Below are positions 1 to 64,000 of a stretch of DNA of 64,000 bases, in pieces. The notes below the pieces were generated by a model, which was given only the letters and a program-made list of their open reading frames with translations, made no database searches and was not told the origin of the DNA. The position numbers and the translations under genes are program-made. How positions within the stretch are numbered: the stretch's first letter is position 1; each line of letters begins with the position of its first letter. Source of the stretch: Cycas panzhihuaensis (lineage: Eukaryota; Plantae; Cycadophyta); assembly GCA_023213395.1 (NCBI GenBank), contig CM041465.1, positions 126,301,741-126,365,740 of the forward strand, read 5' to 3'.

Positions 1-92
1 AAAAGCTGGCATTTCATCACATTCATAGATGACTTCTCAAGGAAAATGTAGGTCTATCTCCTGAGAAAAAAGTATAAAACCCTAAATAAATT
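1..92 (+). repeat. Copia integrase fragment; inverted copy of the 4.9 kb tandem-array unit
   Basis: Translates KSWHFITFIDDFSRKM*VYLLRKKYKTLNK (Copia integrase core). By eye it is the exact reverse complement of 62405-62496. Confidence 0.9.
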
Positions 93-592
93 NNNNNNNN
101 NNNNNNNNNNNNNNNNNNNNNNNNNNNNNNNNNNNNNNNNNNNNNNNNNNNNNNNNNNNNNNNNNNNNNNNNNNNNNNNNNNNNNNNNNNNNNNNNNNNN
201 NNNNNNNNNNNNNNNNNNNNNNNNNNNNNNNNNNNNNNNNNNNNNNNNNNNNNNNNNNNNNNNNNNNNNNNNNNNNNNNNNNNNNNNNNNNNNNNNNNNN
301 NNNNNNNNNNNNNNNNNNNNNNNNNNNNNNNNNNNNNNNNNNNNNNNNNNNNNNNNNNNNNNNNNNNNNNNNNNNNNNNNNNNNNNNNNNNNNNNNNNNN
401 NNNNNNNNNNNNNNNNNNNNNNNNNNNNNNNNNNNNNNNNNNNNNNNNNNNNNNNNNNNNNNNNNNNNNNNNNNNNNNNNNNNNNNNNNNNNNNNNNNNN
501 NNNNNNNNNNNNNNNNNNNNNNNNNNNNNNNNNNNNNNNNNNNNNNNNNNNNNNNNNNNNNNNNNNNNNNNNNNNNNNNNNNNNNNNNNNNN
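93..592. other. Assembly gap (500 N)
   Basis: Run of N of fixed length 500. Confidence 1.
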
Positions 593-3414
593 TACTCCCT
601 TTTGTTCCGGAGTTTGGGATGTTTTTGCAGCCGGTTTATGAGCATGAAGGAATTGACATTGTCACCTATAATCTCACACCATCCACAGAGCGCTATCATT
701 AACAGCGTCCTTACTAGCTCGGCCACCATCGGGGCTGAGGTTGGCTTTTCAGATGCTAAACTCATTACTTCCATTGGACTTCCCCAAAGTTGGTCTCTAA
801 TATGTGTCCCCGTTGCTAAAAGAATCGGGCGATTCATGCTATCATGTTGACTTCCACCATGACATTAATAATGACCCTGTATCCACTGAGGACAACTTCG
901 CTCTCATTCATCAGTCAAATGTAATGATCATCTGACTATATTTGAAGTCATAATCGCTTAATGGATAGCTTCTTTAGCGGCTACTAACTTCAAAATCCAG
1001 TTTCCTCCTAAAATAGGCATATAAGGCGACCTTCACACTACACCATGGGGTACCTTTGTTTGTAAGGAAATGCCCTTTGGCCCTTAAAAATGTAGGTGCT
1101 ACTTACGGAGAGCCATGCATTTCATCTTCCACAACCTCATTAATAACACATTAGGGGTCTTCAAGCGGATGATATGATGGAGGCCTCTCTACGTCATCAG
1201 AGGCCCATCATTCCCCATAGAGCTTGCGGGACATCTTCTCCATGATGCCACAAGTATCAATGTCGAGTCATCTGCTCAAGTGTGTATTTGCTATTACTTG
1301 GGGTAAACTCCTTGGGTTTCTTGCAATGACGAACAAGGGAATCCAGTTGATCTGACATTAAGGTTAAGGGTAATCCCTTGACATATGTCGCCTCACGAGA
1401 ACCCAGCGATAGATTAAGTCATTTCTAGGTAGGCTCAATTTTCTCAGGCATATGGGCGGATTTCGCCATGCAGTGCTAAACCCTATGAAACTATTGAAGA
1501 AGGGAGCTCACTTTCATTTGGTCGACAAGACCCAAAAGAAACACTGAAGGACTCAAGAGAGCCTTATTGCTTAAGAAACTCTATCTTGGTGCCTCCTCCA
1601 CTTAGATGGGCCCTTTGTCACATACACCTCGGTGATTATGAGTCCTTGATGCGAAACTATGTTGGCTATTCGGGAGGATGACTTGGGAATGAGAGTTATT
1701 TATTTCATTAATCACACCCTCGTGGCTACTTAACTGTAACTATTCTCTCTGAGGAAGGAGTGTCTCTCCTTGGTCCGTATGTGACGAAAGTTGAACTTCT
1801 TGGCTTGGTAATACCACCAAGGTGATCGTCAATCCAGATCCCTTACGATGCTAACTCATCAGTTCAGGAATTAGCGAGGTAGGGATGGTATTGTGCGACC
1901 CATCCTACTTCTGAAATTCGACAGCTTTATACGTTAAGCCTGAAAAAATCAAAGAGGGAATGGTAGTGGCAGGAAGTAACTTTATGAGATGCCCCTATCT
2001 CCAACTCCTTTTGATGCTTTCTTGTTGTGCAATTCTCTCCATGATGAGTCCATCTTGATAATTCGGGATATCTCCCCTCATCCACTCATCAACAATAGAG
2101 GTGGTGTAATGGTGATATAGTCGCAAATTATCTCACTAGCGGCAACAATCGCCTTGATCTTTACGGTAATAAGGGTTAGATCTACGCATCAGGACTTCTA
2201 CCGAGTAATACTTCCTCGATGAAGTATTATACAAGCGATCACTTGATAGGATCCTCCTCAAGCTACGTCTAGCTTTGCCAGCGAAGTTGGACAAATACTT
2301 CGGCGGAATACCACCGCGCTGGTATTTGGCCAGGGGGCCACACAGGAGGCGATCTATGGCAGGAAGGATCGCTTCACATGCCCGATTATTCTGGTAGTCC
2401 CTTTTCAAGGGCGCCCACCACCTTTACTTTCACGAGATGTTGTGCAATGTTAGGAACAATGCCAACATTTCTAATAATCTATCAAGGCCCTTCGCATTGT
2501 TGTTCTCCATGGCCTTTCTACGCTAAGTGGGGCTAGACCCTCCCGTAAGGCTATTTCTCCACCTTAACCGTCATTCTTGACCTACAAGTTTATCTTGAAT
2601 GCCACGGAATAGCCTTCTCGAATGGGGTGGAGCCATTCCGCATATTACTACTCCTAGTAAAATGATAGCCACATTCGATTTACCGGCTTGCATCATTCTA
2701 CCGGTTTTTGGGATTCGAGATGTCTAATCAGCTATGACAATGGAACCACCCCTTTTTTGCAACAAAAGGGAGATGGATGAGCTTTGCGAGAAGTTCTAGA
2801 TTTCTCCCAAAACTTCCTCTCGCCCACCCTCGAACAAATGGAGAAGTAGGAGTCTTTCAGGTAGACTCGTCAATATCTTAAAGAAAACCATTGCTTTCGG
2901 GTCTCAAGAAATTTAACGCCTTGTTGCCCTCACTTTTGTGGGCTTATCTTTCTCTATCTGTTCCACCATGAGAGGAATGATCTCGTTCTCCACTGGTCCT
3001 ACATGGTATCAGAGGCTGATACTCCCCTTTGGAGGTGGAGATTCCTTCTTCTGATCTCCCTTGAGGTCTCATCGATGAAAGTTGATCACCATGTAGGAGC
3101 TCTTATACGGATCTTGAGGCTTTGGACGAGGCAACCTTAGGCGCCATATCAGGAGGCTAACCTGGCATCAAGCTTCGCTCCTGCAAAGGACTCTACGATA
3201 AACATCTTTGTTCCCATCCTTTGTTTTCGGGGATTCGTCCTCAACCTTGAATATCTTCATGACCATTTGACCAAATTCAAACCTCGATGGGTTGGCCACT
3301 TTTGCAGTCATTATCGAGACTCTTAGTAATGGTGCTTATAGGATCGCCACCACGGAAGAACTTGAATTTGAGAAAGTTATTAATAGAAAATTCCTTAAGA
3401 AGTTTTACACGTGA
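593..3414 (+). pseudogene. Gypsy pol (RT, RNase H, integrase), heavily frameshifted
   Basis: Fragments: TTPWGTF and MPFG.KNVGATY (~1040-1110); SFLGRLNFLR (~1420); integrase PWPF..WGLD (~2510). The C-terminus reads GAYRIATTEELEFEKVINRKFLKKFYT*, with TGA at 3412-3414. Confidence 0.85.
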
Positions 3415-4020
3415 CCTCACTGTCACTTAGCCATACTCCGAAATGAGCCTAAATTACCATCTTAAGTTATTCATTCCTCCCGGCCATGGGTGAAATGGCA
3501 ATTTAGGAGTGGCCTCTTCCATTTCTTTTTGTTTCTCCCATGGAACCCATGTTCCCATATCCTTTTTAGGACCTTTTGTCTTCTATTTGGGCATCTCCTA
3601 ATCGGGCGACACTTTGGATATCATTACTCCTCTCTCTCTCTCAGTGTTTCCTTAGCACATCTGCTATGCTCCTCCATGGGACGTGCATATCGCTCTATTT
3701 CTAACCTCACACTTCTCTATCACCTCTACTCATAGTGGGCGTGTGTACTCTGTTAGACATATAACCATGCATGGAAGAAATCGTGTGTCATATAACAAAG
3801 CATCTGTAACATACATAACAAAACATGCATGCCATCATGCACATGATATACACCATCTCATATCAAAATGGGTGCAATTGCCCGTATATATATACATCAA
3901 AATCATATGTTACATAGTACATATGGGAAGCAGTGTCCTTGTAGGGGAGTACAATCATATGACTCTATATATATGACCCCTGAGGGCGTGCTTTCCCTAT
4001 CAAAATCTAATATATGTGTC

Positions 4021-6335
4021 TTACTCTCTGCTATCCCTCACAGGGTACCATCTCACAGCTGTGTGATCCCTCTCCTGAGGACCACATCCCTCAGGAGCTC
4101 CTCCACAGGCCTCCACGAGCTCCCTCGCTCCCCTCTCATCACATGGGCGTCTCGGGGTTGTCCTTTGAGTGTGGGTGTATGTCTGCTTTTATCTGCTCGA
4201 CCTCGATGCCACAGTCTACCGGTGATCGTGTCGAGGCACAGATACGATCTCTCTCACTCTCCGCTCCTCGGAGGCGGCTCCTCTGGGACCTAGTCGGACT
4301 GTCCCATGCTCACAGTGTCTCCACACTCCTCCACAGGCCTCTGAGAGCATGTACATACCTCGTGGTGTGTCTCACTCCCCCCTAGCCTCATCCGACTCTG
4401 TTGTATACGTACTCACAATGCCATGCTCTTGAGACTCTGTGGCCCCAGGATGTCTCTCTCCCTGCACTTGGCCAGAGGCCAGCGCCATGTGTGCACCTAC
4501 CGATCTAGGCGCATCCTCTACCTGGATGGGCGGTTATCCCTCTGCATACACCTAAGGGAACATCTCTCTCACCATAGCCTCTACCAAGCACGATCTCGCG
4601 GTACCTGAATCAACATACCATATATCAATATATATCCGGTGCATCACCGAAATAAAACTAAATCAAACTATCTATCGGCTACTAAGCGGTGAGGAATGGT
4701 TAGGTCTCATACAGTGTGGTGACTCCTCTACCCATGCGGTAACCTCTCCTCTAGCTCCCACTTGTTCTTGGTACCTCCACCTCGGGTACCACCTCTGCAG
4801 GGCTCTCTCCTCACGGAGGCTTAGCTCGCCTCTCTGGATCTCTTCATGATGCAGCAGCCTCACGGGCCCTCGTCCTTGATAGGCTGCCTCTCCTCTGGCG
4901 ATCCACACTGGATGGCCTACTTTGCTCCTCTTGCCATCCACGATGGACTGCCTCTCCGTAGGTCGTGATAGGCTCGCCCCATCTCCTCCATCATCATCAT
5001 CATCATCATCGCCGCCCGGGCGCCCTGCTCCACACCGCGCTTGTCAGCTTTGTCCCACCTCAGCATCCCTACTCTGAGATCGCCACATAATCCATCATGG
5101 TGAGAGGTCCGGTGATGTCACCTCAGGGAGTGCTAGGCGTGGGCTGGTCCTCCATCCCCTTAGCCTAATGCCACACTTTGGCAGACCATTAGGGCCCACT
5201 TTGCAATGGGGTGTGGTCCTCCCACTGATGCCACTACTCCAAAATGATCAAAAAAATAGCATTGTAGCAATGTGTTATATGATAACCCTCCTCTACCAAT
5301 CATCCTGATAGCGTCGACATGCGCGATGAGGTTCGTTGCTATCAGGGTGGCCCAGTCCATCCTCTCGTTGGCCTCACAGCGGTGCACTGCATCCATCCAT
5401 CCCCCAGGGATGTCTCTATAGTTCTATTTCTGGGAAACCTTGAACAGAATATACAATGTAATAAGCTTCCTCACCCAAGGAATCCTGGACATCACCATCA
5501 TCTAGAGAGGGACTCCTCTCCTCTCCCATCATACATCACATGAAAAATGATGCTGCCTCATGATGTGCTGCCTCATTACTAGGTAGCGCCCCCAGTGTCA
5601 CCGGCCTCCCAATCGCCGGTACTCCTAAAATCCACTGGATATCCCTCGGCATCACTGTCATATCTCCTACCTGGGATACGTGGAAAACATGCCTCCTCTG
5701 TCCTGGTGTGATACGATATCCACTTAGCAACCTACCGATCGATGTGTATTGAGGTGTCTTGAGGCCTTGAATAGGTTGCACCTCCACAGAGACCCCTAGT
5801 CCTCTCCAGACATCATCTCGATATAGCTCAGCATTGCCATACATATGTTCTCGTGGTTATCCACAGCGATAACAGCCTGCTAACACCACAAACCCAAGTC
5901 AATCCCATGTCAATCCTCATGTTTTACGGTGTCTCAACTCTCTGCTTGAGATTTGGGGCCTCATGGCCCCATCTTCTTTCACTGTGGGTGCGCGCCCAGG
6001 TACTAAACTTGGTAGTGTAAAGTTTAGCTTGGGTCCTGACGATCGAGGCCCGTGGCAAAGATCACGGCATCGCGATCTTTGCCCAGATGACGGAACCCCA
6101 GAAAAGTTTACACCAAAAATAATAAAAAATCTTTTGTGTGGACCCCGTAGAACCCACGGGACTAGGCTCCCTAATCAGAGGTCCCCCTCTTTAGGTCAGT
6201 TCGGACTGAGGCCTCCATACTTTATATGGGGCATGAAAACTACGTAAAAATCAACAAAAATCACTGAATTTTAAACTTTGAAATGGGATAGGTTTCGTGG
6301 GATCCACTCACTGGATCTGGTCTCATTGTCGCCAT
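4021..6335 (-). pseudogene. Spliced antisense accessory gene: Plant Mobile Domain (PMD, aminotransferase-like, PF10536) followed by an acidic linker and an R/E-rich tail
   Basis: ORF 5536-5844 RRHVFHVSQVGDMTVMPRDIQWILGVPAIGRPV matches the PMD motif xTFH.P.GE.T.TL.DV..ILGLP..G.PV. ORF 5160-5396 DWATLIA...GGLSYNTLLQCYFFDHF matches W...LA....GG...LLQ.W..EHF. Predicted ATG at 6335 (MATMRPDP). Predicted introns 6311-5877 (GTGAGT..TTGAC..TAGCAG) and 4712-4605 (GTATGA..TTCAG). (GAT)n at ~4990-5010. The 3' end is approximate. Confidence 0.75.
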
Positions 6336-6491
6336 CGGCGTCCTGGCGATCCGTGGCTCCTCCGCACTCCGATCCAGCGGTCTGATCTCCCTCTGCGTGC
6401 CTCCAAAGTCAGGCGACGCTCCACTATGTAAGGAAATGGTTCTGGTTTCTCACGAGAGCTGGTGAAAATGAATCCGTTTTCCATTCAATTT

Positions 6492-6502
6492 CCTTATATA
6501 GG
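6492..6502 (-). promoter_or_regulatory. TATA box of the antisense PMD gene (near-palindromic)
   Basis: CCTATATAAGG on the minus strand ~160 nt upstream of the predicted ATG; reads CCTTATATAGG on the plus strand. Confidence 0.5.
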
Positions 6503-6994
6503 TGGGGGCCCTAACGGGTACTCCCTCTATTTTCGCTCTCGCGATAGCCATTGGGGCCGTCCCATTTCCTTGATCACCTTTGTCTTCTAGTCCTGTCTCC
6601 TGTTGCATCCCTTTAGCGCCCTTTTTGCTCTTTCTTGTGGGTGCATTTATGGCACCTCATGTTTGCACTCTTTCGAAGGGCCCTTATCTCGTTTGCATGC
6701 CACTCCGTGCATGCAGGAGTTTATACTTGATTGGCTCGTTTAGTCTGGACTCATTTAGTAGCCCTTTTACGCTCTTGGGGTCTCCGGAGGAATCTTGTCA
6801 GGGCACGTTGTGCTTCCAAGTGGCCTTTGGTAATCTAGGTGCCATTTTTTCTACCCGCTTTCAGGTAGGGATCAGACTGCTTGCTCTCGTCCTTAGGTAG
6901 CCTCATTGCTAGGTCCTCCTACCCTTCACAGCCACTTATTGCTTCTTGGGTCCCTCTTTTGCTCCATTATCATTTATTTACTACCAGAACTTTG

Positions 6995-7360
6995 TATCAC
7001 CCATGTCCCTCTATATTTTCTTGTGTTGAAATACGGTAACCTTGGACCTTCTATCATGCATGGATCCTTCATAGCCCCTTTGGACATGATTTCCTGCACT
7101 CTTGGGTCTTCCTCCCAGAGGCTACCAATAATGAAGTGAGTACCACATCATTGAAACCCTCAGCGCTCTTTGTTTCTATCACGGACCTATTATTACGCTT
7201 CGACTCTCAAGTTGTGGTGTCCCATCTCACCCGGGTTTACCGGTTCGATGCCCTCACTTGAGAACCCTCGCTCTAGCCTAGATCCCTCTAGCTCGCTTCT
7301 CATCTATTGAAATTCAATACATTCGCAGGCCCTCAACCGAGGGTGGATAGCCTCATTTGC
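6995..7360 (+). pseudogene. Archaeal/plant-type RNase H (aRH, RVT_3-like), detached from pol
   Basis: Across frameshifts: LYF..YGNLGPS / AWILHSPFG...FLPEATNNEVEY / FDSQVVVSHLTRVYR / CPHLR..RFSSIEIQYIRR.LN..VDSL. This matches the aRH motifs GNPGP, TNNxAEY, DSxLVV and HI.R..N..AD.L. Confidence 0.8.
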
Positions 7361-7799
7361 CTCATCCTTGAGCGTCGCCTTCCTCTCCTTGTTGATCGCC
7401 CCTAAGGCTTGTCTGGTCACTCTGTCACACCCAAGCCCTATGTCATCAACGCTTCACCTTGCGATCCATTCGCACCTCTAAAACTTAGCCGCTAATGAGG
7501 TTAAACTATGGCGACTACCAGTTTTATTTACTCTTCTACTTGATCATGTACATCTCTTTACATCTTTCGTGGCGGAGGTAGCCCCCTTGCCCTTTATATT
7601 TTACAGTGATTCTGGGTGGCACATGGCGGCCCTATGTTGTCTCCACCTCTGCCTTCATATCCACGCGTTCCACCACGACACTTGCTGGTACCCTTGACCA
7701 CTGTTATGATCTTGATTTATATATCTATATGCACATGTGCTACTGACAGTTGTGTTGCTAGCATTCGCCATCACACCATACTTCTGAGCGGCGAGGCTC

Positions 7800-10602
7800 T
7801 GCGCGAGGCGGTGTTTTCGGCTTCCGAGAATGGATACGGAGCGGTCGACTCAGGTAAGTGTAGGTGTGCTTCTCACCTTATCATTGTTTTCTTTTGTGAA
7901 TTGTATATGCTTGCATGATGTGATTTCATAGATGATCTTGTTGTCATCTACACTATCTAACTATGACAACTATAGTGAGGGCACATTCCCAGTGAGTGTG
8001 GCACCTCGGTGGCCATTTCACTTCCTGCATTCTTCCCTACTCGCCTCAAGACCCATTTGGCTCATGTCATCCTTGCGTCACGATGACGTCATTGTTTGGT
8101 TGACTTGTCATGTCTTTTGAGTCCTATTTTGCTCTTATGACTCGTTTATTAGCTTGTCTGCCTCTAGGCAGGTGGCCCTGCCCCCTACCAGCCTCCTTAG
8201 TCATTGGTCCATAGCCCAGGCTGGCTGTTTGGGCTAGATTTGGCCTCTAGTCCTACACTGCCACAAATATCATAGTACCCTTTGCAAAGTATCACGATCT
8301 TTACAAAATTTATAGCGGTCTGTTGTCTCGGTTGTTTTAAAAATCTGCCGTGCCAATTCTTACATTTATTGTGGAACTACCACGTGTCTCGCGACTTGAC
8401 TCACCGCCAGTTGTGCCCTAATCGCTTGTTTAGGGTTCAGGTTGGGTATTTAAGTCTTTCCTAATTCATTTTAGGGATCTTTTTGCTTATTTTTGGAAGG
8501 ATCTTAAGGAAAACGGCCTACTCTACTTTTCCTTGCTCCACTACTTGTTCCGGGACTGTATCAATCTCTAGCACCCGGCTCTCCTTTGGTACAGCTGTGA
8601 CATCTTCCCAGCCCCTTGCACACCTTGGAGAGGGCCTCCTTGGAGAGATTCCAGCACTTCCTTGTCAAGGCGACCATCAAGCATCCTCAAGTGCAGTTTT
8701 CCTTCAGCCATATTAGCAAGGGCTCCATACCTATTGTTCCACAGTCTTTTGGCAGATTTCTCAGCCTTCTTTCAGCAGTTCTTGACAGAGGAAAAGCCTC
8801 CCTTCTTCTCTATAAGTATTTGTTGGTTTAGGGTTTTCTCTTATCCAATTTATGCCCAGGTTTGCATGTCATTTCTAACTTGTCTTAGCTTACTCTTTGG
8901 AGGTTGTTTCTTGTCTTGCTTTGGACTATTTTTTCCCTGCTGTTAGGGCCTTCTTTCTTGCATTTCACCGTGAGACGGCCAAAGGGATATACAAGGTTTG
9001 GGTTAGGCGGGTGGATTCCACACCACCTTCCACATTCCCTAAGAGGCTTTTTGCCCTCCAAACCTTCCCTTTTGCCCCGTGTTGCTCTTGGAAGTGAAAC
9101 AAGGGTTTGATAGGCTATCTCAAGTTGCTGAAATTAGCATTGTCACTCATTGTAATGCTGGTTTGAGGGCTCATATCTTGATCTGGGCAACACTCATAAG
9201 CCCCAGCTACTTGTCCCTGGCTCAACCTCGTTCTTGACAACCCGGTTTGCTTCCCATAGCACTCTAGTTTGTTGTAGATCTCTTTCAGCTTTTTTTTAGA
9301 CTCTTGTTGCCTCTATTTCCAGCCTTCTTGCATAGCCATACCCTCACTGCCTTGTGGCTTCTTGAGGGAGGATAGGATTGCTCCTTGTAGGAGGTGGGCC
9401 ACTCTGAGGCTTACCGGCTTACTCTTCATTTATTTGGGTCATTTTCTCTACAGTTTATTATTGCAATATTGAATACTACTTGCATGTGTTTAAGTTTATG
9501 CTTGTTTCATACATACATGTATTGTTAGGATTTTCTATTATGTGCTAGCACCCTTTCTCTGGAAAGGGATACTTTCATTTACTTATAGGTACACGGAGGA
9601 CACAAAGGACCCATTCCTTTTCCTCTCTCACGGATAAGTGCTTGGTTTATGTTTTACTTTAGTAATTCATTTGTTGCTAGCATTTTGTCCCTTTTTCCTT
9701 TCTTTGCACTCTAGTGTCGTTTCCGAGGAAGGTAAGGAAGCCCCATGCTTTGGTCTCTGCAACTCTTCTCATTTGCCATGCTTTCTGGGCGATTTTGGAT
9801 ACCTCATGGGAGTGCCTTGGCTTCAACGTGTCTCCATTACGGGTACATACTCTCTCTACCTCATTTCCTTTTCTTTAAAGGTTTTTATGCGATAGTAATT
9901 AGGTCATTTGAAAGAAAAAGAAAACCAACCCCATCTTTGATTTATATTCAATTTGCTACACTTCTCGCATTATATCTATTATAGGAAAAGGTCTTAGGAA
10001 GTCTCCCCTTTCACCTTTTCCCCTCATCTTACAAACTCCTCCTTGTCTCATTGACTTGTTTTACTTAGTTAGTTTGCTTGCATACATCATAACTCTTCCC
10101 TTTGATTGTTCCTTTGTCCTTTCTCGGTTTTCTCTCACCTAGCGAGCGAGAAGATCTTGTCGTGGGTCGCTCACTTGCCGCCCTTTCCTCATTTCCCTCC
10201 CTAGAAACCCTTGAAGGGTTCTCTCCTTTCCCTTCCAGCCATCCAAGGGTGGGAGGATCCTTCCCCTAGGTCTACTCAGGTTAATCCTATGCCTCCTCTC
10301 TTCTTGTTTGAAGTAGGGAACCACCTCTAGGTAGCTGGATATCATTTGCAGATCCCAAACTCGCGCTCTGATGCATGGGGTGCCCTATGTGGTATTTTCC
10401 TTACTCGTAGGTCCTCATCCACACTCAATAGTACCATTGACTGCCCTTGTCATCCCTACTCAGTTAAGTAGCTATCCCGTAGATGTGCATCTGAGGGGTA
10501 GCCGACCTTCTATGCTCATGTACCTAGGTATAAAGAGTTTAATTTTCTTACGTATCAATATATATTGAGCCCCTAAACTACCATTTTTGGGCAGGTATAA
10601 CT
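7800..10602 (+). repeat. 3' LTR of the Tat element (~2.8 kb, ends approximate)
   Basis: Non-coding and preceded by a G-rich PPT-like tract (~7786-7797). Collinear along its length with the reverse complement of 47461-49982 (shared GAATGGATAC, CCTTGGAGAGGGC, AAACAAGGGTTT, GGAAGGTAAGGAAGCCCC, CCAAGGGTGG). Ends TTTTTGGGCAGGTATAAC. Confidence 0.65.
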
Positions 10603-12974
10603 AGACAAAATAGTAATTAAGGCCTTCCTCGAGATAGATAAAACTCTAAAATTCTAGTTTAGAAGCCTATCAAGTAAATAATTCATAAAAATGATAGCTT
10701 GAATTATAGTATCAAACACAATAAAACTATTTAGGAGCAAAAATTTTTTGGCCTATAAGAAATAGGTCAAATACCTATTAATCATAAATAATTTCTGGTC
10801 ATATGTTTCAGGTGACATACCCAAACTTATTTTTGCTTATGATCCAAATGACCTTGATGTTGAAATACTTATAGACCTTATTGTCCTTGCTACCTTTAAA
10901 GCCAAGGATAATATTTCCCTTTCCTTCCTTCACCTAGTTGTGGAGGATAATATTGATCAAAACTTAGAAATGACCAACTCCTTATATGAAGCATGGAGCA
11001 ATATATGCTCCCTTTATGAGAGGAAGGATGAATCTAGTACTATCATGCTTAAAGCATGCCTATATACCATCCCTTTTACTAGTTCCATTCCATCTCACAT
11101 GATTGAGTGAAGTCTATTTGAAACCAACTTAACACTCTTAGTGCCTCCCACTAATCATGACCTTATTGCTAATGTAATCAATGTCCTACAGCTAATTAAA
11201 ATAGTTTTATGTCATGCCTATTTAATAACTTTATTACAATGGATTTCAACACTATAGAAGGATTACTACTTGGGAAGAGGGTATCATACATTATCAAGAA
11301 GCAGTATCTTCATCTAACACTGCTCCCACATTCACAACTAGGAATCGTGGGAGATATCAACCTCAACATTAGCCCTTAGCCCAACAATTTACTTCTATAA
11401 ACTTGAACCAAATCTCTCAATAACTATAACATTCTAGAAACTAGCCTAAGAGATAGAATGTTACCTGCTTGTATTATGGTAAACTTGGGCACTTCATCCT
11501 AAATTATAGAAAGAGACAATCTAATTTATAACTTATGCCACCTCAAACTAGTCAACAAGGTGGGGGAACCTTTTAGCATAATAGGGATTATGGAAGGAAT
11601 AACAATAGACAACAATAGTAGAGAAATCAAACTAGGAACTAGAACCAAGGTAATAATAAGAACTTTTAACAACGAGGTCATATGAATAATTTACAGGCCA
11701 ACTCTCAAAACCTATTTTTTGTAGCACTTTCTTCACACCATGTCAATAATTCTTGGTTGATAGATTTTGGTACCACTCCCCACATGATTGGCACTGAAGA
11801 ATTTCTTTAGGGCACTTCACCTACTTAGGTATAAACTATAGCTTTTGGTGATGACTTAACATATGATATGGAAAAGATTAGGAAGACTCCCATAGCCCTG
11901 AGGAATTTAGACATAAGACATCATATGAGTAATATCCTCTTAATACCTAGCATGTAACCAAACACACTACCTATAAGCCATATTGACAAGTAAAATATTG
12001 ATATCCCTTTTAGCCAAGGTATATATACTATTTTTTACTACTCAATTAGTCAAATAGTTACTACAGGGCATGAAGACAATGGTCTCTATAAACTTGATGG
12101 TGTCCCTTATCCACTACTTAACAACTAAATTCATGTGTCTCAATATAAACAAATCACCTTGATAAAGGAAAGGTTATCATTGTTGAAGACCTACTTACTA
12201 AGAAATAGGGTGAATACTCATATAGCAAAGAGCAACCTATATATAAATGCACTAAGGACCAATTATGGCACTAACACCTATGCCACATCAACATGCTGAA
12301 ATTAAACCTTATGTTTAAACTTTAAATGGTGCATGGGTTACCAAAAATCAAATAAAATAAATGTTTTTGTAGAGCCTATATAGTTGGAAAGAAACATGGG
12401 GAACCTTTTCCTTCTAAAATAGTATGGTGAACAACTGAACCATTGGGGTTAGTTCATTTAGATATCTATGGACCCATGTTAGTTCAATCCCTCAATGGTA
12501 GCTTATATATTATAACCTTCATTGATGACTACTCTCAAAAAGTATGGGTCTACTTTCTGAAGAATAAATTTAAAGCCTTTAACAAATTTAAATATTTCAA
12601 AGTAAAAGTTAAAAATGAAACTAGCATAACTATTAAGATTTCAAGATCATATAATAGACAGGAATACACCCTAAGATAGTTCATTAATTGTTTTAGAGAA
12701 TTTGGTATTAGGTGCTAGTTCTCCACTCCTCACACCCCTTAGCAGAATGGTGTTGCTTAATGAATGAACTAGACGCTCATGAATAGAGCTAAAGCAATGG
12801 TTAAAGTTATTAATCTTTCTACTATATTTTAGGCTAAAGTTATATAAACTATTGTATACTTGATAAATATAAGCTCAACTATAATAGTTAGGGATATAAA
12901 ACCCAAGGAGTCTTGGTTAGGCTAAAAGTCTATAGTCTCACACCTTAGAACATTTGATTGTATAGACTATAAAT

Positions 12975-14555
12975 TGTTAGGTTAATGATTATCACGTAAC
13001 CCTATATTAGAAATATGTAGCCACATACACATTCATGGTAAGTTATGGTAAGTGTATTTTTATTGTAAGTGGTTTACTATTTTATATTAATTTGACTTTA
13101 GGTTGAGGAGGGATCCCACCCTCCTTAGCATATTTATTCTTTGGGGCCAAAACCCCAGGTGTTCTTTAACACCACCATCACAAATGATATGTGATGTACT
13201 CTTCTTTAATATGGCATAAACATGATATGATTTTGGCTCTTAATATGGATTAATTATGCATTCATCTACTCTGCTCTCATCTCTAATAATCTACATTTGG
13301 TATTAGAGCCATTTTTTATCTATACAAGAGTTAGGGATCTACTTTTTGGCCATTTTATTTTTTCAAGGATTTTTCGGCATATGGAAGTTTTACCAGTTGG
13401 GAGTAAAATCAAAAGATTTTTAAAGAGTCAATAGAGAATTTAAGACAAAAAGGCTTGTGCCATAAATTTTGAGTGGTCATAGTGCTAGTTTTGGTGGAAA
13501 GTTACAAACATTATAGTAGATTTAATTTCGACATGATTTTACATCCAGTATTTTTAGGACAATTCTATAACTTCAACTTTAAAGAGCCATAACTTTGGTT
13601 ATAGATATCCAAATGACCTCAAATATTTTTTGATTCTATGAATTTTTGAATTTCCTTTCTAATGGAAGTGGTTTAAGGTCAAGCATAGGTAAGCGCAAAA
13701 TATTATTAACATTTTATCACTAGGTATTATTATAGTCCTTAGAAACCCTATTAGTAAAGTTCTTCAAATAGTCATAACTTTTGATCCAGGAGCCTATTTT
13801 TCAAATAGTAGGATCCATTAGAAATTTTTTGATCCTCTACATATTGGAATAGGTTTTATTAATATCTAATATTATTTTTTAGGGTTTTTAAACTAATAAA
13901 ATCAAGGATTCTGTTTGGTCCTAAGTTGACCTATTTTTTAAAATTTTCAAGTAATTTTTTATTCTAATTCAGTATATTTGTTTATTATTGAGCTACTAAT
14001 TAGGTGTTGATAGATGTTTACAATTTTTAAAGGTTTATAACTTAATTTTACAACCATTTAGCTATATTTCAATCTCTTGAAAAGAAGGAGCCTCTTTGAG
14101 AATAAAAATGACAAATTAGTGCATTCAGATCCCCTCTAATTCTATTATAAAGATGTCATTTCATATTCTAGCTTATAAAGTTGATTCTAAAGCTCTTTAA
14201 GATATATTTTTTGCTTATTCAGAGTTATTCTTTTACTTCTTTAAAGTTTTTAAAGTTACATCTAGATCATTCAAGGAAAAGCACTTGATTCTTCTTTAAG
14301 CTTATTTTGGATCATTACAGAAGTTATTTTTCAAAGTGGATTTTTCATTACTAAGTTATATTCTCATTAATCAGGGAGGCATTTATCTAAAATTTTATAT
14401 ATATATCAAGTTTTTTGACTCACTAATAAAAAGAATATTCAAGTTTATTTAAGGTCATTACATTTGAAAGCTCAAAGGTGTATTATAATGCATAACTATA
14501 AGCTCATTGTTAGGCTCTTGTTTCTTTAAGACTCACATATACACACAGACATATA

Positions 14556-14607
<52 letters not shown>

Positions 14608-15938
14608 ACCTTTTGAAAGGATCATTGATTGAATATTAGTTTCATTCCAAAAGAATATTTATCTTACTTAAAAGGAGATTTATTGCATATTTTAGATTCA
14701 TTTATTATTTTTATTTTGAAGGGATATATATTCTTTGTTGCCATATTATTATCCTTCATTGATTAAAGAGGATTCTATGTTGAAATCATGATTGAAAGTT
14801 CTTATGAAAACATGTTTATTGTATATTTCAAGTTATTTATTTATTTCAGGTTAAGAGTTTTCTTATTTATTCATTGAAAATCATACATTTTTTATTATGT
14901 ACTAAAATCTTTTATATAATGGCAATAAATCTAAGTAGCATAGGTTTTCCTATATTTAACGGAAATGATTTTAAGCTATGGAGTAAAATAATGAAAGTGT
15001 ATTTTCTTATAAATGATTTATGAAATTTTATAAAAGATGGATATGAACCAAGTGTTAAAGAATACATCAAAAAGAATAATAAAGCCTTATCCCTAATGTT
15101 TTATGCAATAGATGATAAAATATTTTCTAGTACAAGTGAGTTAACTACTTCCAAATTTGTATGGCATACCTTAGAATCAATTTATGGGGGAAATACTTTG
15201 GAATTAAATGTCAATAATTACATTGATGATACTTTTGATGTGAGATAGATGATAGAGTAGGTGAACTTTGATGACAAGACTAATGTTGTATGTACTAGTG
15301 TAGACTTCGATAAAATCGATAACTCTAATGTCGTCACATTTCACAAAATTGTATGTACCTTAGACCTGATTAATGGAAAAGACAAAACAAAGCCTCTCTT
15401 ACTCATTTGAATCAAGTCATACCTACTTGGAATCCACTTAAACTACATAGTATTAAAGAGACACATATTATTGAAAAGATGATAAGGCAAGTTGATGACC
15501 ACTTCACGCATGATGATAAAACTAAAGGTCAAGTATTCAAATTTTTCCTTGAGTATAAGTATCATAAGTTTAAAGAGAAATTAAAGATGTATGTGATGAC
15601 CATTAAGGGGGAGAATGTTGGGTTAATGCTCATCATATAACCTTATATTGGAAATATACAGTCACACATGCATTCATTGTAAGGTATGGTACGTATATTT
15701 TTTATTATAAGTGGTTTATTATTTTATATTAATTTGAATTTGGGTTGAGTTTGGCTTCTGCCCTCCTCTTGCATATTTATTCTTTGGGGGCAAAACCCCT
15801 AGTGTTCTTTAACACCACCATCATAAAGGATATTTGATGTACTCTTCTTCAACATGACATGAATATGATATGATTTTGGGTCTCGATATGGATTAACAGG
15901 TACATTCATCTACTCGATCTTGTCTCTAATAACGAACA
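12975..15938 (+). mobile_element. Non-autonomous Copia-derived LTR element (gag-only, TR-GAG-like), 2964 bp
   Basis: LTRs 12975-13295 and 15616-15938 (TG..CA, roughly 80-85% identical). TSD TAAAT at 12970-12974 and 15939-15943. Met-type PBS TGGTATTAGAGCC at 13298, PPT AAGGGGGAGAA at 15605-15615. gag N-terminus MAINLSSIGFPIFNGNDFKLWSKIMKVY from ~14919. No PR, INT or RT. Confidence 0.92.
14559..14606. repeat. (GT)24 microsatellite
   Basis: Read directly from the sequence. Confidence 0.98.
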
Positions 15939-17464
15939 TAAATTTATTCCCAAAGAAAGAAAAGAAATTGGATGACAAAAGTATAAAATGCATTTTGTAG
16001 GATATGTACTTGAATATAAATCATATAAGGTGTATGATCCTTTGGGAGATCGTATATTCCTCTCAGGATGTGATATTTATAGAGGATAACCAAGACTTGG
16101 ACCTGTTATAACTTTAGTGTCTTACCAATGATGATATTAGGTATGCGAAAAGTACCTCTTGTACTAAGTATGGACATTTCTATTTCATTAACCTCCTATT
16201 CTCTAAGTCCTTCATTAGCTCCTCCAACATCACCTTCCATTTCGACAACTACTTCTACAATACCACCATTATCCTTAAATGACTTGTAAGTTAAAGTTGT
16301 AAGCATCATAAAACTTTTGAAGCAATATTTGCAAGTGATGAAAGATATTCCTCCACCTCTAGTATCTCTTAAGAGGAAATTAAAACTAAGGCATTTAACA
16401 AACTTTGCCTTAATAGCATGAGTTCTTGAAGCTCCTGAGCCTTCCATGTTTAAGGACCAAACATGGGAAGTCGCAATGAATGTATACATGAATTCCATCC
16501 TTAAGAATGATGCATGGGAGCTTACCGAATTTCCACCTGATAAAAATCCAATTGATTATTATTAGTTGTATAAGATAAAATATCATTCTAATGGCTCTAT
16601 TAAGTGACATAAAGCATGCTTGGTTGCAAAAGGATTTAAATAGCAAGAAAGTATTAATTATAAAGAAACATTTGCCCTACTTGCTAATTTGACTACCTTT
16701 AATTTGGTTATGTCACTTGCTACCTAGTTCAAATGGTTAGTGTGTTAGATAGGCGTGAAAGTACTTTTCTTAATGGAGAACTTACAAAAGAAGTATATTT
16801 GAGACAACCTCTTGTTTATGTTATTTCTAGTAAAGAACACTTAGTTGATAAGCTCAAAAAAACTCTTTATGGTCTTAAATAAGCACCTCATACTTGGTAT
16901 GCTAAAATTAATGTCTTTTCTATCATGCATGGACTAAATCATTCATTCTCTAATCGTAATCTCTACATTTAAATGTAAAACAATTTGATCATCATCATTA
17001 TTCTTTATGCTCATAACTTAGAAATCACTAGAAATGATGATAGCGGTATTACTAGTCTCGATAGGACACTGAATAGTAGCTTGAGATGATAAGCGTTGGA
17101 TCGGTTCATTACTTCCTTGTAATTAAAGTATAGAAAAAATTAGGACATATCTTCTTATCATAATCAAAGTATACAAATGAGGTTCTATAGTAATTCAGAA
17201 TGAACAACTATAAACCTTTGTATATTCCGATAGAGATTAGTACAAAACTCACTATGGATGAATAAGAAAAACCTATTAATCCCACACTTTATAGATAGCT
17301 AGTAGGGAGTTTGATTTATCCTACTCACACTCATCCAGATATTTCATATATAATTGGGATCTATTCTAGGTTTGTATCATAGCCTAAAATGTGATATTGG
17401 AAGGCTACTACAAGGATTCTCAAATACATGTGTGATACTTTATAGCTTGGGTTGGATTATAAAC

Positions 17465-20400
17465 TATTAGGATTATTAATGTTAGTTTTATATTATTGTT
17501 ACTTTATTCTATCTTTATATCACATGTGTAAATATAAATTTAAGTGATTTAAAGGTTTAATGTTGAAAGTTTATGTTAATATTTATTCATTATGTGAAGG
17601 TCATTGAAATACACAACTGCCCATTTCAACGAACTTCTCTTGCTACAAATAGCCTCTCCTAGATTCTAGGAATTGGTTTCGAGAATCTAGGAGGTTATCA
17701 ACTTTGTTTCAAAGGCCGATTTATTATATGTAGAGTATGCTTATTAAGGTCTTATGTATAGTTTCTGAAATTAATAAAATCTGATATTAGAATGGTGATT
17801 TTTCTTCCCCAGAAGGGGTTTTCCACCTGTTAAAAGTTGTATGCGTGTGCGATGTCTTATTTTACTGTGTTTGTTAATCTTCTAGATCATGTGGCATTGT
17901 GCATGATACATATTCTTTCATGGTATCAAAGCACAATGCCACAGTTCTAAAAGCAGACAATCTAGCCACTGTCTCGAATACTCTTAAGGAGACATGTGAT
18001 AAGGTCAACACACATCAATTAGTTATCCTAGAATAGCAATTATATGACCTTAATTATGATGATTTTTTTAAATTCAAAGATTTTGTATCTAAAATTTAAC
18101 TAATCAATAAAGACCTAGGTAACTATATTAAGACCAAAATTAAAGTAGATGATGATAAACAAATAGTCACACATGTCAAAGACGATGATACACTTGTTCA
18201 TCTTGCTATAAACAAATTACCAAAACATTTTAATTTTTTTTAAACTACCAGACAATAAGCTAGCAATCCTCTTATAATTTTTAATTAGTTGACAAACCAA
18301 CTAATAGAACATCAAATGATGTTAATTCAAACAAGAATATTAAAAGATTTCTCTCAGGCTTTATTTTTCAAAACTAAGCCTCAAAATAAAAATAAACATC
18401 AAAACAACTTCAACAGTAATCCAAACTTCCAAAAACCTCATAGAGGTTCACCTTCTAACTCTCAAAATAATATTAATTATTCTAGTCTATCTAAATATCA
18501 GAATACTTCTAATTAGTCTTTTCAAATTGAAATACTATTAATCCTTCTCGGAGCATTAGTTGTGCTTACTTCTATAAGAAAGGCCATACTATTGGCGTCT
18601 GCGGTAGAATAACTTCAAAAACATGGAAAGCTTCGAGGGTTTACAAACTCGACCATAATCCTAGCCACAAAATCAACCACAATCTCATAATCGTTCTCTA
18701 ATGGCAATAACTTCTACATTTATTGCTACAACTAATCAACCACCACAATGGATCCTTGACTCTAGTGTGTCCCATCACATGATAGGACACCAGTAAAATT
18801 TATCCACTTATCAATCTAAAACTAACTCTAAAGAAGATATTTCTTTTGGAAGTGGAACCCAACTTAAAGTAAAAGGATCAGATAATGTTACTTTAAAAGA
18901 CGGTTCAATAAAGGACATATTCTATGTACTTAGTTTGTTATCAAACCTACTCTCTGTTTACCAAATCTGTTAGAAAAACCTTGTTGTCGAATTATGGAAA
19001 GATAAATTTATTATTAAAGAACCCTTCAATAAATTCAGATGTATTTGCTTTGGACCTGTTGATCATAGTACAGGTCTCTATAGTTTAACGAGTTTACAAA
19101 GTAATAAAACAAAGCCCTTTAGTGACTTTATAGCCAAATATGACTCAGTTAGTAAACTATGGCATGCATGATTTGGGCATACTAGTTATGACAAACTTCA
19201 ATACCTAAAAAAGACATGACATGGTTCATGGTCTTCCACCTTTAAATACTATTTATGGTGTTTGCAAAGCCTGTGTAACAGATAAGTAACACATAGATCC
19301 TTTTCCACATAAAACTCAATTTAGAGTGAAAGTTCCACTTGAGCTTGTTTACTCTAATATATATGGACCATTTCATGTAACCTCATATTCTGGCTCTCAT
19401 TATTTTGTCACATTTATTTATGATTATTCAAGAAAATATTGGGTGTACACACTCAAGACATGTAGTCAAGTGTTTGATATTTTCATTGAATTTAAAACAC
19501 TTGTTGAAAACTAATCAAACTTGAAAATTAAAATCTTTAGATTTGGTAATGCCAAAGAATACTTAAGTGGCAAATTTACATCCTTCTGTAAGAAGCACAT
19601 AATACAATTTTAGCATTCTGTTGCCTACACTCCTCAGTAAAACAGTGTTGCTGAACATAAGAACCACACTCTTGTTGAGATAACTCGTTGCATGTTACAT
19701 ACAAATAATCTTGATCTAAAGTTATGGGTAGAGCAACTACCTACTCCAACTATCTTCTAAACCGCTTACCTAGTAAATGCTTACAAAACGTTACTCTAGA
19801 ACAAAAGTGGTCTGGAAGAAAACCCTCAGTTAATCATCTACGAATCTTTGGAAGTATTACATGGGTACACATTCCTAAAGAAAAACGCAATAAACTAGAT
19901 CCAAAAAATCAAAAATATATCTTCGTTGGATACAACGAAGAAAGTAAAACCTCTGAGACTTTTAGATCCAGGTCACACATCAAATTGTAATTTTATGTGA
20001 CATAATATTTGATGAAGAAGGATCTTCTTCAACCTCTACTTATGTAGAACTTCTAGATGAAAATATGTTAACCAATACCTATTTGGTTAACCCCTCCAAC
20101 AAATAAGTTGACCCTAAATTATAGAATCTTTATCTACATAAGTCTAGAATTGGACTCTATCTAAACCAACTGAAACAGATTCTTCTTTCCAATCTGGCTC
20201 CTCATTTCGACACAGTAACTACAGAAATAATTACTAATAAACAGCCCATATGGGTAAAGAAAACACTTTCTAACACTCGATCTAATGTAGGTAATCCTTC
20301 AGATACTAGGCAAACACATGCTCAAAAATTACATGCTAACTATGCTTTAATGGCCAAAATAATGGACAATAATGATCCTAAAACCTTTAAACAAGCTAGT

Positions 20401-22402
20401 AATAATCGTGTATGGTAGGAATCTATACAAGTTGAATTTGATTCTTTAAACAAAAATTCAACTTAGGATCTTGTATCACTCCCACTAGGAAAAAATGTAG
20501 TTGATTATAAATGGGTTTATAGAACCAAATACAACTCAGCAGTAGCATTGAAAAGCATAAAGGTCACATAGTACAAAAGGAATTTCTCAAATTGATGGCA
20601 TAGATTATAATGAAACCTTTGCACATTGCAAAATGAATCTGATTAAAATAATTATTGCTCTAACAACCAAATTTGGTTAGGAAATCCATCAAATGGATGT
20701 AAAGAGCAATTTTTTAAATGGTGATCTCAAAGAAGAGATCTGTATGACTCAACCACCTAGTTTTATTAACAATCATAATTTAGTTTGTAAACTAAAGAAA
20801 TTAATCTATGGATAAAAACAAGCTCCTTGAGCTTGGTACATGAAAGTTGGTGATTATCTAATTCAAATTGGATACACTAGATGTATTAGTGATCCAAATC
20901 TTTATTTCAAACGTGAAAATAAAAATATTACCATTTTAATCATATATGTTGATGATATTATCACCCTTTGTATCATCAACTAATAACATTCATCACTTAA
21001 AAACTACTTTACTGAATAAATTCGAAATGACCGATCTAGGTCTTCTACATTATTTTCTTGGATTACAAATTTACCAACATGATTCGAAAATAATTATATC
21101 CCAACTAAAATATATTTTAGACATAATCAAACAGTTTAACATGGAAAATGTTAAACCGATTTCTAATACATTACAATTAAGAGTAAAACTATCTACTTAT
21201 TATTCCACACCCTTGTGTGACCTAACTTTATATAGGGAACTTATTGGTAGTCTTATTTGTTTAACTCATACCCACCCTGATATATCCTATGTTGTTACTT
21301 TTGTTTCGTTATATGCAAAACCACATGAATCACATTGAAAAGCTAAATATATACTTCAATATCTTCAAAATACTATTTTTATAGACTAACTTATCATTCT
21401 TGTAGTAAACCTTTAACCTTAATAGGATATACTGATTCAGATTAGGCAGGCAATACAAATGATCATAAGTCTATATCAGGTTATATATTTTTTCTAGATT
21501 CTTCATCCATTACTTGGTCTAGTAAAAAAATACAAGCACTAGCTCTATCAACGACTGAAGCTGAATATTGAGCACTTGTTGAAGCAAGCAAAGAAGCACT
21601 TTAGCTCAAATCTCTTTTAAATGAAATTAGTATGTCTCCTAACTCTTCTATAGAACTTAAAGTTGATAATCAATGTGCTATTGCTATTGCTACAAATCCA
21701 GTTGCACATTCTAGAACTAAACACATCTAATTGCATTAATATTTTATTCGTAATCTTGTTCGATAATATTATTCATTTGTCTTGTTGTCCTACGATCTGA
21801 TTCTTGATATACTTACCAAGTCTTTGACTGACGTCAAGTTTCTAAACCTATGAGATTTGTTAAAAATAAAGAAGGTCTTCATCAAAGGGGTCAACATAAT
21901 GATGACCTTCTTTTCTATATTATATAAAAGCTAATAGTAAAGAGGGATATTAGGATTATTAATGTTAGTTTTATATTATTATTACTTTATGGTATCTTTA
22001 TGTCACATGTGTAAATATAAATTTAAGTGATTTAAAGGTTTAATGTTTGAAAGTTTATGTTAATATTTATTCATTATGTGAAGGTCATTGAAATGCACTG
22101 CGCCCATTTCAATGGACCTCTCTTCTTCTGAAATAGCCTCTCTAGATTCTAGGAATTAGTTACGAGAATCTAGGAGATTATCTAAAAGCATGTTTCAAAG
22201 GTTGGTTTATTGTATCTAGAGGTATGCTTATTAAGGTCTCATATATAGTTTAAAATTAATAAAATCTTAGATTAGAATGGTGGTTTTCTTCCCCATAAGG
22301 GGTTTTCCACCATCAAACATTGTATCGTGTCTGATGTCTTATTTTACATGTGTTTGTTAATCTTCTAGATCCGTGGCATTATGCATGATACCTATTCTTT
22401 CA
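17465..22402 (+). mobile_element. Ty1/Copia element B (4938 bp), nested in the RT/RH junction of element A
   Basis: LTRs 17465-17920 and 21948-22402 (about 90% identical). PBS TGGTATCAAAGC at 17921, PPT AAAGAGGGA at 21939-21947, imperfect TSD TAAAC/TAACA. Domains: PR WILDSSVSHHM, INT LELVYSNIYGP (19326), RT HQMDVK/YVDDI, RH KSISGY/RTKHI. Confidence 0.92.
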
Positions 22403-22910
22403 TAACAAAGTTGATTCTCCTGTGATAAAAGGATTTACTAATGTTAACTAGGCTAGATGTCAAGATTCATGTCACTCTACTTTAGGGTATTATTTTAACC
22501 TAGACATAGTTATTGTTTCTTAGACTTATAAGAAACAACCAAATGTTTCTCTCTCATCCATTGAAGAAGAATACAAGAGAGTTGTATATATAGTGATAGA
22601 GGTGATTTGTCTTCATAAGATTCTTATAAAGCTTGGACTTTAATAGACTCAAGTAACTTTTCTATACTATGATAATTAGAGTGTACTAAAGATGACTAAG
22701 AACCTTATATTCCATGCATGCACTAAACATATTAAGGTCCATCATCATTTTATCCATGAACATATGCAATATGAAGAAATTAATCTCATATACTAACCAA
22801 CATAGTATCAAGTTGTAGATATCTTCACTAAAGCACTTAGAAAATCAAAGTTTAAAAAGTTTCGGCATGACCTCAATGTCAAACTCAATGAAGTTGTCAT
22901 TAAAGGAGGA

Positions 22911-23195
22911 TGCTAAAATATAATGACACTTTCATTATATACTTTATATAATCATGTTGCAACTTAATGTTGTATCTCTAGTTGAGGGTATCTTCATCCC
23001 TTTACTGCATAATGGGCTAATCACATTCACCCATTATATTATCCAATCACATGAGAGCGGAAGTGACATCATACCCCTATAAATCAAGGTCATGTCCTCC
23101 CATCATATATTATTTTATTGGTAAGAGTTGAAACTCTATCAAAATAATATTGTAAGTGTCAACCAATTTGACCCTCATGTTATGTCCATTTAACA
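22911..23195 (+). repeat. 3' LTR of Copia element A
   Basis: Follows PPT AAAGGAGGA. Termini TGCTAAA...TTTAACA form an imperfect inverted repeat; internal CCCTATAAAT. Confidence 0.75.
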
Positions 23196-23339
23196 TGTGC
23201 ATAATACCTTGATTGTGTTATGTTTATCTTGCATACAAGATAATATTTTGATCCTATTGTTGTTTTTAGACAAAGTAAATGCTATGCAAAAAAATAAAAA
23301 ATCCTTTAGAAAATACTAAATTTTTTTATATACAATTTT

Positions 23340-23560
23340 AATTTCCTATATTATTTTTAAGTTCAAAATGGTATGTTATGTATTGTCTTGAAAATCTAAA
23401 TGGTACATTTATATACCATTTTCAAATTAGAATGGTATAAGAATATCTGATTTTAAGAATCAAAATAGTACACAAATATTCCATTTAAAAAATTAGAATG
23501 GTATATTTTATATTTAGAATAATATAAAATGTACAATTATAAAGCAAAATTGTATGCACA
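23340..23560. repeat. Degenerate ~33 bp tandem units with an (A/G)AATGGTA core
   Basis: Recurring AAATGGTA/AGAATGGTA and its complement TACCATTT/TCCATTT. Confidence 0.5.
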
Positions 23561-25779
23561 AGTTGAAGAATATATATTATTTTGATTTATGCATACCAAA
23601 AAAAAATGAGAGGAAAATACAAAAAAAAAAAAAAAAATTGATAAATTTCAAAATTTTGATCAAACAAAAAATTATGTGAGAGCATTTTCAATATATTTAT
23701 AAAAAATAGTATCCCAATTCAACCTCATTTTTTTAAAATCTCTAATTTTAGGGAAATCTTAAAATTCATCAGTTTAGTTAAAAAATGGAAAAAAAAAAAG
23801 GTAAAACTTCAATGAAAACTTGTTAGGTGTAGGTCATTAACAACCATCACTAAGTCACATTCTCATTGGAACTTTCTATATGAAAACCACTACTCTAAGT
23901 TCTTACAATCAACTCCTAATTACCAACATCTCATAAATGGATAGCAACCTAAATCTAATAAACTAACTTACAAAATTAAATAGAGAATTGAGGAATATGA
24001 ATTTGAAATAATTTTCTTTTAGCCCCTTATGGACCAAAATTTGTTAGAAAACCTTTATATTTCTTATGATTAAAATGTTGTCATGTGTGGGATGTAATTT
24101 AAAACCATAGAATAGTCAAATGAACCTAGTTTTAAGCTACTTTGAGGTGCAATAAATGCTTATTTATACATATACATATTGTTTGTATATGCTTTCTCTT
24201 GGGCCTATCTTGGAACTTACCTTTATTTATAGCCAAAAGTATCTATTTTAAGTAGCAGTCTCAAATTTGACAACTATTTCAACCTATTTCTCTTTGAGAG
24301 ATTGATTGTCAACTTACATTAAGCCTCTTATGGCATATGTTATGAGACTTCCCTTGAGAAATGTCAACGTATATAGTTAAAAGTCATGGTTTTCATCCCT
24401 AAGCCTATACCAGCCAACCATGTATGCTACTCCAACCTGGTATATATACTTTGAACGCCTATATGATCTTGCTTGATTGTAATTCTATGGCCATTTATAT
24501 TACTACATAAAGGTCCATTTACCATTCATCCATTAATTTTTCTAATAATTTAGCACTCTTTGACTTAATTAATATTTAATAATTTATTTTATATGATCCT
24601 CCTTATAGTGAATAATTTATGGGTTACCCAAGTTACCTTTTTTTCAACTTCCATATGTATTCATTTCTTCAAATTGGAATTTTAGAAAGTCCCCGAATGA
24701 GTAAACTAAATACTTCATATGGTTTGACATAAAGGAACTCATTTTATATACTTGTTGGACATTTCCTTTACTAAAAGTATTCTTATTATTTTAAAGGAGT
24801 GATGATATGCATACTAGCCAATCATAACCACATTTTATAAAGTTAAATACATCTAAGCACCCACTATGCCATAGTGAGCTTTACATGATAACCATAACCA
24901 ACTTATCCATCAAGTCAAGCATAAGGCTAAACAAAGCATATCACCCTAAAAATGGGTTTAGTGATGGTTCACCACAAGCCTGATCTAAACCATTATATCA
25001 ATATATTTTAAGAACTCAAAAAACGTCATGTGACAACTTCATACCCACCTATGATGTATAGTTTAGGTCTAGTTCTATGCATTGTTCAAGATCTTTAAGT
25101 CCAGTTATTCATATCCATCATGACCTCAATTGAGATGAAAACCTATTTAGTCTTATAAGGTTAAATAAATAATCTTTAAAAGTGGATTTAAAATGAGAAA
25201 ATCCATCAATATATTTGATCTCTTAAGAAAAGTCTTAGTCAAATCTAAGTCCACATCTCTAAATCCTATTTCTAATAGTTAATTCATATACCATTCCTAT
25301 TTTCACCAAATTATCTCTAAGCGACAACTGCATTCCCTTATAGTAGTAATAATTTATAATAATTGGCCAAGACATGGAAACCCTAAACCCTTTACTACTT
25401 CTTAGATCATTAGAGATCATACTGGCCATATTCTTATGAGCATTAGACTTTTTATCCTAGTAGTGACTAACAATATAACTATATATGCCACAATTATAGA
25501 GGCCTTAACCAATGTATTACAAGTTTACTTTGGCTCTATTGTGCTATTTTTGGATTTATATTTAGTTGTTTATCATTTAATATAAGTAAATCGGGTCTTT
25601 TATCCTTAACTTCATGCCCTTTATAACACAATTAGGTCCCTACTAACTTAATTTTCTTAGTCTCTATACAACACATCTCTTAAGATCAAGACACTGAAAT
25701 CAATCAATTAGCTACACATATTTTTGAGAGATCCCTATAATAAAGCACTCCTCTTTCTTATGGATTTTAAACTCATTAC

Positions 25780-26220
25780 AAAGTTTAAGCTTTTGAGTTA
25801 TTCTTTAGTATTCATACCTCTATAGAAACAAACCACTACTAAGGCTAAACTATAATGGTCAATCCTCTAAAATTCTTATTACTGTTAAGAATAAAACTAT
25901 GACAAACCTCCCAGCATAGATATCCTATTTCTTATGGCTTTTAAGCCTTTTATAGTGTCTAAGCTTCTAAGCCATTCTCTAGTACTTACCTTTGAAACAC
26001 AACCACTTAAAAGATTAAACTATAATGGCCCATTTTCTGATGTTCTTATTAATGAGTTTAAGCTAAGGGTGGCATTCTTTGATATTTTACTAATGAGGCT
26101 AAACTATGATAACCATAGCACTGAAGTATTTATCAATGAGGTTAAACTAAGGGTGACATTCTCTAAGCCTTCACCAATAAACCTAAACTATAATGATATT
26201 CATCTTTTAGATTATTATAT
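25780..26220. repeat. Degenerate tandem repeat, ~75 bp period (alternating AAACTATAATG and AAACTAAGGGTG subunits)
   Basis: Visible in the DNA and as RLNY...INE.KLRV repeats in ORF 25934-26227. Confidence 0.7.
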
Positions 26221-28715
26221 GACTTAGGATCCTAAGGCATTATCTATTCACGCCTTTCCCTAAATTATGCTTTAGAGTACACATTCTACAAGGTAATTTT
26301 ACCAACATTTGCTATCTTACAACATAAGTTAGAGAAGGTTTATAGGCAAAAAGGAAAATATTTTCCATAATATAGGATTCTAGCATTCAATAATCACTAC
26401 ATAGATAACTCAAGTATGCACTTGATATCATGGTTTCTATTTTGATTTCATGCTCATATAAATATATAAACTAATATTTATCTATTATGTAATGATGTGT
26501 ATATGCATTCATAGCCTATGATGATAAATAACTTTAGTGGTGTGATAAAAGTGATGCACTAGCACTATGATATGACTACCCACCAATCAAACAAACTATT
26601 AAACTTGCTAAATAAATGCATAAATACAACCTTAATGTAGGATCAAATATTTTCATAGAACTATAGACTCATGCAAAGATAACAATGATCATTTAATAAA
26701 TAGATAAGCATAAAATAAAGCCACTCAAATGCTTTAAGATTATCATTTTACTCAATGTGCTAACCACATTCATAAACCATTCAACATACCAATGTAAATC
26801 AACAACATATCTACATTCTCTACAACAAATTTATACCATGCAACCACCATTATACCCTACTCCTCTCTTGCTTCAAATTAGAAATGTCAGAGTACTCATC
26901 ATTAGTAATTATCCATGTAGTCTCACAAGAATGACAAACTATCAAATTAGTGACTCATTGATAGGGATGGCAGATATTAAATCTCTCATAAACTTGATTT
27001 TCTTAACACATATAAATTTTGATTAATTACTTAATAGAGGTTTACATAATAATTCATAAGCTCCACCACCATTAATCAACCCCAAATAGCTAGCGTATTC
27101 CTTTACAAAGATAATTTATCTATTATACCAAAAATATACCATAAACCCTCACCATATAGCATCCTCGTTACATGGTAAGGGGTACAATATAAGTGGTTCT
27201 CCTGACCACCTCAACAATATTAACTTGGTGATTAATCCTACTTTAGAAGCCTTGTTCTAAAACTCTCGAGAAAACCTACATATACACTAGTTAATTATGC
27301 ATATAAATAACTTTTAAATGATTTAAAATAGTGACAAACTTCTTTGAGATTTGAATATCCATAACACCTACATTTTGACTAGATTTATTTCAATGTTCAA
27401 GCACCAATATACTCTGAATACATGAACTAACATGTTTTGAGGAGCCTTACAAGCATGCTCTGGGCACATGCATTAACATACTTTAGGTACCCTATAAAAA
27501 TATAGTTTAATAACCTTTCCACCAACCTACAATAGACTTCACCTTATATATAAGATAACCCTTCTCACTAGTCATAACAGGCATATATAAAATAAGTTCT
27601 AAATAAATATAAATAGGTGGACATACTCATAGCCATACAATCTCTCCAAAATCAAGCAACATCTCTAATACCATGCTAAAATTACATGATTTGATATCAT
27701 AGATGTATAATACCAAACACATCAAGACAATACTAACTATATACATCAAAAAATAAGTAAAATATGTGCTAAAATATAATATAACCTTTTGTGAGAAATG
27801 TTCATATCTAATTTGTATTATAAAAAAATAATATGTATTTATAATATATGCCACCTTATGGTTGTCCAATCGTATACCAGAACCTTCTAGTCATCCTATG
27901 ACTATTACATTAAGAAGTATATATGTCATAAACCCATAACATATATTAAAGGGGTACACACTAATCTCCTAGTCCAATATGAGATATTATCTAATCATTT
28001 CCATTTATCTTTCACCTATTTTCATTATTTCTTTTAGCCAAAAAGGACTAATCCATGATTAAGGGAGGATTTAAAGTCACTTGGACTGATGAAAAATCAT
28101 AATCAAAGCCTTTAATATATTTCGTATCATATTTTATACTTAGAAATTATGTTTTCTTAGATTAAAAGTAAATATTCTTTCTATATATTACCTTATTAAG
28201 TTGACATTTTAAGTAGTAGAGTGATTAAAGCATTTGCATTATAAGTAGCAAAGAAGGAAGGCGTTTCGGTTCAATTTATTTTCTTTTTTATTTCACTTGT
28301 CTATTGGATAGGGGAAGTGCTACCCAAATCATATTAGGTATGCTACCATGTTGCTTATTTCAAAGTTAGTTTTAGATGTTATTTTTTGTATTTGTATAAG
28401 TTATAATAAACTTTTTCTATTATAAGTTACTTTGGCAAGCAAAAGTACTACTAGGTTTTTTAAGATTTCTCTAATGCCTAATGGGTAGAATTTGAGTGTT
28501 GTGTTATCTCATGTAATGAAAAAGGAAGAATAAAAAAGGCAAAAAGATGTAAATTAGAGTATTTTGAATTAGGTAGAATTGCATCCCTCCTTTCATTAAT
28601 TTTAATGCATAAGGTCATTAAAAATAGAGGCAAAGAAAAAGAAGATTAAGGTCTTGTATTTGCTTAAAATTCTTGTATAAGCTCTAATAAGATACCTCTT
28701 TAGGACCTTTGCCTT

Positions 28716-29173
28716 GGCTCTAACACCATGTTAAAATATAATAATGACTTATCTTATTGCACCAAAATGGAAGCTTTAACTAACATTAATGTATTTAGTC
28801 ATATTTGGAAGCATCAATGGTCATAAGATCATTCATCATTATAAAGGATAGTAAGGGCTATAAAAGAGTTAAACATATAACTATAAGTATGACATAATAT
28901 TTAATATAGAAAATTCTTGATGGAAAAAACCACAAGAGAAGGATAGAGTTTAGCTCTCTCTCATTCTCTAAAATATGTTTTTGATATGTGTATATATTTA
29001 TAGATCTATTACCTTATATATATCCAGTAAAATATAAAAATCTTATCAACCAATGATTATATACTAATACATCAACTACTTAGAACATATGTGAAAATTT
29101 TTACATCAACCAATCACAATTTTTGTATTAATTAAACATTACATCAACTTTTATGAAATTTAATACTTTAATA
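28716..29173 (-). repeat. LTR (28729-29173) with an adjacent degenerate Met PBS
   Basis: GGCTCTAACACCA (reverse complement TGGTGTTAGAGCC) abuts TGTTAAAA. The far end is TTTAATA (a decayed TTTAACA). Internal GGAAAAAACCAC. Confidence 0.55.
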
Positions 29174-29293
29174 ATCCCTTCATCCCTTTTATTTTAAAAA
29201 GAAAAAGAAAAATAATTCTTATTACATGTGTTTCTCATATTATGTGTTTGCTTATACTTATTCCCTCCTTTCTTCTTTCCTTTTCTATTTAAT

Positions 29294-29297
<4 letters not shown>

Positions 29298-29339
<42 letters not shown>

Positions 29340-29370
29340 TATATATATATATATATAGAAAGAGAGATAA

Positions 29371-29407
<37 letters not shown>
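29298..29407. repeat. Compound microsatellite (TG)n-(TA)n-(AG)n
   Basis: Read directly from the sequence. Confidence 0.97.
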
Positions 29408-29410
<3 letters not shown>

Positions 29411-31339
29411 TAGCCTATTGATAAAGAGTTATACTTATTTAGAAACCTTAGGCATGAAATGGATTTATATACATCATTTTAAGTCCTTGAACCTACAAGT
29501 GAGAGGTGATGTATTAGTTAGGTATTTTTATTATGTGTATAAAAAAATTACACTCTAAATATATTTTAAGAATGTGTTATTTTCTCTCTATTTATTTTAA
29601 AATTTGGATATCATATGATTAAAGGTAGCAGCTAGTTATACGAGTTAGATTTCATCACCAACTTAGATATTAGTCTTATACTTGATGCATGAACTAAGTC
29701 TCATCATGTTCTAAGTAGGGTTATGGTGGGAAACTATGATGACTACATGTAGTTGAGACACTTAAATGAGTATCATATGCCATATTAAGAGTGGTTTCTT
29801 CTCATCTATATTCTCCCTTAGGTGTATTAGATTATGTAGAGTTAGATCTGAGCAATGTCTTATTCCCACATATAATTAAGATGGAGATGGATACTAAGTT
29901 TCCATATGTCTAACTACAGAATTAGAGTCTATAATTTTAAGTTCCTACTTCACATAGTTATTTCCTCTCAATAATTCTCCTCTTGCTATTTAAATTGAGT
30001 TGATATATGTGTCTATTAGTTAGATGAGATTAATAAAGGTCATCATCTTTTATGGAGTAGATCATAAGGTAGAATTATAGGTGTAACATAACCCCACCTT
30101 TGCTTAATACTCTCTTCATGGAGATTGAGGAATAGTACTAGTATAACTTAGGAATCATGAGAGAAAGGAAATTTCCTCCCCTAGGTAATACCAGTATTTC
30201 CTTTTTTTTTTCTACTTTATATTATTTTCTTTTTTTTTTTTCATTCATTTATTTCAATTTTTGCATTGGGTTGTAGCCTAAAGATAGATAACACTACTCA
30301 GTGGCTACCCAAGTACTTAACTAGAGACCATGTACTAGGGGTATCTAAATATCATAGGGATCTATCATTCTAGCTAAGCGCATTATGGCCTTTCCACCCT
30401 TATATAAAGGATTGGAGATAACACTCCTAAACCAAGCCCTAGATAGAGCCTAACTACAAAAGCATGTCTCTATATACCTTTGAGTATATAAGAGGACCTC
30501 TTTAGGTCCTAAATCCTTCCTAGCATAGCAAACTACTGGCTATTAAAGTCTTATAGTATAGTGATTAGCGGTTAGTATCACAAAGCTACCTACCCTAAAC
30601 TTCTACATCATAAGTTTATTGGCAGGCCTGCAAGACCAAGCACACCTTGTCTAGTGGTTCGTATAGCACCTTTGATCTTACACCCTACTTTACCTACTCC
30701 ATTTCCAAGTTAAAATCATAAGCCATATCATATTACAATAATAATAATTCTATTTACTACCTAAATTTAGAACATATTAGTGCAATCAGTTTCTCAAAAA
30801 AAAAGGGAAAGAAAGAAAAGAAGAGAAAGAAAAAAAGGAAGAAAGAAAGAAAGAAAAAAAGAAGAGGAATAAGAAAGAGAGAATAAATAAATAACTCCAC
30901 TTAGTCACTCTTCATGGTGCAAGTTCATATCTAAAAACTACCCATACAACTCATATACCTTACTTTGATCAACATGTTGTATTGGTCAATTTACACTAGG
31001 TTAGTTTGTGCAAGCAATTTTCATGCTTTTTAGTACCAGGATTACGAGTAGGCCCTACCACCTCAAACCCACCTTAAATCTTATATATCCCATTTAGAAG
31101 AGTTTTCAGTACCTCTTTAGTGGGTAAAACATCCTATATATATAATTTTTGGGGTCAACAAGCTATAAACACCCCACCTCCCCTATTTAACCCCTTCTTT
31201 CCCCTATAACAACTTCCTTGTTTTTACATCCCATTCTTTCTTGATTTATCCCACTTCATCTATTTCCCTTCTTTCTGATAATTCTCACTTCTTTATATCC
31301 CTTCTATAGGTCTATTGGAAAAAATACAAGGAGAGAAAA

Positions 31340-31685
31340 TTATGGAGTTAACCAATGACTTGTCCCTCTTCAAATAAGAGGTCACCAGTAAATTCGATGG
31401 CATGCCTACCAAATCAAATCTTAATGGCATTAAACAAGAGATTTTAACATAAATCTAGTAGTTCTTGCAATTTCAACTATACAATATAGGAACTTCTAAT
31501 ACAACATGTAACTAGCCTCCCCTTCTTTAAGGAAGTAATGCACCTTTAGGAGGTTCTCCAACAAGGTAGTCCTTCTTTCACTATAAAATCAATATTCCTG
31601 CCTTTGATCTAGATGTGAATAAAGAGTGTACTCAGAGTTAGATTAACAAGTTAGAATCCTATTTCACACTTCACTTAATGTCTTA
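31340..31685 (+). pseudogene. Gypsy gag N-terminal remnant
   Basis: IFLPLI/DVNKECTQS*INKLESYFTLHLMS resembles the retrotransposon gag motif W..K.E.YF; truncated. Confidence 0.5.
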
Positions 31686-32550
31686 TGTCCTGCACCTTTT
31701 TTGGATCAAATTTTTCCAATGCCATCTTCGTGTTTGTTGCGATTCCCTGTGATCTTATGTTCCTTCGCTAAAAAATGAATCCTTCTTTAAACCTACCTTC
31801 CTGGTTCCCTTGGTCTGCGTCTTAATATGAATCCTGATTTTGTTCTATTTTAGGTTGGGTTATTTCTTGCTTTTCTAACCTCACATTAAGGTTCTTGATC
31901 TGTTGTATGAGATCCTACATGACTGTTGTCATGGTCTCTTCTGTTTGCTCCTCTAATTCTCGGGATCTTAGCATTTTGCTTGGTGATCTAATCTTTCTAG
32001 ATCTTAATTTTGTTTGGATCCTTCCAAAATTCCTAGGGTGCGAGGGCGGGTCAAAATTTGCTTCCCCCCGATCAAAAAATCTCCTTAAAATCCCGCTTCG
32101 AAACGAAGCTCTGATATCACTTGTAATGGTTCTTTTACCAAAAACGATAAAAGTATGATAGAACAGAGCTAAATTTCATAGATAATAGAATAGAATTGTC
32201 AATTTCATATATAAGAAGTACCAACATAAACATATAGTTCCATATATAAACCAATTACAAGTGTTGAATTGGATGTCAAAAGAGTACAAATAGATGTTCA
32301 ATAAGTACCAACACAACCTATAATAAACATTGAGCCCTTCGAGGTGGGGATCCTCCTCAGAAATGCAGCCCTAAGGCCAAAAATTTATAGCTGGCTAAAG
32401 GTTGAAAATAAGAAGGAACACTTCACAAATTGATGATTGAGGATGACCTCAAAAATCCCTATTTATAGGTGCTCAAATTGGGACATAATGAAGTCGGCCA
32501 AGACAGGGAGAGGTGTGCCCAAAGTAACCATTAGAAGTCAACCACAATAG
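31686..32550 (-). mobile_element. Fragment of a minus-strand LTR element (partial 5' LTR from 32122, PBS, leader)
   Basis: GCTCTGATATCA at 32108-32119 is the reverse complement of a Met PBS with one mismatch and lies next to TGTAATGG. Minus-strand TATA (CCTATTTATAGG) at ~32458. Confidence 0.6.
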
Positions 32551-33331
32551 TGCATAGAGGTTGGCCAGACTCTCAAGGGTCACTTCAAAGAGGATACTTA
32601 GATATCTGAAAGGAACTTCAAATTTAAAACTTACATATCCAAAAAATGAGATAGGTAAATTAATTGAGTTCTGTGATTTAGACTGGGTAGGAGAAGAGGA
32701 AAAAAGAAAGTCAACCAGTGGGTATTATTTTTTCGTTAGGTTAGCTGTAGTATCCTAGAGCAACAAATGACAACCAACAGTTGCCTTGTCTTCTACAAAA
32801 GTAAAATATAAGTCTACAGTCAGTGCATCCTATGAAGCAGTATGGTTAAAACAACTACTAATAGATTTAAATTAGCAACAATAAGAATCAATGACACTTT
32901 TCTGTGACAACCAGAGTGTAATAAAATTGACCAAGAATCCAATCTTCCATGCATGAACCAAGCATATTAAAGTACATCATCATTTCATATGGAAAAAGTA
33001 CAGACAAGGAGATAGACCTAATACATTGCATGACAAATGAACAACTTGTAGAATTCTTACAAAACCTCTTAGCAAAGAGAAGTTTCAATTTCTTAAAAGT
33101 AGGTGTGGTGTAAATAGATAAAACATTAAGAGAGAGTGTTAGAAAGTAATGTTTTATCTAGGATATTATGAGGGTCATGTGTAAAACCCATCTTCTATTA
33201 ATAAAGATAAGTGTCAGACAAGTGGCACATCTACACTGAATGGTTACAAACAACTGATGTATATATATATGGAGAAAGCCTTTCTCACATAATTAATGAA
33301 TTCCATCTTCATTTATTGAAGGTTTCTTACA
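32551..33331 (+). mobile_element. Copia element C, 3' fragment (RT end, RNase H, PPT, ~195 bp 3' LTR 33137-33331)
   Basis: KRILRYLKGT, DLDW.GEEEKRKSTSGY, DNQS, TKHI; PPT AAGAGAGAG followed by TGTTAG...CTTACA. Confidence 0.8.
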
Positions 33332-36300
33332 GGAATGGTGTCTAGGTTTATAGCAATGCCAAAACAAAGCCACTAGAAAACTGTAAAGAGGATCCTCAAA
33401 TACTTGAAGGGAACAATTCAATATGGGCTTGAATTCAAGCATAATGATAATTTCAAGTTAATATGATTAATAGATTCTAATTGGGTCAAATGTACAGATA
33501 ACAGAAGGTCAACTTTTAGATACTATTTTAGTTTGGGTTTAACTACCATTACTTGGGGCAATAAAAAATAATCAAATGTTGCTTTGTCCTCAACTAAAGC
33601 AAAGTACAAGGCTATAGTTGTAGCTACTACTGAAGCCATTTGGCCATGATAGATTATGCATGACATGAAACTGCCCCAATTAGAACCAACTATTTTGTAC
33701 CATGATAATCAGAGTACATTGAATGTAGCATTCCCCAATGAAAGGAAGTCTATTATTAGGAGGATTAAAGAAAGAATCATTTAATATATTTCATTATGAA
33801 GTCAATTTTTTAGAGAGAGAGTTATTTAAGAGAGAGAAATAAAGGCTATAAATAGGAAAGCCTTGATCATTTGTAAACAAATCTTTGAGAATTTATTATT
33901 ACTTGGGATAACGGCCTCACACCATGAGGGCCTTATGCCTATTTAGAGGACTACTCTTGCCTCGAAGAGGGTTACTTCACTACTAGACATTGTATTAGGT
34001 TCTATTATTCTACTATTATTTATCACTTCAATTTCTATTGTTATTTTATCAATGCATGGATGGATGAACTATGTTTGTTGAATGATATTTTATGAAGAAT
34101 TTTTGCTGTAAATGTATGCTATCTACTGAAAAATATAATCTGTCTCTTGTTTGAGGTTTGGGCATACTACAACTGGTATTAGAGCAAAGAGCATATTGCA
34201 AGGTAATCTATGGAAGGGGGAAAATCTCAACAGGCATTTGAAGATTTAGCAGCTCATCGATTTCAATGAAGTGGTTTTAGTCTATGCACAAGTGGGCCAT
34301 TTGAACCATGGGTAAATTAGAAATGTGTTGCCTAAAATTTTTGACCATTGACAATGACATCTAATGTATTTGTATGAAGCGTCCACATTGAGGGCATGCT
34401 CGTCTATTATTGTCGAGGATCATCGCAACTTAAAGAAGTCACCTTACCTCCAATTTCATATTGTTCGACTATCTTTTTCGTGGACTGACACATAGTGTTT
34501 TGATTGAAGAAGGAAGGAATCTAGATATAAGTGAGAGATTGTAATATTCTAGCAATCTAGGGTTGATATCTGGCCCAAGATCAATACACAACGATAGCAA
34601 GGAGCTCATGTGAGGTCACCAGGATGAGGAGGAGGTCATGTGAGATCACCGAGATGAGGAGCATTACACTGCAAGGAGATTAATCTAGTTGACTACAATC
34701 AATGTGGGAGTGTGGTTATCTCATCATATATCATAATCGAGCACCTATACCCTTGTACAACATGGGAGAGTTGAATGAAATTTCTACCAGACTCGAGGTG
34801 CAAACACTATAGATTAAGTACATCATTAGGGCATCGATATAAGGGGTATTAGATGGGCGATTCTTGAGAACAGAGGGGATATGTAGTTATAGGTCATAGA
34901 GGAAGCACAGGATGAACATTTGAGAAGTCCATGATATAGTGCCACAAAAGATAGACTTTTGAGAGGATGCTTATCCTAGTGACACAAGCATCCAGCAAAG
35001 AAAAAAAAATAGTGATGTTGAAAGTCTGAATAAAACTTTATTTTCCTAAAGTTTTATCACATTTAGTTACATTGGAAAAGTCATTAGAGTTCACAACCTT
35101 TTTGTTATCAGGTGGTCACATACTAACCCTAGGTGATTAGGGGCTAAGCCCTACAAGGGGCTAATAAAATTCCTTTTTTTTTTAAGTTGACTTTTCAAAC
35201 AAGGTACCTAGATGTTTTCATCCATAACTTGGGCTACAAGTACCAGATCTCTGTGCCATTTGAACTATTGGAATCTCAGTTTAGAGATGATCGATTCAAG
35301 TGGTCATATGTGATAGTCTTGACCATCACACGATATAGATTTTAATCATTGAATTGTAGCCTTCATTGACAAAGAAAAAAACTGAAGACAGATTTTTTTA
35401 ATTTGGAGGAATATGATGACCTAAGAAAATGGCTAGAAATGATCGAGATCAATCATGAATTCATGTTTGATACAAAATTCAAAGAGTATGGACCAATTTA
35501 AGAATGTTTACTAAAAGGAAGAGCTCATGATTGGTTCATTAATTGGACTAAAGAAGTATTCATATTTTCCCATTGGTGTCGGTTTCAATATGCATGTATC
35601 AGAGCTTTCAAGCAATAGAAACAAGGGTAAAATTCAAGCAGAGGGAATACTTTGACACCCACAAACCCATGAGTAGGGTGAGGATGCCAAGGTATTAAAG
35701 CAACTAGTCAAAGGGACAAATGCAGAAGAAGAACAAGCGAATATATAGGAGATCATTGAGACCTTATAGGAATATGAACAAGAATTAGTTCAAAGTGAAC
35801 ACCATAACTATGTAAAAGACACACATTGGGCACAATTAATCACCTAGTAGAACAATTTGGCGAAAGGCAAGTTGAGACTAAGGAAGATATCTAAGGAGAA
35901 GTTGCAGAGCAACACAAAATGTGGAAGAGCAAGAGAGAGAACAACCGTGGATGTAAAAGAATCAAGAAGAAACTTAGTGACCCACATGCAAACCTAATAA
36001 GGTACTCAAGGTAGCTCTCGATCATGTCTTTGCACATGCATATTTTGTTTGAAAGCTTTTGTTGTCCTCTCATTTCCAAACTTAGTGGTAGTAGAGGCAC
36101 TTTTTTCTCCCCTTTCCATAGCCAACCAAAACACAAAATCCCTTAACTCCCACTTCATTGTAGGACAAATCCCAATTCCCTTATACAACCCTAGTTTAAT
36201 GTCATCCTTACACACTTTTCCCCCCCTAGAAATTTCCCTCATCAAGCTATTCTAAACCATACATTATCATTTTGTCAGGTTTCATCGCATAGTACAATGA

Positions 36301-38106
36301 TTGCCCCCTACAAAACCCCATTTGGTCCATCCCAACCCCCATCATCTCCATACTACCAATATTATTTTTTTTATTAATCTATCATTTTCTCTAAATACCA
36401 TTCATAAACCCCTATTAAAGTCCTTTTTTTATAAAAGGCGCCTATAAAAATCCCTCATCTATCTTTTTCCCTAATGAATTCTTGTGGTCAAACAAACATT
36501 GCACAAATTCTCATCCAAGTCAAAATCCAAAGTTCATCCTTTCTTTCTATACCTTTAAAGTTGTGGTTGATCACCATTCAAAATCTCACTTCTTCCATTT
36601 CTTTTTTCACTAAGCAATCACCAATTCAATATCCTTATGATCAATTCTTTTACCAACTTTCCAAATTCCATCATAACATTCCCCACAAAAATTCTTAGTA
36701 TTCTAATCACCTATCATTCTATAAGCCATCCCTTCTACGGATAAAATGTGCAAACACAAAGCAAGATTAGGACAAGGCATCTGACGCACCTCATAGGTCC
36801 CAAGATCCCTTCAATATAGGACAAGATACAACATGTACCTGGCCCCAGGAACAAGCATCAGTGAATTCAAGATGCTTATTAGCAAAGTTCTATAAAAGGC
36901 ACAAAATTGAACCTAATCTTTATGACAGATAGGATTTAGTAAGTGGTGGTTGTAAACTCAGGTCAAAACAGGACCAAACCAAGCTACAAGAAATTCCTAA
37001 TACTTTGAGGGCAAAGTATTAGTTTAAGGGGAGGGGAATTGTAGCGTTCCCAAATGAAGAGGAAGTCAATTTTTATATAGGGAATTATTATTCAATACAT
37101 TTATTAGTAAGTTGGTTTTAGGAGGATTAAGGAAGGAATCATTTAATATATTTCATTATGAAGACATTTTTTTTTAGAGAGAGTTAGGAGTTATTTAAGA
37201 GAGAAATAAAGGCTATAAATAGGAAAGCCTTGATCATTTGTAAACAAATCTTGGAGAATTTATTATTACTTGGAATAATAGCCTCATGCAATTAGGGCCT
37301 TGTGCCTATTTGGGGGACTGATCTCACCTCAAAGAGGATTACTTCATAATTTGACATTGTATCAGGCTCTATTGTTCTGCTATTATTTATTACTTCAATT
37401 TCTGTTGTTATTTTATTAATTCATGGATGTTATACTACATGGATGGTTGAACTATGTCTTTTGAATAATATTTTATGAAAAATTATTGTTGTAAATGTAT
37501 GTTATCTGCTGGAAAATATTATCTCTATCTATAGTTTGAGGTTTAGGCCCCCTACATTGAAGATTGAAAAGAATCTTGTGTTCCATGATCACACCAAACA
37601 TATTGAGCTACACCATCACTTTATTCATGAATTGATTCAGAACGTTATGATTGAGATGGTGTATAGGCCAACATAAGAATAGTTAGTTAACATCTTTACC
37701 AAACCATTGGCATGTGATAGATTCCAGACTTTCGAGATGGTTAGGTGTTAGAGTAAATGAAATAAACATTAAGGGGGGGTGTTGACATTTAATGTGTATT
37801 ATGGCTTATACTTTAGGTTATGAGCCTCCCTTTAATCTTTGTATTTAATTAGTTGTTAGCTTTTTAATATTATGTGAGTTGGTGAGTTATTGGGGGTTAC
37901 ACTTTCACCTCACATGTGTCGATCCTTTTGGAATCAACATTATAATTAGGTTTGTACTTGAGCACATATTGTGCATTGTAACAAAGTTAATGAGAGAAGT
38001 TTATGAGGTTGATATTTATGTCATTTTGTGAAAATAATTTGCATTAGGTAATTAAGTTAATCCACTCATTTAGGTTCTTCATCCATCTTAGTTTTGAATT
38101 TCTACA
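33332..38106 (+). mobile_element. Copia element D, 3' fragment (RT end, RNase H split by an insertion, 3' LTR 37780-38106)
   Basis: GMVSRF..KRILKYLKGT and DSNW..C.DNRRST. The frame rejoins as DNQSTLK|IEKNLVFHDHTKHIE. PPT AAGGGGGGG at 37771-37779, then TGTTGA...TCTACA. Confidence 0.85.
33724..37556 (+). mobile_element. Non-autonomous Gypsy (chromovirus-like) element with a gag remnant only, 3833 bp
   Basis: LTRs 33724-34171 and 37040-37556 (TGTAG..CTACA). Perfect TSD TTGAA at 33719-33723 and 37557-37561. PBS TGGTATTAGAGC at 34174, PPT AAGGGGAGGGGAA at 37026-37038. gag-like LRKWLEMIE..LLKGRAHDWF at ~35410-35600. No PR, RT or INT. Confidence 0.9.
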
Positions 38107-40219
38107 CAAACACTACACAATAAACTCATCAAATTGAAAGAGTAAAGGAGAGGGCCCTTAGCCTCTACCATACTCACAAGAAACCATGGAGCAAAGGACA
38201 CACTTACATTGCAAGAAAATTTTTCTTTATAGAAATAGAAGAGGATGATAATGATGAACCCTAATAAAATCTTGAAATAATAGACAAAGAACTAGCCATG
38301 CCATAATTAATCGATGGACAACCATAGATATCGCTTGAAATCATGTTAGGGATCTAAAGACCAAATACAATAAAATTTTTTGGATTCCTAAGGACAGATC
38401 AAGTAATAGCACTCACCTACCCAAGTAGCACCCACAATTTCATTAACATCCAAGTTACCAAAAGAGTCGCATTACAAATAGAAAACACAAAAAAATTTAA
38501 AACTTCCATCCTAGGAGAATAGTCAATAACTTCTGAAGGAGAAGCAAAATACCAACAACTTCATATTAGCAACTACCAATTCTCTTTGGACTACCATACA
38601 TTTCCAATTAGTGGATTTGAATATATCTTGGGAGTTGAATGGCTAAGCACACTTGGGACATACACCCTAAACCACGACAAAAACTTCATTAGGTTTAGAA
38701 AGGGTGGACAAAGATATCAGCTAACAGGCATCAAAGCTTAAAAAGATTCCATCATCTTTGTAGAAAAAATGAATAAAATACTCCTAAAAGAAAATGTTGG
38801 ATTCATTGTTGGATTATTTGTAATTCAACTAGAAGATACATGTGACCAATTACCTTTAGACCAAAAACAACAAGTAGACCAAATTTGAGATAACTATCAA
38901 GGCATATTCTAAGAACTTCTAAGATCTATACCACCCACAAGAAACGTGGAACATATAATGGGGTTGGAACTTGGAATTAGACCAATTATACAAAGATTGT
39001 ATCACTATAGACATGAACAAATACCAAAATAGAGAGACTCACACAAGAATTTTAGGACATAGGTTTAGTCATACTAAGTAAAAATTCCTATGTAACACCA
39101 ATAGCACTTGCACATAAAAAGGATGGTTCATTTAGATTATGTGTGGATTAATGCAGTCTAAATGAGGTAATATTGAAGAATAAATATCAATCCTCAAATA
39201 GACAATATCATAAATGAATTACATGGTGCAAAATCCTTTACTAAGATCAACCTCCACTCTAGATACTACCAAATCCCTATTAGATAACAAGATACAAAGA
39301 AAATTACCTTCAAAACACAACAAAGTCTATATGACTTTAAAGGCATGCCCTCTGTGCTAACCAATGCCCTTGCAACATTCAAGCTAACATGAATCGTATT
39401 TTTGCTTTCTGTCTCAATGTATTTGTTATGCTATTTCTTGATGATATGCTAATTTGCAACAAAACATGGCAAGAACACTTACATCACCTTCAAAAGTTCC
39501 TACAAATCTTAAGAGAACAACTCTTTTGTGAAAAGGTCAAAATGCTACTTTAGGAGGAAAACAATACAATACCTAGGACATGTTATATCAGAGAAAGGAA
39601 TCCAAATAAATACAATAAAGATTCAAGCAATACTAGATTGGCCCATTCCCAAAAATGTTTCCAAGCTATATGGATTCCTAGGGCTCACAAGATGCTACAG
39701 GAAGTTTCTAAAAGGTTATGTTACCATCACATGCTGACTAATAGATCTCATCGAGAAGGATAGCTTTAGATGGAACAAAGAGGAAAACCAAAGCTTCGAA
39801 AACCTCAAGATAATAGTCACAACTGCATTAGTCTTATCCTTACCAAACTTTTCCCACACATTCCTAGTAGAATACAATGCTTTAGGAACGGGGATTGGCA
39901 TAGTTTTACTCCAAAATGACCATCCAATATCATATGAGAGCAGAAAACTCAACCTTTGAAAAGGCCAAAATCACCTATGATAAAGAAATGCTAGCTATCT
40001 TGCATGCCTTAGCTAAATGGAGGTAATAATTATTAGGAACAAAATTCATAGTACAAACATACCACCATAGCCTAAAATGCTTCCTCTAGCAAGCTAATCT
40101 ATCAAAAGAACAACAAAAATGCTCCACAAGATACAAGACTATGACTTTGAAATCTCTTGTAAAAAGGAAAGGAAAATGTAGTAGCAGATGCATTATCCTA
40201 AAAATACAAAGAACCTTGT
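38107..40219 (+). pseudogene. Chromovirus-type Gypsy gag end-PR-RT-RNase H remnant
   Basis: PWSKGH (gag end), SSTHNFI (PR), KKDGSFRLCVD, ELHGAKSFTKINL, FLDDMLI (RT), GTGIGIVLLQNDHPISYESRKL and YDKEMLAILHAL, ending NVVADALS at the insertion site. Confidence 0.9.
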
Positions 40220-42102
40220 TGTTAAGTAATAATTGTTCCACATTTTTTTTCCTGGCTTCCGGGAATGGCATGGACATGGCAACATATAGGGAAATCCAAG
40301 TATGCTTTGCTATTCTTTTTACACCTCATAGATTCATTTTATCATGATCTTGGATAGTGCATGTATGTTTTATTTGCTTATATGTGTTGTCTATCCATGT
40401 CCCTTTTTCCCGATGACGAGTACGACTTCGGTCCATGGTTGTTAATCCACCCATTGGGCTCTTTGGGTTGAAAAAGGTGTCGTTCTTCCCCCTTTGCAAC
40501 ATTGATTCTTCTTCGTTTTGATCCATTAGGCCCTTTTTTTCACTCCCTACCACTTGTTGCTGACTACACCTATACCTAAGATCCTTCATTAATGAGTTTT
40601 GGCCAAATTGCATAATTATTTTGCTTAAAAATTAAAATTGTTGCCACATTGTTGTGTTTTACGCTCGCGATAGCGAGATTATGAAGTACTGCGATACTAC
40701 AAATATATTAGTAGTATGACTATTACTTACCCAAATTTGGGATTTTGGTGACAGATCATCTTATTAATGGTCATTTGTAAGACTTGGATGAATTGTCGAC
40801 TGAGGTCAACCCTTGTCATATTTAAGTGGCCCAGAGGCCAAAATCCTACCAAATCTTCCTTATCCCATGTAATTTTGCATCAAACCATAATCAAACTCAT
40901 AGTTTTGGTTTGGTGGTTTTCCCATTATCGATTGAAAACCACCAACCCCACACCTTGCCTTCATCTACTTAATCCCTCCTTTTTCCATTGGAAAGGAGGA
41001 GACTAAGAGATCAAGACACCCTATTGTTATGTTGCCAAAATTTCATTGAAATTTGGCATTCTCGGTTCACTCTTCTTCATTGTTAATTGCATCTTGGAGG
41101 GTATTGTACTACTTAGCTCTGGAGATCACTTGGAGAGGAAACTTGCAACCATAGGCCACATCCTTCCATTTGGATTGGTAATCCTATCTCCTTACACTAG
41201 TATCTTGTTTCTTAGATATGTTTGCCTTTCTATTTACTTGACATGTTTCTTGTGGGCGGTAGGTGTTTCCCTTCTTGATGCTTTTACATCTTTGTCGAGC
41301 CTTTGTTTCTTTTCCTTTTGCACCTCATTTTGCCATAGGACTATTTATTGCAAAGTGGGAAGGTGGCACCTAAGTACTCTTTGGGAGCCAACCAATATTT
41401 GGAGGGCCGGTAGCCGTAAAGGTACCTCCACCAACCTTGTTTCTTTGCTTTGTTTCCTTTAGATAGAACTTGTTTTTCCATAAGGGGCATTTGATATTGT
41501 TAGAGATATATATGTATAGTTGTTGGATACCTTGGAAGACTCTTTTGCCTTGTAGAATTTGTAGCTTGATTATAGAGAATAAAAAGAAGCCAACAAGTTC
41601 TCCAAGATATCAATGTCCACGTCAAGCAACTCCTTAGAAGTCTTCATACTAGCTGCTCGCCTCCCCTGCAGTTGTAAGGCCAAAACCCTATTTTTTGTCT
41701 TTTTACTTACATTTTCAAAATCTTTTTGCTATGCTTTTTCTTTACCATAGCATATCCACCAAGCAGATGTTGCTAAATTTGGTTAAGAACTAGTTCAGTG
41801 GTATCTTGGTTTTCCCTTTGCCTTCTTGGAAAACTCCCAACACATTGGAAGGGAAGTTATCTTGTGACAGATAAAACCACCATGTAACCACGTAGACCTT
41901 TGTTAAGATTTAATTTGTTGTTACATTCTTATCAAAAGAAAAGAAAAAAAAAAAAGAATATGAAGCAACAAAAAGAAAAAGAGGAAAAAGGAAATAAATT
42001 TCTTTGTTGCATTAGCCGAAAGTGGAAGGGGGATAGGAAAAAGAAAAGAAGCTTTCATCTCACTACTCACTCTTTCTTTCCCTTTTTCCTTTATTTTCAT
42101 TT

Positions 42103-42187
<85 letters not shown>

Positions 42188-43167
42188 ATCTCTTGTAATT
42201 GTTTCTCCCTTTCTTTGTTCCCTAAAAAAGAGGAAAAGAAAAGTAAAAAATATTTTCTTCTTTTTGTCTATTTATTTTCATTTCTTTGGACCTTACTCAT
42301 TTCATCATCAAGAGTAGGGAATTGAACATTGTTGCTTGCTATTAGGTACATAACCTCAAGACATGAGGAGGGATCACTTATTGTGAGTCTCGAATCTACA
42401 AGGGGAGATTATGGCTTTACTTAAGGCAACCCGTGACCAATTTGCTTTTCCATTTATAATCTATTGTGAGCATTTAGTTACATTTAGGGCATATGTTTTT
42501 GTTCCATGGTTGGCCATAGGTCCCTTTGTGAAACAAATCCGCATGCTCACCTTCAAATGCACATGCACATCCATCCATAGCCTTAGTCTGCGCTTCCTCT
42601 TGATAGGCCATTGGTAGAGATCGCCCTTCTGTTGCATTCGCGATGCAGGATGCCTAAGTTTGGCATTATGGAATTTGGTGCTTCTATTAAAACTCTTACA
42701 CCTAGGGCTTTAACATGGTAGTGATAGCAATCCATGCCATAACCTGTGAGAGCACGGCTGGTGAACTTTGCTTGACGATTGCTTGAGACACGCGATCGTC
42801 GCTCATCCGGTGACGCCCCATGACGCCGCATCACCCTTTGCTGATGCGGAAATGCTCATTGGGCAAAGACCCATCCGGCTCCCTACCTGTGAACTCGTAA
42901 GGTTCGGTGTAGGAGATCTCTCGCTTTCACTCACCTTGTCGCTTGGTTTGATCAGGCCCCTCCACCATGACTCAAATCGTGAGTGCAGTCACCATTATCC
43001 CATGATGGACTTACTACCCGTGATTCATTATATCCATTCCTTCCTTGGTCGATATGATCCATGCTCTCCCACCCTTTGTATCTTCATTTTTGGATATGCC
43101 TAGCCTATTCAACAGTTCTTGTCGCTCACCTTTTGCCCTTATTTGGGAGTAAATATGCTCGGCATGA
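40220..43167 (+). mobile_element. 5' LTR (40220-42715, ~2.5 kb), PBS and start of the internal region of an unclassified LTR element
   Basis: TGTTAA...TTAACA terminal inverted repeat, immediately followed by PBS-like TGGTAGTGATAGC. Interrupts the chromovirus pol right after RNase H and runs into the gap. Confidence 0.65.
42108..42187. repeat. (AG)n microsatellite inside the LTR
   Basis: Read directly from the sequence. Confidence 0.97.
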
Positions 43168-43667
43168 NNNNNNNNNNNNNNNNNNNNNNNNNNNNNNNNN
43201 NNNNNNNNNNNNNNNNNNNNNNNNNNNNNNNNNNNNNNNNNNNNNNNNNNNNNNNNNNNNNNNNNNNNNNNNNNNNNNNNNNNNNNNNNNNNNNNNNNNN
43301 NNNNNNNNNNNNNNNNNNNNNNNNNNNNNNNNNNNNNNNNNNNNNNNNNNNNNNNNNNNNNNNNNNNNNNNNNNNNNNNNNNNNNNNNNNNNNNNNNNNN
43401 NNNNNNNNNNNNNNNNNNNNNNNNNNNNNNNNNNNNNNNNNNNNNNNNNNNNNNNNNNNNNNNNNNNNNNNNNNNNNNNNNNNNNNNNNNNNNNNNNNNN
43501 NNNNNNNNNNNNNNNNNNNNNNNNNNNNNNNNNNNNNNNNNNNNNNNNNNNNNNNNNNNNNNNNNNNNNNNNNNNNNNNNNNNNNNNNNNNNNNNNNNNN
43601 NNNNNNNNNNNNNNNNNNNNNNNNNNNNNNNNNNNNNNNNNNNNNNNNNNNNNNNNNNNNNNNNNNN
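43168..43667. other. Assembly gap (500 N)
   Basis: Run of N. Confidence 1.
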
Positions 43668-46600
43668 TGGCCTTGCGGGGCCAAGACTCGTCTTGAATTC
43701 CCCATGCATGGCATTTGCCCTCTTCAAAGTGAAGAGGGGGCAAGATCAACGGAGGAGGAGGAATAGGAGGGGATCGGATCGTGCGTGGATCAGGTCGCGA
43801 GGATCTTCCGTGTGGCCAGGGCGGTGGTGACAGAAGGCAGATTAGGTGCAAGGCACTTGGTGCTCAGTGAACTTCATCATCCTCGAAATAGTCCACTCCA
43901 TGGATGACCCTATTCGAGTAGAAGAAGCGCTAGAAGGGAAAGGACAGCAGGACCGGGGTGATCATTGGATCGCTCAACTCTTTCATGGAAATCAGAAGGA
44001 AAGGCAGGAAGAGGCTCCTCGAGAGGAGGCGAGGCAATTCCTCAAACCCATCACTGCGGAGGGTAATGAAAAGAAGAAGGCGGCGAGGCGGGTCGGCCAC
44101 AGCGATGGTGCGTGACACGCGGGGGCTAGTCTCACCAGCGAGAGAGGTTCAAGCGAGGGCCTGGGCGAGGCAGTGCGGCTATTGGTGCGAAGGAAAGAAA
44201 TGGGGTGGAGACAACCTCGTCTCAGTCAGCGATTCATCATCATTGAGCAGAGGTACCCATAACCCAGGCAGCGATAGAGGCAAAGCGTCTTGAGACTAGG
44301 AAGGGAAGATGTGGGATCTTCTTCGGCCGGATTGGGTATACCAATTGAACAAAGGGGCGTGAGTGGGTGAACCTTGGTTTCTTAGAATTGGCATAGAGTT
44401 TGTTTGGCAAAAGGGCGTTCACGGAACCACTCTCATTAAATCCGTCATGGGCAATTTAAAATATCCCCGAAGGGTCGAACACCACGGCTCCCATTTGGTG
44501 AGCCATGGGCGACCCGAAGGAGGTTGTAATCCGTCAGCGTCGAGGACTACAACATCGGCAAGGCGGTTTTGCCCCAAGGTGGCGGAATCGCGGCGGTCAG
44601 AGAGGGTCTTCGCTCTGGTCATACCCTTGGCATCGCCGAGGCAGGTTCAGCGAATACCAAGCTCTTGCATAACACGCAAGGGCATGGCATTGAGAAGGCC
44701 GTTGTCGACCATGGTTCTTGGAGGTACAATCAGGCGTGCTCGATCGTGATGGTGAATGGGAAGTTCCAGCGTTCAGTTCACCGTGGGAGGAAGATCGCTT
44801 AGGATCGAAGGAAATAGTGGGTCGCCACCTTGGGCGGCGTGGCGTGGATGGCGCATCTCCGGTCTAAAGCTTCCGGAGGAGGGCGGGTTGCTCGGGACAA
44901 CTCCTCAGGCGTCCATCGAGGACATTCTGCGGCGAGTATGGAGCTCGTCCACGACGGAGAAGGGTTTACCCTTCCGGTGGGTTAGGTAAGTGCCCTTGAA
45001 GTCGTAACGACCGGCGCCGGGGAATAGCCTTAGGAAAAGAGGATTTCGGGAGGAAGGGTCTCGGAAGGGGATCGGAAGGAGCGGAAGAGCTGGCGGCTCA
45101 TGCTTCCTTGCAGTTTGAGATCGCGTAAGGCGAAGTCGGGTTGCTTCAAGCATGAATCACCTTCTTCCCCTGATAGGAATTCGTGAAGGCGGACAGTCTG
45201 TTGAGGCCAGGAGAGAGCGAGAAGAGGAAGAAGAGTTCGCGCCCTTCCCTTTGTCGCGGGAAGAGGCGGGGATCGAGATGATCTTCCTCGGTTCTGATTG
45301 TTCTTGGTTTGGGGGTTGCGATCACGTTCCCATGTTTGAGGAACGGATCCTTGTGAGCAGGTTGGTCTAGATTAGGCCTTGAGGCGTTTGGGAGAGGAAT
45401 CGCGTCGAGGGGCATCCCTTGGATCTTTGGGCCCTGGCGTGAATCGTCATGGAAAGCGATCCCCATGAATGGAACACCACTTCTTCTCAGCGAGGGTCGG
45501 ACCTTCTCGCTTGGGAGGGCTGGCGTTCCATTCACAGGAAGAGGAGCTTGGGTGGTTTGTTGGACTTGTTTGTTTGAAGTAGGAGGCGAAGGACCTTGGA
45601 AGCTTGAGCTCCTTCATAATGCGCTCGAGCAGGCGTATAGGTGAGTGAGGGATCTAGGTCCTCTCGGTGGGATGAGAGAAGGCGCGTCGGTGAGAAGGTT
45701 TAGTGTCTTTGGTGGGGGTGGTGCCTCACGGCGTTGTGAGGGCTTAAGAGGTTTCTTGAGACCGGCTTGGATCTCGATAGCCTCCAGCATGAGCACTTGG
45801 CGATCGGCGGAATCCTGCGTGGTCGCCCCATCTTGAGGACTTCCACGTGGACTTGGGATGAAGTGCATTGACAACAGGTCAGCTTGACTCCTCGGGCAAA
45901 ATCGCCTTGGTGGAGTGAAGCGAGATCGTGGAATCGCGCACAAAGTCACGATTCATCTCATCGTGACCTTGTTTGGCGAGAGAAGGGACTTCATCCAGCT
46001 CTCGAATAGGCGACTACATCAAAATAATTGATGAACTCGTCCACGAATTCTTTGGAATGAATAGGCGAGTGGGCGGAGGGCGATAAAACCATTTAAGGCG
46101 TCACCCTGAGGATCGAGGAAAGAGTTTCATCAAAATATGGTCGTAAGCCGATGTCGATGCATGCCATAGAAACTACGGACATGCTCATGGGTCTTATGAC
46201 AGTCCCATCGAATCTAGGAACTTCGGGAGGATGAGGCGGCAAGTTGGTTCCAGCGCCTCAGCCCAGAGAGGGTTGACTAAAGTCCACGAAGGCGCCCTTG
46301 CACTGAGCAAGTAGGATCAGCGAACATCAGTAGGTGGCGCCTTGAGGAGGCGGATGGGGTGGGACACCCATCCCTCCTTGAGGAACCACCCTTGGCGACG
46401 AGGCGGGGAAAAAGGCGCCTTGGAAGGAGTCGATTCCCTTGCGAGGCACAACGGATGGGCTTGCATTAGATGGCGGACAAGAGGATGCGGGCAGGGTTAC
46501 GCCCATGCAGCCACACAGTAGGTGGGGCCATTCCGTATGGGTGTGGCGGATCCACCATAAGCAGGAAGGCGGCTTCCCACCACCTTTGAGGTTGAGAAGT

Positions 46601-47370
46601 ATACCACAGGGAGCGTAGAAAGAAGCACCAGCCTTGGGTTGGAAGATCGTGGGAGCAGATCCCACTGTTGGCGGAAGGCTAGCGGGCCCAGGCCTCTTGG
46701 GAGGCGGCATGTGCCGGATTGGGAGGCGGCACGTTAGTTGGATCGGGAGCAGGTATGCTAACCCCGGTTGAGGGACGGACACAGTGAGAAGGCCTTAAGG
46801 CATTAGGGCCTTGATAAGGGATGGAAGGTGCCACCGTGTCCCCATTGCGGAAAGCAGAATGGGGCGTGCGGCGTGGCGCGAAAGGGTTTGTTGTCACGGA
46901 AAGGCGGGCGAGGATGAGCGTGAGGGGAAGAGCGAGGAGGAAGAGGCTCCCTGCAGCGGGACACCCTCAAGCCATTCGGGACGTGGTTGAGAGCATCTTG
47001 CAGGCGGCATCGTCGAAACCTCGAAGCACGCGTCAGGAGGAGTCCCACATACCCGTAAGAGGTGATCGGGACCTCGAACAAGGCATGTCCATCCGAAGGT
47101 TCCTCATAAAAATCGCCCAACTGCGTGGCAATCTCGGGAGCGGATCCCTCTGGCGTGGGTAGAAGGATGGGAGCACAAGAAGGGTGTTGATCGATCGGGT
47201 AGTAAAGGTCGTCACCCTCTTGGGTGGACTCGGGAATGACGAAGGAAGAGCTTGGGTTTCCATGGCAAGGCGTGGTGAGTCAATCGGAAGAGTACCCTTC
47301 CATAGTCGGATCGAGGATGAAGCGAGGCAAGAGCTATACTCGGGGTCTTATGACAAAGGGGTGAGCCATA
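43668..47370 (-). pseudogene. Tat/Ogre-type gag and aspartic protease, frameshifted
   Basis: EVPRFDGT..DPHEHVRSF, LMKLFPRS..GDALKWFY, KEFVDEFINYF (~46230-46020). Protease MVDNG..LN.MP (~44710) and GRPWL (~44510). Pro-rich N-terminus. Confidence 0.8.
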
Positions 47371-49982
47371 TGACGGAGAAAGCAGGCGCATGCAAGGTCG
47401 GCCAAGCGATGTCGAGAAAAGAGAAGGAATGGTATAACACGCAGCGTTGGGGGCGCCCAGCGTGGAGGTCAAACGGTATAGAAAGGATCACACGAGTAGC
47501 GAAACCAGCAGAAGAGCGAGACTAGCTCCCTTCTTGGCGGTCCCAGTATGGTATGATGGGCCTGCTGCTGGGATACTTTGGTGATGGCCGATAGGCGCGG
47601 GAGAGATGGTGACGAAAGCGGTGGGAAGTGGAACCTACAAGGCAAGCAACTACCTTGCAGGCGCCCGTGTCTTGGCCGGGCCTTGAGTTCGGATGCGCAA
47701 TGGGTATGGCTACTCTTGGGTGACCCTTCACCACCTTGGATAAAGAGGCGAAGGTCGTAAGAAGGCGAGTTGGCGGCAGGACCCTCCACCCTTGGGTGGC
47801 CGAAGGGAGAGAGAAGGGACTGGAGGGATGGGCCAAAGCAACCCTACACAACCTAGCAGGGGACACGAGCAGCAGCGGGAGGCGAGGTGCTCGTCTTGGT
47901 TAGGGAAGAAGGAAAAGTAGGGATCGAGAAGGCTCCCTCTGACCTTTCCCTACGGACGATGAGGGGTGCATGCAAATGAGAGTAAATCGTAACAAATAAA
48001 CACAAGGTAATTTTCCTTTTAATCTTCAATGTCTTAATTACTAAGGAAGAAAAAGGAAAAGAACAAATGCATAAGAGGAGGAAATGTGTACGGGCCAAGG
48101 GCGTGCGAGGTGATGTAGCCGCGAGGGTATAGCTCACATAGCGTCTGGGATGTGAGGCGTGGTGGCGGGTGGCGAGGGGCTTCCTTACCTTCCCGGAAAA
48201 TAAGTGCAATGAAAGAAAGAAGGAAGCTAACTAGGAAATGAGATAGCGTAAGTTGTAACACATGCGAGAGGCGCTCATAGGTAGAAATCAGGTAGCGTTC
48301 TCAAGTGCGTCTCAAATACACCTGGCGACAAAGATCTTCCTCCTCCTCCAGGAGGGTACTAACATACAGCATAGGTCTAACAATATATATATATCAACAT
48401 AAATCGAATCCAAATAGGCATGCATCAATGTTAGTCAGCGAGGAGGAAATCGAGGGAAAAATACTCTAAATAAAGTGGGACAACAAGGTAAGCCTCGGGT
48501 GGCCTACAGCATAAATGGTGCCCAAACCTCTCCCAGAGCCACGGGCAGCGAGGAGAAAGTCAAGACTCAAGGCTAGAAAATAGTAGCAAAAGGGGCAAGA
48601 AGACCCAAAGACACCCAGAGGCAAGGATGCTACAGGAGCAAATAGGGTGCTTAGGAGCAAAAAAACAAAACCACGAATGGTAGTTGAGAACTACGAATGA
48701 TTCCCAAACACAGAGGGGTCCCAAATCAGTGGCAACTCGTGGCAATGGTTTGGCGACCTGAATCTCTAAACCCTTGTTTAGATGGCCAAAAGCAACATGA
48801 GGCGAGAGGAAGCTTTGGAGGCTTGGAGCCACCCGGGAGGCGTGGAAGGTGTCTGGAATCACCCGGCTCCTCTCCCAAAGCCTATGCAACCCCTCACTTG
48901 TTGCTTTGGGCGTGAGCGGGCAAGAGACAAGAGAAAGTGGGACGGCGGTCCTCCTGAGGAAAGAGGATCAAACTTCAAGCAACAAACATGAACAAATGGT
49001 GGGCAAGAATATTGCAAAGAACTTAACAAAAGTAAAGAGTACAGGAGGAAGGGCAAGGGGCTTGCCTCGTGAGACAATGAAGGAGGGCTGGGAAAAGCGG
49101 ATGCAGGCGAGCGGTTTGAGGCCACTGCTACAGTATGATGGAGAACACACCGCAAGCGTGGGGCTCATGGTGCTGGATAGAGGCCGGTGGGCAAGCAGCA
49201 AGGAGCCCTCTCCAAGGCGGAGGGGTTGAGAGAATGTCTCAGCCGAGAAGGAGGCTGGTATTTGTATGAAAGTCTGGTCAGGTTGATGACTGAAGTGAGG
49301 AAGCGAGCGAGAGAGTTTTCTTGAGAGTCCCTTCCAAAGTGGTGAAAAATCCAAAAAGTCCCAAAGATGCTTAAGTACTAAAGCAAAACCCTAAAATGTG
49401 AATGGGGCACGGTGGAAGGGAAAAAGTAGCGAACCACGTGGCGGTTTCATGATAAATCTTGAAATTGCCACGGCGGATTCTAAAAACAAAGAGGCAGTCG
49501 TCTGCGGAAATTTTAGCGATGCAAGATCACGGTGATGCGAAGATTCTGGCAGTATGCACGGAGACACAAATGGGGCCCACAGTAGGTCCAGTGAGGGCAA
49601 GCAATGAAAGGCTAAATGACAACTAAAACACCCACAGGAGCAAACAAGCCAAGAAGCGGGCCCACGGGAGGCGAAATAGGCCCCAAATGAGGTGGCAAGC
49701 TAACCAAGCGGCGATGAGGCATCACACGGGTGGAGGTGGCGCAAACCCGGTGGGTCCGGAGAGAGGAGGCGGATCACGGGAATGTCGGTCACCAAGGTTC
49801 CACACTCGCTAAGAGTGTGCCTATAGTCGTCATAGGCTAAACATAGGTGTGGACGACGACCAGTATACAAAGTCATGCGCATGCAAATATGTGGCGGAAT
49901 CAGTACACAAAAGTGGCGATAATGCTAGAGACATACTGCACTTACGAGTCGGTGATTAGTATCCATTCCGGGCCAGGAAGCA
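43668..49982 (-). mobile_element. Tat-clade Gypsy, 5' half (5' LTR ~47461-49982, Lys-type PBS, gag-protease); the rest is in the gap
   Basis: LTR homologous to 7800-10602. PBS TGGGCGCCCCCAACG (47445-47459) resembles tRNA-Lys TGGCGCCCAACG with homopolymer slips. GC-rich. Confidence 0.8.
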
Positions 49983-51459
49983 GAGCATTTAAAAGGGCGA
50001 CCATAAACCTTATTATTTAGATCACAAGATAAAATGTAATAATTTAGAAGCCAAAATATAAATAAACCTTGCTATTAAGAAACTAAAATAAAGGAGACCT
50101 CAAAAGTAGAAGCCTTTAAAAAGGAAGTCACAAGATTAAAGTTATAAAGAAAGAAACATCGACTTACTAAGGAGAAGAAGAATAAAAAATATAAGGAGTA
50201 TGATAGTAATTGAAGAAGTGGTGTCACATTTGTGATAATAATTCATATTCTTGTAAAAAATGTGACCTAAATGAGAGGAATAATATGGTAAAGAGTAAAG
50301 TACATGGTGTTATATTTATGATATGTATAACCATAATATGAATAAACACTATTTTAATATATGTAAAACAAACCAATACGGTACAAGTTATGGAAGAAGG
50401 AACAACTTAACCATGATGCAATATACTAATAAAGCAGGAAGGCATGTGAAAAAATAATAATGCATGAAGAGAGAGTAAAGGAAATGTACTAAACTAACTA
50501 AAATAATAGAGATAAAATTGATCTATCCTCATAGAAAATACCTATAGAGATCAAATATCACACCTAATAAGAAAATTTTGTTAAAATCTAAGAGGTCCAC
50601 TAGAGCATATATGCCTAAACTATTGAGAAAAGTATGTGCTAGGCCTATGCGGATACCCTTTATAAAGAAGAATATCTATCCTAACCCAGACTCTTAAATA
50701 TACCTAAAACACTAGACTCAATCTTAAAATATGAGAAGGGACTAACTAGAGTAAGAGGCCTAAAGGAGTTAAGACCACATGATCCATATGATCATTAGGT
50801 AGGTTCTTGGAAAATTATCAATAGCAGTGACTCATCTCACATAAGTTTGAGATAGGCCAACAGTACATGCATTTAACTCCAACTAGCATCAAGCTCTAAT
50901 AGGCAAAATAAAAAGAGGCCATTGCTCTCAATAAGATGCATAGAGTTCACTCAGTTGTTGAGGCCACACATATAAACGCATAGTGAGGGTAGATGCCCAC
51001 CATTAGGCCAATCAGAATATGAATCGTAAGACTCTTCTCACATAAGGCCAAAAGATCACCTCTCTCATCTAATGGTTAAATCTAGGTTCAAAGAAAGTGA
51101 TCTACCTTATTTGTAAAAGAATAAGTACTTTGAGATATTATGTATCTTGATGTATTTTGTATATGCAAGAAGATAATTTATATCTTCTTGTTGTTTAGGA
51201 GATTAAAGTCAAATTATTATTGTTGAACTAATTTCTAGGTGTGATGTTGATGTACTCTAAAGTAAATAAATGGCAATTCATTATTTTGAATCAAATAGGA
51301 AAACCAATGACAAAAAAGAGTTAAATTTAAGATTCGAAATGTTTATTAGATGAATAAAGAGCGTAGAAGTTATTTTCTTTCATTGCATTTGGGCGTTACT
51401 AATATTGACAACACAATGTAGATGATGCACTATAAGGGCGAATGATTCCCGGGATTACA
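49983..51459 (+). repeat. LTR-like module, copy 1 (left part missing at the Tat junction)
   Basis: Homologous to 54908-56383; ends GGGATTACA. Confidence 0.55.
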
Positions 51460-54400
51460 TACGCATTCATTTTAGTTTGTAGAAATGGTGGTTGAAAGGT
51501 TGGTTAGGAGAAAGAGGTTGGGTTGGGTGAAAGTTGAAGAAAGGTGGAAGATGGGGTGTTGTTTGAAGAAAACCTATTCTTTAAGGTCTCTATTGAGGAA
51601 AGTACTCTTCACATCTATTTGCTAAATACGCCAATTAAATTAGATTGCTAAGGACATAACCAAATGGAGTGTGATCACATTAGCTACCAGTGCAAAGGTC
51701 TTGTCATAATCAATCCCCTCTTATTATTTAAAACCACTTGCTATAAGGCGAGCTTTGCGAGTGTCATATTTTGTAAGGCCTTTTAGCAATTATGGGAGGA
51801 GGAACATCTATTAATAATTGTTATACCCATTAGGATTTAGTTGAATGCTAGTGGCTTCCACCTGAAGGTCATCAACTAAAATTAGAGGTAAAGTTATACT
51901 TTCTTGAGTTGTTGATGTAGATGCTATTGGAATCGATGAAGCGGTGGAGTGTACGAGGAGGCTAGTATTGGTGGCTCCACAATTTGTCCAAGAGTCACTT
52001 AAGATGCATGAACTTCTTCTACTGCTATAATATAAGGTTGAGGTGGAGGTAGGTCCTATGAATCTTCTATAAATATTATATCCCGTGTTGCGTAAACTTG
52101 GTTCCCAACCATGTCAAACACTTTATAGGCTTTCCAACCAAGTACATAATTAAGGAAGATGCATTTCAGACTCTTGTCATCAAGCTTGTGTTTGTTTTCC
52201 TTTGAAATATGTTTATATTCCATGCATCCAAAGATCTTCACGGGGGCTACCAATGGTTTCTGACATGACCAAACTTCTTCAAGTGTAATATTCCTAACTA
52301 CAATTCTGGGACTTATGTTGGTTAGATAAATAGTTATGGTTGTGGCATCAACCCAGGATCTAGTGGTAAGATTTGCAGCACTGAGCATTGCTTTTCCTTT
52401 ATTTATCAATGCCTAATTCATTCTTTTAACCACACCATTTGGTTGAGGTGTGTGGGGAGCTGAGAACTGATGTTGGATGCCATGTTCCTTGCCCAAATTG
52501 TTGGGCTGATTAGAAATATACTCGCCACCATTATCAGATCTAAGGAGCTTGATTATCATTCTACTTTTCTTTTCTATGGCAGCTTTGAACTCTTTGAATT
52601 TATTTAGGGTTTTATACTTATTTCTCAGGAGATAAACCTACATTTTCCTTGAGAAGTCATCTATGAATGTGATGAAATGCCAGCTTTTATTGAGTGGTTA
52701 GACAGGTACCAACAGCGAATTTCTGGGTGGACCATCTCTAACGGCGCTGAGGATCTCCATGCGTTCTTAGAAGGAAAATTTTCTCATTAGTGCTTTTCTA
52801 TTAGGCAAGCCTCACATATGTTGTTGTACCTCTTAATTTTATGTAAACCATGTACCATTTGGAGCTTAAACATGAGGTCCAAGCTTTGCATGTTTAAATG
52901 ACTTAGGCATTAATTCCATAGGTATACTTTGGAGCCATTTGAGATGATAATTTCCTTTTAATATGAGAATTCACCTGGTTCTTATATCTGAGGACTCTTC
53001 ATTAATGACTTCATTTACCTCATCAATTATAGCTGTGTTGGGAATTGAACAAGCTTCATTTTATGGAGTAGTTGTAAGGGGGATACCACCCAACCTATAT
53101 AGGCCACCATCTTCATATCTTATGGCCACAAGCTTGCACGTTGCATGATCTGCGATTCTACTAATGCCCTAGACAAAGAGGACATCTAAATTACATTTGT
53201 TTATTTCATTGATAGAAACAAGTTCATCTCCATTTAGTGCAAGGAATATATTATTGATGTGGTGCCTCATATTGGAGTCCTTCAAAGCTATTGGAGCCCT
53301 ACCAATTTTGGTCATTATCGTAAGCCAAATTATCCCCAAATGTGATAGTTTGAGTATCATTGGTGAGTCTCTTCTAACATTTTTTCTAATCCCATCATAT
53401 ATCTCCTTGCACGACTCGAAGCCATGCATCCTCATCAAGTTGTGCGAGAAGAAATTTGTAAAAATAGGTGATGGAAGGAGGAATGGTAATTGTGTAGGAG
53501 ATTAGTTGGGTATTATTTATTATTATGGTGGTTTGTTTAATTTTTGATAGTGAATTGTAGGTTATTTTGAGGTCTTTCTCCTTGGCGGTCTCGATTCAAA
53601 TTATGTTGGTAGAATTGGCCTTGTGGTTGGAATGATGACCCTTCTTATTGTTGAATAAGGCCTCTTTATTGGAAATATGGGCCTCCTTGTTACAAAATAA
53701 GACCTCGCTATTATGGAAACAGGGCTCTTTGTAGAAGGCACGATCCTCCTTAGTAATATCCTTGTCTCTATTAAGGGTAACTAGGACCTCTTTATTGATA
53801 TGAGGGTGGTCCTTATTAGTAGGTTAGGCCTAATCGTTGATAATAAGAGGTAGCTTATTAGAAGCGAGGCCCATATGATTGACTCAATTGATTTTACAAG
53901 AGTTGTGAATCAACTTGTCCTCACTTGCATTAACAGAAGTGTCTTTTTTTATCATAGTAGAGGCAACTGACATATGGTCTAACCTATTAATTCTTTTAAA
54001 GTTGTGCATATGGCTGGTATTGAGACTGCTGATGCCAATGAGTTAGACGGGAGGAGGAGGTGTTAATTGGTTATTACTTCTTTTAGGTTGGTTGTTGATA
54101 TGGCTCTTGGGATATGGTCAGAGAATCTAAGTGTTGAGTTAGATCTTGGTGTTGACTAAGCTGTTGAGTTGATCTATTGATAGTCTTACGCTTTTTTGAG
54201 TTATGGGCTGTAAAGGTAGGAGCGGGGTTAGATATACATGTCGCCCCAAGTCAGTCAGTTGAGTATATTCTCCTCTTATAACAAGAGTTCCTCGCAGGTT
54301 GTGAAGTCTATTTTGGAATAATTACCATTTAATTTGGAAACAAAGGAGTTATATTCTATAGGTAGGATGTCAATGATGCTAGAGATTAAATCATGGTTTG

Positions 54401-54461
54401 AAAGTGGTTCATTAAGGATTATAAGTTAGTTCCTAGTTATTTTGATTTTAATCAAGTGGTG
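51460..54461 (-). pseudogene. Copia internal fragment, copy 1 (mid-gag, PR, INT, first part of RT)
   Basis: gag HDLISSIIDILPIEYNSFV; INT FITFIDDFSRK and KLDDKSLKCIF; RT KARL..GF..EGIDYDKTFA, truncated after YKLK. Confidence 0.85.
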
Positions 54462-56383
54462 TGCTTATTTGCCAAAAATGTATATTTTTATCAAAACGTT
54501 ATGAACTTAAAGAAGATAAGTCATGAAAATAAGATTAATTTTAGATTCACGTATTCATTATAGGGTGTACCCTATGCTTGGCACAAATAATTATACCCAA
54601 CTAAGACATGGGAGAATATTATGAAGTAATTTAAGGAGATATTGTAAAAGTTTTTAAGTAATGAGGTAGTGGAGTTATCTCTCAAGGAAATGAGATAAAG
54701 GCTAGTAGAATTACTTTTAATACGTATATGAAAAATAAATATTAAAGTTGTAAGTATTATGAATGGAGAAAAAATCATGGATTATAATAAGAGAAACTAT
54801 TTTATAAATGGGCTAAATTCTAAAGTAAGGGCCATAATGGTGATTCATTCCTTGAAATGCTTCCATTTCACACATGAGTTCGTATTACACTTTGAGAAAG
54901 AGATGGGCATTTAAAAGGGCAGCCATAAACCTTATTATTTAGATCACAAGATAAAATGTAATAATTTAGAAGCCAAAATATAAATAAACCTTGCTATTAA
55001 GAAACAAAAATAAAGGAGACCTCAAAAGTAGAAGCCTTTAAAAAGGAAGTCACAAGATTAAAGTTATAAAGAAAGAAACATCAGCTTACTAAGGAGAAGA
55101 AGAATAAAAAAATATAAGGGTAGCGATAGTAATTGAAGAAGTGGTGTCACATTTGTGATAATAATTCATATTCTAGTAAAAAATGTGACCTAAATGAGAG
55201 GAATAATATGGTAAAAGAGTAAAGTACATGGTGTTATATTTATGATATGTATAACCATAATATGAATAAACACTATTTTAATATATGTAAAACAAACCAA
55301 TACGGTACAAGTTATGGAAGAAGGAACAACTTAACCATGATGCAATATACTAATGACGCAGGAAGGCATGTGAAAAAATAATAATGCATGAAGAGAGAGT
55401 AAAGGAAATGTACTAAACTAACTAAAATAATAGAGATAAAATTGATCTATCCTCATAGAAAATACCTATAGAGATCAAACATCACCTAATAAGAAGGCTG
55501 TTAAAATCTAAGAGGTCCACTAGAGCATATATGCCTAAACTATTGAGAAAAGTATGTGCTTGGCCTATTGCAGATACCCTTTATAAAGAAGAATATCCTA
55601 TCCTAACCCAGACTCTTAAATATACCTAAAACACTAGACTCAATCTTAAAATATGAGAAGGGACTAACTAGAGTAAGAGGCCTAAAGGAGTTAAGACCAC
55701 ATGATCCATATGATCATTAGGTAGGTTCTTGGAAAATTATCAATAGCAGTGACTCATCTCACATAAGTTTGAGATAGGCTAACAGTACATGCATTTAACT
55801 CCAACTAGCATCAAGCTCTAATAGGTAAAATAAAAAGAGGCCACTGCTCTCAATAAGATGCATAGAGTTCACTCAGTTGTTGAGGCCACACATATAAACG
55901 CATAGTGAGGGTAGATGCCCACCATTAGGCCAATCAGAATATGAATCGTAAGACTCTTCTCACATAAGGCCAAAAGATCACCTCTCTCATCTAATGGTTA
56001 AATCTAGGTTCAAAGAAAGTGATCTACCTTATTTGTAAAAGAATAAGTACTTTGAGATATTATGTATCTTGATGTATTTTGTATATGCAAGAAGATAATT
56101 TATATCTTCTTGTTGTTTAGGAGATTAAAGTCAAATAATTATTGTTGAACTAATTTCTAGGTGTGATGTTGATGTACTCTAAAGTAAATAAATGGCAATT
56201 CATTATTTTGAATCAAATAAGAAAACCAATGACAAAAAAGAGTTAAATTTAAGATTTGAAATGTTTATTAGATGAATAAAGAGCGTAGAAGTTATTTTCT
56301 TTCATTGCATTTGGACGTTACTAATATTGACAACACAATGTAGATGATGCACTATAAGGAGCGAATGATTCCCAGGGATTACA
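54462..56383 (+). repeat. LTR-like module, copy 2 (~1.9 kb)
   Basis: Non-coding. Starts TG exactly where Copia gag homology stops and ends GGGATTACA where Copia RT homology starts. Confidence 0.55.
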
Positions 56384-59380
56384 TCTGCATTCATTTTAGT
56401 TTGTAGAAATGGTGCTTCAAAGCTTCGTTAGCTGAAAGACATTCCCTTGGGTCAAACTTCAGTAAATCTCGAAGATGGGGTGTTGTTTGAAGAAAACCTC
56501 TTCTTTAAGGTCTCTATTGAGGAAAGTACCCTTCACATCCATTTGCTAAATATTTCGATTAAATTAGATTGCTAAGGACATAACCAAACGGAATGTGATC
56601 ACATTGGCTACCGGTGCAAAGGTCTTGTGATAATCAATCCCCTCTTGTTATTTAAAACCTCCCGCTATAAGGCGAGCTTTGCAAGTGTCATACTTTCTAA
56701 GGCCTTTTAACATTTATGGGAGGAGGAACATCCATTAATAATTGTTATACCCATTAGGATTTAGTTGAATGCTAGTGGCTTCCACCTGAAGTTCATAAAC
56801 TAAAATTGGATGTAAAGTTATACTTTCTTGAGTTGTTGATGTAGATGCTACTGGAATCGATGAAGGAGCTGGAGTGTAGGAGGAGGCTAGTTTTGGTGGC
56901 TCGACAATTTGTCCAAGAGTCACTTAAGATACAAAACCTACTTCTACTGCTATAATATAAGGTTGAGGTGGAGGTAGGTCCTATAAATCTTCTATAAATA
57001 TTATATCCCGTGTTACGTAAACTTGGTTACCAACTATGTCAAACACTTTATAGGCTTTACAACAAAGTACATAGCTAAGGAAGATGCATTTCAGGCTCTT
57101 GTCATCAAGCTTCTTTTTGTTTTCCTTTGAAATATATTTATATTCCATGCATCCAAAGATCTTCACGAGTACTACTGATGGTTTCTGACCTGACTAAACT
57201 TCTTCAAGAGTAATATTCCTAACTACAATTCTGGGACTTATGTTGGTTAGATAAGTAGTTATGGTTGTGGCATCAACCTAAGATCTGGTGGTAAGATTTG
57301 CAGGACTAAGCATTGCTTTTCCTTTATTTATCAATGTCTAATTCATTCTTTTTTTTGTTGAGTTGTGTGGGGAGATGGGAACTGATGTTGGATGCCATGT
57401 CCCTTGCCCAAAATGTTGAACTGATTAGAAATATACTCACCACCATTATCAGATCTAAGGAGCTTGATTATCATTCTACTTTTCTTTTCTATGGCAGCTT
57501 TGAACTCTTTGAATTTATTTAGGGTTTTATACTTATTTCTTAGGAAATAGACCTACATTTTCCTTGAGATGTCATCTATGAATGTGATGAAATGCCAGTT
57601 TTTATTGAGTGGTTAGGCGGTATCAACGTAAATTTACGGGTGGACCATCTTTAGCAGTTGAGGGATCTCCATGCGTTCTTAGAAGGAAAATTTTCTCGTT
57701 AGTACTTTTCTATTAGGCAAGCGACATATGTTGTTGTACCTCTTAATTTTATATAAGCAGGTATGCGCTTTGGAGCTTAAGCGTGAGGTCCAAGCTTTGC
57801 ATGTTTAAATGGCTTAGTCATTAAATCCATAGATATACTTTGGAGCTATTTAAGATGACAATTTCCTTTCAATATGAGAATTGACACGGTTCTTATATAC
57901 AAGGAGACTCTTCATTAATGACTTCATTTACCTTATCGGTTTGGTTTGTGTTGGGAATTGAACAAGCTTTATTTTATAGAGTAGTTGTAAGGGGGATACC
58001 ACCAAACCTATATAGGCCACCATCTTCATGTCTTTTGGCCACAGGTTTGCATGTTGCATGATCTGCGATTCTAGTAATGCCCTAGCTAAAGAGGACATCT
58101 AAATTCGGTTTATTTATTTCATTGATAGAGAGCAAGTTCATCTCCATTTCGGGTGCAAGGAATATATTATTGATGTGGTGCCTCGTATTGGAGTCCTTCA
58201 AAGCTATTGGAGCACTACCGATTTTGGTTATTATCGTAAGTCAAATTATCCCCAAATGTGAAAGTTTGAGTATGGATTGCGCGGGTCTCTTCTAACATTT
58301 TTTCTAATCCGATCATATATCTCGTTACAACTGTCTCAAGGAGCCATGCATCCTCATCAAGTTGTGAAGAAACAGCTGCAAAGAATAGGTTATGGAAGGA
58401 GGAATCCTAATTGTCTACCACATTACTTCCCTATTATTTATTATTATGCTGGTTCCTTTAATTTTTGATAGTGAATTGCTGCTTATTTTGAGGTCTTTCT
58501 CCTTGAGCAGGTCTCAGATTCGAATTGTGTTGGTAGAATTAGCCTTGTGGTTGGAATGATGACCCTTCGTATTATTGAATAAGGCCTCTTTATTAGAAAT
58601 ATCAGCCTCCTTGTTACAAAATAAGACCTCGCTATTATGGAAACAAGGCTCTCTGTAGAAGGCACGATCCTTCTTAGTAATATCCTTGTCTCTATTAAGA
58701 GTAACTAAGACCTCCTTGTTGATATGAGGGTGGTTCTTATTAGTAGATTAGGCCTAATCGTTGATAATAAGAGGTAGCTTATTAGAAGCGAGGCCCATAT
58801 GATTGGCTCAATTGATTTTACAAGAGCTGTAAATCAACTTGTCCTCACTTGCATTAACTAAGTGTCTTTTCTAATTATAGTAGAGGCAACTGACATTTGG
58901 TCTCACCTATTAATTCTTTTAAAGTTGTGCATATGGATGGTATTGAGATTGCTGATGCCAATGAGTTAAACGGGAGGATGAGGTGTTAATTGGTTATTAC
59001 TTCTCTTAGGTTGGATGTTGATATGGCTCTTGGGATGTGGTCAGAGAATCCAATTGTTGAGTTAGATCTTGGTGTTGACTAAGATGTTGAGTTGATCTAT
59101 TGATAGTCTTACGCTTTTATGAGTTATGGGCTGTAAAGGTAGGAGCGGGGTTTGATATACATGTCGCCCTAAGTCAGTTGAGTATATTCTCCTCTTATAA
59201 CAAGAGTTCCTCACAGGTCGTGAAGTCTATTTTGGAATAATTACCATGTAATTCGGAAACAAAGGAGTTATATTATATAGATAGGATGTCAGTGATGCTA
59301 GAGATTAAATCATGGTTTAAAAGTAGTTCATTAAGGATTATAAGTTAGTTCCTAGTTATTTTGACTTTAATCAAGTGGCG
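56384..59380 (-). pseudogene. Copia internal fragment, copy 2
   Basis: Collinear with 51460-54461; ORF 56981-57166. Confidence 0.85.
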
Positions 59381-61268
59381 TGCAACACTGCCAAAAAGGT
59401 ATACCTTTATTAAAACTTTATGAACTTAAAGAAGATAAGTTATGAAAATAAGATTAATTTTAGATTCACGTATTTATTATAGGGTGTACCCTATGCTTGG
59501 CACAAATAATTACACCCAACTAAGACATGGGAGAATATTATGAAGTAATTTAAGGAGATATTGTAAAAGTTTTTAAGTAATGAGGTAGTGGAGTTATCTC
59601 TCAAGGAAATGAGATAAAGGCTAATAGAATTACTATTAATACGTATATAAAAAATAAATATTAAAGTTGTAAGTATTATGAATGGAGAAAAAATCATGGA
59701 TTATAATAAGAGAAACTATTTTATAAATGGGCTAAATTCTAAAGTAAGGGCCACAATGGTGACTCATTCCTTGAAATGCTTCTATTTCACACATGAGTTG
59801 GTATGCAACCATAAACCTTATTATTTAGACCACGAGACAAAATGTAATAATTAATAAGCCAAAATATAAATAAACCTTGCTATTAAGTAACAAAAGTAAA
59901 GGAGACCTCAAAAGTAGAAGCCTTTAAAAAGGAAGTCATAAGGTTAAAGTTATAAAGAAAGAAACCTCAACTTACTAAGGAGAAGAAGAACACAAAATAT
60001 AGGGGTATGAGCAGTAATTGAAGAAGTGGTGTCACATTTGTGATAATAATTCATATTCTGGTAAAAAATGTGACCTAAATGAGAGGAATAATATGGTAAA
60101 AAAGTAAAGTATATGGTGTTATATTTGTGATTTGGATAACCATAAAATGAATAAACACTATTTTAATATATGTAAAATAAACCAATACGGTACAAGTTAT
60201 GGAAGAAGGAACAACTGAACCATGATGCAATATACTAATGAAGCAGGAAGGCATGTGAAAAAGTAATAATGCATGAAGAGAGAGTAAAGGAAATGTACTA
60301 AACTAACTAAAATAATAGAGATAAAATTAATCTATCCTCATAGAAAATACCTATAGAGATCAAACATCACATAATAAGAATAGTGTCAAAATCTAAGAGG
60401 CCCACTAGAGCATATATGCCCAAACTATTGAGAAAAGTATGTGCTTGGCCTATTGTAGATACCCTTTATAAAGAAGAATGTCCTATCCTAACCCAGACTC
60501 TTAAATATACCTAAAACACTAGACTCAATCTTAAAATATGAGAAGGGACTAACTAGAGCAAGAGGCCTAAAGGAGTTAAGACCATAGGATCCATATGATC
60601 ATTAGGTAGGTTCTTGGAAAATTATCAATAGTAGTGACTCATCTCACATAAGTTTGAGATAGGCTAATAGTACATGCATTTAACTCCAACTAGCATCAAG
60701 CTCTAATAGGTAAAATAAAAAGAGGCCATCGCTCTCAATAAGATGCATAGAGTTCACTTTCGGTTGTTGAGGCCACACATATAAGCATAGTGAGGGTAGA
60801 TGCCCACCATTAGGCCAATCAGAATATGAATCGTAAGACTCTTCTCACATAAGGCCAAAAGATCACCTCTCTCATCTAATGGTTAAATCTAGGTTCAAAG
60901 AAAGTGATCTACCTTATTTGTAAAAGAATAAGTACTTTGAGATATTATGTATCTTGATGTATTTTGTATATGCAAGAAGATAATTTATATCTTCTTGTTG
61001 TTTAGGAGATTAAAGTCAAATAATTATTGTTGAACTAATTTCTAGGTGTGATGTTGATGTACTCTAAAGTAAATAAATAGGAATTCATTATTTTGAATCA
61101 AATAAGAAAACCAATGACAAAAAAGAGTTAAATTTAAGAATCGAAATGTTTACTAGGCGAATAAAGGCGTAGAAAATTGTTTTCTTTCATTGTGTTTGGA
61201 CGTTACTAATATTGACAACACAATGTAGATGATGCACTATCAAGAGCGAATGATTCCCAGGGATTACA
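59381..61268 (+). repeat. LTR-like module, copy 3
   Basis: TGCAACAC...GGGATTACA termini, resembling the Gypsy-type TGTAAC..TTACA. Confidence 0.6.
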
Positions 61269-64000
61269 TCTACCTTCATTTTAGTTTGTAGAAATGGTGC
61301 TTCAAAGCTTCCTTAGTAGAAAGACGTTCCCTTGGGTCAAACTTCAACAAACCTCGAAGATGGGGTGTTGTTTGAAGAAAACGTCTTCTTTAAGGTCTCT
61401 GTTGAGGAAAGTACCCTTCACATCTATTTGCTAAATATGTCGATTAAATTAGATTGCTAAGGACATAACCAAATGGAATGTGATCACATTGGCTATCGGT
61501 GCAAAGGTCTTATCATAATCAATCCCCTCTTGTTATTTAAAAGCTCTTGTTATAAGGCGAGCTTTGCGAGTGTCATACTTTGTAAGGCCTTTTAGCAGTT
61601 ATGGGAGGAGGAACATCCATTAATAATTGTTATACCCATTAGGATTTAGTTGAATGCTAGTGGCTTCCACCTGAAGTTCATCAACTAAAATTGGAGGTAA
61701 AGTTATACTTTCTTGAGTTGTTGATGTAGATGCTACTGGAATCGATGAAGGAGAATTTGTAGGAGGAGACTAGTTTTGATGGCTCCACAATTTGTCCAAG
61801 AGTCACTTAAGATACATAAACTACTTCTACTACTATAATATAAGGTTGAGGTGAAGGTAGGTCCTATGAATCTTCTATAAATATTATATCCTGTGTTGCG
61901 TAAACTTGGTTACCAACTATGTCAAACACTTTATAGGCTTTACAACCAAGTACATAGCTAAAGAAGATGCATTTTAGGCTCTTGTCATCAAGCTTCTTTT
62001 CATTTTCCTTTGAAATATATTTATATTCCATGCATCCAAAGATTTGCAGTACTATCGATGGTTTCTGACCTGACCAAACTTCTTCAAGAGTAATATTCCT
62101 AACTGCAATTCTAGGACTTATGTTGGTTAGGTAAGTAGTTATGGTTGTGGCATCAACCCAAGATCTGGTGGTAAGATTTGCAACACTAAGCATGGCTTCT
62201 CCTTTATTTATCAATGTCTAATTCATTCTTTTGACTACACCATTTTGTTGAGGTGTGTGAGGAGTTGGGAGGCGATGTTGGATGCCATGTTCTCTGCCCA
62301 AAATGTTGAACTGATTAGAACTATACTCTAAGCCACCATTATCAGATTTAAGGAGCTTGATTATCATTCTACTTTTCTTTTTTATGGCAGCTTTGAACTC
62401 TTTGAATTTATTTAGGGTTTTATACTTTTTTCTCAGGAGATAGACCTACATTTTCCTTGAGAAGTCATCTATGAATGTGATGAAATGCCAGCTTTTATTG
62501 AGTGGTTAGACAGGTACCGATCTGCGAATTTCTGGGTGGACCGTCTCTAACGGCGCTGAGGATCTCCATGCGTTCTTAGAAGGAAAAATTTCTCTTTAGT
62601 GCTTTTCTATTAGGCAAGCCTCACATATGTTGTTGTACCTCTTAATTTTATGTAAACCATGTACCATTTGGAGCTTAAACATGAGGTCCAAGCTTTGCAT
62701 GTTTAAATGACTTAGGCATTAATTCCATAGGTGTACTTTGGAGCTATTTGAGATGATAATTTCCTTTCAATATGAGAATTCACCTGGTTCTTATATACAG
62801 GGGGACTCTTCATTAATGACTTCATTTACCTTATCAATTTGAGCTATGTTGGGAATTGAACAAGCTTCATTTTATGGAGTAGTTGTAAGGGGGATACCAC
62901 CCAACCTATATAGGCCACCATCTTCATATCTTATGGCCACAAGCTTGCACGTTGCATGATCTGCGATTCTACTAATGCCCTAGACAAAGAGGACATCTAA
63001 ATTATGTTTGTTTATTTCATTGATATAGGGCAAGTTCATCTCCATTTTCGGTGCAAGGAATATATTATTGATGTGGTGCCTCATATTGGAGTCCTTCAAA
63101 GCTATTGGAGCCCTACCAATTTTGGTATTATCGTAAGTCAAATTATCCCCAAATGTGATAGTTTAAGTATCGACTGGGCGGGTCTCTTCTAATATTTTTT
63201 CTAATCCGATCATATATCTCGTTGCACTTGACTCAAGAAGCCATGCATCCTCATCAAGTTGTGCAGAAAGAGCTGTAAAAAATAGGTGATGGAAGGAGGA
63301 ATCCTAATTATGTACCACATTACTTCCATATTATTTATTATTATGATGGTTTCTTTAATTTTTTATAGTGAATTGTAGCTTATTTTGAGGGCTTTCTCCT
63401 TGGCGGTCTCGATTCAATTGTGTTGGTAGAATTGGCCTTGTGGTTGGAATGATGACCCTTCTTATTGTTGAATAAGGCCTCTTCATTGGAAATATAGGCC
63501 TCCTTGTTACAAAATAAGACCTCGCTATTATGGAAGCAGGGCTCTTTGTAGAAGGCACGATCCTCCTTAGTAATATCCTTGTCTCTATTAAGGTAACTAG
63601 GACCTCCTTGTTGATATGAGGGTGGTCCTTATTAGTAGATTAGGCCTAATCGTTGATAATAAGTGGTAGCTTATTAGGAGCGAGGCCTATATGATTAGCT
63701 CAATTGATTTTACAAGAGTTGTGAATCAACTTGTCCTCACTTGCATTAACAGAAGTGCCTTTTTTTATCATAGTAGAGGCAACTGACATATGGTCTAACC
63801 TATTAATTCTTTTAAAGTTGTGCATATGGCTGGTATTGAGGCTAGCGATGCGATGAGTTAGATGGGAGGAGGAGGTGTTAATTGGTTATTACTTCTCTTA
63901 GGTTGGTTGTTGATATGGCTCTTGGGATATGGTCAGAGAATCCAAGTGTTGAGTTAGATCTTGGTGTTGACTAAAATTTGTTGAGTTGATCTATTAATAG
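61269..64000 (-). pseudogene. Copia internal fragment, copy 3 (cut by the window end)
   Basis: Collinear with copies 1 and 2; ORF 61864-62214. Confidence 0.85.

What the first reader, a model, noticed from the sequence alone, without database searches (positions are those of the whole stretch)
3415..7400. Divergent two-gene accessory cassette in a Tat retrotransposon: antisense PMD gene <- TATA -> free-standing archaeal RNase H
Seen: pol stops at 3414 with no aRH between RH and INT. About 3.6 kb later a clear aRH lies on the plus strand (6995-7360), head-to-head with a minus-strand PMD gene (ATG 6335). About 650 bp separates them, including the near-palindromic CCTTATATAGG. Established: Tat elements carry aRH at lineage-specific positions (including downstream of INT in some lineages); antisense extra ORFs and PMDs occur in non-chromovirus Gypsy elements; the host proteins MAIN/MAIL1 are PMD proteins that affect silencing. 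Inference: this aRH cannot be part of the polyprotein and needs its own or a spliced transcript. The element may therefore run an internal bidirectional unit pairing a chromatin/anti-silencing factor with an RNA:DNA-hybrid nuclease. I cannot verify whether this exact layout is already described.
Basis: partly seen in the sequence, partly recalled or inferred. Interest (0 to 1): 0.8.

Follow-up and report, generated by a model that had tools for sequence, protein, structure and literature searches.

The report
Tat retrotransposon with back-to-back extra genes
This dead plant retrotransposon copy carries two extra genes facing away from each other between its integrase gene and its end repeat, a gene set already known from gymnosperm Tat elements, and the mirror-symmetric DNA between them likely acts as one two-way promoter, which would explain how the detached RNase H gene is expressed.

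Summary
The layout is real. A decayed Ty3/gypsy element reads RT-RH-INT (stop 3412-3414), an antisense PMD remnant (confirmed through sister-copy proteins), an archaeal-type RNase H remnant on the + strand (about 7003-7480; 34.7 bits, 200 shuffles at most 17.3), then a 3' LTR (about 7811-10490). Both extra genes are broken in this copy. The parts are known: gymnosperm TatIII / structure #3 ('post-integrase') elements carry a solo aRH after INT (PMC10508981, PMC13468544), and lineage III carries an antisense PMD ORF (PMC4408406). An older copy at 25.3-26.6 kb repeats the order aRH - repeat motif - LTR start, so that position is a family trait. Not found in the texts I read: PMD lying between INT and aRH, and a dyad-symmetric spacer centred on the TATA. 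The TATA consensus fits only the PMD strand, but both arms carry the same downstream motifs at mirrored distances (post hoc, p about 0.004-0.015). Best reading: the spacer likely drives both genes, and the aRH likely supplies in trans the RNase H activity that the native RH lost, rather than acting as an anti-silencing nuclease. No RNA evidence; order in sister copies not shown directly.

The parts
610..3414 (+). Decayed pol: RT, native RH, INT; no aRH between RH and INT; stop TGA 3412-3414. The 5' part of the element is lost in the N gap 93-592
   Evidence: motifs read by eye; no aRH above shuffles; not confirmed by Pfam or PDB
5355..5864 (-). PMD (PF10536-type) core remnant, broken
   Evidence: 47-71% identity to sister proteins P0004, P0006, P0010, P0011; 282.8 bits with their profile
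3950..6335 (-). Likely full extent of the antisense extra gene (first ATG after the TATA at 6335; the part below 5355 and the 3' limit are read by eye only)
   Evidence: Atlas gave no usable hit for 4675-5043; inferred
6411..6585 (.). Dyad-symmetric spacer centred at 6497/6498: TATATAAG on the minus strand (6500-6493); GCTCTCGYGA at 6459 (-) and 6535 (+); CCATTTCCTT at 6439 (-) and 6562 (+); also a 13-of-14 inverted copy of the TATA 14-mer at 6424-6437. Candidate two-way core promoter
   Evidence: function untested
7003..7480 (+). Solo archaeal-type RNase H (aRH) remnant, 5 frameshifts; the Glu and the last two Asp motifs are recognisable, the first Asp is not
   Evidence: limits outside 7035-7329 read by eye
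7494..7508 (+). Repeat motif AATGAGGYTAAACTA after the aRH; one copy here, four (two exact, two with 2 mismatches) after the older aRH
   Evidence: 6 matches, 0.51 expected, 0 of 100 shuffles; back-joints at 7475-7515 in sister contigs
7811..10490 (+). 3' LTR (ends approximate), preceded by a purine-rich tract
   Evidence: 58% over 2258 columns, E 7e-45, to the 5' end of a second Tat element; ends

Best explanation
This is a dead copy of a likely gymnosperm-type 'post-integrase' Tat element (TatIII / structure #3) in which an antisense PMD gene and a solo aRH gene sit back to back between INT and the 3' LTR, and the mirror-symmetric spacer likely drives both, so that the aRH would be made as its own protein and would supply in trans the RNase H activity that reverse transcription needs. 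Shown here: gene order and strands, position inside the LTR-bounded element, absence of aRH in pol, spacer symmetry, breakage of both genes. From the literature: native RH is degraded in all aRH-bearing Tat structures (PMC10508981); an antisense extra gene has its own upstream promoter in maize Grande (PMC7264820). Inferred: (1) the TATA at 6500-6493 starts the PMD transcript near 6471 (about 0.8); (2) the same module starts a + transcript near 6529 whose leader is spliced or bypassed to reach ATG 7003 (about 0.5); (3) the aRH protein enters the particle and works with RT (about 0.7); (4) PMD acts in the nucleus on silencing (about 0.4, no test here).
For: aRH 34.7 bits against a maximum of 17.3 in 200 shuffles, none in pol or in gag-PROT-RT of the second element. 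LTR homology places the aRH inside the element. An older copy repeats aRH - motif - purine tract - LTR start (0 of 30, 0 of 100, 0 of 200 shuffles). All 30 bins of 2000-11000 are covered by 38,666-71,334 contigs in each of 4 runs, and none of the 15 listed joints (of 94) links the INT end to the aRH. Summed length of the two partial elements, about 15.9 kb, is within the TatIII range 12.7-17.3 kb. Minus-strand TATA with an initiator-like TTCATTT at +29 and no ATG before 6335. The two arms about the TATA align better than 1000 of 1000 shuffles (997 and 985 of 1000 without the core), rank 57 of 15,530 centres, and two 10-mers occur once per strand in the whole window, one on each arm.
Against: No RNA data. 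TATAWAWR fails on the + strand by one base. The + leader is about 470 bases with ATGs at 6649, 6659, 6697, 6711, and splice-like sites are not above shuffles. The symmetry tests were chosen after seeing the sequence, 56 other centres score higher, and the same DNA folds as a hairpin (z -3.6 RNA; z -2.7 DNA), so it may act as RNA structure. Neither PMD nor spacer was found upstream of the older aRH (one tile at 1 of 200 was matched by a control region). Sister contigs are too short to show the order, and one contig skips 5409-6882. Pol domains are read by eye; no RT tree was possible.
Confidence: 0.55

Rival explanations
1. Same element class, but the spacer promoter serves PMD only (as for Grande gene23) and the aRH is translated from a spliced, env-like subgenomic RNA that starts in the 5' LTR.
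For: [quoted passage not shown]
Against: Acceptor count is not above shuffles (2 against 1.8); does not explain the mirrored motifs on the aRH side of the TATA.
Confidence: 0.27
2. The 3.6 kb block is spliced out so that aRH is joined to the INT C-terminus, giving the Pol-aRH fusion drawn in 2015.
For: Would solve how aRH reaches the particle; a GT overlaps the pol stop; splicing of Ogre gag-pol is cited in PMC4408406.
Against: That GT does not reach 5 of 7 consensus matches; the aRH has its own ATG at 7003; no such joint among the 15 listed DNA joints (DNA only).
Confidence: 0.07
3. PMD and aRH form an anti-silencing module: aRH removes R-loops or siRNA-linked hybrids at the element and is not needed for reverse transcription.
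For: Host PMD proteins MAIN/MAIL1 act in silencing and Gypsy-encoded PMD clades exist (PMC5418596); shared promoter would co-express them.
Against: Native RH is degraded whatever the aRH position (PMC10508981), which points to a replicative job; elements of several Tat structures carry aRH without any PMD (PMC4408406).
Confidence: 0.08
4. The PMD block or the aRH is a secondary insertion or an assembly chimera peculiar to this copy.
For: Single, badly decayed copy next to an N gap; PMD not found before the older aRH.
Against: Every bin is high-copy in 4 runs of 4 organism labels; sister PMD proteins exist; older copy has the same aRH-to-LTR order; both parts are published for this lineage.
Confidence: 0.03

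Closest known systems
TatIII (REXdb, PMC6317226) = Tat lineage III (PMC4408406) = structure #3, clusters Tat H (Pinaceae) and Tat I (Cycas, Ginkgo) (PMC10508981) = 'post-integrase' (PMC13468544)
   Same: Order RT.RH.INT.aRH; no aRH between PROT and RT or between RH and INT; antisense PMD ORF in the 3' part; size about 15-16 kb.
   Different: The 2015 text puts aRH at the very C-terminus of Pol with PMD at the 3' end; here PMD lies between INT and aRH and the two are head to head. The 2023 and 2026 texts give a separate aRH ORF but do not mention PMD or a promoter. Figures were not visible to me and may show the order.
Ogre (Tat lineage V) and Retand/Grande antisense extra ORFs (PMC4408406, PMC6317226, PMC7264820)
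   Same: Antisense PMD (Ogre) or other ORF between pol and 3' LTR; Grande gene23 has its own upstream promoter.
   Different: Their aRH lies inside pol between RH and INT; no second gene runs the other way from that promoter in the passages read.
MAIN/MAIL1 host PMD proteins (PMC5418596)
   Same: Share the PMD domain.
   Different: Host genes of clade PMD-C; the clade of this PMD was not tested; no function shown for element-borne PMDs.

Membership tests
TatIII / structure #3 | aRH present downstream of INT, inside the element | tested here: met
   LTR position
TatIII / structure #3 | No aRH between RH and INT, nor between PROT and RT | tested here: met
   19.0 bits in 592-3500 and 15.4 in the second element's gag-PROT-RT start, within shuffle range; the PROT-RT check rests on the second element
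TatIII / structure #3 | aRH outside the pol frame | tested here: met
   stop at 3412-3414, ATG at 7003, antisense gene between
TatIII / lineage III | Antisense extra ORF with PMD in the 3' part | tested here: met
TatIII / structure #3 | RT/INT phylogeny within Tat H or I | not testable with these tools
   no reference Tat proteins could be fetched; RT too decayed for database hits
Tat | Native RH catalytic core degraded, aRH core intact | tested here: inconclusive
   one decayed copy; three of four aRH acidic motifs recognisable; native RH read by eye only
TatIII | tRNA-Arg/His primer site and 5-bp target duplication | not testable with these tools
   5' end lost in the N gap; site after the second element's LTR too decayed
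TatIII | Gymnosperm host | not tested
   organisms are coded; inferred from the structure only
Ogre / Retand | aRH between RH and INT | tested here: not met
TatI / TatII (structure #2) | aRH between PROT and RT | tested here: not met
   on the second element sharing the LTR

The most novel reading that the evidence does not exclude
Post-integrase Tat elements express their detached RNase H from an internal, dyad-symmetric two-way promoter shared with the antisense PMD gene: an inverted duplication of the PMD core promoter let a core replication enzyme leave the polyprotein and work in trans, co-regulated with a chromatin factor.
Probability: 0.4. Interest if true: 0.62.

Novelty: new member of a known kind. 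Interest (0 to 1): 0.38.

Why it matters
PMC10508981 states that an aRH outside pol raises the question of how it can work, and PMC13468544 calls it controversial whether the post-integrase aRH is part of pol or a separate ORF. In this copy an antisense gene lies between INT and aRH, which excludes simple fusion, and the symmetric spacer gives a concrete, testable source for the aRH transcript. If true, an LTR retrotransposon would supply a core reverse-transcription enzyme in trans from an internal promoter. The gene content itself is already known, and this copy is dead.

Tried and rejected
No own genome is held, so genomic copies could not be counted or ordered. Pfam on whole frames, 200-300 aa frames and stop-free pieces gave only the weak PMD hit. 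Protein searches: window PMD piece against longer proteins, 0 of 160 candidates; aRH frame, 0 of 5; 7 of the 9 hits were long multi-stretch proteins of unrelated families and were dropped. PDB sequence searches were negative or chance. tblastn hits of the aRH piece in plasmids and phages were chance; the one fetched is a sensor-kinase-like frame. No sister loci in IMG/VR or JGI metagenomes (the 2 pattern hits have no similarity; one search gave one 16-residue match). No RNA holder listed, which says nothing on expression. The in-window chromovirus-like RT/RH pieces did not confirm pol above shuffles. Likeness between the DNA after the INT stop and after the aRH is not significant (45 of 200 shuffles). 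Spacer or inverted repeat upstream of the older aRH: not above shuffles. No INT directly upstream of the older aRH (19 of 60), which is uninformative at that decay. The sigma-70 scan does not apply. Earlier findings of the scan: nothing. Whether sister copies keep the spacer motifs base by base stays open.
Full report
What is there. Window 592-10490 is the 3' two-thirds of a badly decayed Ty3/gypsy element; its 5' part is lost in the N gap at 93-592. RT, native RH and INT are recognisable by eye in alternating frames, and the last INT frame stops at TGA 3412-3414. No database search confirmed these pol domains, so the label 'Tat' rests on motifs read by eye and recalled, on the aRH, on the PMD and on the LTR link described below. 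No whole genome is held.

PMD. Direct Pfam hits are weak (E 0.31; E 0.13). A phmmer search of 1.84 billion proteins gave 9 hits, of which 2 are single-stretch relatives (P0004, P0006); the other 7 are long unrelated proteins and were dropped. P0004 found P0010 and P0011 (3 of 9 candidates, itself included). P0004 and P0010 hit PF10536 at E 2.9e-5 and 3.1e-4, below the curated cut-off, and P0010's 10 best family hits in the ESM Atlas are PMD. The four proteins align to the minus strand at 5864-5355 with 47-71% identity; this copy has 4 frameshifts and 4 stops there. ATG 6335 is the first ATG after the TATA but every frame between it and the PMD holds stops here, so it is a likely, not a shown, start.

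aRH. Single-frame searches failed (E 0.28). I collected 9 prokaryotic and phage RNase HI proteins starting from a PF13456 hit and ran a frameshift-aware scan. With an averaged BLOSUM profile the hit was borderline (29.7, 100 shuffles up to 30.2). With HMM log-odds it was clear: 34.7 bits at 7035-7329, profile positions 15-116 of 137, 200 shuffles at most 17.3, 5 frameshifts. The older aRH at 25.3 kb also aligns there (38.0, 40 shuffles at most 27.0). The Glu and last two Asp motifs are recognisable, the first Asp is not. The same scan found nothing above shuffles in pol (19.0), in 3415-6400 on either strand (14.8, 13.2) or in the second element's gag-protease-RT start (15.4).

The aRH is inside the element. 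Window 7828-10021 is 58% identical over 2258 columns (E 7e-45) to the start of a second Tat element at 49968-47911, which runs on into gag and protease; similarity spans about 7811-10491. So 7811-10490 is the 3' LTR and the aRH ends about 330 bases before it. An older remnant at 25295-26600 repeats the order aRH, repeat motif, purine tract, LTR start (0 of 30, 0 of 100 and 0 of 200 shuffles). PMD and spacer were not detected upstream of it. In public runs, 17 of 24 listed hold a small share of the words, under 12 organism labels, none on record as RNA. In the 4 runs laid (of those 24), 38,666-71,334 contigs each cover all 30 bins of 2000-11000 at 80% likeness or more; of 94 joints 15 were shown, each from single contigs, none from the INT end to the aRH, one skipping 5409-6882. 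The contigs are too short to show gene order in sister copies.

The spacer. TATAWAWR matches at 6493-6500 on the minus strand only, and it is the only match between 3976 and 7715. On that strand an initiator-like TTCATTT lies at +29 and no ATG precedes 6335; on the + strand an initiator-like site lies at +34, followed by four ATGs before 7003, a donor-like site at 6865 and an acceptor-like site at 6987, counts not above shuffles (consensus rules recalled). Two symmetries go beyond chance. A 14-mer holding the TATA has an inverted copy at 6424-6437, 13 of 14 bases; 0 of 1000 flank shuffles reach 13 and 1 of 759 tiles elsewhere in the two elements does. And the two arms read outward from 6497/6498 carry the same motifs in the same order; the alignment beats 1000 of 1000 shuffles, 997 and 985 of 1000 without the core, and ranks 57 of 15,530 centres; GCTCTCGYGA and CCATTTCCTT each occur once per strand in the 64 kb window, one on each arm. 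These tests were chosen after seeing the sequence, and the region also folds as a hairpin (z -3.6; z -2.7), so RNA structure is an open alternative.

How it most likely works. The PMD gene likely has its own promoter in the spacer, as maize Grande gene23 does (PMC7264820, section read). The mirrored motifs suggest the same module fires towards the aRH (about 0.5); a spliced RNA from the 5' LTR is the main rival (about 0.27), an INT-aRH splice a minor one. Because the native RH is reported as degraded in all aRH-bearing Tat structures whatever the aRH position (PMC10508981), the solo aRH likely serves reverse transcription in trans. A role of the PMD in silencing is an analogy to MAIN/MAIL1 (PMC5418596, passages) and untested.

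What is known. PMC4408406 (passages and one section; supplement passages, one file not searchable): gymnosperm lineage III has aRH 'at the very C-terminus' of Pol and an antisense PMD ORF at the 3' end. PMC6317226 (passages; supplement rows): TatIII, 39 elements, 12.7-17.3 kb, aRH after INT, 18% with a 3' reverse ORF; its PMD hits are listed for Ogre only. [quoted passage not shown] PMC13468544 (passages and one section): 'post-integrase', with controversy over pol fusion versus separate ORF. PMC11963269 and PMC8775202 (passages) added nothing; PMC7156037 was seen as a listing only. Eight searches found no text placing PMD between INT and aRH or describing a shared promoter; figures and scanned supplement pages were not visible and may show the order, and subscription papers are not in the library.

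Verdict. The element is best filed as a new member of TatIII / structure #3, with the tree, primer site and host untested. The new points are the order of the two genes and the symmetric spacer, which make a stated open question testable. Interest 0.38; 0.62 if the two-way promoter is shown.

Noticed in passing
window 25295-26600 (+): Older, AT-decayed remnant of the same kind: aRH (hmmsearch E 5e-8; 41.8 bits), several copies of the repeat motif, purine tract and LTR start homologous to 7657-8003.
   Followed up: yes
window 43668-49984 (-): 5' half of a second Tat element: LTR 58% like 7828-10021, then gag, protease and RT start read by eye, no aRH; cut by the N gap 43168-43667.
   Followed up: partly
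window 7830-7859 (+): About 20-45 bases into the LTR lies an ATG followed by a perfect splice donor CAG|GTAAGT (7 of 7); the second element's LTR keeps GAATGGATAC and GTAAGT at the same place. It could belong to a spliced 3' end of the aRH RNA or to a short exon; unexplained.
   Followed up: partly
window 49985-64000: Three tandem copies of a 4.9 kb unit, 87-100% alike in most blocks, similar to the Copia-like remnant at 11.1-12.0 kb; window 1-92 is an inverted match to it (95-100%).
   Followed up: no
window 10766-21335 (+): Copia remnants: gag (twice), integrase, SH3-like and RT pieces.
   Followed up: no
window 38500-40200 (+): Another Ty3/gypsy remnant (protease, RT, RH), chromovirus-like by eye.
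   Followed up: partly
window 3950-5100 (-): Purine-rich stretch with an acidic run and charged, coil-like pieces after the PMD core; may be a coiled-coil tail, which PMC4408406 reports only for later Tat lineages. Atlas gave no usable hit.
   Followed up: partly
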